A stretch of 62,169 nt of DNA, the filler included, from Barthelona sp. PAP020 (taxonomy: Eukaryota): NCBI GenBank assembly GCA_040182905.1. It is 11 parts of 11 records of this genome, joined end to end, with 100 filler letters (N's around TTAATTAATTAA, not from the genome) between each part and the next. Parts side by side here need not be neighbours in the genome. Positions count along the whole stretch, not along the records: positions 11,425 to 17,187 come from JARQWU010000595.1; positions 17,288 to 22,875 come from JARQWU010000596.1; positions 22,976 to 28,560 come from JARQWU010000597.1; 8 more parts are not named here. The stretch is one strand, 5' to 3'. The position numbers were made by a program, and so were the translations under genes. How positions within the stretch are numbered: position 1 is the first letter of the stretch; the number at the start of each line of letters is the position of its first letter. Shown one piece after another: positions 1 through 62,169 of the stretch. Below the pieces are notes generated by a model. The model worked only from the letters and a program-made list of their open reading frames with translations, was not told the DNA's origin and did no database searches.

Positions 1-914
1 GGTGTTATACATGCAATTAACAAAGTAAAACTATTTCCTCCCAATGAATCTGCCAATAATCTTGTTAATTTTGAGTCTCTATAGGGAATATATCCAGGGC
101 TTTTTTTTTGAAGAGTCTTAATAATTCTTGCAAGTACAAATAACCCATAATTTACATTTATTGCCTCCTTTTGAACTTGCTTTTGTGAGGTGGCAGAGAT
201 TCTTTCAGAACCAGCCAAATCAACCAAATGAAACTTGGAAAGTATCAATTCATTTTTCTGCTTTTTTAATAAATACAAAGTTAAGATGGCATGACTTCTA
301 CTGGACCTTTTGTTATAATTATTGTCCCCTGCTATTCTGTTGCGACTTCCTTTTTCTAATATATCATAAAATTGTTCTATTGAAGTAATATCTTCTTCTT
401 TCGCACCTTTACAAATAACATTCCCGTCAGAGGCCTCTCTAAGAGAAACAATACCCTCAGGATTCAACAAATCTCTCAATTCTCGTTGATATATTTCAAC
501 AAAGGTGCAGCATAATTGAGAGTCATTGTCAATACTATGAATGATATCTTGTAATAATCGAGGAATTACACCCTGAGAAGTGGGATGTTTTTGGTCATGA
601 AAATATTCAGTGCCCATTGTGTATGATTTACCTGAATTTGTTATACCATAAGCTAAAATAGTGCAATTAAATCCTTGAATAAATGAGTTTGCATATGATG
701 AAACAACAGAATCATAAAACACTTCTTGTGTTGAAGAAGGAGTAAAAATAGAATCGAATTCAAAAAGGTCATGTTCAGGAATAGAAATAATCGATTTCGT
801 TTCATCAAATTTCAAAATATCATCTTGATGAGACAATTCTTCTGATGGTAATAATGGTCGTATTCTGCAAGCAACTTGTATGGAGCTTTTAATGATATTT
901 TCATCATTATTCAT
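1..914 (-). CDS. Kinesin motor domain protein, 3' part outside the window (kinesin-4-like)
   Basis: Manual translation from ATG 914: IQVACRIRP, GFNCTILAYGITNSGKSYTMGT (P-loop), SSRSHAI, FHLVDLAGSER, IPYRDSKLTRLLADSLGG. Absent from the ORF track because it runs off the edge. Confidence 0.95.
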   Translation of the reverse strand, partial: MNNDENIIKSSIQVACRIRPLLPSEELSHQDDILKFDETKSIISIPEHDLFEFDSIFTPSSTQEVFYDSVVSSYANSFIQGFNCTILAYGITNSGKSYTMGTEYFHDQKHPTSQGVIPRLLQDIIHSIDNDSQLCCTFVEIYQRELRDLLNPEGIVSLREASDGNVICKGAKEEDITSIEQFYDILEKGSRNRIAGDNNYNKRSSRSHAILTLYLLKKQKNELILSKFHLVDLAGSERISATSQKQVQKEAINVNYGLFVLARIIKTLQKKSPGYIPYRDSKLTRLLADSLGGNSFTLLIACIT

Positions 915-1328
915 CAAGTTTAAAGAAAAATGTGTGGAAAATTATTTCATTCATCATTTTTCAAAATAAAAGAACATCAATAATATTTAATCTTTACATC
1001 ATTTATTGAATAGTAACAATTTGAAAATGAAACACAAAGACTCAAGGTTGTGTTAGGAGCTTTTGTAACAGTTTCTACAATTGAAGGAATAAAGAACATC
1101 AAAATAAGCAACAATATTAATTTCTTTTGATTGAACATGTTATTTGAAAGCAGAATTTTTCTTTTAAAAGAAAAGCCGCTGTATTTAATATATTTTGCAA
1201 AAACAACCAAATAAACAAATAAAATGGACACTAATTTGTATATTTAAAATAAATTTAGATGACAAATTGAACATATCTCGAAATTGTTACAATTTTTTTT
1301 TTTTTTTTCGTAAAATGACACATTAAAT

Positions 1329-1844
1329 TTAATTTTTCTGAACTATTGATTGTGCCAAACTGGATATACAGTGTTTTCCCGATGAAAATGGCACTAAAGG
1401 GGATGATGGAATAGGATTTGATGGATTGTAAAATTGATCAATGTGTGAAGGAATATAAGAACTTGAATCAATTTTTGACTTATGGGGAGATGTTTTCGTT
1501 TTTAAAAAAACTTTTGATTTAAAATTGAAGCTTTCACAAAATAAACCTCCAATTCTGAAATGTGCGCTAATAATATGTTCGACTTCATTTTTTAACTCAT
1601 TACAATTATATATTTCTATTCTTTCTTGAAAATTATCCAAATGTTCAAAAAGAATTTCCAATTGTTTCAAAAAGTGAATACCTTCATCTTCATACAAATC
1701 TTTCACTCCATCCAAATATTCTTGTGTTTGTGTTCGCAACATAATATATCTTCGCGTTAACTTTGCAAAGTCAAATTGATATTTTTTCAGCTCTTCTTGA
1801 GAAAGATGTACAAATTTCATCTGTACCAATGATTTCTTAAACAA
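1329..1844 (-). CDS. Hypothetical protein; start uncertain
   Basis: 171-codon ORF with protein-like composition and no recognised motif. Confidence 0.5.
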   Translation of the reverse strand: MFKKSLVQMKFVHLSQEELKKYQFDFAKLTRRYIMLRTQTQEYLDGVKDLYEDEGIHFLKQLEILFEHLDNFQERIEIYNCNELKNEVEHIISAHFRIGGLFCESFNFKSKVFLKTKTSPHKSKIDSSSYIPSHIDQFYNPSNPIPSSPLVPFSSGKHCISSLAQSIVQKN

Positions 1845-2159
1845 TTAAATTAATTATTACAAAGTGAAAGACAACTCAAAACAATAATTTTTTTCTGAAC
1901 AATTTCATTTTTTTTTTGGCGTTTTAGAACTGCACCTTCTTTTTTTTTACAGTTGTTTTGATTCATTTGTTTTTGTGGAGTTAAAAATTCCTTTCAATCA
2001 GTTTTTGTTTGCCTTTTAAAACTTTTTTTGTATTTTATAGCAGATTAGTCTTTTTCACAAATGTTTCAAGATAAACTTTTTAAGGGGTTTATTTTTTGCT
2101 GATTTTTTTGTGGAAAAACGATTTTTCTAATAAAGTGAAGAAAAAACAAAAATTTTATT

Positions 2160-2749
2160 TTATTTTTTGTTTGTCCGTGTGTTTTGAATTGATTTTTTAT
2201 GTACCTTGTAATGACACGCCAAATCAAAATTTTCTAGACCTAATAAAGCTTCTATTGCTTTACATGAGTCATTTTCTTCATTTTCTTCTAATAAACCACA
2301 ATTCCAAATAGATATGGCAGCATACTTAGTTCTGTCACAATATGATATTCCAGCAACACCTTGAGGTATAAAATTTAATTTTCCTCCAATGAAAGCAAGT
2401 ATTAAATCTTCCCATACATGTGATCCAATTTCGCGAGGAATATGCAAAGCAAATTTCCCTCCATTAACATTAGCTTCATGTTCCCAAAGAGGATCAACAT
2501 TTTCTCTGAATAAAAAATAATAACCTCCATTTGTCATGTTGTCTGGTCTGATTAAATGGGAATAGACATGCCAAAATCTCTCAACAGTGTCAAAACTTGC
2601 AATTGATTGCATGGAATCTTTAAATGAAGCTGCTGAATTTTTGGAAGTGTCTCTTCTTGTGTAATAAAATTTGAAACTATCACCTAGAGTTGTTAGAAGA
2701 GGATTAAGATAAATGTGTTACATAATGGGTGTGTTTTTGCAGTAGACAT
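2160..2749 (-). CDS. eIF4E: eIF4E family cap-binding protein, class II (4EHP-like); intron 2684-2721
   Basis: Spliced N-terminus MSTAKTHPLCDSFKFYY, then FDTVERFW, YSHLIRP, PLWEHEANVNGG, WEDLILAFIG. Trp43/Trp56 equivalents are Phe, as in class II. 38-nt intron GTAACA...CTAACAACTCTAG restores the HPL motif. Confidence 0.92.
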
Positions 2750-2901
2750 GTGTCTTAAGGATACAATATAATCAGTTTAAAAAAAAAAACTTTTTTTCTT
2801 TTTTTTATTAGTGATTAACCTTTGAAAATATCTCGATATTTTGTCAATTAACAATAACATATAAAATTTTTCAATGAAAAAATGAAAATGAAAACCATGC
2901 A

Positions 2902-5445
2902 ATGGATATTGTTTTGCATCTTCAGACCGTTAATGTTGAATATCGTTTGAAAAAGTTATTACGACAAGAATTAAATGTTGAACAAGACAATGTTGTGAAG
3001 TTTTTGATTGATAATGCTTTGCTATCTTCCAATTTAGATGAATTTATGCAATATTCAAAGCAATTCCAATTGGACATTCAATTAGTTGAAAAAATTTATT
3101 CAATGGTTCAGGAAATGCATCCGAAAGGCAGAGTAAATCCAATGATAAGAACCATGGATCAGATATTTGCTCAAAATAATGATGATAATGACATACAAAT
3201 AATATCAAAAACTAATTCTTTTGAATTACAGCAACTAAAACAAGCAGGAGTTGATCAAACAACAATTAATTTGCAAAATACAGAAGTTGAAGATTATCCA
3301 GATTTTCCATTGGTTAAAAAAGAATTTATTCCTTCTTTTTTGCAAGGAAAGACCCTGAAGAATTATGATTTTTTGGCTTCAAATGTAGAAAAAGAAATTA
3401 TTGCTGAAAGTTTTTCCAGGGCTAATTTAAAATTATATGGCGATAATGAAGACAAAATTGGATTAAGAAAAAAACGATCCAGATATTTTTCAAGTAAATC
3501 AAAAATGAATGAATCAAGAGTAAATTTACCCACATTACCAATAGATTTATATGCAGACCGTATTATTAAATCTATTAACACAAATCAGGTTGTTGTTATT
3601 GAAGGTGAAACAGGCTGTGGTAAGTCAACAAGAATTGGTCAGATACTCCTCAGAAATTTCGGTGATGTTAAGATTGGAATCACACAACCTCGGAGAGTTG
3701 CTGCTGTTTCACTTGCAAATCATGTTGCTAGTGAAATGAACTGTAGTGTGGGCGATTTGGTGGGATATTCAGTTCGATTTGATTCTAAGAAAACTGATAA
3801 TACAAAGATTGAATATGTAACTGATGGAATGATGTTAAGATTTGCCTTACAAGATGAACTTTTGTCAAAATATTCAATAATTGTTGTTGATGAAGCCCAT
3901 GAACGTTCTGTTTCATCGGATATTTTATTGGGTTTGTTAAAAATGATAATAGAAAAAAGAAAAGATCTTAAACTTGTTATTACCTCAGCCACCATGAACG
4001 TGAGTGTATTTTTAAATTTTTTTAATAGTCAGGCGCATATTAGTGTTCCAGGAAGGTTATTCCCAATTGAAACTATTTATTTGGATAATATTGAACCCAA
4101 TCCTTTAGAAAAAGCCTTTGAAAAATGTGTAGAGATTCACGAACATATGCCTGAAGGAGATATTCTTGTTTTTCTTACGGGACAAGTAGAAATAGAGCAA
4201 TTTTGTCAAAAGTTAGAAGAAACAATGAAATATTTAAAGTTGCCAATGTGTAAAATTATGCCTTTATATGCTGCTTTACCTGTTGAAGAACAAATGAGTG
4301 TATTTGAATCAGTAAATATCCGAAAAATTGTTGTTTCAACAAATATTGCTGAAACTTCCATCACTATTGATGGAATTGTATATGTTATTGATGTTGGCTT
4401 TGTAAAGGAATCTCACTATTCCGCTTTTCTTGGAATGAATGAATTAAAGGTTGTTCCTGTATCAAAGGCCAGTGCTGATCAAAGAAAAGGAAGAGCTGGT
4501 AGAACAAGAAATGGATTTTGTTTTCGAATGTTCACAGAAATGCAATATTTGAAAGATATGATGGATGAAACATCCCCAGAAATTACACGATCCAATTTAT
4601 CCAATATTTTACTGATGTTGAAAGCATTGAATATTGTCTCCGTTGAGAATTTTCCATTTCTGACAAAACCACCAATTGATCAAATTAATCAAGCTTTGAG
4701 AATTTTGTTTCATTTGAATGCTTTAAACAATATGGGAAAATTAACTTCACATGGGCAAAGAATGGTTGATATTCCTTTAGATCCTTGTTTGGCCACATTT
4801 TTATTAAAGTCAGTCGATTTTTCTTGTTCAAAAGAAGCTGTTATTGTGGCAGCAATGCTTTCTGTGTCAAACATTTTTGTGCGACCTCAAGACAAAATAG
4901 AACTGGCTGATCGAGCAAAATTTTCTTTTCATTCTAAATTTGGAGATCACTTTACTTTATTGAATGTTTACATGGATTTTCAAAAGGAAAATTTCAACAA
5001 TCGCAAAAATTGGTGCAAAAAGAATTTTATTAATTTTAAAAACATTCAGCATGCGCTAAAAATTCAGGAACAAATTATTGAAATTTGTCAGTTGAATAAA
5101 ATACCTTTGATCAATTTGAAAAAACCAGAAGATTTGTTAAAGAGTTTATGTTGTGGGTTTTTTCTTCAATCTGCTCAAAGAGTTTCCAATACAAAATATA
5201 AAATATTTTCTGATGAACAAATTGTTTATATTCATCCTAGTTCGTCTTTATTTCATCAACCGCCAAAGACTATTTTGTTTCATCATATGATTTTCACATC
5301 CAAAGAGTATTTGTTGGGTTGTTCAAAGATTAATTCGAAGTGGTTGAATGATGTGGCTCCAAATTTCTTTTCCTCCAACACAATTATTAACAAATTATCC
5401 TCCAGAACCGATGATTCAAAATGGCGTGTTTCTTTTAAACGTTAA
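2902..5445 (+). CDS. PRP22: DEAH-box pre-mRNA splicing helicase, Prp22/DHX8-like
   Basis: GETGCGKST, TQPRRVAA, DEAHER, SAT, STNIAETS, QRKGRAGRT; C-terminal WRVS motif typical of Prp22. Confidence 0.85.
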   Translation: MDIVLHLQTVNVEYRLKKLLRQELNVEQDNVVKFLIDNALLSSNLDEFMQYSKQFQLDIQLVEKIYSMVQEMHPKGRVNPMIRTMDQIFAQNNDDNDIQIISKTNSFELQQLKQAGVDQTTINLQNTEVEDYPDFPLVKKEFIPSFLQGKTLKNYDFLASNVEKEIIAESFSRANLKLYGDNEDKIGLRKKRSRYFSSKSKMNESRVNLPTLPIDLYADRIIKSINTNQVVVIEGETGCGKSTRIGQILLRNFGDVKIGITQPRRVAAVSLANHVASEMNCSVGDLVGYSVRFDSKKTDNTKIEYVTDGMMLRFALQDELLSKYSIIVVDEAHERSVSSDILLGLLKMIIEKRKDLKLVITSATMNVSVFLNFFNSQAHISVPGRLFPIETIYLDNIEPNPLEKAFEKCVEIHEHMPEGDILVFLTGQVEIEQFCQKLEETMKYLKLPMCKIMPLYAALPVEEQMSVFESVNIRKIVVSTNIAETSITIDGIVYVIDVGFVKESHYSAFLGMNELKVVPVSKASADQRKGRAGRTRNGFCFRMFTEMQYLKDMMDETSPEITRSNLSNILLMLKALNIVSVENFPFLTKPPIDQINQALRILFHLNALNNMGKLTSHGQRMVDIPLDPCLATFLLKSVDFSCSKEAVIVAAMLSVSNIFVRPQDKIELADRAKFSFHSKFGDHFTLLNVYMDFQKENFNNRKNWCKKNFINFKNIQHALKIQEQIIEICQLNKIPLINLKKPEDLLKSLCCGFFLQSAQRVSNTKYKIFSDEQIVYIHPSSSLFHQPPKTILFHHMIFTSKEYLLGCSKINSKWLNDVAPNFFSSNTIINKLSSRTDDSKWRVSFKR

Positions 5446-5612
5446 TAATGTAAAAATAAAAGGAGAATACAGTTTGTTTACACTTTTTTATTATTATTTC
5501 AGCAATTAATGCTATTCTTTCAAATTGGGTTTGAAGCTATTTTTTCTTGATTCCATCAAAGAAAAAGAACTGTGCCTTGACATTACTTTAAGTCCACTAG
5601 CATACCAAGTTC

Positions 5613-5712
5613 NNNNNNNNNNNNNNNNNNNNNNNNNNNNNNNNNNNNNNNNNNNNTTAATTAATTAANNNNNNNNNNNNNNNNNNNNNNNNNNNNNNNN
5701 NNNNNNNNNNNN
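5613..5712. other. Artificial 100-nt contig spacer. Same spacer at 11325-11424, 17188-17287, 22876-22975, 28561-28660, 34192-34291, 39814-39913, 45420-45519, 51014-51113, 56606-56705
   Basis: Identical N-run + TTAATTAATTAA (stops in all six frames) + N-run; genes are cut at these positions. Confidence 0.99.
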
Positions 5713-6047
5713 TTTTCAACAGATCAATCGGGCCTCGAAAGCCTTTAACCAAATAAACACTATTCTTTTTTATTCACTCATACGCACAGTGCTTCTTGGC
5801 TTGGAAATAAAGTCCACTAACGAAATAACTATATTTGTTTACAAAGAATATAAATTTCAGTCAAAATCCCCGGAGGGTTGAGAGACTGAATTATAACTTT
5901 AAAAAATCCAAAATTTTAAAGTTTTAACTATATTTTGAAAAATCAAAATCTTCAATAAATATATGTCGGGCCTTGAAAGTCTTTAACCCAATAAACACTA
6001 ATTTTTCTCATTCATTTATTCACCCAAAGTTTCCTGACCTGAATAAA
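5713..6047 (+). repeat. Dispersed repeat family C: one partial unit plus one diverged tandem unit
   Basis: TTTTCAACAGATCAATCGGGCCTCGAAAGCCTTTAACC...CATACGCACAGTGCTTCTTGGCTTGGAAATAA also occurs near 11635-11731 and 57503-57600; a diverged second unit (TCGGGCCTTGAAAGTCTTTAACC) lies near 5967. Confidence 0.9.
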
Positions 6048-6457
6048 AATTTGACTTTGTTAATCTTCCACCAGAAGTAGTTTTTGCCACAATTGAAGGG
6101 AAACAATTTTCAAAATGTTGGTGAAGCATCCCATTGCACCTTATCTAATTTAATCTATGTTTTGTAATTTGGTTGGACTCTTTTATGCAAATTATTGAAG
6201 TAAATACATCATAAACTAAATAATAGAAAAGCAGAAAGAGATTCTTTAGTTTCAAAGATATCCTTTTTTTTTTTTTCACTTTTCTTTTGTTAAGTGTTGA
6301 TTTTTCTTCTTTAGATAAAGTATTTTATGTATCAATATAACAAATTTTGAAATACACATTGAAATGAAGTATGTGTTCAAAAGTTTTTACTCTTTTCCTT
6401 TTTTCCTTCATTTTATTCCTTTATTTTCCATTTTAATCGAATCAAAATTAAAATCTA

Positions 6458-8995
6458 ATGGAATTAATGGAAGCTGAGGTTAAAAACCATTTAAAGAGGT
6501 TTTTAAATTTATTTGAAATTGATGGTTTATTTGTATATATTGAGCAGTTAAATAATATTATTGATAGGGAAGGAGTGACATTAAATGTTGATTGGAATCA
6601 TTTGGTTGATTTTTCAGGTCAAGACGATTTATCTTTTGAAATATTGAAGACCTTACGTAATCATTGGTATATGCTGATACCTACGACACGTACTGTAGTG
6701 GTAGAGTTTTTTAGACAACACTACAGTGATTATGTTGAATCATTTCCTGAAAAAACATTGTTTCATATGAATTTATTGAATGTTAGCAATGAAAAAAGTG
6801 TTCGAGATTTAAGAACGGACGATATTGGGTCCTTATGTTCTATTAGAGGTGTCGTAACCCGTACAACGCAAATTAGTCCCGAAATATTGTATGCAACGTA
6901 TAAATGTGAAAAATGTGGAACGCTTATAAAAGATGTTGAGCAACAATTTGTTTTAGAAGATAAGCCTTTTGCATGTACTGGTACTATTGAGGGTGGAACC
7001 GGAGGAACTCAAACTAGACCTTGTGATTCTGGAGAATTTTCATTAGTCGTTGGTGATTGTATATTTACTGATTGGCAAAGAGTTAGAATTCAAGAGCTAT
7101 CAGAAGAAATGCCGGCGGGGAGTATGCCAAGAACAATGGACATTATTTTGCGGGGAGAAACTGTTGAATTAACAAAGCCTGGTGATAGAATTGCAGTTGC
7201 TGGTTGTTTAATTGTTGTTCCTGATCAAAGAGGATTAATGTCTCGTGGTGAACGCCGAACAATGGTTGGTACTAGAACTAGACCACAACCTGGGGTTGTT
7301 GGTAGTCAGGGATTGAAAGGTTCATCAGTGAAAGAATTACGATTCAGAATGTGCTTTCTTTCTTCGGGCATACAGTTTTTGGGAAGCAATAAAGAAATTG
7401 AGGAATGGGAACCGGAAACTCAACAACAATTTATGAATTCTTTATCTGTTCGTGAAAGAGAAACTTTGTTATCTATGGGATCTATGTCTGATATTTATGA
7501 AAAAATGGTTCAATCAATATGCCCTTCAATTTTTGGACATGATGAGATAAAAAGAGGATTGTTATTACAAATGCTTGGTGGTGTTCACAAAAAATCTGCA
7601 GATGGTACTTCCCGCCGAGGTGATATTAATGTCTGTATTGTTGGTGATCCAAGTCTTGCAAAATCTCAATTTCTTAAGTATGTGAGCGGTATGTTGCAGA
7701 GAGCCGTTTACACATCTGGTAGAGCTTCTTCAGCTGCTGGTTTGACTGCATCTGTCACTCGAGATACTGAAACTGGTGAATTTGCAATTGAAGCGGGTGC
7801 ATTAATGTTGGCTGACAATGGTCTGTGTTGTATTGATGAATTTGAAAAAATGTCATATGGAGATCAGGTAGCTATTCATGAAGTTATGGAACAACAAACA
7901 ATTTCTATTGCAAAAGCTGGTATACAAGCCACATTGAAAGCAAAAACAAGTATTTTAGCTGCAGCCAATCCAATTGGAGGACGTTATGATCGTTCCAGAT
8001 CTTTGAAAGCAAATCTTTCCTTGACTCCAGCAATTATGTCTAGATTTGATTTATTTTTTGTTGTATTGGATGAGTGTGATCCAACCATTGATTCTGGTAT
8101 TGCTCAACACATTATCAATTATCATATGAATGATATTACCAGCACATCTGGTTATTTCCCAAAAGAACATATTCAATTGTATATTCGTTTTGCTAAAACT
8201 GTTCATCCTATTTTTACCCAAGAAGCCATGTTGACTTGTCTTGAAGAATACAGGCTTTTACGTCAAGCTGATGGTCAACCTGGAAAACCTGCATACAGAA
8301 TTACTGTTCGACAGTTAGAATCATTGATACGATTATCTGAAGCACTAGCCAGATTACATTTATCCAACTATGTCGATTCAAACATGGTTTTAGAGGCTTC
8401 CCGTTTATTCCAACGTAGTAGACTTAGAGTGGATGAAGGAAGTATGGATTTGAATGTTGTTGTATCTGATTTTGGTTTGGAAGTCTCAGAACCAGAAGAT
8501 GAAGTTATGGTTGAACAAATTGAGCCAATAATTGAACGTGGTGAAGGAGAGTTGAGTGAACGAATTCAATCCACTTCTGAAAGCATTGTTGAAGAACATG
8601 CAGAGTCTGAAAGCCTCAGAACTGAAACAACAGAATCCATGGAGACAACCGAAACAGCAACTGATTCTGCACCTATTTTACAAAGAAAGAAAATGACCAT
8701 ACCAAAATTACGATTCAGAAAGATAACCAGATTGATAACAATATTCTTTTCAGATGATATTCACAGGGAAACACATGGTGTTTCCATTGGAGAATTAATA
8801 ACATATATTATGGAACAAGCTTATGAATTAAGATTGTACACCAGTGTAGAAGAAGCTTTAGATTTTAAAGTAATGGTTGTTGCCATTATTCGTCGTTTAT
8901 TAAGCAAAGATAATGTTTTGTTGTATCTCACAGAAAGTTCTAATCAATGGGAAACATCTATCGTCACATTAAACCCCAATTTTTCACAAAGATAG
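6458..8995 (+). CDS. MCM6: Replicative helicase subunit MCM6
   Basis: Zn finger CEKC...C...C; PAGSMPRTMDIILRGE; RGDINVCIVGDPSLAKSQFLK; SSAAGLTA; IDEFEKM; MSRFDLFF; YRITVRQLES. Confidence 0.95.
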   Translation: MELMEAEVKNHLKRFLNLFEIDGLFVYIEQLNNIIDREGVTLNVDWNHLVDFSGQDDLSFEILKTLRNHWYMLIPTTRTVVVEFFRQHYSDYVESFPEKTLFHMNLLNVSNEKSVRDLRTDDIGSLCSIRGVVTRTTQISPEILYATYKCEKCGTLIKDVEQQFVLEDKPFACTGTIEGGTGGTQTRPCDSGEFSLVVGDCIFTDWQRVRIQELSEEMPAGSMPRTMDIILRGETVELTKPGDRIAVAGCLIVVPDQRGLMSRGERRTMVGTRTRPQPGVVGSQGLKGSSVKELRFRMCFLSSGIQFLGSNKEIEEWEPETQQQFMNSLSVRERETLLSMGSMSDIYEKMVQSICPSIFGHDEIKRGLLLQMLGGVHKKSADGTSRRGDINVCIVGDPSLAKSQFLKYVSGMLQRAVYTSGRASSAAGLTASVTRDTETGEFAIEAGALMLADNGLCCIDEFEKMSYGDQVAIHEVMEQQTISIAKAGIQATLKAKTSILAAANPIGGRYDRSRSLKANLSLTPAIMSRFDLFFVVLDECDPTIDSGIAQHIINYHMNDITSTSGYFPKEHIQLYIRFAKTVHPIFTQEAMLTCLEEYRLLRQADGQPGKPAYRITVRQLESLIRLSEALARLHLSNYVDSNMVLEASRLFQRSRLRVDEGSMDLNVVVSDFGLEVSEPEDEVMVEQIEPIIERGEGELSERIQSTSESIVEEHAESESLRTETTESMETTETATDSAPILQRKKMTIPKLRFRKITRLITIFFSDDIHRETHGVSIGELITYIMEQAYELRLYTSVEEALDFKVMVVAIIRRLLSKDNVLLYLTESSNQWETSIVTLNPNFSQR

Positions 8996-9463
8996 TCTTT
9001 AATAAATATTCTTTTTTTTTTTAAAAAGAAAATGAGAGTTATTCAAACCAGGATTTTTATTTTCAAGATCAAAATTTCCTTTACTTCTTCTTTTTCTTCA
9101 AGGTCTCTTCCACTATGAAAACTTCAGAATGAATTAAAAAGAAAAGTAAACAATATGATGAAGTGAAGTAAAATAGTAGGTCAGAGATTCTTTATTGGTT
9201 GTTAAAGTATTTTGTTTCGCATACTGAATCGACCATCTTCTCTTCTGAACAACCAATAAAAATTTGGATTTGAAAAAGAGGCCCAATTGATACAATGTTG
9301 TTATCTATCAATCAACAGTCATTCGACCTCAATTTTATCCGAATTATTTTGCAAAATAAAAATAAAACATACACACAACATTTTATCAAATTTCTTTCTA
9401 TCTCTAATTTTTCAAAACTTCATCAATATGTCATATATACGTATGAAATTGTTTCAAAAAAAT

Positions 9464-11089
9464 TTATTCGTTGGTCAAATTTAATGTGAAGTTACGAATG
9501 TCAGAACAAGGCCCCCAGAATTGGATTGGACCGGGAGAACGATAATGATCTTCAACTCTCCAAGAATTTCTTAATTCTTCAAACTTCTTAAATGCAGGGC
9601 CATCAAGTTCAACTAAAGCTTTGGTGATAACAGGAACTTCTTTACCATGTCTGACTTCCAAATCCATCATACCTACCAAAGGTAAACCACCAGCTTGCCA
9701 TTCAGATGAAGGTTTGTGTAAATCCCACACACGAGACATTAATCCAGTTAAACCAGAAGCAATCAAGGAACCAGCAGTTTGACCTAAAGCATAACAGTAG
9801 TCACAATCAAAATTGGAAGGCAAACCACAACGACCCTCATAACCAAAGAAATGACTGAGGGGGGAAAACTTGCCATTGTATAAACCAGCTTCTTTTCTTT
9901 TAGCTAATTCAGCTTCAACACAACCAATCAAAAGAGTTTCAGTTTCAATTCTGGAAACTTGAATATTTCCATGAGGATCTCTTTCCAAGCATAATTGTTC
10001 TTTTGTAGCTTGAGGTAAAGACTCAAAAACGTCTCTATTCTCTTTTAATAAGGGAGCAACTTCTTCAGGAGATAATCTGGTGTTTTCAGGGACCACAACA
10101 TTTAATTCCTTGATTAATTCATTGAATTCAGGAATAAAATCGATAAGACCTTCAGGCAACAAAACAATACCGAAGTTTTTACCAACTTGACTTCTTTCAC
10201 AAATTAGATCAGTTAAATCTTTTGTAATATCAGCCAAAGACATTTCTTTCTTGCCAACTTCCTCACCAACGAAGCAATAATTTGGATGTGTTTGTAAGGC
10301 AGCTTCTAAAGTGATATGAGAAGCAGCTCTTCCCATTAAACGAATGAAATGATAATATTTCTTTGCAGAATTGGCATCAACCATCAAATTTCCAACCAAT
10401 TCCGAATAAATTTTGACAGCAGTATCAAAACCAAAGGATGTTTCAATTTCCTTAGATTTTAAATCACCATCAATAGTCTTGGGAACACCAATGACAGTAC
10501 ATTTTAATTGTTCAGCTTTAAATCTTTCAGCCAAATCTGCAGCATTAGTATTAGAATCATCACCACCAATGACAATTAATCCATCAAGATCTAATTCACG
10601 AACATTTTTAACAACAGCCATAAATTGTTCTTCAGTTTTAATTTTAGTTCTACCAGAACCAATAATATCAAAACCTCCTTGATTACGATAGCCAGCAATA
10701 TATTCTGCGGTTAAAATTTGATATTTCTTATCAACAAGACCTCCAGGACCACCCAAAAAGCCAAATAATTCAGAACCATTGTGATATCTTTCTAAAAAGT
10801 CAAAAATACCGGCAATAACATTATGTCCACCAGGTGCTTGACCACCAGACAAAACAATACCAACCTTCAAAGGAGAATTATCAGCAGAAGCGACTTCTTT
10901 CACAATAACAGGTTGAACATCTTGTGTGGTGGGGTAAAAAGATCTGCAATGATCTTTAATACCAAAATCTTTGATTTCAAAAGGTTCAACTACAACAGCA
11001 GGTTTGGAAAAAACATTTGGAACCTGAGGGTTGTACGTTAAACGAGCATTTTGAACTTCGGAAAAATTTTGTTCACGAATAGTGGTCAT
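9464..11089 (-). CDS. PFP: Pyrophosphate-dependent phosphofructokinase (long clade)
   Basis: SGGQAPGGHNVI, GGDDSNT and PKTIDGD (PPi-type signatures), RLMGRAASH, GYEGR. Confidence 0.96.
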   Translation of the reverse strand: MTTIREQNFSEVQNARLTYNPQVPNVFSKPAVVVEPFEIKDFGIKDHCRSFYPTTQDVQPVIVKEVASADNSPLKVGIVLSGGQAPGGHNVIAGIFDFLERYHNGSELFGFLGGPGGLVDKKYQILTAEYIAGYRNQGGFDIIGSGRTKIKTEEQFMAVVKNVRELDLDGLIVIGGDDSNTNAADLAERFKAEQLKCTVIGVPKTIDGDLKSKEIETSFGFDTAVKIYSELVGNLMVDANSAKKYYHFIRLMGRAASHITLEAALQTHPNYCFVGEEVGKKEMSLADITKDLTDLICERSQVGKNFGIVLLPEGLIDFIPEFNELIKELNVVVPENTRLSPEEVAPLLKENRDVFESLPQATKEQLCLERDPHGNIQVSRIETETLLIGCVEAELAKRKEAGLYNGKFSPLSHFFGYEGRCGLPSNFDCDYCYALGQTAGSLIASGLTGLMSRVWDLHKPSSEWQAGGLPLVGMMDLEVRHGKEVPVITKALVELDGPAFKKFEELRNSWRVEDHYRSPGPIQFWGPCSDIRNFTLNLTNE

Positions 11090-11227
11090 TCTAAATCAAT
11101 AAAATTGATTGGAAAAGTGTTAACAATATTTGAAATGTGATTGAGATTTTTTCTGGAGATTTTAGCTCATCCTTACTTTCTTTTGATTTTCAAAGCTTTT
11201 TTTTCTTTTTGTTTAGCTTAAATACAA

Positions 11228-11324
11228 ATGTCTGTTATTACAAAAGTTTATGGTCGTCAAATTTTTGATTCTCGTGGTAATCCCACTGTTGAAGTTGAAG
11301 TAACTACCGAAGGTGGTGTCTTCC
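11228..11324 (+). CDS. ENO: Enolase, 5' fragment cut by the contig end
   Basis: [25 protein letters not shown] matches the canonical enolase N-terminus. Confidence 0.95.
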
Positions 11325-11424
11325 NNNNNNNNNNNNNNNNNNNNNNNNNNNNNNNNNNNNNNNNNNNNTTAATTAATTAANNNNNNNNNNNNNNNNNNNN
11401 NNNNNNNNNNNNNNNNNNNNNNNN

Positions 11425-11733
11425 CAAGTTGTGAAACAACTATATTTATTTACAAAGAAAAAGTAATCAGAGAAAACTCATTTCATTAAATCTCAGCCAC
11501 AGAAAATGAGTGGCTGCAATTGAATCTTTCTCATCAAGTATTAAATTGTGGAAAAATTTTCCATTCCCATTCTTTTGTATTTTTTGCAAGAGTAAAACTT
11601 TAAAGTTTAAACTTTACCTTGGAAAATCAAAAGTTTTTCAACAGATCAATCGGGCCTCAAAAGCCCTTAACCAAAAAAACACCATTTTTTTTTATTCACT
11701 CATACGCACAGTGTTTCTGGGCTTGGAAATAAC
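11425..11733 (+). repeat. Dispersed repeat family C
   Basis: Aligns with 57150-57601 and 5713-5810; starts at the contig edge. Confidence 0.9.
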
Positions 11734-11935
11734 TAAACAATTTGACCTCTAAATTCATCCATTTACGTTGTTCTTTCTTTTTCATAAAAAAGAAAAGGTA
11801 AAGCATTTTTGAAATTGAAACATTAAAAAGAATATTTTTTCCCTTTTCATTAATTCTCTCATCATAAAAAAGTGCATTATCTATTGAATATAACAACAGC
11901 TTGAAGATTTACCGTTTTTTCTAAAAAAATGAAAT

Positions 11936-12338
11936 GAGGGTTGTTCACAAGCCTATTATTTTTGGCGAATCGAAATTTTCCGATTCTTCCTTTTTCCCTC
12001 GAGGTACGGAACTTTTCCTTAACCTAACCCCAAATTTTTGACCTGCCACGGTGAATACATGAAAACTTGCACAATTAGGATAAATTTTTAAAAATATCGG
12101 AGCTTTAAGCTCTTTTGAGCAATTAGTAATGCAATATTTCACACTCTGCATAGGGCATAGCTCTCCTACGAAAGCCTATGAAAGAGTAGGTCTCAAAAAA
12201 GAGAGGTTCCTTTCAGGAACGCTGGACGTTCTCGAAAAGAAGAAAGATTAAGGTATATTATTTATTAGTCAACTAAGTTTTCCCAGTCTCTAATTTGGGA
12301 AAGTTCTGGAAAAGGTTCGTTCAAAAAGAAAAATAAAA
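11936..12338 (-). mobile_element. Repeat A, ~400 bp non-coding element (putative SINE/MITE-like or structured RNA)
   Basis: Full-length reverse-complement match to 20992-21389; its ~110-bp terminus is shared with 15781-15887 and 28058-28165. Confidence 0.7.
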
Positions 12339-12648
12339 CATCGTAATCTCAATGGAAAGAACACAAACATCAATTCTACATAATAATGCAGAGAAAATGG
12401 CCTTAATTCAACACCATAACCCCTTAATCACCCGTATAGGTTGTATAGCTCATAGTTTAGTGAATACTGAAAGAAATTGCAGTTCAATCATATCTAAAAC
12501 CAAAACTGCACGCAATGAATATTTGTCAACATCGTTCATTGACATGAAGTGAATATTTGCAATTTGAATTTTTGGAGAAATTTTGAAAATTTCTAGTTTA
12601 TCTCCAATTTCAATTTTTCATTTATTTCTTTTTTTTTGTTAGTTTATT

Positions 12649-14807
12649 GTGTCTGTTGAATCAAGTAGTGAAATTGGAGAATTTACACGAGGTTTATTTC
12701 CTCTAAATATTGATGAAAATAGTGGAGGTGAAATTGCAAATGTGATTTCTAATTATTTGTGGGACATTAAATACTTGCCAAATGGTAAACAATTGGTTGT
12801 TGGTACTTATCAAGCTGTCTATGTTATTGATTTAGCAACTGGAATATTGAATCGTACATTGAAAGAGCATACACAGCATGTTTATGGTATTGCCATTTCA
12901 CCAAATGGGCAGAAGTTGGCAACATGTTCCAACGATAGGTTTATCATTGTATACAGCCTTCCAGATTTCTCCATCTTGTGTAGATTGAATGGTAGAACTC
13001 ATATTTATGGAATTTGTTTTTCTTCTTGTTCAAATTATGTATACTCTGGTGATTACAATGGAGATCTTACGAAATATGACACAAATAATGGGAGTATTGT
13101 CTTGGAAAAGAGAATTCAGAATAATTGGAGTTGGAGAGTGAAACTATCAACGAATGGTAAATATCTTTTGACCGGAGGTGGTGATGGTATTGCCAAGTTG
13201 GTTGACCCAGATGATTTATCGGTTGTTCGTACATTCAGTCAAGGTTACCAAATTAGAGCTATTGATTTCCACCCAACTGAAAGAATGATTGCTGTTGGTG
13301 ATCGTTTAAGAAAAGTTAAACTCTGGAACATGGACAACGGATCACTCATTCATACATTTGACATGGGTGGTGAAGTATGGTGTCTTCATTTCTTATCACC
13401 TTATATCCTGCTTATTATGTCTGGTGATGGCTATATTACCTCATTTCATGTTGAAACCTATCAGCGAATTCAAAAGGTACATTGTGGTTGTGACTCTACC
13501 GATTTTTCCTTTGCTATATCCCCAGACAAGACACAAATAGCGTGTGGAAGAAGAAGATCCAACAACACAATAAAATTATTCAAAATCATTCCTGACATCT
13601 CAGATCTAGTTGATGTTGATGTCCTGAAAACCCACAAATCAGACCTAATTGACCTCTCATGGTAGTGTTATATCATATTTACTCACGAATTATCAATTAA
13701 AACACACTGATACTATCATTGTTGAGCTTTTGTCATCAGGAATGTGTCTTTCAGCAGAAGAAGTCAATGAATTTACACAAGGTGACATGGATATTGTTCT
13801 AAATAATGCAGCTAACAGTAGAAATATGCGCCAATTTATCTCACCTGAACTTTTACTCCAATGTTTCATTGAACACAATGAAACACATCTCAAAAAGCAG
13901 ATGAATTTGCTTGCAAGCATTTAAACTTGCTTCCATAAAATCAAAAACCGAAAAGCCTGCTAATTTTAACAAAGATGTTCCTTGCCTGTGCCAAATCCCT
14001 ATTTGATACACAAGAAGGAGACCTTTTGTCCATGAACTTGTTGATTATTCAAAAAATGCTCAAAATGTTGTTTCATCTGTGATTTCAACCTCCAACCAGC
14101 AAGAAGCTTGTGGCACTGTTCTATTATTATTAAAATGTGGGCTTTGGATTTGTTATGATGAGTATGTTTTGATAAAACACATTTTGGATGATGTAATATG
14201 TGAGATAAGCTTCAAGAATGGTGGAAACATCAGGCAAATTCAATTTCCTCACTTTTATTTGTTTTTTACACTTGACGGATTTTCTTTTTCTAATTTGATG
14301 AAATTGACACTAAATAGACACCCTGAAGTACTCAGTAACTTATTTGATTTCATGGTTGAACATAAAAATCTGTTGTCTCAAACTGAAATGTCAGAACTAT
14401 GCGACTTTTCAGAAGCCTATCCGACATTTACTGGGCTTCTGTTTGAAAAAATTGTTCCACACTTGTCTGAAATATCTCGATTAATCTTCCCTGAACTTTT
14501 GCCTAAACATGTAATTTTTGAATTTCCAGCAATTGTAAAACCGTTTTCTCAAAAGATTGAAATGATTTCTGATTTAAAAGAGGAAAATAACCAACAGGAC
14601 GTTTTAATTGGCAACCTCTCAACACAACTTGAACGAGTTACGTCCGTTGTTGCTTTGCTCGTTCAAAACCAATCAAAAAACGTGAACACCCAAAGTCTGT
14701 AAATCGATTAGCTAAATTAGGAGCCATTCGAAGACAACATTGTTGAAGAACTTAAGACCCAACTTAAGGCTACCCTATCCTGGGCTAATCAACAGAATTC
14801 AAGTTAA
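12649..14807 (+). pseudogene. Variable WD40 family copy 1, with two C-terminal helical modules and a coiled coil; disrupted
   Basis: Near-identical to 16202 and 27730 up to nt 13551. Start is GTG where the paralogs have ATG. Frameshift near 13660, and further stops split ORFs 13649-13924 and 14079-14702. Confidence 0.8.
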
Positions 14808-14899
14808 AATCACTTGGGCTCAAACCCAGATCTGTTAATCGTGACAACTTTGATGAATTCATTGACCTTTCTATCAAAATGTATATCTCCAAATATCAA

Positions 14900-15887
14900 T
14901 CGATCACTGAAACAATGAGAAGTGTTTTTTTGGAATTCTCTGTTTTGGCCACAGATTTAGCAGTATGTAGTTTTGAGGATCTGATGGCTTTATGCGTGCT
15001 GTAAATTGTTTTTTTGTCACTAATTTCTTTTTCATCAGCAGAAGGCGATTTCCAAGGTTATAACTTTTCATTTTATAAAGGGTCATAATTCTTTCATTTG
15101 CTAATGCATTATCTCAAGTGCATTTAGATAGGACTTGAACAAGAGTGAACTGTCTTTTGTTGTGTTTGAAAGAATACTTTTATGTCTGTTTTCAACAGAA
15201 GATCAAGGGGTCAATATCTGATGCCAAAGCAGAGGGTGTGCTTGACTTATAGGGAGACACTCTTTGCAGCCACATGTTGAAGAATGTTGAGACTCTCTTT
15301 TTTGGTTTTCTTAAATTTGATACCAGTTATGAGCTCCTGAACCCACTCTTCATCAGTCTAATACCATTTTTTTGACCGTTTCTTTGAACAGCAATACCCA
15401 TCCTATTCTTTCTACTTCAGCAAAGAATCTTATACTTTCATTCCCTACTGCCCCATAATCTTCTTCTTCACCAATTGTGTTTATCAGTTAGACCCAACAA
15501 CCATTGAGCGCGAGATCTTCATCTATTTGTAACGCATCTTCTGGGAATTATTTTTGGAAGTTAGCCACATACAACGCTATTATGAGGATTGATACCGCTT
15601 CATTATAAAGGAGTTTAGCATTAGCATCCTCTTTTTTGATCTCTTTGAATTTGATTCCTGAGAAGAGTTCTTGAACCCACTCTTCATAACTGTAAAAATT
15701 ATTATTGGACAACCCTTGTGGAATGTTTCTTTTCATTGCTGAAACCACTCTGTAACACGTTACCCCTTTAACAAGAACCCCCGAAAAGAATAAAGATTGA
15801 AGTTTATTATTTATTAATCAATTGAGGTTCCCAGTCTCTGATTTGGATAAGCTGTGGAAAAGGTTCGTACAAGAAGAAAAATAAAAA
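14900..15887 (-). mobile_element. Repeat B: terminus shared with repeat A plus a decayed ORF; left boundary uncertain
   Basis: 15384-15887 matches 28058-28560 in reverse complement. The stop-riddled frame contains a duplicated EEWVQEL..GIKFK motif. Confidence 0.55.
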
Positions 15888-16201
15888 GAAATTATCGAAG
15901 TTTATATAAATGTACAATGTTACAAACACCAATTCCACATAATAAACAGAGAAAATAGCCATAATTTAATATCATAACCCCTTACTTACCCGAATAGGTT
16001 GTATAGCTCATAGTTTAGTAAGCATTAAAGAAAGAAGAGTTCAACCAAATCTGAAAACAAAACATCTGCATCCAATGAATATTTGTCAACATCGTTCATT
16101 GACATGAGGTGAATATTTGCAATTTGGATTTTGGAAGATTTTTGAAAATTTCTAGTCAATCGTCAATTTTTATTTTCCATTTATTTTTTTGTTAGTTTAT
16201 T

Positions 16202-17187
16202 ATGTCTGTTGAATCAAGTGGTGAAATAGGAGAATTTATACGTGGTTTATTTCCTCTAAAGATTGATGAAAATAGTGTAGATGAAATTGAAAATGTGATT
16301 TCTAGTTATTCGTGGGACAGTAAATACTTGCCAAATGGTAAACAATTGGTTGTTGGTAGTCATCAAGCTGTTCATGTTATTGATGTAGCAACTGGAATAT
16401 TGAATCGTACATTGAAAGAGCATACAGACAATGTTTATGGTATTGTCATTTCACCAAATGGGCAGAAGTTGGCAACATGTTCCCGTGATAAGTCTATCAT
16501 TGTATACAGCCTTCCAGATTTCTCCATCTTGTGTAGATTGAATGGTGGAGGTTGTATTTGTGGAATTTGTTTTTCTTCTTGTTCAAATTATGTATATTAT
16601 GGTGATACCAATGGAACTCTTACGAAAAGTGACACAAATAATGGGAGAATTGTCTTGGAAAAGAGAATTTCGAATAGATTTATTTGGAGAGTGAAACTAT
16701 CAACGGATGGTAAATATCTTTTGACTGGATGTGGTGATGGTGGAACTGCCAAGTTGGTTGACCCAGATGATTTGTCTGTTGTTCGTACATTCAGTCAAGG
16801 TTGCGGAATTAGAGCTATTGATTTCCACCCAACTGAAAGAATGATTGTTGTTGGTGATGAATCGAAAAAAGTCAAACTCTGGAACATAGACGACGGATCA
16901 CTCATTCATACATTTGATATGGGTGGTCAAGTATGCTGTCTTCATTTCTTATCACCTTATATCCTGCTTATTATGTCTGGTGATGGATATATTACCTCAT
17001 TCAATGTTGAAACTCATCAGCAAATTCAAAAAGTACATTGTGGTTGTAACCCTTTCGGTTTTTCCTTTGCTGTATCCCCTGATAAGACACAAATAGCGTG
17101 TGGAAGATGTGCAGGGAATGTCATCAAAATCTATTCAATTGTCATTGACTATAACCCCTCACATGAGGCGGAACTCATTCGATTGTC
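16202..17187 (+). CDS. Variable WD40 family copy 2, 3' truncated by the contig end
   Basis: ATG start; about 7 WD40 blades (e.g. HTDNVYGIVISPNGQKLATCSRDKSIIVY, AIDFHPTERMIVVGDESKKVKLWN); paralog of 12649 and 27730. Confidence 0.9.
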
Positions 17188-17287
17188 NNNNNNNNNNNNN
17201 NNNNNNNNNNNNNNNNNNNNNNNNNNNNNNNTTAATTAATTAANNNNNNNNNNNNNNNNNNNNNNNNNNNNNNNNNNNNNNNNNNNN

Positions 17288-18123
17288 ATAGGAACATCAA
17301 ATTTAACGAGTGGTAATAGGTTATCCGCAATTTCATGAATTTTAGGAACGATTGCAGGTTCAAAAGCACCTTGAACGGGTAATATATGAGGCTTTTTTGG
17401 TGGAACAGATTGACAAGCTGATCTTGACTCTAAGAAGGTTTCAATATCACCCAATAAATATAGCTCAAGATGGTCTTCAAATATATCAGTTTCTATTTCA
17501 GCAGACTGATTGGAAAGTGCTGAAATGGCGGGTAAACTGCTTGGCAACGATATAATGTCAATCTCTAACCCATCAGAATGCTCAACCAACGATTCTTTAG
17601 GTATCGTGATATAGCAAAAACCATAGGATTTTAATTGATCATACAGGGTTTCCTCAGATTGTGAAGGTAATAACCAAGGAGGAACAAAAGAGTCTTCTAC
17701 AATGGGATTAAAGCATAATCCACTTTCTTTTTTACCAAAATTTTCTGACAATTCAATATCTAACAAAGAATCATCTTCATCATCTGACATAACGGATGAT
17801 AATTCCAAAGCACTGGCAAGCTCATCAAATAAAGCCGTTTTTTGTATACGATTTAAACTAACAAAAGCATCACCAGGCATACAATCAACTGATGAATAAT
17901 CATCAACCACTTTTTCAACTTTTAAATATAATTTTGACTGATGTTTTCGAAATTTGGTTTCAAATTCTGAGTTTAAGTTTTGTTCCATTGAAATTGAATG
18001 GATCAAATGCTTTTCTTTTGAACATTTTTCACAAATATATTCCTTACAATCGTTACAATAATACGTTAAGTTTTCTCCATGCTCCGAACAAAGTTCAACC
18101 GATAAATTGGACTGAAGGTCCAT
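17288..18123 (-). CDS. B-box zinc-finger protein, 3' truncated
   Basis: CSEH...YYCNDCKEYICEKC...KHLIH B-box pattern directly after the ATG at 18123. Confidence 0.8.
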
Positions 18124-18361
18124 AAAAAAAATAACAGTATTTTTATTGGAAAAATTATAAACAAATGAGATAAAAAATAAATCTAACCTCAAATGATAAG
18201 TTGTACAAACATAAATAAAACAAATAAACAACAATAAAAAAAAAAATTAAAATATGAGGTTATTAATTCAACTTTTTTGTTGGGGTCGGATTTTTTTTTA
18301 TTTATTTAACAGAGAAATTTTAGAATGAATTATTAATTCAATCTTTAAAATCAAAAAAAAA

Positions 18362-20962
18362 ATGGGAACAACAACGTCTAAATTACGAGCAATATTTGAC
18401 AACTTAGATTGTGATAAAGATGGATATTTGAGATTATCTCATCTTGAAAAGGGGCATGAACAACTTAGAGAATTAGGAATCAGTTTTAAAAGATGGAATT
18501 CTTTGGGAACTTTTTATACATTTGATAAAGGAAAAGATGGAAAACTATCTTTTGAAGAATTTTGTGATTTAATTGGTTCCTTAAGACGTATAGAATGGAC
18601 TGCGAAGAATAAAAGAAGAAGAAAATTGTTTGGAATTATTCCTTTACCTTTATGCTGTGGTTTAAGAGAATTGAACACTGAACATGGTGAAAAAAAAGAA
18701 AACGGACAATGTCTAAGCCTTCCAAATGGAGAAATTTTTTCTGTTCTTGAAGAATTCCCAATCGATCAAGCGGTAACAGTTACATTACAAGGAACTAATC
18801 GTGGTGATGGTACTTTTACGCATGTTAACAATAATTTATTTGAATCTTTTCGTAGTTTCAGTTCTGAACAAGTCCATGAATTTTGGGATCGAATCCAATT
18901 AAATATGAAGGAAGAAGGTCGTGAATGTTGGTTAAAATGGTTATTTACCGTTATTGTTGAAGATAGTGAAAGAATAGATGTTTCCAAGCTTACCTTGTTA
19001 ATCAAGGCTTTGCATGCTGATGGTGTTGAAGCAGAAACTTTGTTGTCTGACAGTGATAATGAGATGGAAAATGGAAAGCTTCATAGCCCTACCTCAATAA
19101 CTGAACGAGTATTAGCTCAGTATGATCTGGATGAAACAGGAGATCTTAATTACTCTGAATTTGTGGAATTAGCCATGGATATCATGCGTGAAATTTATTT
19201 GTATCAAGAAAGGGCATTTCAGCATCGAAATTTTCGAAACTATACTTTGTACAAGACTTTAGGCACTGGTAGTATGGGTATAGTTAAGCAAGCGAGGAAT
19301 GATACAACTGGAGAATATGTCGCATTGAAAATGTGTCGCATTACGTCAGATGCTGTGCATGATAAATTGATGAGTGAGATTGAAACGTTAGAAAAGCTTA
19401 GAAATTGTAAGCATTGTGTCAAGTTGTACGAGTATTTTATGGAAGGAGATATGATGGTTATCGTTGAGGAATTATGCGATGGAGGTGATTTGCATGAACT
19501 GTTGTTTCAATTACCCGAAAACACTAATTTTATCAAATATTACTTTAAACAGCTTTGTTTGGGGGTCAAAGAACTCCACGACAAAAATATTTGTCATCGT
19601 GATATTCGTCTTGAGAACATTTTGCTGGATGCTGAAGGAACAATCAAGTTAACAGACTTTGGCTCAGCTAGGGAATTCAAAAAAGGTTGGGATATGTTCA
19701 ACACGTATATGGTTGGTGGTTTATACCATCTAAGTCCCGAACAATTAGAACAAAAGATATATTCAGGAACAAAAACAGACATATGGTCTTTGGGCATTGT
19801 GCTTTATTGCCTTGTTTTTCGTAAACGACCATTCTTTAATGCACATATTCCAACCATGCTTGAACATATGAAAAGTGCTGATTGGTATGTTGAAGATAAG
19901 GTAGTTGATCCTGAAGCATTATCGCTACTTGGAAAATTGCTTGTGAAGGATCCAGATGAAAGGTTAACGATAAATGAGATCTTGGAAGACCCTTTCATCA
20001 AAGAATTTGATCTCTCCAAGTTTAATCCTGTTTTAGCTATTGCATCATTGTGGTTAGGTGCATTACCTTTGGCTTTAGATATGGGTGATATGAATTTAAA
20101 ATTCTCAGATGTGTTTTTGAAGAGGCAAAATAGTGTCTATAGTCAAACATCCACTATCAACTCCATTGTCAATTCTGAACAAAATCATTTATTTGAACAT
20201 TCTTTATCTATCATTGACGAAAACAATTCTAACTACAACATTTCCAGAAGCGCTTCGCCCTTTAAGAGCGAAGAGTGTATCAGTGATACTTCAAAATTAG
20301 ACATTCGAAGTTCTTCCATTCCTCCTGTTGACAGACCAGACAATGATTCTCAGGAACTTTTAAATGAAGAATTCCTTCAGAATACCCCATTAAGTATCAA
20401 TCAGTCCGTTCATGATTTGAATATTAAAGATACTGTTTGTTATATCAAAGAAAGAGATGTCGAAGTTGATATCTGTTTAGATCCGAATGAAGTGATTGAA
20501 ACTCATAAATATTTAATTCAAGCTATAATGAGGATTATGAACAAATATAGTTTTATTCTGGAGTGTGATGAAGCATATTCATGTGATGAGCCAGCTGTTA
20601 CTCTTAATCCTATTCAATGTGCAGGACAAACATTTGAAATTCCCGCTGTAGATTCGTCTTTTTTATTCAAATGTGATAGCATGCGTGTTTTAATTGAGTT
20701 AAAGTATGACGCGGTAAAGATGAGTGAAATGATGGAAACTCTTGATTTATTATCTACAAAAGCTGAAAAATTGAGTCAATCACCTGTTACCACATTTTGT
20801 CCTCGATCAAAACCACATCATTTTTATTTGTTTTCTATTTTTCAATATTATGTGGGATGGAGAATGAACTTTCAATTGATTGGTGGAAATTTGAGAGAGT
20901 TTCATCATCAATATGTTCGTATTGTTCGAAAATTACAGAAACTTTTGCCAACGGATTATTAA
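18362..20962 (+). CDS. N-myristoylated EF-hand + CAMK-group Ser/Thr kinase with KA1-like C-terminus
   Basis: MGTTTS; EF loops DCDKDGYL, DKGKDGKLSFEE, DLDETGDLNYSE; kinase motifs GTGSMG, VALK, HRDIRLEN, DFG, DIWSLG. Confidence 0.9.
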   Translation: MGTTTSKLRAIFDNLDCDKDGYLRLSHLEKGHEQLRELGISFKRWNSLGTFYTFDKGKDGKLSFEEFCDLIGSLRRIEWTAKNKRRRKLFGIIPLPLCCGLRELNTEHGEKKENGQCLSLPNGEIFSVLEEFPIDQAVTVTLQGTNRGDGTFTHVNNNLFESFRSFSSEQVHEFWDRIQLNMKEEGRECWLKWLFTVIVEDSERIDVSKLTLLIKALHADGVEAETLLSDSDNEMENGKLHSPTSITERVLAQYDLDETGDLNYSEFVELAMDIMREIYLYQERAFQHRNFRNYTLYKTLGTGSMGIVKQARNDTTGEYVALKMCRITSDAVHDKLMSEIETLEKLRNCKHCVKLYEYFMEGDMMVIVEELCDGGDLHELLFQLPENTNFIKYYFKQLCLGVKELHDKNICHRDIRLENILLDAEGTIKLTDFGSAREFKKGWDMFNTYMVGGLYHLSPEQLEQKIYSGTKTDIWSLGIVLYCLVFRKRPFFNAHIPTMLEHMKSADWYVEDKVVDPEALSLLGKLLVKDPDERLTINEILEDPFIKEFDLSKFNPVLAIASLWLGALPLALDMGDMNLKFSDVFLKRQNSVYSQTSTINSIVNSEQNHLFEHSLSIIDENNSNYNISRSASPFKSEECISDTSKLDIRSSSIPPVDRPDNDSQELLNEEFLQNTPLSINQSVHDLNIKDTVCYIKERDVEVDICLDPNEVIETHKYLIQAIMRIMNKYSFILECDEAYSCDEPAVTLNPIQCAGQTFEIPAVDSSFLFKCDSMRVLIELKYDAVKMSEMMETLDLLSTKAEKLSQSPVTTFCPRSKPHHFYLFSIFQYYVGWRMNFQLIGGNLREFHHQYVRIVRKLQKLLPTDY

Positions 20963-20991
20963 AATTTGTAAATATTTTCGGAAAATTTTGA

Positions 20992-21389
20992 TTTGTTTTT
21001 CTTCTTGTACGAACCTTTTCCAGAACTTACCCAAATCAGAGACTGGAATCTCAGTTTATTGATAAACAATAAACCTTAATCTTTATTCTTTTCGGAGGAT
21101 CCAGCGTTCCTGAAAGGAGCCTCTCTTTTTTGAGACCTACTCTTTCATAGGCTTTCGTAGGAGAGCTACGCTCTATGCGGGGTATGAAATATTGCATTAC
21201 TAATTGCTCAAAAGAGCTTAACGTTCCGATATTTTAAAAAGAATTATCCTAATTGTGTAATTTTTCATGCATTCACCGTGGCAGATCAAAAATTTGGGGG
21301 TAAGTTAAGGAAAAGTTCCGTACCTCGAGGTAAAAAGAAAAATCGGAAAATTTCTATCAGCCAAAAAGAATAGCTTCTAAACAACACTC
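20992..21389 (+). mobile_element. Repeat A, second full copy, followed by a T-run
   Basis: Reverse-complement match to 11936-12338; flanks differ between copies; T13 at 21390-21402. Confidence 0.7.
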
Positions 21390-21540
21390 TTTTTTTTTTT
21401 TTCTTCTTTTTGACAATCTGAAGGTAAAAATGATAAATGATCGGGTTTTCCTTATACCATAAAGCAAAATTGGTGAAAATATTGTTAGCACAAGAAGAAT
21501 TGTAAATATGCGCAAATGAAGGGAAGACTGTTGATGTCAT

Positions 21541-21652
21541 GGTAAACGGCGGGGTAACTATGATTCTTTTAAGGTAGCCAAATGCCTCGTCACCTAATTA
21601 GTGGCGCGCATGAATGGATTAACGAGGTTCCTACTGTCCCTATCTACTATCT
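21541..21652 (+). rRNA. Isolated 112-bp LSU (28S) rDNA fragment, non-functional
   Basis: GGTAAACGGCGGG-GTAACTATGA...TTAAGGTAGCCAAATGCCTCGTCA...GCGCATGAATGGATTAACGAG...ACTGTCCCTATCTACTATCT is the conserved helix 69-71 region; both flanks are non-rRNA. Confidence 0.92.
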
Positions 21653-22975
21653 CAATTATTTGTGGCAAAAGAATTTTATTGAAAGAATATATTTCTGTAC
21701 TAATCTGTAAACAAGAAATTTTGTTTTGAGAAAGAATAAAAATTGCTACTTTTTGCTGCATCACATATGATTGTAGCAAAGATCTTACATTTACTTATTT
21801 TTAACCGAATTTTCATTAAATTTTGTTAATTTGCTTTGAAATAATTTTTTAACAAAACTGAGAAAAGACGAGAAAAGAGGTTAATATTAATTTTGATCAC
21901 CTTTTTCACTTCTTTCTTTGAGCTATGAAAGTGGTGTGTTTTAAATCGATGGAATCCTAAAACGTCAATAATAAATTGGTTTTGTGTTAATTTATTCAAG
22001 TTAGAGACTGGACAACATACCTAATCTCAGAAACTGTCAATGTGAAGAAAATTGAAGATGCAATTCCACAAAGTATCAATCCTATTTGAGACTGTGTTTC
22101 CAACTACTCAATATTGTAATATAAAATGAAAGGAAAAAGGAAACACAATGAACAAAAAGAAGATGTGATATGATAGGTGGACTTTTTGACAAACACAAAA
22201 AAGAAGGTTTTGGCTTAAGTTTTGAATCACTTGATTACAAATACAACCAAAGAAATATTTACACTGAAAAATGTGCAAACATGCACTGAAACAAAGAGTT
22301 TCACCAAAAATATTTAATAATCGAACAAACATCTCTACAAAACACAATTATCATTTTCTACTATCACATTCATGGTGTTTAAATCAATGCTAAATGCAAA
22401 GTTGTCCATATAAACTCGAAAGAAAAAATCCTAACAAAGAATTGACCCACTCATAGAAAAAAATATCTCACAGATGCCTAATCATTCATTTCATCTCATT
22501 TCAACAATTGGTGCTCCAAAACATCGACGGATTGTTTTTGGAAAAATATTCAAAAAGAATGAAAAGATCAAATTCATTTTTAGCTTTTTTAAATTCCTTT
22601 TTTTTTGCAGACGATGGTTGTTAACACTGATGTTCCATTCTTTAAAAAGACAATTGAACGGAAGGAAAAAGAAAAGGATATAATTTTTGTTGCAAACTGG
22701 CGATCAAAAGGCAAAAATCGTATACCCAATCTAGAATCATACACAAAGATCATTAATTCACTGAAACCCACCGAAATTCGTGGATCCAGCTTCAAAATAA
22801 TTGATCCCCATTTTGCAACAGGCGCATTTGGATTCTTATGCACAGCTGAAAGATATGGGATTGTTGTCATAATCANNNNNNNNNNNNNNNNNNNNNNNNN
22901 NNNNNNNNNNNNNNNNNNNTTAATTAATTAANNNNNNNNNNNNNNNNNNNNNNNNNNNNNNNNNNNNNNNNNNNN

Positions 22976-23354
22976 TCCAGTGGTGATTTTTATTATTTGT
23001 TGACGTTTTTCTAATGCTTGAGTTCCAGTAACAAAAACGCTATTTTCAAGCTTTGTTGCAGCTTCAATAATCTTTTCAACCTTTGCATCGGATATTCCTT
23101 TAACGTTAGCTAAGTCTTTTCTGGTATGCATAATTATCGATCGAACAGTATGAAATCCTGCAGAAGTCAACTTCTTTACATCTGTTGCAGAAATACCTAA
23201 TGTAGTTAAAGCTTCAATTGGTTGAACATCATCTTCTTCAAGCTGTTCTTCATATTGAGTTTCATCTTCTGATTCTTCAGCATATTCCACTTCACTACAT
23301 TGATTAGTTACATTACAAATGAAAACAAAACTGTCTTTTAACACTTTTTGACAT
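22976..23354 (-). CDS. DMC1: Meiotic recombinase DMC1 (RAD51 family), 5' fragment; probable intron 23295-23331
   Basis: GISATDVKKL..AG..T...IMHTRKDLANVKGISDAKVEKIIEAA...FVTG...KITTG. MHT and FVTG favour DMC1 over RAD51. A 37-nt GT...CTAATCAATGTAG intron links the frame to ATG 23354. Confidence 0.8.
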
Positions 23355-23539
23355 GTTGCAAATAAAAAGAAAAGAAATAAAAAATGCAGGGATAATTTTC
23401 TTTCTTTCTTTTTTTTAAAAGCATTTGCAAATCAAAGTAACAAAATTGAATTGACACAAAAAGCTTTAAATATGCATGTTAAATAAAGATATTAAACAAA
23501 AATGTCGAAAATTTACAAAAAATAATAAAATATTTAAAA

Positions 23540-25540
23540 TTAACTGTTATTGTTGATAGAATTTTCTTCAAATTCTTCACGAATAGGCGCAGGAGCAAAA
23601 GGAGCAATCGAAATATCTTCAGTAACAGGAATGTTTGCATAATCTTCGACTTCTTCAATACTATATTCTTTGGTATTTTTATCAACCAGTAACTTGTATT
23701 TATGATACTTAACAGCTGTAGATCTGTGAGCAACGCTAATCAAAGTTATGCCTTTTCTGCAAGACATAGTATATAATTTGGTTTCAAGTGGTTCATCCAA
23801 AGAAGCCGTGGACTCATCAAGAATAGCATAACTAGGGTGATGGAAAAACATTCTGGCAAAACCAAGACGTTGCTGCTCACCAAGAGATAACATATCTTCC
23901 CAAACTTGAACAGAATCCAAGCCACCACCTCTGGAAGGAAGATCACCAAGATCAACTGCCTCCAACGCCTCCAATAATTGAGAATCGTGATGTTTTATTT
24001 CGTAGGACGTATACGGATAACATAACTGATCTCTAAGAGTACCAATAACAATGTAAGGACGTTGAGGAATAAAGAAAACTCCTTTTCTACCACAACTTCC
24101 TGGCCTATAGACTTTACCACCACATTCATCCCATAAACCAGCAACTGCACGTAAAATCGATGATTTTCCACAACCAGAAGGACCTTGAATAACTGTGGAA
24201 TTACCTCTTGATAAGTCGATTTTTAGATTATTGATCAAACGTCTACCTTGTGGTGTACTTACAGTAATCCCATCAACAACCATCTTGGGTGAATCAATGT
24301 ATATGGTAGCCTTGCTATCCTCATCCGACTCAGAAGGATCCTCAAAAACACCTTGTTTCATTCCTGATAACCCCATTTCACCACGATCCAACGTTTCAAG
24401 ATATTCCATAAGTTCAGCGACACGAGTAGTTGAACCCATTACAACAGAGATATCCTGACCAAATGAAAGAATGGCGGAAAGTGCTGTCAGCAATTGGGTA
24501 ATCAATTGAATCATGGAATTAACGTCAGCCATGTCCATTTCATTTTTCATGACAAAAACGTTTACAATCGGGATAATAAATGCTATAATATTAGAAAATT
24601 GACCAATAAATAAGTTAGCAAAGTTCAAAGGAACATTCAATCTTGCTAATTCGCTGAAATTATCAACAACTTCTTTTAATCGATCTTCAACAATCATGTG
24701 TTCTCTCGATTCACCCTTATAGAAAGCAACCGACTCCGCATACGTTCTAACTCGAACATGAGCAAAACGAAAATCTCCTTCAACCTGATTCTGACGATAA
24801 TTCACCTTGACAACTGGAGACATCAATTGACTATTCAAGAAAACACCAATCAAAAACCAAACAACAGCAATAGCCAAAGAAACAAAAGAACTTTCTTGAA
24901 CAATCTTGTAGGATACCATAGCAATGGTAATGATGTTAAAGAAAATGCCATCTCGGTTCACATTACCAAAAATGCAATCGCAAAAATTCTGTGTCGCTGT
25001 TGTGACATCAGTTGTCAAACGTTGATCAGGATTATCCAAGGTATAGCTACCGTTCTGTAAGATATAATATGATTTGTTGGCAAAATAAAAAGAATGAAGC
25101 TTTGTAACTAATTTCCTTCTCCAAGTGATATAGAATTTTTGAGATAAATAATTAATAATTGTTTGCAAAGTAGTATAACATAAACAATAAATAAGACCAA
25201 GAACAACTCCTTTTAACACAATTGGTTGATCAACAGTGGTAAAACCAACAACAAAAATAATAGTTAATTCATTCGCATTGGAATAAAGCAACGAAACTAA
25301 AACCAATAAGAAAAAAATTGCAATAATATCAAAAGTTCCTTTAGAAAGTAAACGAGGAACTCTTTCCCTAAATAACTTTCCTAAAGCCTTAGTACCACCA
25401 ATATTAATTTGTGTTTCTTCCTCTTCTTCTTCTTCTTCAGCTTCAAAATGTGGTAGTAAATCTACCAAAAAATCAGCCTTTTCAACTAAAGAAGGTTCTG
25501 AATTATGAGGTAATAACAAAGGCTCATCTTCAACTGGCAT
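23540..25540 (-). CDS. ABC transporter subfamily D half-transporter
   Basis: DNPDQR, EGDFRFAHVRVRTYAESVAFY (EAA motif), GPSGCGKSS, FIPQRPY, LSLGEQQRLGFAR, LDESTAS. Confidence 0.93.
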   Translation of the reverse strand: MPVEDEPLLLPHNSEPSLVEKADFLVDLLPHFEAEEEEEEEETQINIGGTKALGKLFRERVPRLLSKGTFDIIAIFFLLVLVSLLYSNANELTIIFVVGFTTVDQPIVLKGVVLGLIYCLCYTTLQTIINYLSQKFYITWRRKLVTKLHSFYFANKSYYILQNGSYTLDNPDQRLTTDVTTATQNFCDCIFGNVNRDGIFFNIITIAMVSYKIVQESSFVSLAIAVVWFLIGVFLNSQLMSPVVKVNYRQNQVEGDFRFAHVRVRTYAESVAFYKGESREHMIVEDRLKEVVDNFSELARLNVPLNFANLFIGQFSNIIAFIIPIVNVFVMKNEMDMADVNSMIQLITQLLTALSAILSFGQDISVVMGSTTRVAELMEYLETLDRGEMGLSGMKQGVFEDPSESDEDSKATIYIDSPKMVVDGITVSTPQGRRLINNLKIDLSRGNSTVIQGPSGCGKSSILRAVAGLWDECGGKVYRPGSCGRKGVFFIPQRPYIVIGTLRDQLCYPYTSYEIKHHDSQLLEALEAVDLGDLPSRGGGLDSVQVWEDMLSLGEQQRLGFARMFFHHPSYAILDESTASLDEPLETKLYTMSCRKGITLISVAHRSTAVKYHKYKLLVDKNTKEYSIEEVEDYANIPVTEDISIAPFAPAPIREEFEENSINNNS

Positions 25541-26560
25541 TATTATAATGTCAAAAATGAAAAAAAAAAGTCTTTGAAGATTTTTTGAAATTTTAATGTT
25601 GCCTTTTATTTAACATTTGATATAACATATGTTTGGAAATCAATCAAATTATGTTTTACATCTTATTTCTTTGAAAATTTATTTTCCATCTTTCATTTTC
25701 CAAACACTTTGCAATTCATTTTGATAAAATCAAAGAATCTAAACAATTTTGAAACAACTAAAAAATCAAAAATAAATATATAACAGTGTTATTATTGTGA
25801 AAAGAAAAATACTTGTTTGTTAATTTAAAAAAGGGATGTTGAATCAAGCAAATTTAACTTTTGCATCTTTTATTTGTATCACTGAAGTGAATTACATTGA
25901 AAAAAGAATGTAAAAAAATAGAAAATATTGAAGATTTTACAAATAACCCTGTTCCCTTTCCGACAAAATGAACAACTCAAACAAAAATGTATTAGTTGAT
26001 GCTATTCAAGGCACATCCTTACCAATAAAAAAGAAAACAACACACACCAAAGAAAAGGACAGCTAAGGATTTATTGAGAAATTAGCTTTCATATTGGAAT
26101 ATTCACAAAAATAGACAAAGAAAGGTTAACATGAACAATGAACTAAATTCAAAAATAAATTATAAACAACTGGATTGAAGAACTGGATTTCAACTTCAAA
26201 TTTGGAAAATCTCAAATAACCTTGTGAAGAAAGGCAAAAAAAGATAGCACAATAATATGCACAGCAAATAAAGCCAATAGATCCAGAAAGTGGCATACAG
26301 CCAACCAAAGAAAAAAATCTGTTTCTCATGTCCAATCATCAATCAAAATTAGACAGACCTTGTGATGGAAACGAAAACTGTTGGATTTGAACTCGAATTA
26401 AAGAACAATAAAAAAAAAACCAAGGAACATCTGCCAAATGAAAATGAAAATGAACCAAATAATTGTTCAAAACAGAAAATTCTCAGTGCATCCCCAAAAT
26501 GATGTTTTGGATCATTTTTCCAACTAATCAATCATCAACTTCATCACTTTCATAATCACT

Positions 26561-27730
26561 TTATTCATTGAAAAATGAGTGCATATTTCCACCCTTCATT
26601 TCATTAATGTCAGATAAATCCCAACATGTGTCAACAATCATGCTATACTCCACTTCATTCATGTATATCCCTGCGGCTACCAATTGTCTTATGAGTTGAG
26701 TATCAATATTCAAAGCCATAAGATTCGACAACACATAGCCACCATCCCTTGACAATCGAATGAGTTCTGCCTCATGTGAAGGGTCATAGTCAATGACAAT
26801 TGAATAGATTTTGATGACATTCCCTGCACATTTTCCACACGCTATTTGTGTCTTATCAGGGGATATAGCAAAGGAAAAATGGGAAGAGTCACAACCACAA
26901 TGCACCTTTTGAATTTGCTGATAAGTTTCAACATTAAATGAAGTAATATAACCATCACCAGACATAATAAGCAGGATATAGGGTGATAAGAAATGAAGAC
27001 AGTATACTTGACCACCCATATCAAATGTATGAATGAGTGATCCGTCGTCCATGTTCCAGAGTTTGACTTTGTTTGAACGATCACCAATAGCAATCATTCT
27101 TTCAGTTGGGTGGAAATCAATAGCTCTAATTTCGCCACCTTGACTGAATGTACGAACAACAAACAAATTATCTGGGTCAACCAACTTGACAATATCACCA
27201 CCTCCAGTCAAAAGATATTTACCATCCGTTGAAAGTTTCACACTCCAAACCCCATTATTCTGAATACTTTTTTCTAAGACAATTCTCCCATTATTTATGT
27301 CATCTTTCGTAAGAGTTCCATTGTAATCACTATAATATACATAATTTGAACAAGAAGAAAAACAAATTCCATAAATAAAAGTTCCACCATTCAATCTACA
27401 CAAGATAGAGAAATCTGGAAGGCTGTATACAATGATAGACATATCACCAGAACATGTTGCCAACTTCTGCCCATTTGGTGAAATGGCAATACCAAAAACA
27501 GAGCTTGTATGGTCTTTCAATGTACGATTCAATATTCCAGTTGCTACATCAATAACATAAACAGCTGCACGACTACTAACAACCAATTGTTTACCATTTG
27601 GCAAGTACTTACTGTCAAAGAAATAATCAGAAATCACATTTGCAATTTCAACTTCACTATTTTCATCAATCTTTGGAGGAAATAAACCACGTATAAACTC
27701 TCCTATTTCACCACTTAATTCAACAGACAT
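26561..27730 (-). CDS. Variable WD40 family copy 3, complete: propeller plus ~65-aa C-terminal module
   Basis: ATG 27730 (MSVELSGEIGEF) aligns with the paralog starts; the ORF is uninterrupted. Confidence 0.9.
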   Translation of the reverse strand: MSVELSGEIGEFIRGLFPPKIDENSEVEIANVISDYFFDSKYLPNGKQLVVSSRAAVYVIDVATGILNRTLKDHTSSVFGIAISPNGQKLATCSGDMSIIVYSLPDFSILCRLNGGTFIYGICFSSCSNYVYYSDYNGTLTKDDINNGRIVLEKSIQNNGVWSVKLSTDGKYLLTGGGDIVKLVDPDNLFVVRTFSQGGEIRAIDFHPTERMIAIGDRSNKVKLWNMDDGSLIHTFDMGGQVYCLHFLSPYILLIMSGDGYITSFNVETYQQIQKVHCGCDSSHFSFAISPDKTQIACGKCAGNVIKIYSIVIDYDPSHEAELIRLSRDGGYVLSNLMALNIDTQLIRQLVAAGIYMNEVEYSMIVDTCWDLSDINEMKGGNMHSFFNE

Positions 27731-28057
27731 AATAAACAAACAAAAAAAAAAGAAATGAAATGGAAAAAACACTGAAATTGGGGATTAACTGGAAAATTTC
27801 AAGATTTTTCCAAAATTCAAATTGCAAATATTCACCTTATGTCAATGAACGATGTTGACAAATATTCATTGGGTGCAGTTGTTTTGTTTTCAGATTTGGT
27901 TGAACTCTTCTTTCTTTAATTCTTACTAAACTATGAGCTATACAATCTATTCGGGAGATTAAGGGGTTATGATATTAAATTATGGCTATTTTCTCTGTTT
28001 ATTATGTGGAATTGGTGTTTGTAACATTAAGCATTTATATAGACTTCGATAATTTCT

Positions 28058-28560
28058 TTTTATTTTTCTTCTTCTACGAACCTTTTCCACAGCTTATCCA
28101 AATCAGAGACTGGGAACCTCAATTGATTAATAAATAATAAACTTCAATCTTTATTCTTTTTCGGGGGTTCTTGTTAAAGGAGTAACGTGTTACAGAGTGG
28201 TTTCAGCAATGAAAAGAAACATTCCACAAGGGTTGTTTAACAATAATTTTTGCCGTTATGAAGAGTGGGTTCAAGAACTCTTCTCAGGAATCAAATTCAA
28301 AGAGATCAAAAAAGAGGATGCTAATGCTAAACTCCTTTATAATGAAGCTGTATCAATTTTCATAATAGCGTTGTATGTGGCTAACTTCCAAAGATAACCC
28401 CAGAAGATGCGTTACACACAGATGAAGATCTCACACTCAATGGTTGTTGTGTCTGACTGATAAACACAATTGGTAAAGAAGAAGATTATGGTACAGTAGG
28501 GTATGAAAGTATATTATTCTTTGCTGAAGTAGAAAGAATAGGACAGGTATTGCTGTTCAA
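28058..28560 (+). mobile_element. Repeat B, second copy, cut by the contig end
   Basis: Reverse-complement match to 15384-15887, including the decayed MKRNIPQG... frame. Confidence 0.6.
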
Positions 28561-28660
28561 NNNNNNNNNNNNNNNNNNNNNNNNNNNNNNNNNNNNNNNN
28601 NNNNTTAATTAATTAANNNNNNNNNNNNNNNNNNNNNNNNNNNNNNNNNNNNNNNNNNNN

Positions 28661-30391
28661 GCTGATGTTTGGTCATTTGGTGTAATGTTGGCTCAGGTCA
28701 TTTCTGGGTTTGTTCCATTTGATGGGTTGACTGAGTTTCAAATTGCTGTTAAATTGAGTAGGGGACAACTTCCGTATAGCAAGGAATTGTTGGACACAAT
28801 ACCTGGGTTTGGAATTATTAAGAGGTGTTTGGCTGTTGAGGCAGATGCTAGGCCAACGTTTAGCGAGATCACTGAGTATTTACAGATGCTGATTGAGCGT
28901 TTCGAGGGGTTAGGATTCGACGAGAAGAGGTTGGTGAAGGAGAATGCTGTGTTGAAAGAGGAAAATAAGATTTATGAGGAAAGGGTTCAGAGTTTAACAA
29001 GGAAGGTTGATGAGTTAAATGAGGAAAGAAATGAATGCATGAATGAAAAAAAAAAATTAATCCATGAAAATGGTCAGTTGAAAGAAGAAACAGAGAAATT
29101 GACAAGTCACAACCAAGAATTAATTAATCAAATGGCCAATTTTATGGAAGAAAAAAAAAACTGGATGAATAAAAACCAAGAATTAGTCAATAAAGTGAAC
29201 AAGCATATGGAAGAAAAAAGAACCTGGATGAATGAAAAGCAAGAATTAACAAATCAAGTCCATCATTTGACAAACCAATTGAATGAACTTATGAATAACA
29301 ATGATAGAAAACAATCAGTTGAAAATAGAAAGCAAGTTGTTTCAACCTGTTTAACCAACCAATTGAATGAGCTTTTGGATAACAATAATCAAGATCAACA
29401 CAGTAAAAATAGAAATCAAGTTATTCGTACAGTCGAAAGGTTTGAAGAAAGTCCTGCTTTTAATGAGGAATTTCCTAATAAATTTGTTCATGCCCTTGAT
29501 TACAGCCCTGATGGACGGTTTTTTGCGGTTGCTGGATACGGCAACAAATTACTCAGAGTCTTCAACGCTGAAACACATGAAATTATGCATGAAGGCCAGT
29601 ATGTAAACACTATTGGTCTCAATTTCAGTCCCAACTCCAAATTATTGGCTGTTGGTGGTAGTTTTGGTGATAGTACAGCAATTCATATCATTGAGGTTGA
29701 TACATGGAGAACATTAAGAGTAATTAGGCCTAAAGCAAGGAATGTAATGGGCGTGTGGTTTTCACATGATGGCATTCCAGCGAATGTATTGAATTTGTGG
29801 TTCTCACCAGATGGAAAACTGCTTTATTTTGGTATGGAGTTTGGTTACATCGCCATATACACTGTCGAAGGACAGAAGTTGCATGAATCTCGAGCTCATG
29901 AAAAAATTGTTCAATCTGTACGTATCAGCCCCGACATGAAGTACTTTGCATCTGTCAGCAATGATAAATGTTCAAAGTTATTTTCATTAGAGACGTATGA
30001 AGAGCTTCACACGTGGAGTCATGACAGAAAGAGTGTCGGCTCAGGCAACTTCTCACCTGATAGTGCTATTTGGGCAACAGGTGATGACAGTGGTACAGTC
30101 AGGATATTTAATGTTGAATCCAGAGAGTTGATGGGAAAGTGGAAGGTTCATAACAACAGCATATACTCAATTATCTTCTCCCAAGATGGTTCACTGATCT
30201 ATTCTGGTTCTACTGATAAATCTTTTGCTGTGATTCGAAGAGAAACTGGTCAAGTGTTGCAGAAAGTGGATGTATCTTTTGGGATTTATATTATGGCCCT
30301 CAGCCATGATGGAACTCGTTTGTTATGCAGTGGAAAAAAAAGCAACAGAGAAAATGTCCCAATCCAAGAATTCATTGCTTCAGACCTGTAA
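28661..30391 (+). CDS. Protein kinase (C-lobe only visible) + coiled coil + WD40 propeller; 5' truncated
   Basis: Frame open from the contig start: ADVWSFGVML...PF...IIKRCL....ARPTF (subdomains IX-XI), then heptad repeats, then YSPDG/FSPDG/ISPD/FSQDG blades. Confidence 0.9.
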   Translation, partial: ADVWSFGVMLAQVISGFVPFDGLTEFQIAVKLSRGQLPYSKELLDTIPGFGIIKRCLAVEADARPTFSEITEYLQMLIERFEGLGFDEKRLVKENAVLKEENKIYEERVQSLTRKVDELNEERNECMNEKKKLIHENGQLKEETEKLTSHNQELINQMANFMEEKKNWMNKNQELVNKVNKHMEEKRTWMNEKQELTNQVHHLTNQLNELMNNNDRKQSVENRKQVVSTCLTNQLNELLDNNNQDQHSKNRNQVIRTVERFEESPAFNEEFPNKFVHALDYSPDGRFFAVAGYGNKLLRVFNAETHEIMHEGQYVNTIGLNFSPNSKLLAVGGSFGDSTAIHIIEVDTWRTLRVIRPKARNVMGVWFSHDGIPANVLNLWFSPDGKLLYFGMEFGYIAIYTVEGQKLHESRAHEKIVQSVRISPDMKYFASVSNDKCSKLFSLETYEELHTWSHDRKSVGSGNFSPDSAIWATGDDSGTVRIFNVESRELMGKWKVHNNSIYSIIFSQDGSLIYSGSTDKSFAVIRRETGQVLQKVDVSFGIYIMALSHDGTRLLCSGKKSNRENVPIQEFIASDL

Positions 30392-30709
30392 AATTTCACA
30401 TCAAATTTTGCTTTTATATTCATGATTATATGTTTCACCTCGCTTCTCAGGTTCTACAACTTGTAAATTAAAAACACATTTTCATTTCACCATTTAATTC
30501 ATTTTTATACTGTTCTTCCACCAAACGAATCACTCCACATATGACAACATCAACCACGCGTCAACCAAATGAACCAAAACAATTGAACAATTTGAGAAAT
30601 TGGACGTCTTCAAGATTTTGTCATTTCATTTCAGCGATATCTTTCATGAGCTCAAAAAAGGTCAAAGGTGAAAAAATTTTCAACAAAAAAAAAACAACCC
30701 TACACTTTA

Positions 30710-31741
30710 TCAAAGCTCTACTTGACGATTGAATTCAAGTTCTAAATCAAGAAATTGCAAACTTAAACACTGTAACGATAATAAATCTGAAATTGTATCA
30801 TTTGAAAGGAATTGAATACTAGAAACCTGAAAGTTTGAGGAAAAGAAAATCATATTTTCTGTTAATTTGCCAATCAATTGGGATTTTTCAAAATTAAAAC
30901 TAAAGATAACATCTGAGGTGAGATTGTAATCATAAATTTGAATCAATGATTTTAACAACGAAATTATAGCATTCTTTTTGTAAATTACTTGACTATTTAT
31001 GGAATTTTTGCAAATTTGAAAAAAAATCGGAATTTTCAAAGTTTCATAATCAAAATTATTACTTTTTGAAGAAAAAAAAGACTTTTTCAATAAATTAACT
31101 GTAGTTGACAACTTATTTGTCGCATTTTCATTTTTTACATCAGTATTTTCATTTGCAGGAATTAATCTGGGTGTTTCAATCAATTCCATTTTTTCTTGAA
31201 TATCTTTATTTTCGTTTTTCTTGTTTTCACAAGTCCAAACTGCAAAAACTAAATCATTTGGACATTCAAAACCTTTGTAAAATTGTTTAAAACTTTCAAT
31301 AAAACTATTTTCCAAACACTTTTTTAGTGAAGGATTAAACCCTCTTAATTGTATACCTGTTTGTGCAAAACTCGTGGAATTGAAAGCATCATTATGTTTA
31401 TGATCAGAAAATTGATTTTCAAAAGTTTCAATAAATTCATTTGATAAATTTATCAATAAATATTGAGATAAATCTTCTTTCAATTGGATATCTGTTATTA
31501 TTACAGATAACAAATCATATTTTGGTATACGATAATAATAAACAAGTGATTGATCAAAAGATATATTCTCTAAGTATTCTATATCTAAATCATCACTAAG
31601 ATTTTGACAATTAGCCCGAATTACAAACAAAAATTGTAAAGTATCATCAATCGGATTATTTGATATTAATGTTGAATCACTTAATACTTTTGAATAAATT
31701 ATATTACCTCCTGGTAATGTGTATACAACAAATGCTTGCAT
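30710..31741 (-). CDS. Hypothetical protein, possible N-terminal longin-like fold
   Basis: 343-aa ORF; the N-terminus FVVYTLPGGNIIYSK resembles longin strands 1-2 (weak). Confidence 0.6.
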   Translation of the reverse strand: MQAFVVYTLPGGNIIYSKVLSDSTLISNNPIDDTLQFLFVIRANCQNLSDDLDIEYLENISFDQSLVYYYRIPKYDLLSVIITDIQLKEDLSQYLLINLSNEFIETFENQFSDHKHNDAFNSTSFAQTGIQLRGFNPSLKKCLENSFIESFKQFYKGFECPNDLVFAVWTCENKKNENKDIQEKMELIETPRLIPANENTDVKNENATNKLSTTVNLLKKSFFSSKSNNFDYETLKIPIFFQICKNSINSQVIYKKNAIISLLKSLIQIYDYNLTSDVIFSFNFEKSQLIGKLTENMIFFSSNFQVSSIQFLSNDTISDLLSLQCLSLQFLDLELEFNRQVEL

Positions 31742-31858
31742 AACATGCTTAAAAAATAAATAAACAAATAATCAATGTGTTTAAAATAAAAATGGACTAT
31801 ATATTTATTTAACATACAAATACATGTATATCATAAAAAAATTAAAAAGAAAAAGAGT

Positions 31859-32500
31859 TTAAAGAACAGGACTTTGTTTAATTTCAATTTCTTTGTTGTT
31901 GAGATTTTGATTTGAATTTCTGTGTTTTGTTTCCTTTTCGGTTTTGTCTTTGTTTTTTTTGTGCTTTGATTTTTTTTTGTCTTTGTTCAGCGTCTCAGTT
32001 TTTTCAGTTTTTTTGCTTTTTTTTCTTTTCTTCTTTTCATCTTCTGTGCTTTTGTTTTTTTGTTGATTCTCATTTTCCTGTGCTCCCGTTTGCTCAACAG
32101 CAATTTTTTTTTCTTTTTTGAATTTTTCACTGGCCATTTCTAATCTTTTATTTTTACCAACCATATGAGGTCGATAGTTAATGACACCACCATTCTTTTC
32201 ATAAATATCATACACATCTAGCATGTTTGTTTCTTGTTCATTATTAGAATCAGAATCAGAATCAGAATCAGTTTCCGAAAAATCTGAATTCTTACAAGTA
32301 TTTTGAAGATTTTTGGAAGAAGATGCGAATACATCTTCCCACCATCTTTTTTGATTTTCTTTTTTAAAACCTAAGCCTTGATTTTCAATTGAATCTTGAA
32401 TTCGAATATGATTTTTCATACCTTGATTTTTTTCGCCTAATCCAACAGAGGTATCTCCCCCTAAATCTTTTAAAATACTTAATCCAATATTTTCGTTCAT
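31859..32500 (-). CDS. G-patch protein with lysine-rich tail (GPATCH4/Tma23-like)
   Basis: NIGLSILKDLGG...GLGEKNQG...QGLGF, then WWEDVF, then a KKE/K-rich C-terminus. Confidence 0.8.
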   Translation of the reverse strand: MNENIGLSILKDLGGDTSVGLGEKNQGMKNHIRIQDSIENQGLGFKKENQKRWWEDVFASSSKNLQNTCKNSDFSETDSDSDSDSNNEQETNMLDVYDIYEKNGGVINYRPHMVGKNKRLEMASEKFKKEKKIAVEQTGAQENENQQKNKSTEDEKKKRKKSKKTEKTETLNKDKKKSKHKKNKDKTEKETKHRNSNQNLNNKEIEIKQSPVL

Positions 32501-32680
32501 TCAAATCAAAAAAAAGAAAATAAAAATTGAGGTTAGTGTCAAACCCAAAATATTTTTCTTTTTTTCTGTCCAATATAAAATTTAACCATTGTTTATTTCA
32601 ACAATATATCCTTCAACCTAAGTTTAGACAGTTATTGCAGAAAAAACAAACAAATAATTATGTACAATTTTACTATACAA

Positions 32681-33871
32681 CTAAATTAAAGTACAAGAGA
32701 CTAGATTACCATGATAAGAAAATTGAAAGATCAATTGTTCTGTTACAAAAAAATAGGTGTAACCAAAGAACAAAAAGGCATCGCAAAACGTTTCTGAATG
32801 AATGATTGGTTTTGGCCAATAATTACCAAATATATCAGCGATTTCTTTTTGATTAGAAAAACAATTGATAAAATGAAAATTGTGAGAAAGAGTTTCAGCA
32901 TCAAGAAAACATACATCATCCAGACAACTCAATTGCTTGGAATTCTTATCCACAAAAAGTCTAAATTTACAGCGGAAATACTCTCCAAATTCAAAATGGT
33001 CAACAGTATTTGTGTGAAAAATTATTTTTGATACCAACATGTTGCCTGCTTGAATGACAAATGTAATTCCCAAGTCTCTGTATATGTAATAGACCAAGTT
33101 TGTATTGTTAGTCATCAAATGAAGACCTTTGATATTCGGTGTATCTTTCTTACCAACAATGTTAGAGGGACTACCTAACAAGGCTATCAGTTTACTGGCT
33201 GAATCCATTAATCTAATCACTTTATCTTTAAAATAGATGCCCCTGGAATGAATTAAAATTTGGGATTCAGCTTCTTTGTTTGAATCTGTGGGTTTCATAT
33301 CAAGAGACATTTTAATACAGGAAACTAATAGCAGAGTACCTGCCGCTACTTCTACATCGTCATTTGCCTCGAATTTACTCTTGTCTCGATCTTCTGTTTT
33401 TTTAATCAAAGAATCAAGGGGAACATTGAAATAAAACATAATCCCCGGATAAGTTAAATAAACTTCAGCAAAATTATTACTTTCATCTGCCTTGGAATAT
33501 TGTAGACTGTATGTTGGTCCAAATAATTGATAAATTGAAAAAATGTCATTTGACACAAAGCTACCACTGAATTTGGTCTCATTAAAAATTAATTCTGTTT
33601 TTTTAGGGGACACAAGAATAATTTCTTCTAAATTTTGATTTATTCCATCAAAACCTAACAAAAGGTCATTTTCAATTAAATTGATATAAAATCTTTCATA
33701 AGGATTATTACTATTATAATTAAACGTGAGATCTCCATAATCTATGGGACCATCAAGAATTAAATCGATAATATCATTCACATTTTGTCCAAAATAAAAT
33801 TGTCCCACATTCTGTTTTGGATTAAATATAAATCTATTGGTTTTCTTTGCTTTGATTGTTCGATCATCCAT
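32681..33871 (-). CDS. UPF0183/PHAF1 family protein
   Basis: VGQFYFG, LGFD..NQNL, IYQLFGPTY, LTYPGIMFYF, KIIFHTN...HFEFGEYFRCKF. Confidence 0.85.
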   Translation of the reverse strand: MDDRTIKAKKTNRFIFNPKQNVGQFYFGQNVNDIIDLILDGPIDYGDLTFNYNSNNPYERFYINLIENDLLLGFDGINQNLEEIILVSPKKTELIFNETKFSGSFVSNDIFSIYQLFGPTYSLQYSKADESNNFAEVYLTYPGIMFYFNVPLDSLIKKTEDRDKSKFEANDDVEVAAGTLLLVSCIKMSLDMKPTDSNKEAESQILIHSRGIYFKDKVIRLMDSASKLIALLGSPSNIVGKKDTPNIKGLHLMTNNTNLVYYIYRDLGITFVIQAGNMLVSKIIFHTNTVDHFEFGEYFRCKFRLFVDKNSKQLSCLDDVCFLDAETLSHNFHFINCFSNQKEIADIFGNYWPKPIIHSETFCDAFLFFGYTYFFVTEQLIFQFSYHGNLVSCTLI

Positions 33872-34308
33872 TTTTACATATTCAATGTATCAAAAACCAA
33901 AAAAAAAATTCTCAAAAAAAAAAAAAAAAAATATGTTGATGTTATTGAAATAAACAAGAATTATATGTATTTATTTGACTATTTAACCCAAAAAGTTCTT
34001 ATTTTTGTTCAAATTTGAATGAAAAAGAAAAAACTAGTCAACTTCCATATCCATCTCTTCTTCACTATCTGATATAGCAATTGGTTCTTCGGGTTTACTG
34101 ATATCTTTTATAATATTATGGCCATTAATCATCGAACATGTTGAAGTAATGGATAATTTTTTAATAATATATAAAGGTGCAGTGTATAAATNNNNNNNNN
34201 NNNNNNNNNNNNNNNNNNNNNNNNNNNNNNNNNNNTTAATTAATTAANNNNNNNNNNNNNNNNNNNNNNNNNNNNNNNNNNNNNNNNNNNNGAAGAAATG
34301 GCTTTCAT

Positions 34309-35322
34309 TTACTTTACAAATTTTGATGCGTTATTGGATACACCACGACTACTACTAACATATGTAGATCCTCCTAAATCGCTTGTATGCACCATATAAG
34401 GTAATATCCTCTGTTTTGGATTCTGTTTGTTACGAATTATTTTCCAAGCTCTTTCTTCTATTGCTTTCTTTTGTTCCACATCGACCGTTGAAGCATTCAT
34501 ATATGTAGATGTGCTGTAAGCTTGAGAACTTTGTGAAGAATTGTTGGAATTTTTCTTCTTTACATATCCATTATTCTTGACATTTTGAGCTTTATTCTCC
34601 CCACGTTTGGTGTCCTTTTTACTCGATGGATCAATAATTCTAGTGTCAAGGTCAAAATCTTTTTTAGAATTTGACCTTGAAAGGCTAGATTTTTTTACCA
34701 ACTTTTGACTATACACATCCTTTGTTTGTGGGTTGACATTCTTTAATTTCATGATTTTTAGTTTCTTTTTGGATATTTCATCAGAATGAGGATTTCTGAG
34801 TCTGAATTCTCCTAAGTTACGGTCTTCAACCGGGTTATATGATTGTGCATCATCAAAATCAGTAACAAACTCTTTTAGTTGTGATTGCATCAAATGATCT
34901 TCAAATTCCTGCTGAAGCATCAGGGCAGATTCTTTTCTTTCTTTCCTCAGTTTATTTTCGTTCAAAATTTTTCGTGAAAACTCAACAGGAACCCCATAAT
35001 TCAATAAAATACTTTCCATACGGTTCACAGGCTCGGAATATTGAAATTGAAAACGAGATTCGTTATTACTCTTACTTTTAGCAAAATCTTCATGTTTGGA
35101 ACGAACATTATCAATCTTTTCTTCAATCTTTTCACTTTTTCGTTTTCGAGTTTCAGAAAAACGCTTAAATTTCTCTAAAGCATGTTTTTGTTCTTCTTGA
35201 ATAAAATGTTGACGTAATTCATCGATTTTAACTTTCTTCTTTTTTTTTAAACCACCACCAAATCCTTGTAAAACTTCTGGATCTAATAATATGGATATTG
35301 GTCCATCAACATCTTTTGACAT
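34309..35322 (-). CDS. Hypothetical charged/coiled-coil protein
   Basis: 337-aa ATG-initiated ORF; no recognised motif. Confidence 0.7.
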   Translation of the reverse strand: MSKDVDGPISILLDPEVLQGFGGGLKKKKKVKIDELRQHFIQEEQKHALEKFKRFSETRKRKSEKIEEKIDNVRSKHEDFAKSKSNNESRFQFQYSEPVNRMESILLNYGVPVEFSRKILNENKLRKERKESALMLQQEFEDHLMQSQLKEFVTDFDDAQSYNPVEDRNLGEFRLRNPHSDEISKKKLKIMKLKNVNPQTKDVYSQKLVKKSSLSRSNSKKDFDLDTRIIDPSSKKDTKRGENKAQNVKNNGYVKKKNSNNSSQSSQAYSTSTYMNASTVDVEQKKAIEERAWKIIRNKQNPKQRILPYMVHTSDLGGSTYVSSSRGVSNNASKFVK

Positions 35323-35493
35323 CTATTTTTCAACGTATTTTGTCCTCTAAATTATTTTAAATGAGGAAAAAAGTTTCACTTTTCTTTTTGAAGTTTTGAT
35401 AAACAATTCGAATTTTCCATTCATCTGGACACAAAGATACAATGTTACAATTCTTCAATAATAAAACACTACATTTTTTACAAAAATACTTTC

Positions 35494-37428
35494 TTACTCA
35501 AACTGATTTGCAAAATGTTTTACACAATCTTCAAACCCATTTTTAATCAACATTTCTTGTCTCAATAATTCAGGATTTACATTTTCAACGTCACTAATGT
35601 TGTCTATTTGACTAAAATCATGAACTTCATCTTGATTAGGATCAGATGCTCCGATTTGTGTTGCTTCTTGCTTTTCAGAATTAACAATTGATGCCATCAT
35701 ATTCTTGTGAAAGGAAGCTTTCACATCTTTTTGAATAAACACAAACCTCTTCTTTGCATAGTTGATTCTTTGCAACTCATTGTTCAATGAATCAATCATA
35801 ATATCAATTTCAAAATTTTTCAAAGATTTGATGGCAACTGAAAGGTCACAATAGAAAATATGTCCTTCTTCATCAGAAATCAAACAATGATTGTTATTTT
35901 TCTCTGAAAATGATATGGATGTGATAGCCCCAGTTGCAGCCATAGCTTGTACAAAAACAGGAGCGCTTGAACCGGACAAAAGATTCCAAACTTCAATTTT
36001 TCCATCATTTCTACCGAAAACAAATTGACAAGGGTTAGATGGCACAAAACTAACTGTGGAATATTCAGCCCCATCAATATTGTGAGAAATTACTGGCAAT
36101 TTCTTGTATATCAATGAAAACTGATTCCTACCCAAAATGATCATCATTTCGTCAAATGGAGCAGTAGATGAAGCAGTTAAACATTTTAAAACAGGACCAC
36201 AAACTGCTTTCCACACACTTTTGGCTTGCAAAGGAATGGTTGTCAATCTATAGCTTAAACCAACAATCACTTTTTCATCCGTCTCATTCTTTTGCTCAGA
36301 AGAAGCGGTAACTATATTAAAAGGAACGGTAACAAATTCCCCATTCAATGTACCCACATAAAACACATTGGTTTCATAATCAATATTCAAGGTTGTTGGT
36401 TGTATCAAAAACTTAGCGGTAGTAAGGGACGCTTTAAAAGCAACTTCTGCATTTGGATACCATAATAAGAAAGCACTTGATGGTCTAAATCCCTGCATAC
36501 GTCTATTATTAGATTTTCTGTCTAAATCCCAAAAGGCAATGACTGAGTCAGACCCAATGGTCACAAATGTTCTAACATCGCCAATCGGAATAATTTCAGC
36601 ATTTTCATTGACGTTTACTTTCGGTAACCAAAAAACATCTTTAATTTCTTGTGAATGAGAGGCCTCTATAACAGAATATTTGGTTGGAACAATGACATCA
36701 TCCTTTGTAGAATTATCCAAATTCCATAATACAACTTGACCAGATCTCAAACATCCAACTATTAATTTATGATTCTGAGGGCATATAGAAAACTTAGTTA
36801 AAATTCCAAGTGTCGACAAAATATAGAGAGGTGAGGAAGGATTGTTCAATGACCAAAAAACTATAAATGAAGTACGGGGAACACCACACATTTCTTTTGT
36901 CAATTCTCTTTCTGGGGTTGAAAAAGCTGCGGCAAAAATTTCACCATCAATAAATTGAGCTTCTACACACGAGTAATGTCTTACAAATTGCATATCCTCA
37001 AAAGTTTCAATAACCTTAAATTCAGGCTGTGTGTTATCTCCAAAACTTTTGGTACCTTGTTTTTCCGGAATTAATTTTGTTTCAAAACAGGGAAACATGA
37101 CATTAATTAATAATTCCTGCCTAACAAAACTAATACATTCCTCCATTTGCTTATTAAACTCATCAGATTTCATTACTTCTTCAATAGTTTTATCATCCAA
37201 TATTTGATCCTCATATTGTGTGAAATTATTCTTTTTTGCGGCCCATTTTGTTTGAATACTTGAATCTTTAAAAGAAGATACATCTTGAGTGGATCGATCT
37301 ACTTGATTTGCAAATATTTTAAAATTAACATTCTTTCTTTGTCGTTCTTCATGAAAAATTTCACTGGAATTCTTATCAGACAATTCTATTGTTGTTGGAA
37401 AATCTCGAAGTCGTCTAGATAATTGCAT
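35494..37428 (-). CDS. Axonemal dynein intermediate chain, WDR63/DNAI3-like WD40 protein
   Basis: IQTKW..KN..TQYE motif, LIVGCLRSGQVVLWN, SVIEASHSQEIKDVFWLP, FYVGTLNGE, GRNDGKIEVWNL. Confidence 0.75.
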   Translation of the reverse strand: MQLSRRLRDFPTTIELSDKNSSEIFHEERQRKNVNFKIFANQVDRSTQDVSSFKDSSIQTKWAAKKNNFTQYEDQILDDKTIEEVMKSDEFNKQMEECISFVRQELLINVMFPCFETKLIPEKQGTKSFGDNTQPEFKVIETFEDMQFVRHYSCVEAQFIDGEIFAAAFSTPERELTKEMCGVPRTSFIVFWSLNNPSSPLYILSTLGILTKFSICPQNHKLIVGCLRSGQVVLWNLDNSTKDDVIVPTKYSVIEASHSQEIKDVFWLPKVNVNENAEIIPIGDVRTFVTIGSDSVIAFWDLDRKSNNRRMQGFRPSSAFLLWYPNAEVAFKASLTTAKFLIQPTTLNIDYETNVFYVGTLNGEFVTVPFNIVTASSEQKNETDEKVIVGLSYRLTTIPLQAKSVWKAVCGPVLKCLTASSTAPFDEMMIILGRNQFSLIYKKLPVISHNIDGAEYSTVSFVPSNPCQFVFGRNDGKIEVWNLLSGSSAPVFVQAMAATGAITSISFSEKNNNHCLISDEEGHIFYCDLSVAIKSLKNFEIDIMIDSLNNELQRINYAKKRFVFIQKDVKASFHKNMMASIVNSEKQEATQIGASDPNQDEVHDFSQIDNISDVENVNPELLRQEMLIKNGFEDCVKHFANQFE

Positions 37429-37615
37429 ATGTGAAGAAATAAATATTGAATTATGAATTTTTTTTTATTCCAAAAAGAAATAAAGAATTTTATCATTGAA
37501 CAATTAATTATGTGGGATTTAAAAATATTAAATTACATCCACTTGATTACAATTTTCAAAAATCATTTTTCATTCCACTTCCCATATCATAAATTCTTTT
37601 TTTTTAGACACATAC

Positions 37616-39766
37616 ATGGCCAATATTATCAATTTAAAAGCTACTAAAGCTACAGATGCTTCGATAGCTATTCAAAATCTAGTATGTGTTAATCCAAATT
37701 TGTTTCCTGATTATGAATTAATTTCTATTAGATATGACAGACAATTTCATATTTTTAAAATCCACCGTGATAGAGGATGCAGCATTGATGAAGTTAAATT
37801 GACTGGAGAACAACGTTCATATTTAAAAGTTCCAAGTGATTCAATTGTACAGTGTGAACCCATTGAAAGAGAGGAAATACCTAATATTTTATCGATTTCA
37901 ATGAAAATATCAAAACTTAAAGGAGCTGACTTATTACGTTTTGACACGGAAGATTCCAAAAGTTACAGAAACATATTGGAAACCACTCACACTGGACAAG
38001 TTTTTATTCCTGGCTACACCTTTGTGTCACGTTGGCAAAAAGAAAATGCTTCAGTGAATTTAAGAGTTGAGATTGAATCAATTGAGTTAGCTGAGCAGGA
38101 TGATTCTGAGAAAGATGAAAAAGCCAACGAAAAGACATTTCCCAAATTTGGATATTTGGATAAGAATAGCAATATTCAGGTGGTTGGATCAAATTCCATA
38201 CACTTTGCATTTGGAGGCCATTCACAATCCATTTTTTCAAAAAAACTTGATCTTTCCAAACTTGGTATTGGTGGATTAGCCGATGAGTTTATGGAAATTT
38301 TCACCGATTGTTTCGCTCCTCGTATGTTTCCTTTGGAAATAATTGAAAAGATTAATGTTGAATTTACAAAAGGTCTATTGTTATACGGTCCTCCGGGAAC
38401 AGGAAAGACATTGATGGCGCGAGTTATCAGTGAACTGTTGAACTCTCATCCTCCTAAAAAGATCACAGCTACAGATGTTTTAAGTAAATATGTTGGTCAA
38501 GCTGAAGAAAATATCAGAAATCTGTTTAAGGAAGCAGATGCTGAATGGGCGGAAGTTGGATCTGCAAGTAAATTACATGTGATCATCATTGATGAAATTG
38601 ATGCTATCTGCAAGCAACGTGGTTCCAGAGCCGATTCAACAGGAACTATGGATACCCTTGTCAATCAATTGTTAGGAAAAATGGATGGACTTGATCAACC
38701 AAAGAACTTTATCGTAATTGGTATGACCAACAGAAAGGACTTAATTGATGAAGCTTTGTTGCGTCCAGGACGTTTTGCTGTACAATTGGAAGTTGGTTTA
38801 CCCGATGAACCAGGACGTTTGGAAATTTTGAAGATTCATACTTCTAATATTACTGAGAGCAATTCCCTTTCATCTGAAGTTGATTTGTCTGAAATTGCTC
38901 ATGTCACCAGAAATTACACTGGTGCTGAATTAGCTGAAATAGTTAAAAGAGCTACAAATCAAGCGTTGAGACGTATGATTGATTTAAAGGACGGTAATGT
39001 GTCTATGAATTCAACAGAACTTGTTGTTACAAGAGCAGATTTTAACGTGGCTCTTCAGAAAGTTAAACCTTTATTGGGGGCTCAAAACCTTTCGAATTAT
39101 GCTCAACATGGTATTATTCGTTTCCCATCATTTGAGGCTGCTATGAAGCGCGTTGAATTACCTTTGACCAGATTTGCCAGTGTGAATTCTAACAAATTCA
39201 TCATGTGTGTGGATGGACCCGTTGGTTGTGGTACCACATCTGCTGCTATTGAGTTTTCTAAACTTGCCAACACACCTTTTGTTTCTATCATCACAAAAGA
39301 AGAGATTGCTCAACAATTTGGTTCTACTGCCGGAAAATCGGATGGAATACTAAAGAAATATAATGATGCTTTGAAATGTAATTCTGCTTGTTTGATTATC
39401 GATAATGTTCTAGATTTGATCGACACATATACTGCACCAATTCTAAAGTTCAACGAAATGTTGTCATCTACAATCGGCTTAATATTGAGTAGTCCTATTC
39501 CAAAAAATAAAAAATTGTTGATAATTGTCATCACTAAAGATATGAGACGTGCTTTAGAGATTTTCCCAAAACATCTGGGAAAAAATGCAGTCAACATGCG
39601 TGTCACTTTGAATGAACCTTCCACAGATGACTTACCTATGATAGCTGATTATTTGCAAAAGAATCTCGGTTGGTCTGAAGTTGCTGCAAACAATTTGAGA
39701 AATTCAACAGAAGAGCATAGTCTTAAAATTCTATTGAATGAAACCACTGAATTTGCCTTTTTGTGA
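37616..39766 (+). CDS. NSF: Vesicle-fusing AAA+ ATPase NSF/Sec18
   Basis: LGIGGL..EF..IF...FAPRMFP, GLLLYGPPGTGKTLMAR, LHVIIIDEIDAICKQRGS, VNQLLGKMDG, GMTNRKDLIDEALLRPGR; degenerate D2 domain. Confidence 0.95.
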   Translation: MANIINLKATKATDASIAIQNLVCVNPNLFPDYELISIRYDRQFHIFKIHRDRGCSIDEVKLTGEQRSYLKVPSDSIVQCEPIEREEIPNILSISMKISKLKGADLLRFDTEDSKSYRNILETTHTGQVFIPGYTFVSRWQKENASVNLRVEIESIELAEQDDSEKDEKANEKTFPKFGYLDKNSNIQVVGSNSIHFAFGGHSQSIFSKKLDLSKLGIGGLADEFMEIFTDCFAPRMFPLEIIEKINVEFTKGLLLYGPPGTGKTLMARVISELLNSHPPKKITATDVLSKYVGQAEENIRNLFKEADAEWAEVGSASKLHVIIIDEIDAICKQRGSRADSTGTMDTLVNQLLGKMDGLDQPKNFIVIGMTNRKDLIDEALLRPGRFAVQLEVGLPDEPGRLEILKIHTSNITESNSLSSEVDLSEIAHVTRNYTGAELAEIVKRATNQALRRMIDLKDGNVSMNSTELVVTRADFNVALQKVKPLLGAQNLSNYAQHGIIRFPSFEAAMKRVELPLTRFASVNSNKFIMCVDGPVGCGTTSAAIEFSKLANTPFVSIITKEEIAQQFGSTAGKSDGILKKYNDALKCNSACLIIDNVLDLIDTYTAPILKFNEMLSSTIGLILSSPIPKNKKLLIIVITKDMRRALEIFPKHLGKNAVNMRVTLNEPSTDDLPMIADYLQKNLGWSEVAANNLRNSTEEHSLKILLNETTEFAFL

Positions 39767-40501
39767 TGATAAAATGAGAATATTTCTCAAACTGTAAATT
39801 ATTCGTTGTTTTTNNNNNNNNNNNNNNNNNNNNNNNNNNNNNNNNNNNNNNNNNNNNTTAATTAATTAANNNNNNNNNNNNNNNNNNNNNNNNNNNNNNN
39901 NNNNNNNNNNNNNAAAAAAAAGAAATACTTTAGGTGTGGATGGGGCGATTATCTAAATAAAAGTTTAATAATCTTTTCCCTTCTTGCCAATAAATTTTGA
40001 TTGTTCTTCTCTAGGTTTCCTTGATGAAACCTTTTAATTCCTTGTTAACCTGCTATGCACACTTGCATCCTTATTACCCTGAATCATTTGATTCTCTGTC
40101 GTTATTTCACTTTCAATTTTGATATCCATTAATATCAGAAATTGCAAGAAGAAACCTTAAACACATTTATAGTGTCTTTTACGTGAAATCCGTCCGCTTT
40201 GCTGCGAACACAATGAACAATGTATAGAATATGTACTACAAAGGAAAAAATAAATAAATAAACAAAAGTTAAGTTTTACAAAAAACTGTTTAAAAGGAGA
40301 AGAGAAACTATCGAAAATGAACTCATCAAAAATAAAATGAACTGATAAAACTATGTTTTAATAAAAAGAAAAGAATCAAGTCAACAACAAAATTTCTTTG
40401 ACTGATTGATTTGAAAATAGAGCAATTCATATGAAAATATACACATGTAAAATAAAACACATTGGTAATAACGTTTAATGTTTTATGCCTAATAGCTTTC
40501 A

Positions 40502-43500
40502 CTAGAACCTATATAACCCATCATTCATTGAATTTGTATGAACGTTTGGATAAGGTGCAGAAGAAAACACACTGTCCAAACCATAATTTACTGTACTATC
40601 TAAAGTCATGTGTGGATTAGTTAAATTTTGAATGGAACTGAAGCTTTCAGTTGAAGACTTGGAAGTTTCAGACAAAATAGAAGATGTTCGATTATTTGCA
40701 AGGTATAACATTGGGTTTCTTAAAGGATTATGTGATTGATTGTTCGAATTGATAACATCGGAAAGATCTATAATTTTTTGGTAAATTTTCAGAAAGTTTC
40801 TGATAATCATTATGATGGAACACAACAACAGCAATACAAAAACAAAAACAACAACAATAGAATCGTTTGCAACAACATCTAGTTTGATAAGAGTTTGAAG
40901 TAAAAACATCATCAAAATTGAGGATAAATAGAATGTCTGTAATTGATTAATATCATGTAATTTATATGAATAACTGCTTAGATGTTGAGTTAAAAAGATG
41001 AAACTGAAACTGAAGCCTAAACAAGCTTGGAAAACTGTAGATCTAGCTAAAAACATCAACCAAATACCTAAAACTGAACTACCAAAAAATTCGAACAATT
41101 CATGAAAGTATTTTAAATCTATTGTGAGTCCAGCAAAAGTGAAGAATGTGCTTTTGAAAAACTTTTCTTTGATCTTCTTTTTTTTGCTGGATTTCCCTTT
41201 AGATTTGGATTTCCCTTTCTTTTCTAACTCATTTTCATTTGAAAAATCTTTTTTTGTCAAAAATATATACATGAAAACAATAAATATGAAAAACAATATT
41301 GAAATGATCCGTAAAACATTGAATAAAACATTTGAATTGTCGCAAATAATTCCAGAATATTCAGTAATTCTGCTATCAACACCATTTGAAGTACAATCAA
41401 ACAATCGACTGAATAAAAATGAATATCTCATGACATTCAACAAAAAAAAACTGAAAAACATTTGTTTCCACTCACATAGGCTTCTTAAAATGAAACATAT
41501 CAAAAAAATAATGATCAAATATGCCAAGGCATACGCATAGATGAAATAGAATATAAATTCAGCATCAAAATTCAAACAATGTAACGTTGAAAAATTAATA
41601 ATGTCAACAAACAAAATTCTCAAAATTACAAGCGTTTTCGTTATGAATGTAGGAAATTTAACCAATAATACCAGAGTCAAAGCACTTATAATATGTAAAT
41701 ATCTTAAAAATGTCTTTAAAAATGCAACCAAAGCATAATTCGATTTTCTGCTGACAAAAGTAATGTAAAAGATAGCAATCCAAATCAATTGTGGTATGAT
41801 TAACAACAATACATTGATACTAGAGCTAAAGCATTGAACACATTCGTTACCTAAACTAAAATATCCATTATCACATTCTCCACATAAAGGTCCCGTGGAA
41901 CCAATAATGCAACTGTCACTTTCTAAAGTGATATTCTTTCCACTCAATTTCGCTTCACAATTTCCTTGACAACCATCTTGTTGGCATTCAAAAACTTCTT
42001 GCACATCAGAATTATACCAATAACCTTCCTTCACACAAAAGTCATTATTCCCAAAACACATCAAACCTTCTGGACATTCAATACAACTGACATAATATTC
42101 TTTTGCAGTTTCATTCCAAGTTTTTACTGGATACATTGATCCTGCACATTCACATCCATCTCTGCTTGAAGAAGATTGCATTCCATTCGGACATTTTATA
42201 CATTTAACACTTCCAACATCATTAGTATATGAACTGGAAGGACAATCAATACAACCATTGATTAGATCATCAGGATCGTTTCGATAGGTCCCTATTGGAC
42301 AAGGATAACATTCAGATGAACGTTTGGAACTTGTCCATGTTCCTATTTCACAATTAATACATGGATCTTCAGAAGAATCAGAAGAATAGGTTCCAACAGG
42401 ACATTCATAACATTGGTTTGTCTCTGCATCAAATCCAAGTCCTTCTACACAAAAGTCAATTGTGACTTGGAATTTTGCTGGATTTAGTCCAGCGCTACTA
42501 GCAAATATATCATAATTACCTGGATCACCATGTAATTGAACATTGGAAAAATTGGCAAAACCGTTTGTTGAAATGATTGACATATTTCCTTGTAAGGCTA
42601 AGTCTGCATCCACTGATGTTAAGAAAACTTCTCTGTTCCAATTAAAAGTTGCATGTTGATCAAAATCATCGAAAAGTTTGATACTGACAAACGTATTGGG
42701 AATTGAATCAATAATAGTTGTTCTGGATTCAAATTGTTTCAAAGATCTGGGGTCTGTTGCAAAAAAAACCCCATAATATGAAGCAAAATTGTCATGAATT
42801 ACTGGAGCAGATGGAATAAATAAATCTTTGAGATCAACACTCATTAAATTAGTAAAAATAACACCTCCAATCAAAGCGTTGTTTTTTACATATTTATTGT
42901 CAACAAAATTCAATGATAAAACATCAATCGTTTGATATTCAACATTTTCACTTTCAATTTTGATAACATTATTATCTAGTATGGCAAAAACACCTCCAAA
43001 ATCTGAATAATTATTAGTAAAGTTATTTTTTGAAAATTTAATGATTCCATAACTTTGAATCAAACAAATTGTACCAAAACTACCACCTTTATCATAAAAT
43101 GAATGATTATTTGTGGAAATTATTTGATTTTGAGCAAAAACAGAATTCATTACTATACTGGATAAAGATCTGATCAAATGAAAAACATTTCCATAGTTAT
43201 TATGAAAAATACAATCCTCTACATACAATTTTGATTGAATAGCATATATAAGACGTTTTGCTCCAACATTATAAAATTCACAACCTTCAAAATTAATAAA
43301 ACTTTCATACTTTATCACCATCATATTCATCGTTTGCAAAGAAATATTCATAAAATTTAAATTTTTAAAAGATACAACGCTATTTTCAAAAAGAAATAAA
43401 GGATTAATGTTCGTTTCATCCGAAAAATAGAGATTTGAAAATGTTGAATTACTCACAACTCTTACATTACTTTCCAAACTCTCAATTATCGATGTTATTG

Positions 43501-44515
43501 AATGTCCCACTGAAGAAAAGATATTAGTAGTGTTAAATTCAATGCTAGAAGTAATTAAATGTAAAAAATATTTTTTAAACGTGATTTCAGTAAAATTAAA
43601 AGTACTAGCAGTAAAATATACTTTTGTATCGAATAAAATAAATCCATAAGAAGCATCAAATGATTTAGTCAAGTTCATACTTTCAATATCAACAATAGAT
43701 GAAGATGACATCATAAATCCACCATTATTTCCATATATACCATTAAAATAACATTTATTTAGCTTCATTAAAACATCAGAGATCTGAAATAAGCCATTAA
43801 AACCTTTATTTTCAAAAAATTCACAATTATGAAATTCAACATCACTACTTATTCCTTGCAATATTGAAACAGTCTCTTTTGCTTCATTATTGCTAAATAT
43901 ACTATCTTTTATAATCAATTTATTCATGTAATTAACATTAAATAAAGTGGAAAATTGATAAGAATCACCATAATTATCATCAAACACACAATCGTTTATA
44001 ACTCCTTCTCCTTTGGTTATTGTAAAAACCTTATTAGAGTCATTGACATATAAGTTATAAAATTCGAATTTACTGTTCGTTATAGCAAACACAGACGAAC
44101 AATGCTGGAATCTAATATTTTCTAACACAGCATAATCATTGTATAAGATAGATACAGCAGGTTGTCGTACATTTTTGTACGAGCTGCAATCAAAAATAGT
44201 TACTCCATCGTTCGAACCAATTAAAGAATATCCATTCAACACTTCTATCGACTCTTTATAAATCCCATCTAATAACTTGAATGTTTTTTTATCTTGGAAA
44301 TTTTCACAAGTCTTTATACTACAATATTCTTTTATTTCTTCGTATCGATCATAGGAATAATTTATAGTAGCACATGGTTCTAATTGTGATCCGCAAAATT
44401 CACTATCGTTTCCATTTGAAGATATAAAAATAAAATTCACATCAATCTCACATTTAACTGATAAAAATACATATAAAAAGCATAATGTATACAAAATAAT
44501 CGTCAAATGTTTCAT
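40502..44515 (-). CDS. Large surface protein: signal peptide, Pmp-like beta-helix repeats, Cys-rich repeats, multi-pass membrane domain
   Basis: GND...CG....PCATI cap; FxxN and GGV motifs; CxxCPxGTY repeats; TGPLCGEC; several hydrophobic helices at the C-terminus. Confidence 0.85.
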   Translation of the reverse strand: MKHLTIILYTLCFLYVFLSVKCEIDVNFIFISSNGNDSEFCGSQLEPCATINYSYDRYEEIKEYCSIKTCENFQDKKTFKLLDGIYKESIEVLNGYSLIGSNDGVTIFDCSSYKNVRQPAVSILYNDYAVLENIRFQHCSSVFAITNSKFEFYNLYVNDSNKVFTITKGEGVINDCVFDDNYGDSYQFSTLFNVNYMNKLIIKDSIFSNNEAKETVSILQGISSDVEFHNCEFFENKGFNGLFQISDVLMKLNKCYFNGIYGNNGGFMMSSSSIVDIESMNLTKSFDASYGFILFDTKVYFTASTFNFTEITFKKYFLHLITSSIEFNTTNIFSSVGHSITSIIESLESNVRVVSNSTFSNLYFSDETNINPLFLFENSVVSFKNLNFMNISLQTMNMMVIKYESFINFEGCEFYNVGAKRLIYAIQSKLYVEDCIFHNNYGNVFHLIRSLSSIVMNSVFAQNQIISTNNHSFYDKGGSFGTICLIQSYGIIKFSKNNFTNNYSDFGGVFAILDNNVIKIESENVEYQTIDVLSLNFVDNKYVKNNALIGGVIFTNLMSVDLKDLFIPSAPVIHDNFASYYGVFFATDPRSLKQFESRTTIIDSIPNTFVSIKLFDDFDQHATFNWNREVFLTSVDADLALQGNMSIISTNGFANFSNVQLHGDPGNYDIFASSAGLNPAKFQVTIDFCVEGLGFDAETNQCYECPVGTYSSDSSEDPCINCEIGTWTSSKRSSECYPCPIGTYRNDPDDLINGCIDCPSSSYTNDVGSVKCIKCPNGMQSSSSRDGCECAGSMYPVKTWNETAKEYYVSCIECPEGLMCFGNNDFCVKEGYWYNSDVQEVFECQQDGCQGNCEAKLSGKNITLESDSCIIGSTGPLCGECDNGYFSLGNECVQCFSSSINVLLLIIPQLIWIAIFYITFVSRKSNYALVAFLKTFLRYLHIISALTLVLLVKFPTFITKTLVILRILFVDIINFSTLHCLNFDAEFIFYFIYAYALAYLIIIFLICFILRSLCEWKQMFFSFFLLNVMRYSFLFSRLFDCTSNGVDSRITEYSGIICDNSNVLFNVLRIISILFFIFIVFMYIFLTKKDFSNENELEKKGKSKSKGKSSKKKKIKEKFFKSTFFTFAGLTIDLKYFHELFEFFGSSVLGIWLMFLARSTVFQACLGFSFSFIFLTQHLSSYSYKLHDINQLQTFYLSSILMMFLLQTLIKLDVVANDSIVVVFVFVLLLLCSIIMIIRNFLKIYQKIIDLSDVINSNNQSHNPLRNPMLYLANNRTSSILSETSKSSTESFSSIQNLTNPHMTLDSTVNYGLDSVFSSAPYPNVHTNSMNDGLYRF

Positions 44516-45340
44516 TTAATTAAAATTATGATTTTCTTGTACAAAAAAAATCTTTTTATTTATTTTTAATCATGAGAAAATATTCTCACAATTTCAATTG
44601 TTGTTTAATTCATTGTGCATTTAAATCTGTTTTAAAGATTTCAATTCAAAAAAAAAAAAGCTTTTCTTTTTTCACATATAAAAACTTTTTATTTATCATT
44701 TATTGATATCTTTATGTGGTTTTTTCGGCATTGTTTATCTTTTTAACAGACAAATTTGAGGAAAAACAAATCAATTCAGATGTGTTCTAAATTGCCAAAT
44801 AGCTTTATTATGAAACAGAAATTGTTTCAAAAAATAAAAACATCACCTCAACAGAAAATTAAAGAAATAAAATTGGATTACACATCAAAATGATTGAATT
44901 GAATAGATATGATGAATTTATTTTCTTGTCCTTTGATTCATCATTTTCAATAAATATGTTTCAGAACATTTTATGCTCATTTTAACAAATAATTTGGGAA
45001 TTTCTTCATGGGAAGAAAATTTTCATTTAAGCATCATTCAGATTTTTTATTTTCCTTTTTTTTCAACAAGTAGATGTATTTAATAGATCACCATTTCATT
45101 CTAAAAAGTAGGATGTGCAAATATTTTTGCACAAATTACACTTTGAAAAAGGAAATTGTGATTTCTTTTTGATAATTTCTATTATATAATTGAATTTTGT
45201 CTTAATTTGCAATAAAAAGTTTTAATATCAAATTTTTTAAAAGAAATAATTCTTTTCGATGAAAGAATTGTGTTTGTTTTGATTTTCAAAACTCTTCGGA
45301 ACAAACTTTTGAAATTGAAACAAGGAGAATAGATAGTAAG

Positions 45341-45409
45341 GCCGGTATAGCCTAATTGGATAGGGTATTAGACTTCTAATCTGAGGATTCTGGGTTCGAG
45401 TCCCAGTAC
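45341..45409 (+). tRNA. tRNA-Arg(TCT), 3' acceptor strand truncated at the contig end
   Basis: D arm GCCT/GGGT, anticodon arm TTAGA-CTTCTAA-TCTGA, T arm CTGGG-TTCGAGT-CCCAG; only 3 acceptor pairs remain before a fold-back. Confidence 0.85.
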
Positions 45410-45519
45410 ACTGGGACTCNNNNNNNNNNNNNNNNNNNNNNNNNNNNNNNNNNNNNNNNNNNNTTAATTAATTAANNNNNNNNNNNNNNNNNNNNNNNNN
45501 NNNNNNNNNNNNNNNNNNN

Positions 45520-45672
45520 ATCTTCTCCAAGCGTAATATTGAGTGTGGTGAAGAGCTAACATATGATTATAAGTTCAGGACAGAGCACATAAAGGATGCA
45601 ATTCCTTGTTTTTGTGGCGCAGATGCCTGTAGAGGTTATTTGAATTATTTTGATAAAAACATGACCAAATGA
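45520..45672 (+). CDS. SET/post-SET histone methyltransferase, 3' fragment (Set1-like)
   Basis: [19 protein letters not shown]...[15 protein letters not shown]. Confidence 0.88.
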
Positions 45673-45893
45673 AACTGTAAATATTAATATTTTTCTTTTT
45701 TAAAGATTGAACAAAACACAATTCTGACATTTGGAAAGATTAAAAGTTCTTTGAAGATTTCTTTACTGCAGATATAAATTTACCATAGCATTAAAAATAA
45801 AAGCAACAATTGGTTATCATTTACTAATATTATTCAAAAAGTCTTTCAGATCAAGTGCATTTTTGAAAATTGAAACAAAATGCAGGCAAAAAA

Positions 45894-46328
45894 TTATATC
45901 AAGTTTTTCTTCACACTTTGAGAAAATTTTAAAAAAACAAATTCTGATGTGGAATCAAAACTACAATTAAATCTACAAAGCCCACTTGTTTTTCTTTGAA
46001 GAATCCACAATTGTTTATGAACATTTGAACATATTCTTTGCAATGCTCTTAATTCAATTGAAGTAATATCTTTAGAACACACAAAAACCAAAGCAATTCC
46101 ATGACTTTTTCCTCTTCTTTCCTCATAAACATTGAAGTGTAACCCATATGTCTCTGCAGTATTTATTTCATATCCAAGATTGGATAAATATTTAAAAGCA
46201 TGGTATAGAACAAAAACACTCGAATCGTATTCTTCAACAAGAAATCCTTTAATTAATGACTGATTTTCATTTTCATCAATTAACAACTGGAATAATGAAC
46301 ACAATGAGGTATTTTGTTCAAAAGTCAT
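45894..46328 (-). CDS. tRNA-splicing endonuclease catalytic subunit-like (Sen2/Sen34 family), minimal
   Basis: YLSNLGY...YGLHFNVY......SHG...RICSNVHKQL gives Tyr/His/Lys triad spacing. Confidence 0.7.
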   Translation of the reverse strand: MTFEQNTSLCSLFQLLIDENENQSLIKGFLVEEYDSSVFVLYHAFKYLSNLGYEINTAETYGLHFNVYEERRGKSHGIALVFVCSKDITSIELRALQRICSNVHKQLWILQRKTSGLCRFNCSFDSTSEFVFLKFSQSVKKNLI

Positions 46329-46384
46329 TCATACTGTAATAAAAAAATCTTAATTTCTCACTTTTTTTTCTTCATTCATTCACA

Positions 46385-46801
46385 ATGCCAAAACCTATTG
46401 ATATTAAATATGATACGAATTTAGGTCGTAATATTGAAAATCCTCAATCAGCAGTTGATATTACATCTCTCCCCTCCAGAATTGATAACCCGAACAATGT
46501 AATTATGAAGGAACAAAAACCATATCTAGAAGGACCTAAACCTTTAGAAGTTCATTTAAAGTCAAAAAAAGCAGCTTTTGGTGTTAGTTTTATGAACATG
46601 TTAGAAAAAGAACAAAAAATGTTTTCTGCTGGTCATTTATCTGAACAATATAGTTTTCCAACACAAAATGCATTGCACTTTATTAATAATACTGATAATA
46701 TGATTGATTCTGAACTATTTTTGAACGATCCTGAATTTAATCCTCATTTAGCAGATACAACAAATGTACTTAATTCGAAATTAGATGTTGTTTTAAGATA
46801 A
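46385..46801 (+). CDS. Proteasome maturation factor Ump1/POMP-like
   Basis: 138 aa; KPLE (cf. HPLE), FG...MLEKE, TDNMIDSELFLNDP. Confidence 0.55.
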   Translation: MPKPIDIKYDTNLGRNIENPQSAVDITSLPSRIDNPNNVIMKEQKPYLEGPKPLEVHLKSKKAAFGVSFMNMLEKEQKMFSAGHLSEQYSFPTQNALHFINNTDNMIDSELFLNDPEFNPHLADTTNVLNSKLDVVLR

Positions 46802-47233
46802 AATGTGATTATTGTTATTATTTTTTTTTATTGATTGATCTCCTTTTTGTGGGCTTAATATGAAAAGTGAGACAGAAATATCCACAACATTTGTTGACTG
46901 TCCATCCAGTTCGGCTTTTGTAGGTGTTGCTGCAACTGGAACACCACTTGCTTCCAAAAATTATTTTTCGTTTTCATCTTTACAAGAACCTGTCAAAGAT
47001 GAAGATATTAACGATATTATGAACTTTGAAACATCACCATTTATGCCTTGAAGAAAAAAATTTTCCATCACAAATTAATTCATGCATTTATCCCAACAAA
47101 TTCCAACTTTTCTTGTCTGAAGGCTCAAAGTCAGTATTGATCAACTTCTCTATACATTGTAAAAATTTCATACATTACTTTTATTCTTTGTTTGTTGTGG
47201 TTGTATTCCTTCCTTTCGTTTGTGGAAATTAAA

Positions 47234-47585
47234 TTACTGAAATACTCTCTCTAGCTTTTTATAATTGTTTTCCTTTTCATTTAGCGTTGTATCTCTATAA
47301 TCGTGAGATACTGCCAAAAGGTTCTCCAATTGATTTCTATCGGTTAACATGATATTTAAAGAATCAACAAAACCCTTCTTATTGTCAGAATTTTGAAAAA
47401 TATCAGCAGTATTGTTAAAAGAGAATAACGTTTCTTCCTTTTCCATTTCAACATTGCTCTCAAAATGGCTCAAAAATCTTGTAAACATGTTATTTTCTTT
47501 CAGGAACAATTTGAATAATGTTTTGGAAACATCTTTAAAAATGATTTCAGGTAATATTCTCGTTTCTTTTGTTGTAATAGCAATC
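47234..47585 (-). CDS. Hypothetical protein; first exon unresolved
   Basis: Frame is open from about 47584 to the stop at 47234; no in-phase canonical donor found that links it to ATG 47665. Confidence 0.35.
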
Positions 47586-48159
47586 TAAAAGTCTTAAATG
47601 GGGTAAAAATGCCATAAAATCATTTTATATTGTTCATATGATTCAATAGGATTCCTTTTTGACATCAAAAATCCCAAATGAGCAAATTAATAAATTTTCG
47701 AATTTTTTTTTTTTTGGTTCAATTAAATTACTCTCAATATTCAATAATTGAAGCTACTGTAAGATATAAAACCATTCAATTTTCGAATTTTATTTTGAAA
47801 AAAGGTTAAAGTCAAATTTGCAATATTATTAATCTTATTTATACTTAAATTTCACCATTAGAGACTCTTTAGCGTCTCTAAGCATTCAACTCTTTTTCAA
47901 CACTGCTTATATTCAATTTTAACTTTTTTAAATGACTTTACTGGTCTTAATTTTCAATTATAAGTGTGTTATTAAATGATAAATTAAAATTCAAACATTT
48001 TAATGGCTCAAAATATATTTGACAGCCTAATTTCTTATATTCTGTATGGTTGGTGCTTCAACAACCATTTGGTGATCAATTACTCTCAAATCAATTGAAT
48101 TCATTCAACTATTGAAAATATTTCTTTGTTTTTTGGGTGACTTTTTTTTAATTGAAATT

Positions 48160-48792
48160 ATGCTTTTCAAATTTGTGTTTTGTATTGTATTTATTATTTC
48201 TTTAACCAAATGTTCATATTTTATTCTTGGTGAAGGGCAAAAATTATGTTTTGTAGAAGAAATAGCCCCTGATGTTCAAGTAGCTGTTATGTATAAAACC
48301 CAAGATGCGACACCATCTGCAGGAGTTCCTTCCCTCAAAGGAAAAATCACTGTTACTGATTCTTTAGGTAGATATCTTTCAGATAATGAATTTTTGCGTG
48401 AAGGCAGAATTGCTTTCACGACGACCAGAGGTGGGGAATATACAATTTGTTTTGAGGGTGAATCTTCGTATTGGGTGAGATCTTCAAAAAAACTTAAAGT
48501 TTATTCAAATATTTTGATTGGTGTTGATGCTATTGATTTTGATAAACTTGCCAAAGTAGAAGAATTGACGGAAATCGACATCAGTGTAAGAAAGACATTG
48601 GCTATGACTCAAAATATCAAAGCCGATTTTCTTTATCTTAAAAGAAGGGAATGGCATTGGAGAGACACTTCTGAACAAACCAATTCAAGAGTTTTTTTTT
48701 TCACATTTTTGGAGATCATTGTTATGATCTCGTCTGTAATATTGCAAACATTCTATTTACACAAATTCTTTCACCGCAAAAAAATACTTTGA
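48160..48792 (+). CDS. p24/emp24 GOLD-domain cargo receptor
   Basis: Signal peptide, CFVEEI, GEYTICF, RDTSEQTNSRV, TM helix, FFHRKKIL dilysine tail. Confidence 0.93.
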   Translation: MLFKFVFCIVFIISLTKCSYFILGEGQKLCFVEEIAPDVQVAVMYKTQDATPSAGVPSLKGKITVTDSLGRYLSDNEFLREGRIAFTTTRGGEYTICFEGESSYWVRSSKKLKVYSNILIGVDAIDFDKLAKVEELTEIDISVRKTLAMTQNIKADFLYLKRREWHWRDTSEQTNSRVFFFTFLEIIVMISSVILQTFYLHKFFHRKKIL

Positions 48793-48857
48793 GTTTGTTT
48801 TGTTCTCAGTAAACAATAAAAATTCTTTTTTATTCATAAATACTTTCTTACAATCAA

Positions 48858-49491
<634 letters not shown>

Positions 49492-49761
49492 GAAAAAGGA
49501 TTGTAAAAAAAAAAGTTTTTGTTATTTGTCAAGGAGTTGATTATGTCTTTTTTATTAACTTTATTATCAATGAATGTTTGTACATTGATTGTGATTTGAA
49601 GATTGAGAAAGAGTTCATGTTGTTTATCAATGTTCTCTTTTTCTTTTTCTTTCAACCAAAAGTAAATTACCTTTTTATCTTTTCATTAACAATGGATTTA
49701 AAAGAAATAATGCCAATTTTTGGGAACTTGATATTTTTATTAAAATTATTTTCTTGTTATT

Positions 49762-50666
49762 ATGAATGATGATATAATTCAACCTCCACCGGAAATTAAA
49801 TGTATTATAATTAATAATTGTTACCGTTGAATACTAACAAATTAGTTATTGTTGAACAATTAGCGAAAAAAGTAATTGAATATGGAATAGAATTTGAAAC
49901 TTCCATTCGAAAAATAAAAGCAGATGACCCAAAATTTTCGTTTATTGATCCAAATTCCCCTTATTATCCTTATTACAAAAATCAGAAAGAGATACTTGAA
50001 AAGGAATCTGAGCCATTAAAACCTGATGAAAATCAACAAATGCACGAGATTGAAGAATCTGAAGAAGAAAATGTACAAAATGAACAACAAAATATTGATG
50101 TTGAGCCTGATATTGTTGAAGAAGATAAAGTTGTTGAAAAAACCAGTCTATTAGATCCACTACGTATTATTAAAAGCAGTCAAGATCCATTACCATTGAC
50201 TTTTATTGTGGACCATCCCAGAGAAAATGTTACTCCTTTTGAACTGGATTTAATTGATTATACCGCTTTCTGCTTTGCTAAATATGGACGAGCTTTTGGT
50301 AAAACATTGATGGAGCGTGAAAAAAAGAACCCAATTTTTGATTTTTTGAAATCTTCAAACAGATTATCACTTTTTTTCTCAAAATTAGTCGCTAATTATG
50401 ATTCTTTGCTTGATAATAAATTGAGAAAGGTTGTAGAATATGTGGAAACCTATTCTAGTACTGATACTTTGGATAATGTTTTGGAACGATGCAGACATCG
50501 CGCTGGGTATCGTTTTAGTGGTCAAAATGAAAATGTGGAAAAAGAAAATGATTCAACAGAAGAAGATATTCCTATCAATTGGGCGAAGTTTCAGTTGGTC
50601 GATTCTATTTTGTTTCCTGTTCACAATGGTTTAAGCTCTAAATTTAAGAGGGCTCCTGTCTTATAA
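49762..50666 (+). CDS. PRP21: Splicing factor SF3a1/Prp21-like, two SURP domains; intron 49802-49845
   Basis: Spliced IIQPPPEIKFIVEQLA..V...G.EFE...PKFSF; second SURP DLIDYTA.C.AKYGR.F...NPIFDFL; INWAKFQLVDSI.F motif. Confidence 0.85.
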
Positions 50667-51113
50667 AAATTTATTGGTGCAAGATTTCTTTTTTTTTTTA
50701 TCCAAGACCTTATTAGAGAAATTGGAAAAGTAGATGTTGGATGGATGTTCAAACGGATTCTGCTCTTTTCCTATGTTTTCCTTCTTTTCTAATCCCTTTA
50801 TTTTCTCTTGTGTGTAGAAAATGATAATTTGAAGATGTTGTATCTTTTTGCACATTTTATAAACATTTGTACAAATTTTTAAAATTTTGCAGGTAAAAAA
50901 AAAACAAAAAAAAACCAAACACATTTTATTATTCTGTTTCAAATAAACTAGCTGTGAAACCATCAACAGAATAAGCATCTTCAACACCATCATATACAAC
51001 CAACATTTCTAAANNNNNNNNNNNNNNNNNNNNNNNNNNNNNNNNNNNNNNNNNNNNTTAATTAATTAANNNNNNNNNNNNNNNNNNNNNNNNNNNNNNN
51101 NNNNNNNNNNNNN

Positions 51114-51308
51114 TAATAAACGGTGAACATCTGATAAATATGTCTGTTTTAATGATGAAATATCAGTTTTCTGTGGAATATTTTTGTGCCTTTTTGGTGA
51201 ATACAATGTATTTATGGCTAAACAATCATAGCCAAACCTTTGAAGTTCGGCAATTCTCGAATGCAAAGTGCCCAATGGTTGTGCAGGAATATTTAAGTCA
51301 CAAATCAT
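51114..51308 (-). CDS. RNase P/MRP subunit Rpp30-like, 5' fragment
   Basis: MICDLNIP...LQRFGYDCLAIN resembles the Rpp30/Rpp1 N-terminus. Confidence 0.7.
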
Positions 51309-51488
51309 TGATTATAATCATAAAAAGTAATAAAAAATAATAAAAAATAATGAGTAAAAAAGTTTATGCCTTTTCAACAACAATAAGTACAAAAAAAAAA
51401 TAGAAATAGATTTAAAGACAGACAAGACAAACAAATATCTAACTTTTAATCGATTAAATTAAGAACTAAAAGATATTCGTCTTCAAAA

Positions 51489-52637
51489 TTAAGAGAATTT
51501 CATTTGCAATATCAAAATAAACCAAGCAATCAAAACCAAAGCCAAAATAGCAAAAATCCAAGCATTTTGAGAATGCGTAATACAATCAGTGTTCTCCCCA
51601 TCAATTCCAACGATCATCTCAACCTCTTTAAGTTTTGATATGTTACAAGCAAAAATTTCATCTGAAGGATTTTCAGGTGAATTGAATTGATAAACAGTCA
51701 ATAGGTTACTATCAAAAGTTGCAAAGGCACCATCATTTGGATACAGATTATATTTTGGTGCGGAGAATAAGGTCAAAACTCTTTCATTATGATCTGCCGC
51801 AAAGCCTGTATCCTTATACTGATGACTTCGAATTATCAAACTCAAATTATTCTCTGACAAAAATTTAGCTGTATGTTCAGATGACCATCGAACGCCCAAA
51901 ATTCGATTGGACATGGAATTTGATACCATTGGATCAGCCCAAACTAAACCAGAATATTCAGTATCCCAGGTGTCAGCAACTTTTGAAAGTCTTCGAATTT
52001 TTTGTAAATCACTAATTTCAGGTGCCAAACCTCCATGAACCACAAAAACATCATTATTCAAAACATGTGCCACTGGCAAAACATCAAAAAATTCAATGAA
52101 TCTACGAAAAATTTTGTCATGTGCCAAAGGATATTTACTGTGCACTTCAGCTTTAAAACCGTACACAGAACATATGGACAAATTCTCATGATTTCCTTTA
52201 CAAATCAAAATGGACCCAATGTCCAAAATTTTAAACATTAATAACGTACAAAAGCATTCAATGGAATGTTTTCCACGGTCAACAATATCTCCATTAAACA
52301 AATATGGATTGTTTGATGACGGATAACCGTTCAACTTGAAAATTGTCAACATATCATGAAATTGACCATGAACATCTCCAACAATATTCAGTTTTCTACT
52401 TGAAAATTCTCCAATCTCTGTATCTGCTAAATCCTCATTCACTTGATAATCAACAACAACAGGATAATCATGAAATATTGCAGAAGCTTCCTTCAATAAT
52501 GTCAAAATACTACTTTGTGCCAAAACACGATTCATATTTTCACTCCAAAATCTTATCCATCTAAAAATATCTTCTTCAGTAAAAGGAAAAGGTAATGTAA
52601 ATACTAGATTCTCTAATGAAACATGTTCTGGAGACAT
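51489..52637 (-). CDS. PPP-family Ser/Thr phosphatase (PP5-like catalytic domain) with a C-terminal TM helix
   Basis: GDVHGQF, YLFNGDIVDRG, GNHE, VHGGL, IIRSHQ, TLFSAPKY; tail AWIFAILALVLIAWFILIL. Confidence 0.9.
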   Translation of the reverse strand: MSPEHVSLENLVFTLPFPFTEEDIFRWIRFWSENMNRVLAQSSILTLLKEASAIFHDYPVVVDYQVNEDLADTEIGEFSSRKLNIVGDVHGQFHDMLTIFKLNGYPSSNNPYLFNGDIVDRGKHSIECFCTLLMFKILDIGSILICKGNHENLSICSVYGFKAEVHSKYPLAHDKIFRRFIEFFDVLPVAHVLNNDVFVVHGGLAPEISDLQKIRRLSKVADTWDTEYSGLVWADPMVSNSMSNRILGVRWSSEHTAKFLSENNLSLIIRSHQYKDTGFAADHNERVLTLFSAPKYNLYPNDGAFATFDSNLLTVYQFNSPENPSDEIFACNISKLKEVEMIVGIDGENTDCITHSQNAWIFAILALVLIAWFILILQMKFS

Positions 52638-52778
52638 AACATAAAAATAATTCTATCAAGAACCAAAAAGAAAAAAACAAATCTGTAAAATTCCTTCAAC
52701 ACTTTATTTGCACCTCTCCATTTTTCAATCCAAAAAAAGATACAAATGTAAAAAGAAAGCAAATAATTTGACTATAAT

Positions 52779-53597
52779 TTACCTAAGATGAACATTGGAA
52801 GATTCAATCAACTCCAATTCAAAATTGGTACAATGCATTGATTTTTGTGGAATTAAACATAATTCCCCTTCGTGATCTTCCAAAGTAGCTGTGATTGCCA
52901 AAGCAAATTCTTGCGTTTCACGAATATTGTCAAAAAACAACAAAATTTTTAAATCACTTAATAACACAGGTCTTTTCAAAGTATTTAGCAATAATTTAAA
53001 CAGTTTAAAACGTATAACTCTTTTGATATTCGATTTCAAAATAATATCTGATTTGCTAAACGGAATCTTCAAAATTTCAAAAACTTGAGAAAATTTACTG
53101 TGAATTATACAATCAAATAACTTAAACACAGATGAAATACGATCACTTTCTATTCCTCTGATCGACAAAAATTTCTGAAAATTGATCAATTCTTGAAATC
53201 CTTGAGTTTGAAGATAATAAAGAGCTCTACAGCAAGACATTTCAATAATTTTTGTTCTAACAACCAATGGATGCCAACAAAATTCATCTTTTATCAATGA
53301 AGGATAAACAATATCAAATAACACAGATTGTGCAGTAATAAATTCTGCAAAATCACCTTCATTTAATGAAAAGAGACTAGATTGTTCAAAAACGTTTACA
53401 GAAAAATATGACGTATTATATGTCAATATTTCTTGTCTCAATTGCTTTAATTGTGATATAAACCAGATGTAATCATGGTTTTGCAATTCATATTCTCTTA
53501 CAACATGAAGAAAGGCAACTTCAAGTACTTTCAGTTCTCTACGACTATTTGGAATAAAATTTCGCGTATATGGCCTTTCAAGATGAAATTTAGCCAT
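52779..53597 (-). CDS. SAC3/GANP/THP3 family protein (Thp3/LENG8-like)
   Basis: ERPYTR..P...R.L.VL..A; Y.WF..QLKQLRQEI; VNVFE; GDFAEF...Q..L. Confidence 0.75.
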   Translation of the reverse strand: MAKFHLERPYTRNFIPNSRRELKVLEVAFLHVVREYELQNHDYIWFISQLKQLRQEILTYNTSYFSVNVFEQSSLFSLNEGDFAEFITAQSVLFDIVYPSLIKDEFCWHPLVVRTKIIEMSCCRALYYLQTQGFQELINFQKFLSIRGIESDRISSVFKLFDCIIHSKFSQVFEILKIPFSKSDIILKSNIKRVIRFKLFKLLLNTLKRPVLLSDLKILLFFDNIRETQEFALAITATLEDHEGELCLIPQKSMHCTNFELELIESSNVHLR

Positions 53598-53657
53598 TAT
53601 AAAATTAAAATTTCATAAATCAAAAAAAGGATTTTTTCTTCAAAAGTAATTTTTCAC

Positions 53658-54035
53658 ATGTTCAAGAAATTGTTTTGCGTATTTTTATTGCTAATTGTTG
53701 GATTTGCTCAACTTGATGAGTTTTATGATGGTCAAATTGAACTTAAACCCGAACAAGAGTTTTTATTTCCTGAACAACCTAAAATTGAACATTCTATCCT
53801 TTCGTTAGGATTTTCTGGAGTGACTCTTTGTTGTTCAATAATTATTTTGTTGTCTTTAGTATATTTTAAAATTGGGGATTTGTCTTCTTTTAAATTGACT
53901 CTTTTCTTGCTTATTTGTGCTTCTGTGATATCAATAATAGCTTATTGGTTTATGTTAACATTTTTCCAACTTGTTGGTTTGTTATCTCCACTTATCTTTT
54001 GTATGTATGTTATCGTCCGTCAAAAATATGAATAA
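53658..54035 (+). CDS. Miniature ribophorin II (Swp1)-like OST subunit
   Basis: Signal peptide, KPE...F..P motif, three TM helices, YWFMLTFFQ (cf. RPN2 YW..LNMFQ). Confidence 0.6.
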   Translation: MFKKLFCVFLLLIVGFAQLDEFYDGQIELKPEQEFLFPEQPKIEHSILSLGFSGVTLCCSIIILLSLVYFKIGDLSSFKLTLFLLICASVISIIAYWFMLTFFQLVGLLSPLIFCMYVIVRQKYE

Positions 54036-54087
54036 ATAAAATATATATAAAATATTTATTATTTTATGAAGATTACATCAAAATAAA

Positions 54088-54671
54088 TTACATCATTACA
54101 CAGCAACCACCAGTATCGCCAGCCCTAGCACGGCGAATGGCACGAACAACTTCAGAAAATGCATCATCAACATGATAATTAATCTTGGCAGAAGTTTCAA
54201 AGAAAGCTGCTTGATGTGTTTTGGCAAAGGCTTTACCATCATCTTGGGAAACTCTGTTGGGAGCATTTTCAATATCACATTTATTGCCAGCCACAACAAT
54301 AGGAATTTTGTCCAAATCATGTTTGACTAATTTAATTGATTCTATAAGAGAATTAAGTGACTTAAAAGTAGCAGGATTAGTAATGTCATAAACAACCAAA
54401 AAACCATCCCCTTGGGAAATGGATTGATCTCGGGTTGAAGCCAATGCAGCTTGACCAGCGGTATCAATGATATCCAACATAACATCACGACCATCAACAC
54501 CAATTTGATGATTATAAGAATCTGAAACAGTGGGATCATAACCATCAGTAAATGTTTTGTTGACGAATCGAATAGTCAGACAAGACTTTCCAACACCTAT
54601 AAATTAGAGCAGATAATTTTAAATTGAATACCACCGCCACCAAGGACAACAATTCTATAACTTTCAGCCAT
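54088..54671 (-). CDS. Ras-family GTPase; intron 54597-54631
   Basis: YRIVVLGGGGVGKS, YDPTVSDSY, DTAGQ, NKCD, ETSAK, CaaX end CCVMM. Confidence 0.95.
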
Positions 54672-54975
54672 TGTTAAAAAAGAAAAGAAATTTAAAAAAC
54701 AAATTTTGTTTTCCACCCAAGCACTCAGTCTTTTTATAGAAAGCGATTTTAACGAGAAATTACAACAATATACTCCTATTAAAGAACAAAAACACAAAAT
54801 TTAGAGATTTTTACACACCAAAAAAGAAAACACATATTATCATAAAAATACTCTTATTATGTACCAAATAACGAAAATAAACAGAAAAATGTGAAAACAA
54901 AAAGTTGTGCAAGATTCAAAATTGTTTTAAATCTCTCTCAAAAAAAAAAATCGAAATCATTAAATATTTACAAAT

Positions 54976-55842
54976 CTAAATCAAATTTTTATTGGGCAAT
55001 CTTTGTTCTTTTATTTGTCTGACAATTCGATCCCATATCACATCTTCATACACAATTCTATTTTTCAAAGAATCAAGAAAATCTATCAATTTCTCTTTCT
55101 TTTTCATAGCAACCAAAGAATCTAAATATTTCAAAAGATTTTGAAACTCTGCATCATCTTTAAGCTGGCCAACAGCTTTTTCATGCAGATCAAGTGCAAC
55201 AAATTCATTTTGTTCCATTTTCTGTTGTTCTTTTTTCAAAAGTAAATCAAATTCTGCCTGATATTTTTTAGCATTGACAAAGGCATTTTTACTTTTTGCT
55301 CCAATTACTGTATCCACGCTTGTGCCAAATGTGGGTCTTTTGGGAAGTTGAACTGGTGTTGGAAGATTTTTATGTTTTCGAGAATATTCCTCAAGCACTT
55401 CTATTTGTAAAGTTCTAACAAAAGAATCATATTTATCTTTCTGAGAATCAATTAATTTTTGCTTCTCAACTCTCTTTCGTTTTGTATCTTCCAAATATTT
55501 ATTGAGATTTTCATTGGCCAATTTCTGAATTCTTTCTTGCCTTTGAACATGTTCTTTTTCTCTTTCTAATAATTTTTGACTATACAATTCTGTTTCCAAA
55601 AGATTTTGTTCATACTTTGTTTGAAATAACTGTTTCTGAGTAACCAAAAACAAAGTTTCTTTTTCTTTGTGCACTGTTGCTTTTTTTTGTAAAGTCTTTG
55701 CCTTTTGTTGAACCTTTTTTTTTCGATTTCGACGGTTATCATCCAACTGTTTTTTTGCCAACAATTTTTCCTGTTGAAGTACAGCTTGAATTCTTGCAAT
55801 TCTCGATTTTTGATCCACAATTGGTTGTTGACCAAATAGCAT
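54976..55842 (-). CDS. Coiled-coil protein, weak resemblance to the CEP295/Ana1 N-terminus
   Basis: 288-aa ORF; RIARIQAVLQQEK..A resembles RxxRLxQVRxQE (weak). Confidence 0.6.
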   Translation of the reverse strand: MLFGQQPIVDQKSRIARIQAVLQQEKLLAKKQLDDNRRNRKKKVQQKAKTLQKKATVHKEKETLFLVTQKQLFQTKYEQNLLETELYSQKLLEREKEHVQRQERIQKLANENLNKYLEDTKRKRVEKQKLIDSQKDKYDSFVRTLQIEVLEEYSRKHKNLPTPVQLPKRPTFGTSVDTVIGAKSKNAFVNAKKYQAEFDLLLKKEQQKMEQNEFVALDLHEKAVGQLKDDAEFQNLLKYLDSLVAMKKKEKLIDFLDSLKNRIVYEDVIWDRIVRQIKEQRLPNKNLI

Positions 55843-56310
55843 AAAAAAAAAGTCGCCAAAAAAAAGTTATGAACTTGTTTAAAAAAAAATTTACAGTATG
55901 ATGTGTGTTTTTAACAAAATAAAAACCACCAAAAAAAATATAATATCAATCAAATTTAACCTTTGCATCAAAAAAATTCAAATGAATGAAAAATATATAT
56001 TGTATTGCCAATGAATCACCAAAAATAAGCGCTGAAATGTTGAAATCAACTGATTTTCTGGAGATGATGCAACAAAAGTAAACAAAGAACACCGTTAATA
56101 AAAGAAAATGTGCATATCCAAAGCATTCAGTATTTTTACCTTTCAAAACTTAACATAACATTAGTATTTTTAAGCTTTGCAAAGTGAATAAGAGTGAAAA
56201 TCTTTCAAAGGAACAAGAATTCAGAAAGAGTTGTGAATTTAAACTCAATTTACCACCCAATTCAAAAACAGTTCAACAAAAATAAAAAATAAATACTCTT
56301 TAAGATGTCT

Positions 56311-56605
56311 TTATTCTTGCTCTAATAAGTTGTTGACTTTGGTATAAAATTCGGTGGCTAATTCTTCATTGGAAAAACGTATCAAGAAAGAGAAGATTTG
56401 GGTTTCATCATTCGTTCCTTTATCGGGATAAGATATAGTAACGCATTTTTTTTGTTTTTCTGATGGTTTTATTGCTAAGTGCTTGTTGACAACAACATTA
56501 ATAAGTATTTTCTTGATAGTTGTTTCTCTAACAAGAATTCTGTTGATTTTTTGGTTATCTTCCATTACGGTGGATAATTTTAAGGGACCAACACCTCTTT
56601 TAAAC
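56311..56605 (-). CDS. Ran-binding (RanBD1) domain, 3' fragment (Nup50/Nup2-like)
   Basis: KRGVGPLKL...RILVRE....KILIN...FLIRFSNEELATEF. Confidence 0.75.
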
Positions 56606-56925
56606 NNNNNNNNNNNNNNNNNNNNNNNNNNNNNNNNNNNNNNNNNNNNTTAATTAATTAANNNNNNNNNNNNNNNNNNNNNNNNNNNNNNNNNNNNNNN
56701 NNNNNTGAACCATCCACGCAAAACGACTCAGTTGCAAGTACCCCCAAACTCTAACCGAGAACAATAAAGATCTTTATAAACATTTATTATTATTGTCGTG
56801 TGAAGCCTTTAATTTTGCCCTTTCGTCTAACGTGAATTTTGTCAAGTGAATTCCTTTGTCTGATTAATTTCTCGTTTTTACATTTCAGAGACTCGATCCC
56901 CTGAAGTGTTCTTTTCGAGAAAAAA

Positions 56926-57012
56926 TCCGGACTACCAGAGTTGAACTGGTGACCCTCTGATGGCTGTAAAGCCTACTACAGTCAGATGCTCTGCCAACTG
57001 AGCTAAGTCCGG
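56926..57012 (-). tRNA. tRNA-Tyr(GTA) with a 14-nt intron (56962-56975)
   Basis: Acceptor CCGGACT/AGTCCGG, D arm GCTC/GAGC, anticodon stem TCTGA/TCAGA, intron at 37/38, T arm ACCAG-TTCAACT-CTGGT, oligo-T Pol III terminator. Confidence 0.97.
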
Positions 57013-57149
57013 GTTGTAAAATTTAATAATTCATGTAAGGTCTCAATTTTTGAAACTTTGAATTAGATTAAAAGAAAACAAGATACTTCAGTTTTAAGAA
57101 CTGTTTAATTATATTAAAAGAAATTTATTTAATCTTTTGGTTCAATTAT

Positions 57150-57601
57150 GTAACAATTATATTTATTTTCAAAGATAAAGCAAACAAAAAAAAACATATT
57201 TCATTGAATCTCAACCACAGAAAATGAGTGGCTATAATTGAATCTTGGTAAGTATGAAAATTTTGGAAATATTTGGTCCAGTTGTGAAATAAATATATTT
57301 ATTTACAAAGAAAGTAAACTTAGAAAACCCATTCTAGCAAATTTCATTAAAACCCCAGGTGGAATTGAGGAACTGAAATGAATTTTTTACCATTAAGTAT
57401 TTTTTTTTTGAGAATTTTGGAGAAATTTTCCATTCCCATTTTTTTGAATTTTTGCAAAAGCAAAATTTTAAAGTTTAAACTTTACCTTAGAAAATCTAAA
57501 GTTTTTCAACAGATCAATCGGGCCTCGAAAGCCTTTAACCGAATAAACACTATTCTTTTTTATTCACTCATACGCACAGTGCTTCTTGGCTTGGAAATAA
57601 A
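57150..57601 (+). repeat. Dispersed repeat family C with an internal partial duplication
   Basis: Matches 11425-11733 and 5713-5810; the TATATTTATTT.CAAAGA subunit occurs twice. Confidence 0.88.
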
Positions 57602-57610
57602 AAAATATGA

Positions 57611-58432
57611 TCAATTTATTGACAAATTAGGTAAATCTAAGGAGGATACCAGGTGGTCATCACTATCAAATCCATAATATTGGTGAAATCCTGGTCTCAA
57701 TAAAGGCTGAATCACAAGGCTTGGACTGCGAGGTCGATTCTTTATACCAGGATCAACACTTGAATCAGGTAACGACAACAAGAGTTCATCTTCAACCCAA
57801 TCATTCACGTTATCAGTGGTACTTGGAGCGCTCCTAACACTATCTAAACTTGAAGTCCTTCGCTTTCGTGTTCTGTTTGCAATTGCCTGATTCTTGTTCA
57901 TTCGATTTAATATGTGTTCTTTAGCTCTTCTATCAAATTCTACATTTCGTTCTACTATCCAAATCATGATTTGAAATGTCGTAGTAACTAAAATTTCAAC
58001 AAGATACAACCATTGACTAATTTTCATCCAATTAACAACCTCAATAGGATTTTTATTCAATGTATGATTTGATTCTTGAATTTTTAAAAGAATAATTCCA
58101 CTTAAAAAGGAAATTAAGGATACCCAAAAAGCTCCCACAACAAATTGTTTCAAACGGTTGGAAGAACGATTGCATACAAAATTTCCAAAAAGGATAAAAG
58201 AACAAATGGATGTTATGAATAACCAATAGTTTATTTGTTTGACATCATCAATAGGATATGTCAAAACAAAAATAATTATCTGAATAAATGGCAACAAAAT
58301 AAAGATAAAGATAGAATAAGTTACCAATAAAAAAATAATAGGCCAATATGAAACCATTTTAGGTTTTTCAAATTGTTTCAATCTTCTATCATTATCATGT
58401 CTAATTGAATTAAACGAATCAATTGATTCCAT
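57611..58432 (-). CDS. Four-TM membrane protein, tandem paralog 1
   Basis: WPIIF, LLPFIQ, RLKQFV, ISQWLY.VEILVT, ERN.EFD..AK.H are shared with the neighbouring gene. Confidence 0.85.
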   Translation of the reverse strand: MESIDSFNSIRHDNDRRLKQFEKPKMVSYWPIIFLLVTYSIFIFILLPFIQIIIFVLTYPIDDVKQINYWLFITSICSFILFGNFVCNRSSNRLKQFVVGAFWVSLISFLSGIILLKIQESNHTLNKNPIEVVNWMKISQWLYLVEILVTTTFQIMIWIVERNVEFDRRAKEHILNRMNKNQAIANRTRKRRTSSLDSVRSAPSTTDNVNDWVEDELLLSLPDSSVDPGIKNRPRSPSLVIQPLLRPGFHQYYGFDSDDHLVSSLDLPNLSIN

Positions 58433-58525
58433 TGTTATAATGTTATCAATTATGAAACTTACATCAAAAAAAAAAAATATTCTTCAAAATTGAAAGACGC
58501 ATTTTTTATTTACAAATACATACAA

Positions 58526-59221
58526 TTAATTTATAGAAAGAAGTGATTGATTAATTGCTTCAATTTCTATTTCTTGGTCATCTTCATATTCAAAATTGTC
58601 AAGTAAATTCAAATTTTGGGTTGAAGCTGGATCAACATTTTTCTTTTTTTCTTTCAACAGTTGATTGTTCAATAATCCAGCATATTGCTTTGATTGAATG
58701 AGATGTCGTTTTGCTTTAAGATCAAATTCTTGATTTCTCTCATAAACAACAATGTAGAATTGAAAAAATGCTGTAACAAGAATTTCAGCAACATATAGCC
58801 ATTGACTAATGGACACAACTTGAACCACTTCTAAAGGTTCTTTAAAATGGAATTTTTTGTAGAAAAATAGTAAAATAAACCCGGATAAACAATCTGCAAC
58901 AGATAACATGAAAGCATATTTTACAAATGATTTAAGTCTTTTAGAAGAATCAGTTCCAACTAAAAAGTTTAGACAGAGAGCAAAAGAGAGAATAGCATTA
59001 ATTAATAGCCACCAATTCAAAAATTTACTATCATCAATAACAAACGTTAAAATGAAAATAATTAATTGAATAAAAGGTAAAAGAGTAAAAACAATGCCTG
59101 TAAAACTAACTAAAATAAAAATAATTGGCCAAAATGGTAAAAGTTTTGCATTGCTTCCATATTTGTGTTCCTTATTATATTTCGATAATTTTGAGTCCAT
59201 TATTTTTAATTCATTCAACAA
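58526..59221 (-). CDS. Four-TM membrane protein, tandem paralog 2
   Basis: Same motifs as 57611-58432. Confidence 0.85.
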   Translation of the reverse strand: MLNELKIMDSKLSKYNKEHKYGSNAKLLPFWPIIFILVSFTGIVFTLLPFIQLIIFILTFVIDDSKFLNWWLLINAILSFALCLNFLVGTDSSKRLKSFVKYAFMLSVADCLSGFILLFFYKKFHFKEPLEVVQVVSISQWLYVAEILVTAFFQFYIVVYERNQEFDLKAKRHLIQSKQYAGLLNNQLLKEKKKNVDPASTQNLNLLDNFEYEDDQEIEIEAINQSLLSIN

Positions 59222-59319
59222 ATATAAATAAAAAAATAAAAGGAAGATACAAATTTCCTGATAATCATTTTATAAAAATTATGTTTGGCTAATAATAAAT
59301 AATAATAAGATGTTTATGA

Positions 59320-60654
59320 CTATGAAAAAACGCTTTCAAACGTGCAAACCAAATTATTTGTAAAACCAACAAATAATATATTTTTTGTTGGACAAAACGA
59401 AAGACATTTCACATGATATTCTTCTTCTTTTGGCAATAAAAAACAATCGATTGGTAATCTGACTTGAGTTTTTTTACCTGACAAATCCAAATTTTGCAAA
59501 GAAAAAACACCAATTTGGGTGTGATTTGGAGTCTTGTCTTTCAAATTAGGTAAACCAACAAATAAAAAATTATCAGTGATGAAAAATTCTAACAGGCTTT
59601 CAGACACCTTTGGATAGGGAAAACGAGCAATAAAATTTTCATTCTTTTGTCTTTTAAAATCGTTTTTCCAGTTCCACATGATTATATCTCCTTCCAAAAC
59701 ACCTTTTGAAATGACTATATCCTTATTATAGAATCTTACACAGTCAATACACCATGATGGATGAATTAAATTTGTCATTTCATCATCTATAACAGCCGGA
59801 ATTGTTTTAATTTGGCGAAAAACCCATCCATTTAATTCATCATTGATTTTCTCAATTGAGAAGAAAAATATTGGTGAATTTTGACCACTAATGAGAATCA
59901 CAGGTTCATTGTCTTCACTACATACATCCATTGTTAAAATTTGAGGTTCTTTTTTCTTTTCCATTAAATCACAGAGCACTTGAGACTTATATCTACTACA
60001 AAACATTGATATTGTCTCGGTTATCAACCATATTACCATTTCTCCATCTATAGACACTGAAATTAACAATAACGTGTCTTTACTAATCTCAATAAATCTT
60101 ACACAATAAATGGCTTCATTAAAATGTGCATCCAAAGTGGATAATAACACTTGATCCTGAATCGAAAGTAAATAAATAATTCCTGATTTTCCACTGCTTA
60201 CACATAGTGAATTTCGCCATATATCACAACAATACAATATTTCTTCATCATTTTCGAAAGGAATGAACATCCATTCAACATACTTCTTGGAATTTGTTTT
60301 TGAATCACTGCAATAATGAAAACATAACCTGTTTCCACCCACTGAAACAAAATTTGTGTGTGTTTTAAATGATAAATGCTTTATTGAATTTATTTGAACA
60401 GTGTTATCATTATTTCTCAATTGACTATGTGTATTCATATGACATCTAGCTACATATCCTATTCGATAATTTGACGTTACAAATAACTTTGTTTTTGACT
60501 TTAATAATTGCAAGTTCTTTCGATTTTGAAGTAATTCTTTTTTCGAAAGTTGTTGCTTGCGTCTAGATCTTTCATCATTAAATATCAATATTGGTACATT
60601 CTTTTCATTTCTTTCTTCTTCATTCACATCATCATTGATACTGTTAAAAGACAT
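59320..60654 (-). CDS. WD40 protein, divergent EED/ESC/FIE (PRC2)-like
   Basis: FVSVGGNR....C, E.LYCC.W, SGKSGII, H...I..VRF, LLISVS.D, IH...IDCVRF...IVISK occur in the same order as the EED motifs. Confidence 0.7.
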   Translation of the reverse strand: MSFNSINDDVNEEERNEKNVPILIFNDERSRRKQQLSKKELLQNRKNLQLLKSKTKLFVTSNYRIGYVARCHMNTHSQLRNNDNTVQINSIKHLSFKTHTNFVSVGGNRLCFHYCSDSKTNSKKYVEWMFIPFENDEEILYCCDIWRNSLCVSSGKSGIIYLLSIQDQVLLSTLDAHFNEAIYCVRFIEISKDTLLLISVSIDGEMVIWLITETISMFCSRYKSQVLCDLMEKKKEPQILTMDVCSEDNEPVILISGQNSPIFFFSIEKINDELNGWVFRQIKTIPAVIDDEMTNLIHPSWCIDCVRFYNKDIVISKGVLEGDIIMWNWKNDFKRQKNENFIARFPYPKVSESLLEFFITDNFLFVGLPNLKDKTPNHTQIGVFSLQNLDLSGKKTQVRLPIDCFLLPKEEEYHVKCLSFCPTKNILFVGFTNNLVCTFESVFS

Positions 60655-60731
60655 ATTCTTATTTGATATATATAATGTTGAAAGAAAATGAAACTCTTTT
60701 TTTTTTTAGAATATTTTCACAAATATTTAAT

Positions 60732-61655
60732 ATGAGCACACCATTTCTTTTAAATAATACAAAACAAAAGAGTTTAACAGAAAAAATTGATAGTTATGTT
60801 TTGTCTCCAATTAAATTTGCAGCGATTACTTCAAACAAACGAAATCATGAAAAACAACCAAATGATATTTATCGAAATCTTTTATTTCATAGAATTCAAA
60901 GTGATAATGAACTAAAGAATGAATTTTCAGTTAAAACTAACAATTTTCCCAAATCAGCAGCTTTATTAAAACGTGAAGAAGATTTGAGAATAAAACAAGA
61001 AAAAGAACAGAAAGAAAAGCTTGAAGAAGAAAGAAAGAAAAAAGAACAAGAAGAATTGGAAAATAAGAAGAATAAAGAAGAAACAGAAAAAAAACAGAAC
61101 TTTTTGCAACTGGCAAAGTCGAAAAAAGAAGATGAAAATTCTACAGAAAAAGAGTCCGATATAGAGAAATCTAAAACACCTGTCGTTTTTGACAGTTTTA
61201 AAAAAAATGAGTCTGACACATATGTTTCTCCTTTTAAAGGGCAAGGTTTTTCGTCTTCACCAACAAAAGAAGAAGAAACTGAAACTAAAGGTGCATTCGG
61301 TTCAAAAACCAGATCAACAAGTGAAAAAGGAAGCTTTGGTTTCAAAAAATCATCATCAAGTAAAGGGAAATTCAATATAGGTAGCAAAAAGGATTCAGAT
61401 GACGAGAAAACAACAATAACTAAGCCAAAAAGTGGTGCTTTTAGCTCAGGATTTGGTAATAAATCACAAACTAAATCAAATAGTTTAATGAAGACGTCAA
61501 CGAAATCAAATTCCGTTTTTGATAGAAAGAAAAATAATGATTCCGATTCTTCGTCTATAAAGAGTGTTTTTAGTGCACAAAAAAAATCTTCTGGGGTCAC
61601 ATGGCAGAAACAATCTAGTTTGTACAGCAGTAAAAAGAAAAAATTCGGGAAATAA
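60732..61655 (+). CDS. Low-complexity K/E/S-rich protein with scattered FG/FS motifs
   Basis: Long ORF; likely start is ATG 60732; GAFG, GSFGF, SGFG motifs. Confidence 0.7.
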   Translation: MSTPFLLNNTKQKSLTEKIDSYVLSPIKFAAITSNKRNHEKQPNDIYRNLLFHRIQSDNELKNEFSVKTNNFPKSAALLKREEDLRIKQEKEQKEKLEEERKKKEQEELENKKNKEETEKKQNFLQLAKSKKEDENSTEKESDIEKSKTPVVFDSFKKNESDTYVSPFKGQGFSSSPTKEEETETKGAFGSKTRSTSEKGSFGFKKSSSSKGKFNIGSKKDSDDEKTTITKPKSGAFSSGFGNKSQTKSNSLMKTSTKSNSVFDRKKNNDSDSSSIKSVFSAQKKSSGVTWQKQSSLYSSKKKKFGK

Positions 61656-61776
61656 AAAGGTAGATTTTATTTCAAATTATAAACACAAATGTTCACCTTT
61701 TGAACTTCATTTTTTCTTTTTTTTTTGATAAAAAAACAAAAAAAAGAATATTTTTTTTTGAATAGTTTGTTTTGAA

Positions 61777-62169
61777 ATGAGTTTTCCAACACGTAACGAT
61801 ACAATGTATTTGGGTACATTGAGAAAAGAAGATTCATTACCCAAACGAGTATCCAATCAAAGAGATACATTTTCTTCAAATGATATTGAAGGTTCAATAC
61901 CCTTGAAATTATATCAAAGTCAGACCAGAAATTATCAATTAGATATAAATGATATAGATGGTGCGAAACCTATCAATATCAACTTGCCCTTTAGGAAAAA
62001 TAATTTGGATACATCCGATATTGAAGGAACACGTCCAAAAAAAGGAAAATACTTTAAAACAAACAGAATCAGTGACCCTTTAGAACCCACATATCAATTA
62101 CCATCTGTTGAAACTGTAAAACCTTTAGAACTTCCCTTTAAAAGAGATTTTTATAACGTGGATGATATT
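61777..62169 (+). CDS. DI(E/D)GxxP repeat protein, runs off the window end
   Basis: Open frame from ATG 61777 with NDIEGSIP, NDIDGAKP, SDIEGTRP, DPLEPTYQLP. Confidence 0.8.
   Translation, partial: MSFPTRNDTMYLGTLRKEDSLPKRVSNQRDTFSSNDIEGSIPLKLYQSQTRNYQLDINDIDGAKPININLPFRKNNLDTSDIEGTRPKKGKYFKTNRISDPLEPTYQLPSVETVKPLELPFKRDFYNVDDI

Follow-up and report, generated by a model that had tools for sequence, protein, structure and literature searches.

A repeat terminus beside three WD40 genes of Barthelona sp. PAP020: probably one copied junction, next to a family with a likely diversifying propeller face

Genes and repeats in the window

The window, i.e., the whole stretch of 62,169 nucleotides that was analysed, consists of 11 short contigs of a barthelonid-like metamonad, Barthelona sp. 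PAP020, joined by 100-nt artificial linkers. Three of its WD40 genes each lie beside the same repeat terminus (T). Copies 1 and 2 of the T/WD40 pair lie on the same contig, and copy 3 and a copy of T beside a kinase gene (copy 4) lie on two other contigs. Comparisons within the window are based on these three genes and on two whole copies of the element (A+T) to which T belongs. The features are as follows.

11923..12345, strand unassigned: whole element A+T, copy 1; about 420 bp, non-coding, A/T runs at both ends
11968..12035, strand unassigned: inner inverted repeat of copy 1 (core 12004-12018), set in from the A end by about 45-80 bp
12233..12345, plus: T copy 1; the terminal inverted repeat lies within it (core 12308-12320)
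12346..12648, plus: spacer of WD40 copy 1, likely promoter; 86.5% to copy 2 over 12366-12648
12649..13665, plus: WD40 copy 1; GTG where the others have ATG, likeness to copies 2 and 3 ending at about 13551, frame break at about 13665
13658-13843 and 14031-14237, plus: two remote copies of the C-terminal helical domain of the family
14870..15180, plus: decayed patch, remotely like the DNA downstream of copy 3
15295..15780, minus: repeat B, copy 2; contains an internal repeat of 334 bp and is likely an ORF, now decayed, that points away from T
15781..15900, plus: T copy 2, element end only
16202..17187, plus: WD40 copy 2; its frame is open up to the contig end, which truncates it
18362..20962, plus: EF-hand protein kinase gene; stop just beyond the end of element copy 4
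20976..21402, reverse orientation: whole element A+T, copy 4; no WD40 gene
26528..27730, minus: WD40 copy 3; predicted 7-blade propeller and helical tail; a TAA (26561-26563) precedes the next stop by 11 codons
28045..28165, minus: T copy 3, element end only
28166..28560, plus: repeat B, copy 3, truncated where the contig ends; 371 identities and 25 mismatches to copy 2

The T motif occurs at exactly four places in the window, 12284-12317(+), 15832-15865(+), 21012-21045(-) and 28079-28112(-), and four matches were reached in none of 100 shuffles (mean 0.00). As a sequence-only reading of this DNA had described, it lies 5′ of all three WD40 genes, copy 1 runs on into repeat A and copies 2 and 3 into repeat B, and the fourth T has no WD40 gene and adjoins the kinase. 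In measurements, 310, 314 and 327 bp lie between the end of T and the start codon (spacer range 310-327 bp), copy 4 runs on into A as well, and its T ends 29 bp past the kinase stop codon. The extension of this pattern to every variable WD40 gene holds for all three genes of one subclade, but not for three other WD40-like ORFs of the window (at 28685, 35494 and 59320), where the motif search found no T. The pattern had no match in metagenome contigs or in viral contigs. T is single at each locus, and none of the 29 tandem-repeat entries falls in T, A, B or the spacers. The observation of T beside WD40 genes is real, and its three cases are not independent.

The dispersed element and the copied block

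T is also a real element end, as had been proposed, since the whole of A+T with its inverted repeats recurs at the unrelated kinase locus. Copies 1 and 4 are 88% identical over 419 nt (11923-12340 against 21402-20989), and their homology stops on both sides, 263 and 173 of 500 shuffled flanks being as good. The inverted repeat scores 53.5 in copy 4 (0 of 1000 shuffles) and 33 in copy 1 (28 of 1000), and its arms are asymmetric, with one at the T end and the other about 45-80 bp inside the A end; a partner was found neither in B nor elsewhere in the window. A search for empty sites, a target-site duplication and a transposase gave nothing, and we therefore infer the term "transposon" for what is likely to be a small, dispersed, non-autonomous DNA transposon. 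In Tc1/mariner-type MITEs, homology among copies ends at TA-flanked terminal inverted repeats. TA borders five of the six inverted-repeat cores here, and a layout of that type was rejected, copies 1 and 4 being alike at 67 of 79 nt outside the left core and at 14 of 17 outside the right one. The A core, in which conservation is high (176/193), could represent a functional RNA. An origin of A as decayed rRNA is unsupported in copy 1, which matched neither rRNA nor any other Rfam family at E<0.4. Homology of A to B (377 and 50 of 500 shuffles as good) and to a repeat C was rejected by shuffle comparison, and microhomology at the junction is weak (21 of 500 shuffles). B itself matched no Pfam family at E<0.1; the three matches of its 77-aa stop-free part, the only part queried, among 1.84 billion representatives were low-complexity repeat proteins and were discarded as relatives.

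T, spacer and WD40 gene form one continuous homologous block of 87-91% identity. The alignment between copies 1 and 2 is uninterrupted (12233-13551 against 15782-17107; 87% over 1336 nt), and that between copies 2 and 3, which includes B, reaches both contig ends (91% over 1817 nt). A 32-bp stretch with inverted repeats in the spacer (12513-12544 in copy 1) is identical in all three copies. The constant distance between T and the gene follows from this shared descent of T, spacer and gene, and the one continuous block together with the one young clade formed by the genes (see below) suggests that the linkage likely traces to one junction; the linkage itself is therefore probably ordinary, i.e., one junction that was copied. 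A single segmental duplication, the outcome that the sequence-only reading had named as contrary to its proposal, is largely what these data indicate; T is no better kept than the spacer between copies 1 and 2 (88/105 identical, 17 differences, vs 237/274; Fisher p=0.51).

Exchange at the terminus, in contrast to this single block, has some signs in its favour. Copies 2 and 3 of T differ at one of 107 (about 105) sites, whereas their spacers differ at 27 positions and those of copies 1 and 2 at 37; the pattern of T against spacer gives p=0.004 when copies 2/3 are set against 1/2, but only p=0.03-0.09 in a scan-corrected permutation. The T of copy 1 is no nearer to that of copy 2 than to that of copy 4 (17/107 vs 14/105 differences, p=0.70). 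The other sign is copy 1, which switches in register at about 13551 to the tail of a remote paralog and is likely a chimeric pseudogene. A tail profile matched the two remote tails at E 3e-5 and 1e-5 (12.6 and 14.0 bits, vs 119 bits for copy 3), the first of them being 22-40% identical to 24 tails of the family, and they are likely the remains of an old paralog. The patch at 14870..15180 has a DNA score of 66, vs at most 47.5 in 352 other tiles of the window, and a protein score of 59 (0 of 60 shuffles). This remote tail and the remotely alike downstream DNA of copies 1 and 3 point to old paralogous loci that carry a younger shared block, and some exchange between loci likely took place. The ORF at 14007-14699 had no match among 989 longer candidates, a result of little weight. 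Along the gene all three copies differ by about 10%, with in-frame indels only. No mosaic blocks were found in the coding region: a signal in the raw runs test (P<1e-4) vanished once same-codon changes were collapsed (P=0.91 and 0.999). A reading of TAA as Gln was ruled out, because the kinase protein in the collection has a length set by its TAA stop.

The WD40 family and its predicted top face

The family has 27 database relatives at 34-59% identity. In a quick tree the three window genes form one young clade (support 100) with branch lengths of 0.11-0.15, vs 0.45-1.35 for 21 other entries. Only beta-propeller families stand among the best 25 Pfam matches of each copy, and the predicted model has a propeller from residue 19 followed by a helical tail, a C-terminal domain of about 75 aa. 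No internal DNA repeats are listed within the genes. In a hydropathy scan (19-residue windows, not a dedicated predictor) of copy 3 and 14 relatives, the means reach at most 0.68 N-terminally and 0.11 C-terminally, and most of their C-termini are acidic. The copy 3 tail had no Pfam match up to E 1, no Foldseek match at E≤0.001 and no usable Atlas match; its best fold comparison has Z 4.2 (rmsd 2.4, 51 aligned), and a weak, summed likeness to a designed PPR protein was rejected. These blanks are not proof of a new fold. The family profile matched 188 stretches in metagenome contigs, none of which was confirmed. No publication on the WD40 family or on the A+T element was found in the literature searched, and "WD40" is absent from the main text of PMC11316075.

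The three genes differ in a concentrated manner. Three different residues are held at 19 of 298 sites, vs a neutral mean of 7.6, a number reached in none of 5000 simulations, and the probability of finding no stop is 0.01. Within residues 30-299, 16 of the 17 three-state sites fall on the predicted top face (86 positions) and none on the bottom (91 positions), the margins of the top face having been set after the variable sites had been seen. Pairwise counting gives a dN/dS of 3.0-3.4 on the top face, from about 4.5 synonymous changes per pair and non-independent pairs, vs 0.27-0.44 elsewhere. The top face is also the more variable one among 21 database relatives, with an entropy of 2.02 as compared with 1.48 for the bottom (p=5e-5). 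Such fast change on one face of a modelled propeller likely reflects selection as on recognition proteins, and this result is stronger than the linkage to the repeat. The WD40 proteins are likely cytosolic binding receptors with a ligand face under diversifying selection.

Origin of the linkage and comparison with known systems

We consider it fairly probable that T is the end of an element of about 420 bp, likely a non-autonomous transposon, which inserted once upstream of an ancestral WD40 gene, the block then being copied. Another copy of the element would have inserted behind the kinase gene. The T-spacer-WD40 block may have been copied between paralogous loci by ectopic recombination or gene conversion; one tract would have ended 110 bp inside the element, joining T to the unrelated B in a junction inherited by copies 2 and 3, and another in register near the last propeller strand, giving the copy 1 chimera with the old paralog. 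T of copies 2 and 3 was probably made alike again by a short conversion at a later time, although their near identity could instead be an assembly collapse of the repeat. T would thus be carried along for the most part and only now and then mark the limit of a tract. It may also have mobilised the gene or repeatedly targeted WD40 promoters, along the lines of the sequence-only reading.

The linkage can be read in other ways. It appears unlikely that T is a standing homology anchor through which repeated conversion, from T to the gene 3′ end, feeds a diversifying receptor repertoire in the manner of the VSG 70-bp repeats. The left edge of T is indeed where the block starts, and in copy 1 the block stops in register within the 3′ part of the gene; the T of copies 2 and 3 is younger than the spacer (p=0.004) and than synonymous sites (p=0.002); 17 of 19 variable T sites are private to copy 1, whereas the coding region is star-like; and the cargo is likely under diversifying selection. 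However, B-T and T-gene are joined at a single junction each, an alignment judged by eye has no sign of a crossover inside T, support weakens after scan correction, the coding region shows no mosaicism, T is single copy rather than an array, and spacer and gene already supply 1.2 kb of homology. It is improbable that T is kept by selection as a functional cis element that WD40, A and B have in common, be it an enhancer, a promoter or the beginning of a structured RNA, with A+T as a non-coding RNA gene. In favour, T is almost invariant in copies 2 and 3, B looks like a decayed ORF that points away from T, shuffles fold less well than the minus strand of A+T (z -3.19), and an LSU rRNA match on the copy 4 side (21328-21649) reaches weakly into the end of A; against this, T is 12-16% divergent among copies 1, 2 and 4, like its flanks, the fold is mainly the inverted repeat with only 2 of 103 pairs changed on both sides in two sequences, and copy 1 by itself matches neither rRNA nor another Rfam family. 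It is highly improbable that the sharing of T and the chimera in copy 1 arose in part from errors in assembling a repeat family out of short reads: the contigs are about 5.5 kb and two break inside this repeat, but the three copies differ all along the gene, where their indels are all in frame, and a database protein shares the variable residues peculiar to copy 3.

It is quite unlikely that the element is a rolling-circle transposon of the Helentron/HINE type that took the WD40 gene along, whether through end bypass or through composite transposition, or that inserted repeatedly at the same upstream site. The asymmetric inverted repeats and T-rich ends come near the HINE layout given in the part of PMC4067079 drawn on here, which also ties such elements to gene duplicates. 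In HINEs, one subterminal inverted repeat stands at the 5′ end and its partner 38-60 bp before the 3′ end, a placement that the present one roughly fits; they further have a short palindrome 8-35 bp from the 3′ end and insert into TT or T-rich sites, to be set beside the A/T runs of the present element. Directly past T, copy 1 matches copies 2 and 3 poorly (13 of 25 identical), a mismatch that separate insertions at one site would produce too. On the other hand, the 3′ junction of copy 1 is in register with its paralog, which argues for homology-guided repair and not random termination; the arms share at most 9 nt in one identical run, compared with subTIRs of 12-15 bp (PMC4067079, same part); the 8-bp stem of copy 1 (about 11967-11986), about 45-60 bp from the end, is decayed in copy 4; and no Rep/helicase domain was found among the 36 window ORFs scanned.

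It is tempting to speculate, rather unlikely as this whole picture is, that the metamonad keeps a diversifying cytosolic WD40 recognition repertoire without NLR architecture, and that a transposon end has been co-opted as the 5′ anchor for exchange of cassettes, which would reach from T to the last strand of the propeller and be placed on old paralogous loci with different effector tails. A diversifying repertoire, if true, would be an innate-immunity-like system in a free-living metamonad, and T as a recurrent conversion anchor, if true, a free-living parallel to cassette-based antigen diversification. The cargo matters more than the repeat. This deep-branching, free-living anaerobe has a family restricted to its lineage, with a conserved tail and HNWD-like selection on the ligand face, and the family is a candidate, open to testing, for the recognition of non-self or foreign proteins by metamonads.

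In SOCS-box adaptors, a variable binding domain is joined to a conserved small helical domain. The present family resembles expanded families of F-box or SOCS-box E3 substrate adaptors under positive selection in this combination and in its expansion, which is a lead only (for such families, cf. PMC8120010); searches of its tail against Pfam, PDB sequences and folds gave no match to them, and an identity as SOCS-box adaptors is unsupported by these searches. Repeat-associated gene duplication with adjoining chimeric genes is described for Drosophila DNAREP1/DINE-1 in extracts of PMC2211543 and PMC4067079. As in those extracts, the duplicated block here is edged by a short, likely non-autonomous element, the duplicates are young and one of the copies is likely chimeric; the differences are that the host is a metamonad protist, that two whole element copies are seen and that the element class is inferred only.

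The likeness to trypanosome VSG cassettes, as far as the relevant portion of PMC4858185 describes them, is that a homology block begins, on its 5′ side, with a repeat that precedes a variable gene. In VSG systems, the repeat stands beside most members of the family, and a silent archive is paired with one active site. The analogy, which the sequence-only reading had drawn, fails on tandem repeats and on surface-protein signals: there is a single non-tandem element end rather than runs of 70-bp repeats, the protein lacks terminal hydrophobic signals, whereas VSGs have a signal peptide and a GPI/membrane anchor, and many members of the family are among transcript-derived proteins. On the features tested, the WD40-T arrangement is not a VSG-type system. 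Unlike the fungal HNWD proteins, the present ones have no NACHT/NB-ARC or HET domain among the best 25 Pfam matches of each copy or in the model, and they have a single 7-blade propeller with blades that are not near-identical, a helical C-terminal domain and an exchange unit that seems to be the promoter and whole propeller. In Podospora het-d/het-e (HNWD/NWD), positive selection acts on the d-a loop and the b-c turn of the propeller top face, according to the portion of PMC1805685 at hand; the shared features are a multigene WD40 family, exchange between loci and, in the three genes compared here, selection on the top face.

The T-WD40 block and the element at its boundary

The association between the ~110-bp repeat terminus (T) and the WD40 genes is real and is mostly accounted for by one duplicated block with a transposon-like boundary. 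The following features carry the argument.

12649-13665 (+): WD40 gene, copy 1; T at 12233-12345
16202-17187 (+): WD40 gene, copy 2; T at 15781-15900
26528-27730 (-): WD40 gene, copy 3; T at 28045-28165
20976-21402: whole element containing the fourth T, at a kinase locus
11923-12345: whole element at copy 1

The four T copies in the window far exceed the number expected by chance. The sequence-only reading placed the same terminus ~310 bp from each WD40 gene, and the measured distances from T to the start codon are 310, 314, and 327 bp; its description of the sequence beyond T (repeat A in copy 1, repeat B in copies 2 and 3) also holds, copy 4 likewise continuing into A. T, the spacer (the DNA between T and the start codon), and the gene form one block, which appears as a single BLAST alignment between copies 1 and 2 and between copies 1 and 3 (87% over 1336 nt), while copies 2 and 3 align with B included (91% over 1817 nt), reaching both contig ends. 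Between copies 1 and 2, identity is 88/105 in T, 237/274 in the spacer, and about 90% in the coding region, with no difference between T and spacer (p=0.51). In a quick tree, the three genes form one short-branched clade (support 100) within a much older family. Given this single block and one young clade, it is likely from sequence comparison that the three T-bearing genes go back to a single junction of T with the gene and a single junction of B with T, each passed on by descent. Most older family members probably lack T, since the element copies appear about as young as the three-gene clade. The terminus-WD40 linkage proposed earlier therefore survives as a pattern, but the continuous alignment and the single clade reduce it mostly to the copying of one block. 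An inverted-repeat stretch of 32 bp, identical across the spacers and ~100 bp before the start codon (12513-12544, 16073-16104, and 27840-27871), is a candidate promoter element.

A and T together form a ~420-bp non-coding element, whole at two places with unrelated flanks. Sequence at the T end recurs in inverted form within the A end (0/1000 shuffles for copy 4, 28/1000 for copy 1); this inverted repeat extends to the T end, and at the other end of the element it lies about 45-80 bp inward. TA flanks five of the six inverted-repeat cores, and a simple TA-flanked MITE is a poor fit because homology continues beyond the TA. Asymmetric inverted repeats and T-rich ends are similar to those in the part of the HINE/DINE-1 description considered here (PMC4067079), although the longest identical run in the inverted repeat is 9 nt, the hairpin has decayed in one copy, and no empty site or transposase was found. 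Overall, the element behaves as a non-autonomous DNA transposon would. B shows no relation to A, no inverted repeat that could partner T was found in it, and it resembles a decayed ORF (homologues were not found); in copies 2 and 3, T is therefore best interpreted as the end of a truncated element, and the B-T junction shows weak microhomology (21/500 shuffles).

Two further sequences lie near the element. An isolated ~113-nt piece of large-subunit rRNA (21541-21654, +; Rfam LSU, E 4e-14), which we take to cover the R2/I-PpoI target region, sits some 140 bp away from element copy 4, on the side of its A end; its flanks are not rRNA-like, and no comparable piece adjoins copy 1. A second dispersed repeat, C (11427-11732, 57146-57603, and 5713-6049), lies at or near contig ends, holds internal direct repeats, is 190 bp from element copy 1, adjoins a tRNA gene, and is unrelated to A+T by sequence comparison.

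Probable exchange between copies and rival readings

Copy 1 is chimeric: it resembles copies 2 and 3 until ~13551 and beyond that point carries, still in register, a distant form of the family tail (the helical C-terminal domain). This tail shares 22-40% identity with 24 family tails; that of copy 3 shares 49-70% with 23 of 24 and 32% with the other. A second remote tail domain follows the first in copy 1, and a remote likeness links the DNA downstream of copies 1 and 3. The two are likely to be old paralogous loci with a younger common T-to-propeller block. The ATG of the other copies is GTG in copy 1, which also contains a frame break.

A feasible model may be that the element inserted once upstream of an ancestral WD40 gene, that ectopic recombination or conversion spread the T-spacer-gene block, one tract stopping inside the element, that conversion at T followed, and that the WD40 proteins recognize changing ligands. 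We consider this joint reading moderately probable. A recent conversion over T probably affected copies 2 and 3: T differs at 1/107 sites, against 56/710 in the non-coding flanks (p=0.0025), and its divergence scaled to the copy 1/2 distance is low against the spacer (p=0.004) and synonymous sites (p=0.002); scan-corrected values are p=0.03 (longest run) and 0.09 (best window). It is tempting to see T as a standing conversion anchor; this seems unlikely, as mosaic blocks are absent from the coding region and no crossover pattern is seen within T in an alignment judged by eye, both of which count against exchange.

Rolling-circle carriage or repeated targeting would draw on the likeness to HINE/DINE-1, but is quite unlikely. 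A shared function of T, as a cis element or as RNA, is very unlikely, T being no better conserved than the spacer between copies 1 and 2. Short-read assembly collapse would give the same near identity of T in copies 2 and 3; that the pattern is an artefact is highly improbable. Single insertion with block spread remains the preferred reading.

The variable WD40 family

The structure prediction gives, with confidence (mean pLDDT 90), a WDR5-like seven-blade propeller (E 3e-23) followed by a helical tail. The tail itself (pLDDT 83) was not identified by family and fold searches (Pfam, Atlas, structure comparison, and Foldseek). Overall dN/dS among the copies is 0.8-1.3; neutral decay is an unlikely source, because ~300 shared codons contain no stops (P=0.01), indels within them are all in frame, and sites with three different residues in the three copies are in excess (19/298 against 7.6 expected; 0/5000 simulations reach 19). 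Variation clusters on a single face of the predicted structure: residues 30-299 hold 17 of these sites, 16 of them in the d-a and b-c loops of the top face (86 positions), none on the bottom face (91), and one in the rest (93). The top face has a dN/dS of 3.0-3.4, compared with 0.27-0.44 for the other positions, values drawn from three genes with few synonymous changes and from face margins fixed after the sites were seen. The top face is again more variable in 21 database relatives.

The sole close relatives are 27 EukProt proteins (34-59% identity), the remaining 27 of 54 matches being generic WD40 proteins; all four close relatives looked up are labeled Barthelona sp. PAP020, which makes the host probably a barthelonid-like metamonad, and 7/14 window proteins looked up (1/4 and 6/10) are letter-for-letter entries in the collection. 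A 145-aa entry equals the last 134 residues of copy 3 and then reads Gln at the TAA of the window. Copy 3, or an allele almost identical to it, is thus probably transcribed, and the TAA probably reflects a late nonsense mutation and marks a nonsense allele. At this TAA (26561-26563, -), the matching protein has Gln and 10 more residues, mostly acidic. A further WD40 ORF at a contig start (28685-30391, +; 21-31% identity to the family) has no T within the window; the contig end cuts off its upstream DNA.

Genomic setting and known systems

The window comprises 11 contigs of about 5.5 kb and ten 100-nt artificial linkers (an N run, a 12-nt spacer, and an N run; the first at 5613-5712) and is not one locus; distances spanning linkers are without meaning. 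Its genes are eukaryotic, with few introns. Other features are as follows.

56926-57012 (-): tRNA, assigned to Thr(tgt) by ARAGORN (bacterial mode); from the enlarged anticodon loop in the Rfam alignment, more likely an intron-containing Tyr(GTA) tRNA
45345-45409 (+): tRNA match from Rfam alone, close to a contig end
22976-23344 (-): 5′ portion of a gene whose product has a helix-hairpin-helix domain, perhaps a Rad51/DMC1-like recombinase

The hypervariable WD40 family is more interesting than the repeat linkage, and no description of it was found in the literature searched. The T-WD40 block works similarly to repeat-associated duplication in Drosophila, as far as the portion of that account considered here goes (PMC2211543). 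The suggested analogy with trypanosome VSG cassettes is not borne out: compared with that system, as covered in the part of the source used (PMC4858185), T is not tandemly repeated and the WD40 proteins show no surface signals in a hydropathy scan. The WD40 genes behave similarly to diversifying HNWD genes, but the lack of a NACHT domain and of near-identical repeats rules out HNWD/NLR identity. In the portion of the work on fungal het-d/het-e considered here, the d-a and b-c loops are under selection (PMC1805685), and these are the same loops that vary here.

Follow-up and report, generated by a model that had tools for sequence, protein, structure and literature searches.

A WD40 propeller family in Barthelona sp. 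PAP020 with a variable predicted top face and a conserved C-terminal module

The window analysed here (62,169 nucleotides from the metamonad Barthelona sp. PAP020) is a string of contigs of ~5.6 kb with N spacers between them, and it contains three paralogous WD40 propeller genes, referred to as copies A, B and C. Copies A and B are found in tandem on one contig, and copy C is located on a separate contig (Table 1). An initial annotation had proposed a candidate diversifying receptor family on the basis of these paralogs. The paralogs are real, but the window alone is weak evidence for three working receptors, since A is broken, the assembly cuts B short and C carries a premature stop near its end. 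These defects, the tandem of A and B and the C-terminal module described below had been missed in that annotation.

Table 1. Positions of the three copies, their modules and their flanks in the window.
Feature	Position	Strand	Evidence or remark
Copy A, propeller of the young A/B/C sub-clade	12649..13665	+	GTG where ATG expected; likely pseudogene
Copy A, 5' flank common to B and C	12233..12648	+	~17% diverged from both
First diverged module copy behind A, not in the reading frame of the propeller	13661..13840	+	module profile, i-E 6e-5
231-codon open frame with diverged module copy 2 (14031-14237)	14007..14702	+	module profile, i-E 7e-6
Copy B, 5' flank common to C	15384..16201	+	51 differences/817 nt
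Copy B, open frame from ATG, propeller to start of module	16202..17187	+	cut by contig end
Copy C as a whole, up to and including TAA	26561..27730	-	389 aa
Copy C, short N-terminal helix and seven-bladed WD40 propeller, residues 1-313	26792..27730	-	AlphaFold2, Foldseek, Pfam
Copy C, conserved C-terminal helical module without known family, residues 314-389	26564..26791	-	module profile, model, 51-copy alignment
Copy C, premature TAA (26561-26563), then 10-codon acidic tail and TGA	26528..26563	-	comparison with P0118
Copy C, 5' flank common to B, reaching the contig end	27731..28560	-	flank comparison

Copy A is a broken chimera and likely a pseudogene. It has GTG at the start position where B and C have ATG, and an in-frame ATG does not occur before codon 213. 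Its homology to B and C stops near 13551, its frame changes near 13660, and a stop lies at 13663-13665. The first module copy behind A is 24% identical to the module of C, and the 231-codon frame that holds the second is likely the broken 3' part of a longer gene to which the propeller of A was joined. In copy C, the TAA sits 11 codons ahead of the stop expected from P0118 (source eukprot), a protein that is identical to the 3' part of C at 144 of 145 residues and has Gln at the TAA position and an intact tail. Reading TAA as Gln was rejected, since TAA ends three of the five window genes with exact matches to collection proteins. A degraded open frame is also present on the opposite strand in the 5' flank of B (15356-15796). 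In the Pfam family scan, which took in part of the window ORFs, no match was obtained for this frame or for the 231-codon frame.

All three copies match the Pfam WD40 family (PF00400) above cut-off. The propeller of C was modelled using AlphaFold2 (mean pLDDT 92.5, pTM 0.87), with WDR5 as the best Foldseek match (E 1e-23), and the seven four-stranded blades of the model indicate that A, B and C are probably seven-bladed beta-propellers. The blades of C are mutually unlike, with a mean identity of 0.12 and a maximum of 0.27. The propellers of the three copies had been called nearly identical in DNA; they are paralogs, but their nucleotide identity is 90-91% (81-89 differences per ~900 nt) and 8-12% of their synonymous sites differ.

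The differences between the copies are concentrated on one side of the predicted fold. The eight loop motifs quoted in the initial annotation all match the alignment letter for letter (8/8), and the variable sites map to the top face of the model, as had been claimed. The comparison of A, B and C covers 298 codons, 64 on the top face and 234 elsewhere. On the top face, pN is 0.256 vs a pS of 0.084, and in the rest of the propeller pN is 0.047 vs a pS of 0.102; the bottom-face loops have a pN of 0.038, although they are exposed too. The clustering of the multi-base changes goes well beyond chance: codons with at least two base differences make up 23/64 of the top face vs 3/234 elsewhere (Fisher p 2e-14) and 1/62 in the bottom-face loops (p 3e-7 against the top face). 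The positions R1, R1-2 and D-1 are described in PMC3419727 as interaction hot spots, and 14 of the 20 that could be tested are variable, vs 54 of the 278 other positions (p 4e-6).

The top face of A, B and C carries a statistical signature of diversifying selection. The codon tests were performed on three DNA sequences only, one of them the pseudogene A, and the site models reject neutrality (M2a vs M1a: LRT 34.1, p 4e-8), with ~11% of sites at omega ~11, in line with the dN/dS above 1 that had been predicted for the variable sites. Fifteen of the 16 sites with a posterior above 0.8 are top-face sites. Allowing double and triple mutations leaves the result significant (LRT 18.3, p 1e-4, omega ~8). 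With the sites fixed beforehand, the top-face omega is 2.1-4.1 in all four fits with shared dS (p 1e-5 to 3e-3), and the excess persists with B and C alone under shared dS; when the 64 top-face codons are given their own mutation rate, support falls to p 0.014-0.075. Among the 16 high-omega sites, 143 and 157 are the Trp and His positions of the tetrad, which are conserved in 21/26 and 20/26 relatives, respectively, and lost in the A/B/C sub-clade, a pattern that resembles relaxation.

Beyond the three copies, at least 44 further distinct members were found, confirming that the family is large. All 15 relatives checked by name are transcript ORFs of Barthelona sp. PAP020, and at least 27 members were found as transcript-assembly ORFs. 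Among the full-length relatives found, the best is 59% identical to C, and none reaches 60%. In a quick tree, which is mostly unresolved (2/44 inner branches starred) and was used for this clade only, A, B and C group together with a support of 99. When the 295 propeller positions are ranked by variability in 26 older relatives, the first 10 are all top-face, and entropy is higher in top than in bottom loops both in these first 26 relatives (p 4e-6) and in 18 further ones (p 9e-5). However, any WD40 family with different partners should show such divergence of the top face between its old paralogs. In the older relatives, entropy in the module core is below that of both loop classes. Three of the first 27 relatives stop before or within the module, which, like the broken copy A, speaks for decay of members.

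The initial annotation had described a propeller family, and WD40 propellers they are, but not bare ones, as most members end in a conserved helical module of ~75 residues and an acidic tail. In C, the module model has five helices (pLDDT 87.8), and the propeller and module together take up the whole protein. A module profile search matches the module of C, and in the 51 aligned module copies two motifs are present in 48/51 and 49/51, lying 10-33 residues from the C-terminus in 51/51. The module is single and strictly C-terminal in the 51 carrier proteins of the collection. It also ends six proteins of other architecture: P0244 and P0267 with ankyrin repeats, the importin-alpha-like ARM protein P0250, the propeller-like P0265, and the long proteins P0260 and P0271. 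These non-WD40 carriers could include assembly chimeras.

Searches for relatives of the module gave no family. Pfam at E up to 10 returned none for the module of C, the first module of A or P0249, and a single weak and unrelated match for the second module of A (E 0.07). With Foldseek, neither PDB nor viral structures yielded a match at E 0.001 or below, and VIA-align gave no Z of 5 or above among 48,161 chains, the best being generic helical repeats (Z 4.3, rmsd 3.4, 56 aligned). In the ESM Atlas, the best feature score for the module was 0.75, and the whole protein led to generic WD40 clusters only. A PDB profile search was uninformative because matches to the ankyrin part of P0244 dominated it, and a homodimer prediction for the module, in which the alignment was not used, gave no verdict either way (score 0.00). 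A weak likeness of module residues 33-59 to PPR repeats (7/40 hits in one search) was rejected as a sum of non-significant stretches, and likenesses by eye to ankyrin, CARD, SHOCT and F-box patterns had no search support. A loose Leu-x-x-Leu-Ser-Lys/Arg-type pattern, defined after the alignment was seen, is present in 39/51 modules. In the papers searched, neither the module nor the lineage seems to have been described; the pattern of top-face diversification itself is known.

NACHT domains and membrane segments had been reported as missing, and none were found. A Walker A pattern is present in 0/51 module-bearing proteins, and among the longer hits the best 120 of 353 are 20-31% identical with none from eukprot, which is weak evidence on NACHT. 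Hydrophobic or membrane segments were not found in the family proteins, which points to a cytosolic location.

At somewhat better than even chances, these genes form a large family of single-propeller WD40 proteins in which the top face binds different, probably foreign, proteins and the module connects to one shared partner. Each intact member would bind a different protein via its top face, and the module would hand the bound protein to a single cellular partner. Gene duplication and subsequent selection of point changes would create new specificities, and old ones would decay in a birth-and-death process. Binding at the predicted top face is suggested by the fold and the published hot-spot positions, and a single shared partner by the conservation of the module and its fixed C-terminal place. 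A bacterial, viral or selfish-element origin of the targets is a guess. The partner is possibly, though with less than even probability, a ubiquitin-ligase scaffold, and a signalling partner is about as likely. A wider proposal, equally tentative, is a cell-autonomous recognition system of the barthelonids' own, in which dozens of hypervariable WD40 proteins, together with ankyrin, ARM and other repeat proteins, would act through a C-terminal 'box' on one effector, as a lineage-specific counterpart of F-box and SOCS-box repertoires aimed at bacterial or viral proteins.

The sequence results fit equally well with a family that sorts or regulates fast-evolving proteins of the cell itself, such as those of other gene families or of selfish elements, or tags that mark self and non-self between cells. 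P0250, one of the module carriers, resembles importin-alpha, and the members found as transcript-assembly ORFs (at least 27) appear there with no known challenge; however, among young copies an omega of 2-11 on a binding face is seen more typically in conflict systems as these are presented in PMC1805685 and PMC4334554, and binding of endogenous proteins is considered rather unlikely. Lower still is the probability that the module serves as a signalling or homotypic domain, death-fold-like in role, which links the hypervariable propellers to effectors such as the ankyrin protein P0267 and sets off a response instead of degradation; this is a variant of the second half of the favoured explanation. 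The tandem modules behind A and the several architectures on which the module occurs would suit such a role, but in the 51 carriers of the collection the module is never doubled, and the N-terminus of P0267, kinase-like by eye, has no kinase domain according to Pfam.

Two further explanations were considered. Without any selection, exposed loops of decaying duplicates might drift under relaxed constraint, with clustered mutation or short conversion patches from diverged paralogs mimicking a high dN/dS. The defects of A and C agree with decay, and in the non-coding B/C flank 17/51 substitutions have a neighbouring mismatch vs 6.1 expected, so multi-base events arise without protein-level selection. 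The flank of A differs from that of B at 69/408 positions, vs ~18/194 synonymous sites between A and B (p 0.013; in the comparison with C, p 0.12), and this higher divergence of the flank suggests that the propeller of A underwent gene conversion. One of the fits with an own top-face rate is also non-significant (p 0.075). Against drift, the equally exposed bottom-face loops are conserved, top-face pS is not raised, the signal outlasts both the multi-hit models and the removal of A, and loop variants of the window match those of the 44 relatives in 6/30 cases vs 4.6 expected, so no import of patches from known paralogs is seen; this explanation is judged very unlikely. Most improbable is programmed diversification, in which the variable codons would be written by a mutator of the kind found in diversity-generating retroelements (template-driven or adenine-specific) or by cassette conversion with silent copies such as A as donors. 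The multi-base codon changes lie on a near-constant scaffold, and the silent-looking A adjoins the open B on the same contig, but the variation is spread across ~900 nt, as many as 230 adenines stay unchanged in all three copies, 26/61 variable top-face bases have no A in any copy, and the self-comparison of the window revealed no template repeat. The variation of A, B and C is thus not adenine-restricted as in a retroelement target. A reverse transcriptase could still be encoded elsewhere in the genome, as the family scan covered part of the window ORFs.

How free-living protists discriminate foreign from own proteins inside the cell is little known. Diversifying selection on the same propeller face as in fungal NLR sensors, without an NTPase and with an unclassified docking module that different repeat types have in common, offers a concrete entry point, and the identity of the module partner would decide between degradation and signalling. 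In the HNWD/NWD proteins of Podospora anserina (HET-D, HET-E), PMC1805685 describes diversifying selection on the top of the propeller, in its d-a loop and b-c turn, and these proteins are treated in PMC1805685 and PMC12222747 as a multigene family that includes pseudogenes and exchanges sequence. Copies A, B and C diversify at the same d-a loop and b-c turn positions, which suggests that distant eukaryotes have repeatedly arrived at diversifying the top face of WD40 propellers. HNWD receptors have a central NACHT NTPase domain and respond to allorecognition with cell death. The Barthelona proteins are not HNWD receptors. The family has no NACHT or HET domain, possesses a C-terminal module, and has one propeller with a mean blade identity of 12% instead of near-identical, concertedly evolving repeats, so that diversification takes place between genes and not between repeats. 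The highly repetitive WD40 proteins of bacteria, fungi and protists, as characterized in PMC5587647, likewise combine a conserved scaffold with variable hot-spot positions, but that class is defined there by an internal identity above 0.7, whereas the Barthelona blades reach 0.27 at most.

Nematode F-box and MATH-BTB ubiquitin-ligase adaptors are reported in PMC4334554 to evolve by birth and death, with positive selection in the substrate-binding domain and a conserved docking domain, and targeting of foreign proteins is proposed there. The Barthelona family is similar in its variable predicted binding domain and conserved module, and probably in birth-and-death evolution. Unlike in the nematode F-box adaptors, the module is C-terminal, has no Pfam match and shows the F-box pattern (LPxE[IL]) in 0/51 copies. 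SOCS-box adaptors (WSB, ASB) and poxvirus ankyrin-PRANC proteins carry a short C-terminal helical box on WD40, ankyrin and other repeats. The Barthelona module is likewise C-terminal on WD40, ankyrin and ARM proteins, although it differs from the SOCS box in that the canonical BC-box and Cul5-box patterns are found in 1/51 and 0/51 modules, respectively. The occurrence of one C-terminal module on ankyrin, ARM and other proteins favours an adaptor architecture over an HNWD-like sensor. The best reading is a family that evolves by birth and death and combines variable binders with an invariant module for docking, which would resemble the F-box and SOCS-box adaptors in logic, not in motifs.

Copies A, B and C, three young WD40 propeller paralogs in the window, belong to a large lineage-specific WD40 family in which diversifying selection on the propeller's top face is statistically supported. 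The copies share 79-84% protein identity and 90-91% DNA identity over the propeller, and form a single clade against 44 relatives (support 99, quick tree). In the AlphaFold2 model of C, built on a 30-sequence alignment, seven blades follow an N-terminal helix and lead into a C-terminal module of five helices (pLDDT 92.5); the nearest solved fold is WDR5. The top-face set comprises the d-a and b-c loops taken from the model strands, together with the R1-2, R1 and D-1 positions (PMC3419727) assigned by repeat register.

When mapped on this model, the variable sites cluster on the top face, where 33 of 64 codons are amino-acid variable (pN 0.256, pS 0.084), compared with 8 of 62 in the bottom loops on the opposite side (0.038 and 0.106); pN and pS over all 234 non-top codons are 0.047 and 0.102. 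The whole-propeller dN/dS values (0.99, 0.72 and 1.18) are the mean of two regimes. In a partition-free test run with in-house code for codon models (GY94 with F3x4 on a star tree of the three sequences), M2a was preferred to M1a (LRT 34.1, p 4e-8), with 11% of sites at omega ~11. Of the 16 sites with a posterior above 0.8, 15 are located on the top face. In fixed-site fits, omega was 2.1-4.1 on the top face and 0.37-0.44 elsewhere. With shared dS these fits were significant in 4/4 cases, with A included or excluded; with a separate rate for the 64 top-face codons, p was 0.014, 0.036, 0.045 and 0.075, and with a separate rate for 20 hot-spot codons it was 0.014-0.027 (4/4 fits).

Clustered mutation could also produce such a signal, and control for multiple hits matters because substitutions cluster in the non-coding flank too (17 of 51 mismatches vs 6.1 expected). 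With instantaneous double and triple changes permitted, the preference for M2a was retained at a lower LRT (18.3, p 1e-4). Relaxation may account for the high omega at two flagged sites, 143 and 157, which are tetrad positions lost in the A/B/C sub-clade. Across the three copies, the dN/dS excess at the top-face sites that the initial annotation called for is supported by the site-model, multi-hit and shared-dS fixed-site fits.

Copy A reads as a chimeric pseudogene. It has GTG at the position of the ATG of B and C, closely preceded by a stop, and codon 213 is its first in-frame ATG. Its similarity to B and C stops near 13551; the 3' end beyond that point is unlike theirs and broken, and includes two diverged module copies in other frames. 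The 5' flank of A differs from those of B and C by ~17% (B vs C 7.6%, same columns), compared with 9-10% in the coding region, and conversion or recombination is the likely source of A's propeller; the contrast between flank and synonymous-site divergence has p 0.013 against B and p 0.12, not significant, against C. The 3' part of C matches P0118, a 145-residue eukprot entry, at 144/145 residues, and carries a TAA 11 codons ahead of the end of P0118. Assuming, as we infer, that P0118 and the named relatives share one transcript set, C would have a transcribed allele, or a transcribed close sister, that keeps the acidic tail intact.

The contigs of the window are ~5.6 kb each, with N spacers between them and a G+C content of ~30%; open frames are long under the standard genetic code, and 5 of the 10 other window proteins have exact matches in the protein collection (source eukprot). 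The final ~120 bp of a ~420-bp dispersed repeat, possibly a small non-autonomous element, is also found upstream of B and C.

Features of the window
Positions	Strand	Feature	Remarks
12649-13665	+	copy A	in tandem with B, one contig
16202-17187	+	copy B	truncated by contig end
27730-26561	-	copy C	different contig from A and B
15356-15796	-	degraded open frame	head-to-head with B, duplicated along with it; internal repeat, no Pfam match
~28130-28560	+	degraded open frame	same frame, head-to-head with C
11923-12340	+	~420-bp repeat	88% identical to next
20989-21402	-	~420-bp repeat	inner inverted arms 21007-21032 and 21298-21323
21528-21652	+	~120-nt eukaryotic LSU rRNA fragment	outside rDNA setting; Rfam RF02543, E 2e-11 to 2e-16
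11427-11732, 57280-57600, 5713-6049		another dispersed repeat, non-coding	in 2 of 3 places at a contig start or close to one
28661-30391	+	single frame combining a kinase C-lobe, a coiled coil and a WD40 propeller	truncated at contig start; outside the A/B/C family, without module; kinase-sensor layout
57611-58483	-	hydrophobic protein	related to next, in tandem; no known family (by eye)
58526-59269	-	hydrophobic protein	as preceding
56926-57012	-	tRNA-Thr(TGT)	ARAGORN and Rfam
45345-45409	+	tRNA	Rfam only
9464-11095	-	presumably pyrophosphate-dependent phosphofructokinase	by eye
22976-23353	-	presumably start of DMC1/RAD51-like recombinase	by eye

A search with C gave 107 matches. The top 27 are family members, with 36-59% identity in BLAST and E-values of 6e-57 or better; every one is a Trinity-named ORF from EukProt. 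The remaining 80 are generic propellers (E 8e-20 or worse). Of the 27, 15 were checked by name, and all 15 come from Barthelona sp. PAP020, a free-living anaerobic flagellate renamed Parabarthelona vacuolata (PMC13087550). The window is thus probably barthelonid metamonad DNA. A module-only search of 1.84 billion representatives returned 40 matches: 7 previously collected, 18 further propellers with the module, 6 proteins that carry it on a different architecture, 1 fragment consisting of the module alone and 8 repeat proteins that are unrelated. The 25 new module-bearing records presumably belong to the same lineage. With 26 relatives from the first search (two fragments swapped for full-length cluster members, one frameshifted entry excluded) and 18 from the second, 44 distinct relatives beyond A, B and C (pairwise identity 18-59%) uphold the initial suggestion of a large family. 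Entropy is higher on the top face than in the bottom loops in the first 26 (p 4e-6) and in the new 18 (p 9e-5), and when the 295 positions are ranked by variability, the first 15 include 10 top-face positions in the pooled set and 9 in the new 18. The loop variants of the window are mostly new, with 6 of 30 recurring in relatives (4.6 expected).

The module, ~75 residues in five helices (pLDDT 87.8), is unclassified, shared, and overlooked in the initial annotation; no Pfam family matched it, and canonical F-box and SOCS-box motifs were not found in it. Trp-Asp-Leu and Gly-Gly-Asn motifs are present in 48 and 49 of 51 aligned modules, respectively, and lie 10-33 residues from the C-terminus in every aligned copy. 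Among 54 proteins examined, including 3 that have no module, 40 end in an acidic tail; 3 of the first 27 relatives terminate before or within the module. Other proteins ending in the module are the ankyrin proteins P0244 and P0267, P0250, an ARM protein resembling importin-alpha (its module and that of P0001 are 49% identical), the propeller-like P0265 with a helical N-terminus, and the long proteins P0260 and P0271, whose Pfam hits are weak or absent. Transcript-assembly variants (P0002/P0108, P0014/P0109, P0024/P0110, P0012/P0019) swap tails inside or just past the module, and two diverged members have an identical module; module DNA may therefore be near-identical between paralogs, which may reflect conversion or an assembly artefact. 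The proposed absence of a signal peptide and transmembrane helix agrees with hydropathy: 19-residue Kyte-Doolittle means reach at most 1.63 in A, B and C, and the N-termini are not hydrophobic.

A variable top face combined with a constant, reused terminal module is the layout of a substrate adaptor, and members are therefore inferred to bind and deliver targets. Each member would bind its own target through the top face and pass it to one shared partner, and targets would change quickly, as in a conflict. Candidates for the partner are a ubiquitin ligase and a signalling protein; the targets are perhaps foreign. No description of the family was found in the freely available full-text literature (Barthelona with WD40 or cullin; protist WD40 immunity or multigene selection), and a term search of the main text of the barthelonid genome paper (PMC11316075) gave no mention of WD40, expansion or ubiquitin. 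Two documented systems come closest. In fungal HNWD sensors, selection acts at the same propeller loops (PMC1805685, PMC12222747); the resemblance is partial, and the Barthelona family is not a member of that group. In nematode F-box and MATH-BTB adaptors, selection is found in the domain that binds substrate but not in the one that binds cullin (PMC4334554); these are partly alike in working, although the Barthelona family does not belong to them either.

Follow-up and report, generated by a model that had tools for sequence, protein, structure and literature searches.

Copy 1 of a WD40 gene from Barthelona sp. PAP020 changes abruptly at position 13551 from DNA shared with its paralogues to different DNA. 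The locus raises the question of whether this switch produced a sensor with a newly swapped effector, as the first-pass annotation had proposed, and of what the C-terminal tail domain encoded beyond it is. Barthelonids are free-living anaerobic metamonads (flagellates). The window, that is, the whole stretch of 62,169 nucleotides analyzed, is AT-rich eukaryotic DNA made up of contigs of ~5.5 kb separated by N spacers. It contains the WD40 gene in three copies, of which copies 1 and 2 lie on one contig (11425-17187) and copy 3 on a different one. The nearest database proteins are transcript-derived records under the name Barthelona sp. PAP020. The relevant features are as follows.

12233-12648, plus strand: upstream flank common to copies 1-3, the 5' part of the homology tract (blastn).
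12649-13551, plus strand: WD40 part of copy 1, comprising blades 1-6 and strands a, b, and d of blade 7; open frame with a GTG start codon.
13528-13551, plus strand: last exact run with copy 2 (24 nt); recombination-type junction in blade 7.
13552-13626, plus strand: strand c of blade 7 and linker, divergent but homologous, in frame with the WD40 part.
13627-13843, plus strand: tail domain copy A, degenerate; profile E 6.3e-7; frameshift near 13660; invariant Arg missing.
13844-14024, plus strand: linker homologous to protein records P0001/P0002; frameshifts near 13890 and at 14021-14024; stop at 13936.
14025-14240, plus strand: tail domain copy B, degenerate; profile E 1.6e-5; invariant Arg and Trp missing.
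14241-14702, plus strand: region ending in a heptad-patterned stretch; no Pfam family at E <= 10.
16202-17187, plus strand: copy 2, a WD40 gene that starts with ATG and runs off the contig where its tail begins.
26561-27730, minus strand: copy 3, a seven-blade WD40 protein with one canonical tail domain (26785-26564).
26528-26563, minus strand: acidic C-terminal end of copy 3, 11 residues, lost to the TAA at 26563-26561, where P0007 has Gln.

The AlphaFold2 model of copy 3, built from a 34-row alignment, has a pLDDT of 94.5, a pTM of 0.87, and 28 strands. The protein belongs to the WD40 family as judged by Pfam (WD40 E 4e-23 to 5e-26) and by the seven four-stranded blades with velcro closure seen in the model. 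The head has the same fold as WDR5-like seven-blade propellers (Foldseek E 7e-24, TM 0.87 to the target, 18% identity). However, this fold covers only residues 19-313 of copy 3 and leaves the tail unexplained. Copy 3 is identical to the protein record P0007 at 144 of 145 positions (tblastn). A code in which the TAA of the copy-3 stop is read as Gln was rejected: TAA terminates 8 of the 12 ORFs checked (one of them copy 3), CAA is common, and TAA is an ordinary stop in the window. A decayed coding relic, divergently oriented and with an internal repeat, is co-duplicated with copies 2 and 3 at 91% identity (15100-15817, minus strand, and 28120-28560, plus strand); it has no Pfam family of note.

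The close DNA match of copy 1 to copies 2 and 3 does end at 13551. In a blastn self-comparison copy 1 is 87.1% identical to copy 2 over 12233-13551 and 86.9% identical to copy 3 over 12235-13549, and at these points the alignments stop. Beyond the switch, blastn finds nothing better between 13552-14702 and the 3' end of copy 3 than a match of 12 nt (E 0.06). Protein identity to copy 3 falls from 247/299 (83%) before the switch to 24/88 (27%) after it. The last exact run with copy 3, at 22 nt, is close in length to that with copy 2. The switch had been placed after the last blade, but in the copy 3 model it follows residue 299-300, inside blade 7 (strands 286-289, 295-301, 305-313, and 19-29) and between strands b (295-301) and c (305-313). 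Since a homologous strand c continues in frame and is followed by a tail, the new DNA stems from a remote paralogue within the family that was joined in register.

The 5' part of copy 1 differs from copies 2 and 3 at only 0.09-0.12 of silent sites, whereas in the 3' part the DNA alignment is lost altogether. A faster-evolving end of a single gene cannot explain this difference, and recombination or gene conversion is therefore inferred. Thus the mosaic structure announced by the first-pass annotation is present in the sequence, and recombination between distant paralogues is its likely cause. The junction could have formed through exchange between homologous sequences where strand b ends in a conserved stretch, the putative partners being a copy-2/3-type gene of recent origin and an older paralogue with two tails, in either direction. 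Upstream of the gene, the flanks of copies 1 and 2 are 80-84% identical per 100 nt. A 419-bp repeat (88%) on opposite strands, at 11923-12340 and 20989-21402, makes up the upstream flank of copy 1, and its overlap of ~110 bp with the flank shared with copies 2/3 amounts to another mosaic junction on the 5' side of copy 1.

A quite improbable alternative is that the junction at 13551 is an assembly chimera of two paralogous genes, in which case the domain family described below stands regardless. The contigs are short (~5.5 kb), there are several copies 87-91% identical to each other, the junction coincides with a 24-nt exact run, and none of the sequences examined spans it. Specifically, the related records P0001 and P0002 begin only within copy A, which leaves 13551 without an independent sequence across it. 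On the other hand, the two parts meet within blade 7 with reading frame and register preserved, and the 5' part of copy 1, which carries top-face residues of its own, represents a separate paralogue. Upstream, copy 1 shares even longer exact runs with copy 2 (52 nt) and copy 3 (45 nt) that show no switch, and a mis-join would still require identical DNA in both genes at that point.

The two diverged tail versions reported beyond 13551 are true, although degenerate, homologues of the copy 3 tail. The annotation had called for a profile of the tail, and a profile built from 44 tails that include neither A nor B (described below) finds both (E 6.3e-7 and 1.6e-5). They are the top two non-family pieces among the 1382 six-frame pieces of the window, and their profile scores were reached by 0 of 997 scored shuffles for A and 0 of 980 for B. 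A profile of five canonical tails likewise places both above all other six-frame pieces. In pairwise comparisons, the copy 3 tail matches A with a score of 72 (reached by 0 of 2000 shuffles) and B with a score of 40 (43 of 2000); A against B scores 35 (466 of 2000). Both copies sit on long branches in the tail tree, where B and P0001/P0002 form a clade with a long stem. For a third tail copy downstream of B there is a hint at most (shuffle tests 2/964, 41/938, and 113/988). The end of 14241-14702 is a probable coiled coil, as read by eye from its heptad pattern. No noteworthy second tail copy is present in any of the 44 proteins with canonical tails (best additional match E 0.26), which marks the double tail as a side branch.

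Copy 1 is broken and is not an intact gene. It begins at 12649 with GTG instead of ATG, and frameshift-aware alignment to P0001, P0002, and P0007 locates frameshifts near 13660, near 13890, and at 14021-14024 and a stop at 13936. On inspection, an intron at 13661 was rejected because it would remove the conserved helices 2-3 of the tail. A general sequence error is unlikely, as the remaining long genes in the window are intact. The ORF at 14007-14699 is 81% identical to transcript-derived P0001 and 63% to P0002; it gave one ESM Atlas lead (0.77), without a family. Both records read through the last three breaks of copy 1 as a single frame, but begin inside tail copy A, and P0002 has an extra frameshift near its end relative to the window and P0001. 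Judging from these protein records alone, the double-tail subfamily of the copy-1 type looks transcribed but decaying. A search over lengths of 567-2000 amino acids found no intact long form of this type, and no related locus was confirmed among 90 pattern matches in metagenome contigs or four in viral contigs. Past the copy-1 stop, protein-like frames at 14703-15004 (plus strand) may represent more of the gene, likewise decayed; 14789-15001 has no Pfam match.

It is accordingly very improbable that copy 1 functions as a sensor into which a new effector module has been swapped. In favor of this are the mosaic itself, the open frame that the WD40 part retains, and the transcript-derived relatives of the 3' part, P0001 and P0002. 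However, copy 1 has no ATG start and carries three frameshifts and one stop, general sequence error is unlikely in view of the intact long genes elsewhere in the window, and the relative P0002 is itself frameshifted. For copy 1 the proposal of the first-pass annotation is thus largely refuted. The junction is an ordinary instance of gene-family turnover in a broken copy and matters as a record of recombination and decay. The main finding is rather the unnamed tail domain and the receptor family under selection that carries it.

The tail had been described as a C-terminal domain of ~65 residues without a known family. Its size is ~70-74 residues, and the lack of a Pfam family holds for the tail in the nine tail pieces and 13 whole proteins scanned; one of the nine pieces gave a weak UBA match (E 0.048). 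A search of 1.84 billion representatives with a nine-row tail profile returned 44 matches at E <= 1e-3. Two of these, P0034 and P0040, were left out as sums of short repeat matches, and P0002 was set apart as copy-1 type. The canonical set (n = 44) consists of the remaining 41 matches and three others. As the representatives are at most 50% identical to each other, the number of genes is likely higher. Names were looked up for 22 of the 44 matches (19 Barthelona sp. PAP020, P0007, and the two artefacts) and for P0001, P0003, P0004, and P0006. In total, 23 of the 24 family proteins looked up bear the name Barthelona (sp. PAP020), P0007 being the exception.

Seven residues of the tail, Arg39, Gly45, Asp62, Leu63, Asn67, Gly72, and Asn73, are invariant in all 45 tail rows. 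In all 44 proteins the tail ends 7-30 residues from the C terminus, mostly before an acidic stretch. The chain terminates in Asp-Asp in 30 of the 44 and in three Asp residues in 21; the acidic end varies in length and is absent from several members, with 14 of the 44 lacking a terminal Asp-Asp. The heads are of several kinds. A WD40 profile matches 36 of the 44 proteins, and the others are as follows.

P0017: ankyrin head.
P0042: ankyrin head, with a kinase-like N terminus read by eye.
P0024: armadillo head (E 0.0013, below cutoff).
Remaining heads: three proteins of 877-961 amino acids, one protein without an assigned head, and one fragment.

The median identity between pairs is 29% for the WD40 part, 42% for the tail, and 50% for the tail core, and the tail is more similar than the WD40 part in 482 of 496 pairs (32 WD40 members). 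Across the family, therefore, the tail is the constant part and the heads are the part that differs. The earlier proposal of a WD40 sensor joined to an exchangeable adaptor or effector is borne out in that a WD40 head carries an unrecognized C-terminal domain, repeated in copy 1, but not as regards exchange, since it is the tail that stays constant and the heads that vary. Three of the 45 branches of the tail tree are starred, and the non-WD40 heads could not be placed on it. Elsewhere in the window, a single frame at 28661-30391 (plus strand), cut by the contig start, encodes a kinase C-lobe, coiled-coil repeats, and a WD40 propeller; the tail profile finds no tail domain in it.

The tail is predicted by AlphaFold to form a compact fold of five helices (residues 8-18, 24-30, 35-43, 50-69, and 74-77; pLDDT 89.7, pTM 0.79). 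The annotation had suggested AlphaFold and Foldseek runs against death-fold, HeLo, and SOCS-box-like adaptors. The helical model so obtained is confident, and Foldseek gave no match to it in the PDB at E <= 0.001 (best E 2.1). The BFVD gave no match (best E 1.1), VIA-align found none at Z >= 5 among 48,161 chains (best Z 4.6, to MMS19, rmsd 3.6 with 69 residues aligned), and the best Z in a second fold comparison was 2.7. Such searches without a clear match prove neither a new fold nor a difference from the families considered. At the sequence level, the best E of the tail profile against PDB sequences was 0.12, and the ESM Atlas gave no usable match to the tail. Resemblances of the tail to ankyrin, UBA, PPR, and LisH were considered but rejected, the weak UBA match being the only one to appear. 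The SOCS-box fold has three helices, the death fold has six, and HeLo is a four-helix bundle, compared with five helices in the tail model.

The arrangement of the family resembles that of known receptor systems. The repeat types found among these heads are also those of cullin-ligase receptors (PMC3355856, PMC4327156). Among the SOCS-box receptors of Cul5 ligases covered in the first of these, WSB proteins combine WD40 with a SOCS box and ASB proteins combine ankyrin with a SOCS box (PMC3355856). As in these receptors, a repeat head (WD40 or ankyrin) is followed by a short conserved helical C-terminal box. Unlike the SOCS box, the tail is longer (~70 residues), has its conserved core in the last three helices, and is followed by an acidic end. 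The SOCS-box family is also reported as a holozoan gain (PMC4327156).

The BC box has the consensus (S,T,P)LxxxC/S/AxxxPhi (PMC3355856). No tail of the 44 has this motif in the register of helix 1. There are near-misses, with the hydrophobic residue at +4 in two of the 44 and a match elsewhere in one, and helix 1 has Leu-x-x-x-Ser/Ala/Cys, half of a BC box, in 31. The Cul5-box motif LP-Phi-P is found in none of the 44 tails and a loose Cul2-box pattern in five. No F-box, SOCS, or PRANC match was given by Pfam for the nine tail pieces and 13 whole proteins at E <= 10. By analogy of architecture, the tail may work like a SOCS box or F-box, yet it is no member of these families by motif and profile tests.

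Nematode and plant F-box and MATH-BTB families, reportedly described by Thomas in 2006, are said to have many paralogues, a conserved adaptor, a fast-evolving binding domain, and frequent pseudogenes. The tail family is like them in being rich in paralogues, in pairing a constant adaptor with a fast-changing binding domain, and in having pseudogenes. Unlike them, it has no F-box or BTB Pfam match among the members scanned, and its constant domain is C-terminal; the placement of F-box and BTB domains differs from this. Poxvirus ankyrin-PRANC proteins combine an ankyrin head with a C-terminal F-box-like adaptor. P0017, with its ankyrin head and adaptor-like C-terminal tail, is similar, but P0017 and P0042 have no PRANC Pfam match, and the present family is cellular with mostly WD40 heads.

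Amino-acid change in the propeller is in excess on its top face. Top-face codons (n = 59) were defined on the copy 3 model as the end of each d-a loop to R1 plus the b-c loop. The counts come from copies 1-3 only, by simple counting, and the clustering had been spotted by eye before the 59-codon set was defined. Over the 298 shared codons dN/dS is 0.99, 0.72, and 1.18 for the three pairs, values that hide two classes of sites. On the top face pN is 0.25-0.30 against a gene-wide pS of 0.08-0.12, a ratio of 2.1-3.7 (Fisher p 4e-3 to 3e-7). At the other 239 codons the pN/pS ratio is 0.41-0.53, and in the bottom loops it is 0.27-0.40. The top-face pS of 0.09-0.12 is not elevated, which is evidence against mutation being locally more frequent there. 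Of the 19 positions that differ in all three copies, 16 are on the top face and none is among the 59 bottom-loop positions. With the pseudogene copy 1 set aside, the pair of copies 2 and 3 gives the same result (ratio 3.7).

The R1, R1-2, and D-1 positions are described as WD40 interaction hotspots in two publications (PMC4383882; PMC4754046). These positions are variable at 14 of 20, compared with 54 of 278 elsewhere, and pN at the 20 hotspots is 2.6-4.5 times the gene-wide pS. On these counts from three sequences, the binding face of the propeller is under diversifying selection.

In the Podospora NWD genes, including het-d and het-e, the WD repeats show positive selection on the interaction surface, exchange between members, and pseudogenes (PMC1805685). 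The present family is like these fungal non-self receptors in the positive selection on the WD40 interaction surface (three sequences, by counting). Unlike them, copy 3 has no nucleotide-binding domain and consists of propeller and tail only, and no NACHT or NB-ARC family was among the Pfam families listed for the members scanned. Further differences are that exchange here is at the level of the gene and that the constant domain, which lies at the C terminus, shows no relationship in sequence.

A constant small domain, interchangeable binding repeats, selection that acts on the binding face, and frequent loss of genes together form the pattern of a receptor repertoire, as in cullin-ligase substrate receptors (PMC3355856, PMC4327156) and fungal non-self receptors (PMC1805685), and this is the basis for reading the tail as an adaptor. 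The reading we favor, which we regard as an even bet, is that the tail serves as a constant docking handle through which all members reach the same machine, with a ubiquitin ligase as the most likely candidate, while the WD40 faces diversify, copy 1 being a broken member that probably arose by recombination in blade 7. The heads would bind varied targets, which might be foreign proteins from viruses, symbionts, or bacterial prey. A single common partner would be bound by the tail core together with the acidic end, and captured targets would be delivered via the tail to the shared machine. The placing of this partner in the ubiquitin system, which is most likely on architecture, would follow from analogy with F-box, SOCS-box, and PRANC receptors and not from sequence or fold.

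The same logic of variable receptors would apply if the tail were a constant handle for a non-ubiquitin machine, such as Cdc48/p97, a TPR co-chaperone, or a trafficking coat. TPR clamps recognize Asp-ended C termini, and the strong preference for terminal Asp (three in 21/44, two in 30/44) and the failure of the cullin-adaptor motifs would fit such a partner. However, the sequence matched no known binding motif, and the acidic end varies in length and is missing from several members. We consider this explanation unlikely.

It is also improbable, in our estimation, that the tail is a homotypic assembly or signaling domain working in the manner of death-fold domains, by which ligand-bound heads would cluster and set off a response, the double-tail genes serving as adaptors. 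A constant small helical domain on variable sensors, the tandem double copy in the copy-1 subfamily, and the resemblance of the top-face selection to that of fungal non-self receptors (PMC1805685) would all suit this proposal. Nevertheless, the 44 proteins include no stand-alone or enzyme-linked downstream adaptor except for one kinase-like head, the double-tail copies lack the invariant Arg and are broken or truncated, and the acidic end is left unexplained.

Several further features were observed in the window. A short stretch at 21545-21650, stranded within non-coding DNA, resembles a conserved part of large-subunit rDNA, the target region of the R2 retrotransposon; Rfam does not list it at the gathering score. 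A dispersed non-coding repeat of up to ~320 bp and 75-99% identity, often at contig ends, is present at 11427-11732, 57280-57600, 5713-5811, and 5909-6049. A 1337-residue protein encoded at 40502-44515 (minus strand) has a beta-helix and cysteine-rich ephrin-receptor-like repeats and is a probable surface protein. tRNA matches were found at 56926-57012 (minus strand, 87 nt) and 45345-45409 (plus strand).

Returning to the docking-handle reading, animals, plants, fungi, and viruses all offer examples of families that combine variable heads with a constant adaptor and undergo diversifying selection. We found no description of such a family in barthelonids, and the main texts of two papers (PMC11316075, PMC7542792) contain no mention of WD40 or ubiquitin, although their supplements could differ. 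A conserved unnamed domain on more than 40 receptors is a direct handle on the machine that they serve, and the tail could reveal a new cullin-adaptor box or a defense pathway in a deep-branching anaerobic eukaryote. It is a tentative and somewhat doubtful extension that barthelonids possess their own intracellular surveillance repertoire of dozens of receptors, with WD40 faces under pressure from pathogens or prey, reshuffled by recombination and linked by a new adaptor to one degradation or signaling machine. If true, it would mean that a free-living metamonad had arrived independently at the F-box/SOCS/NLR principle.
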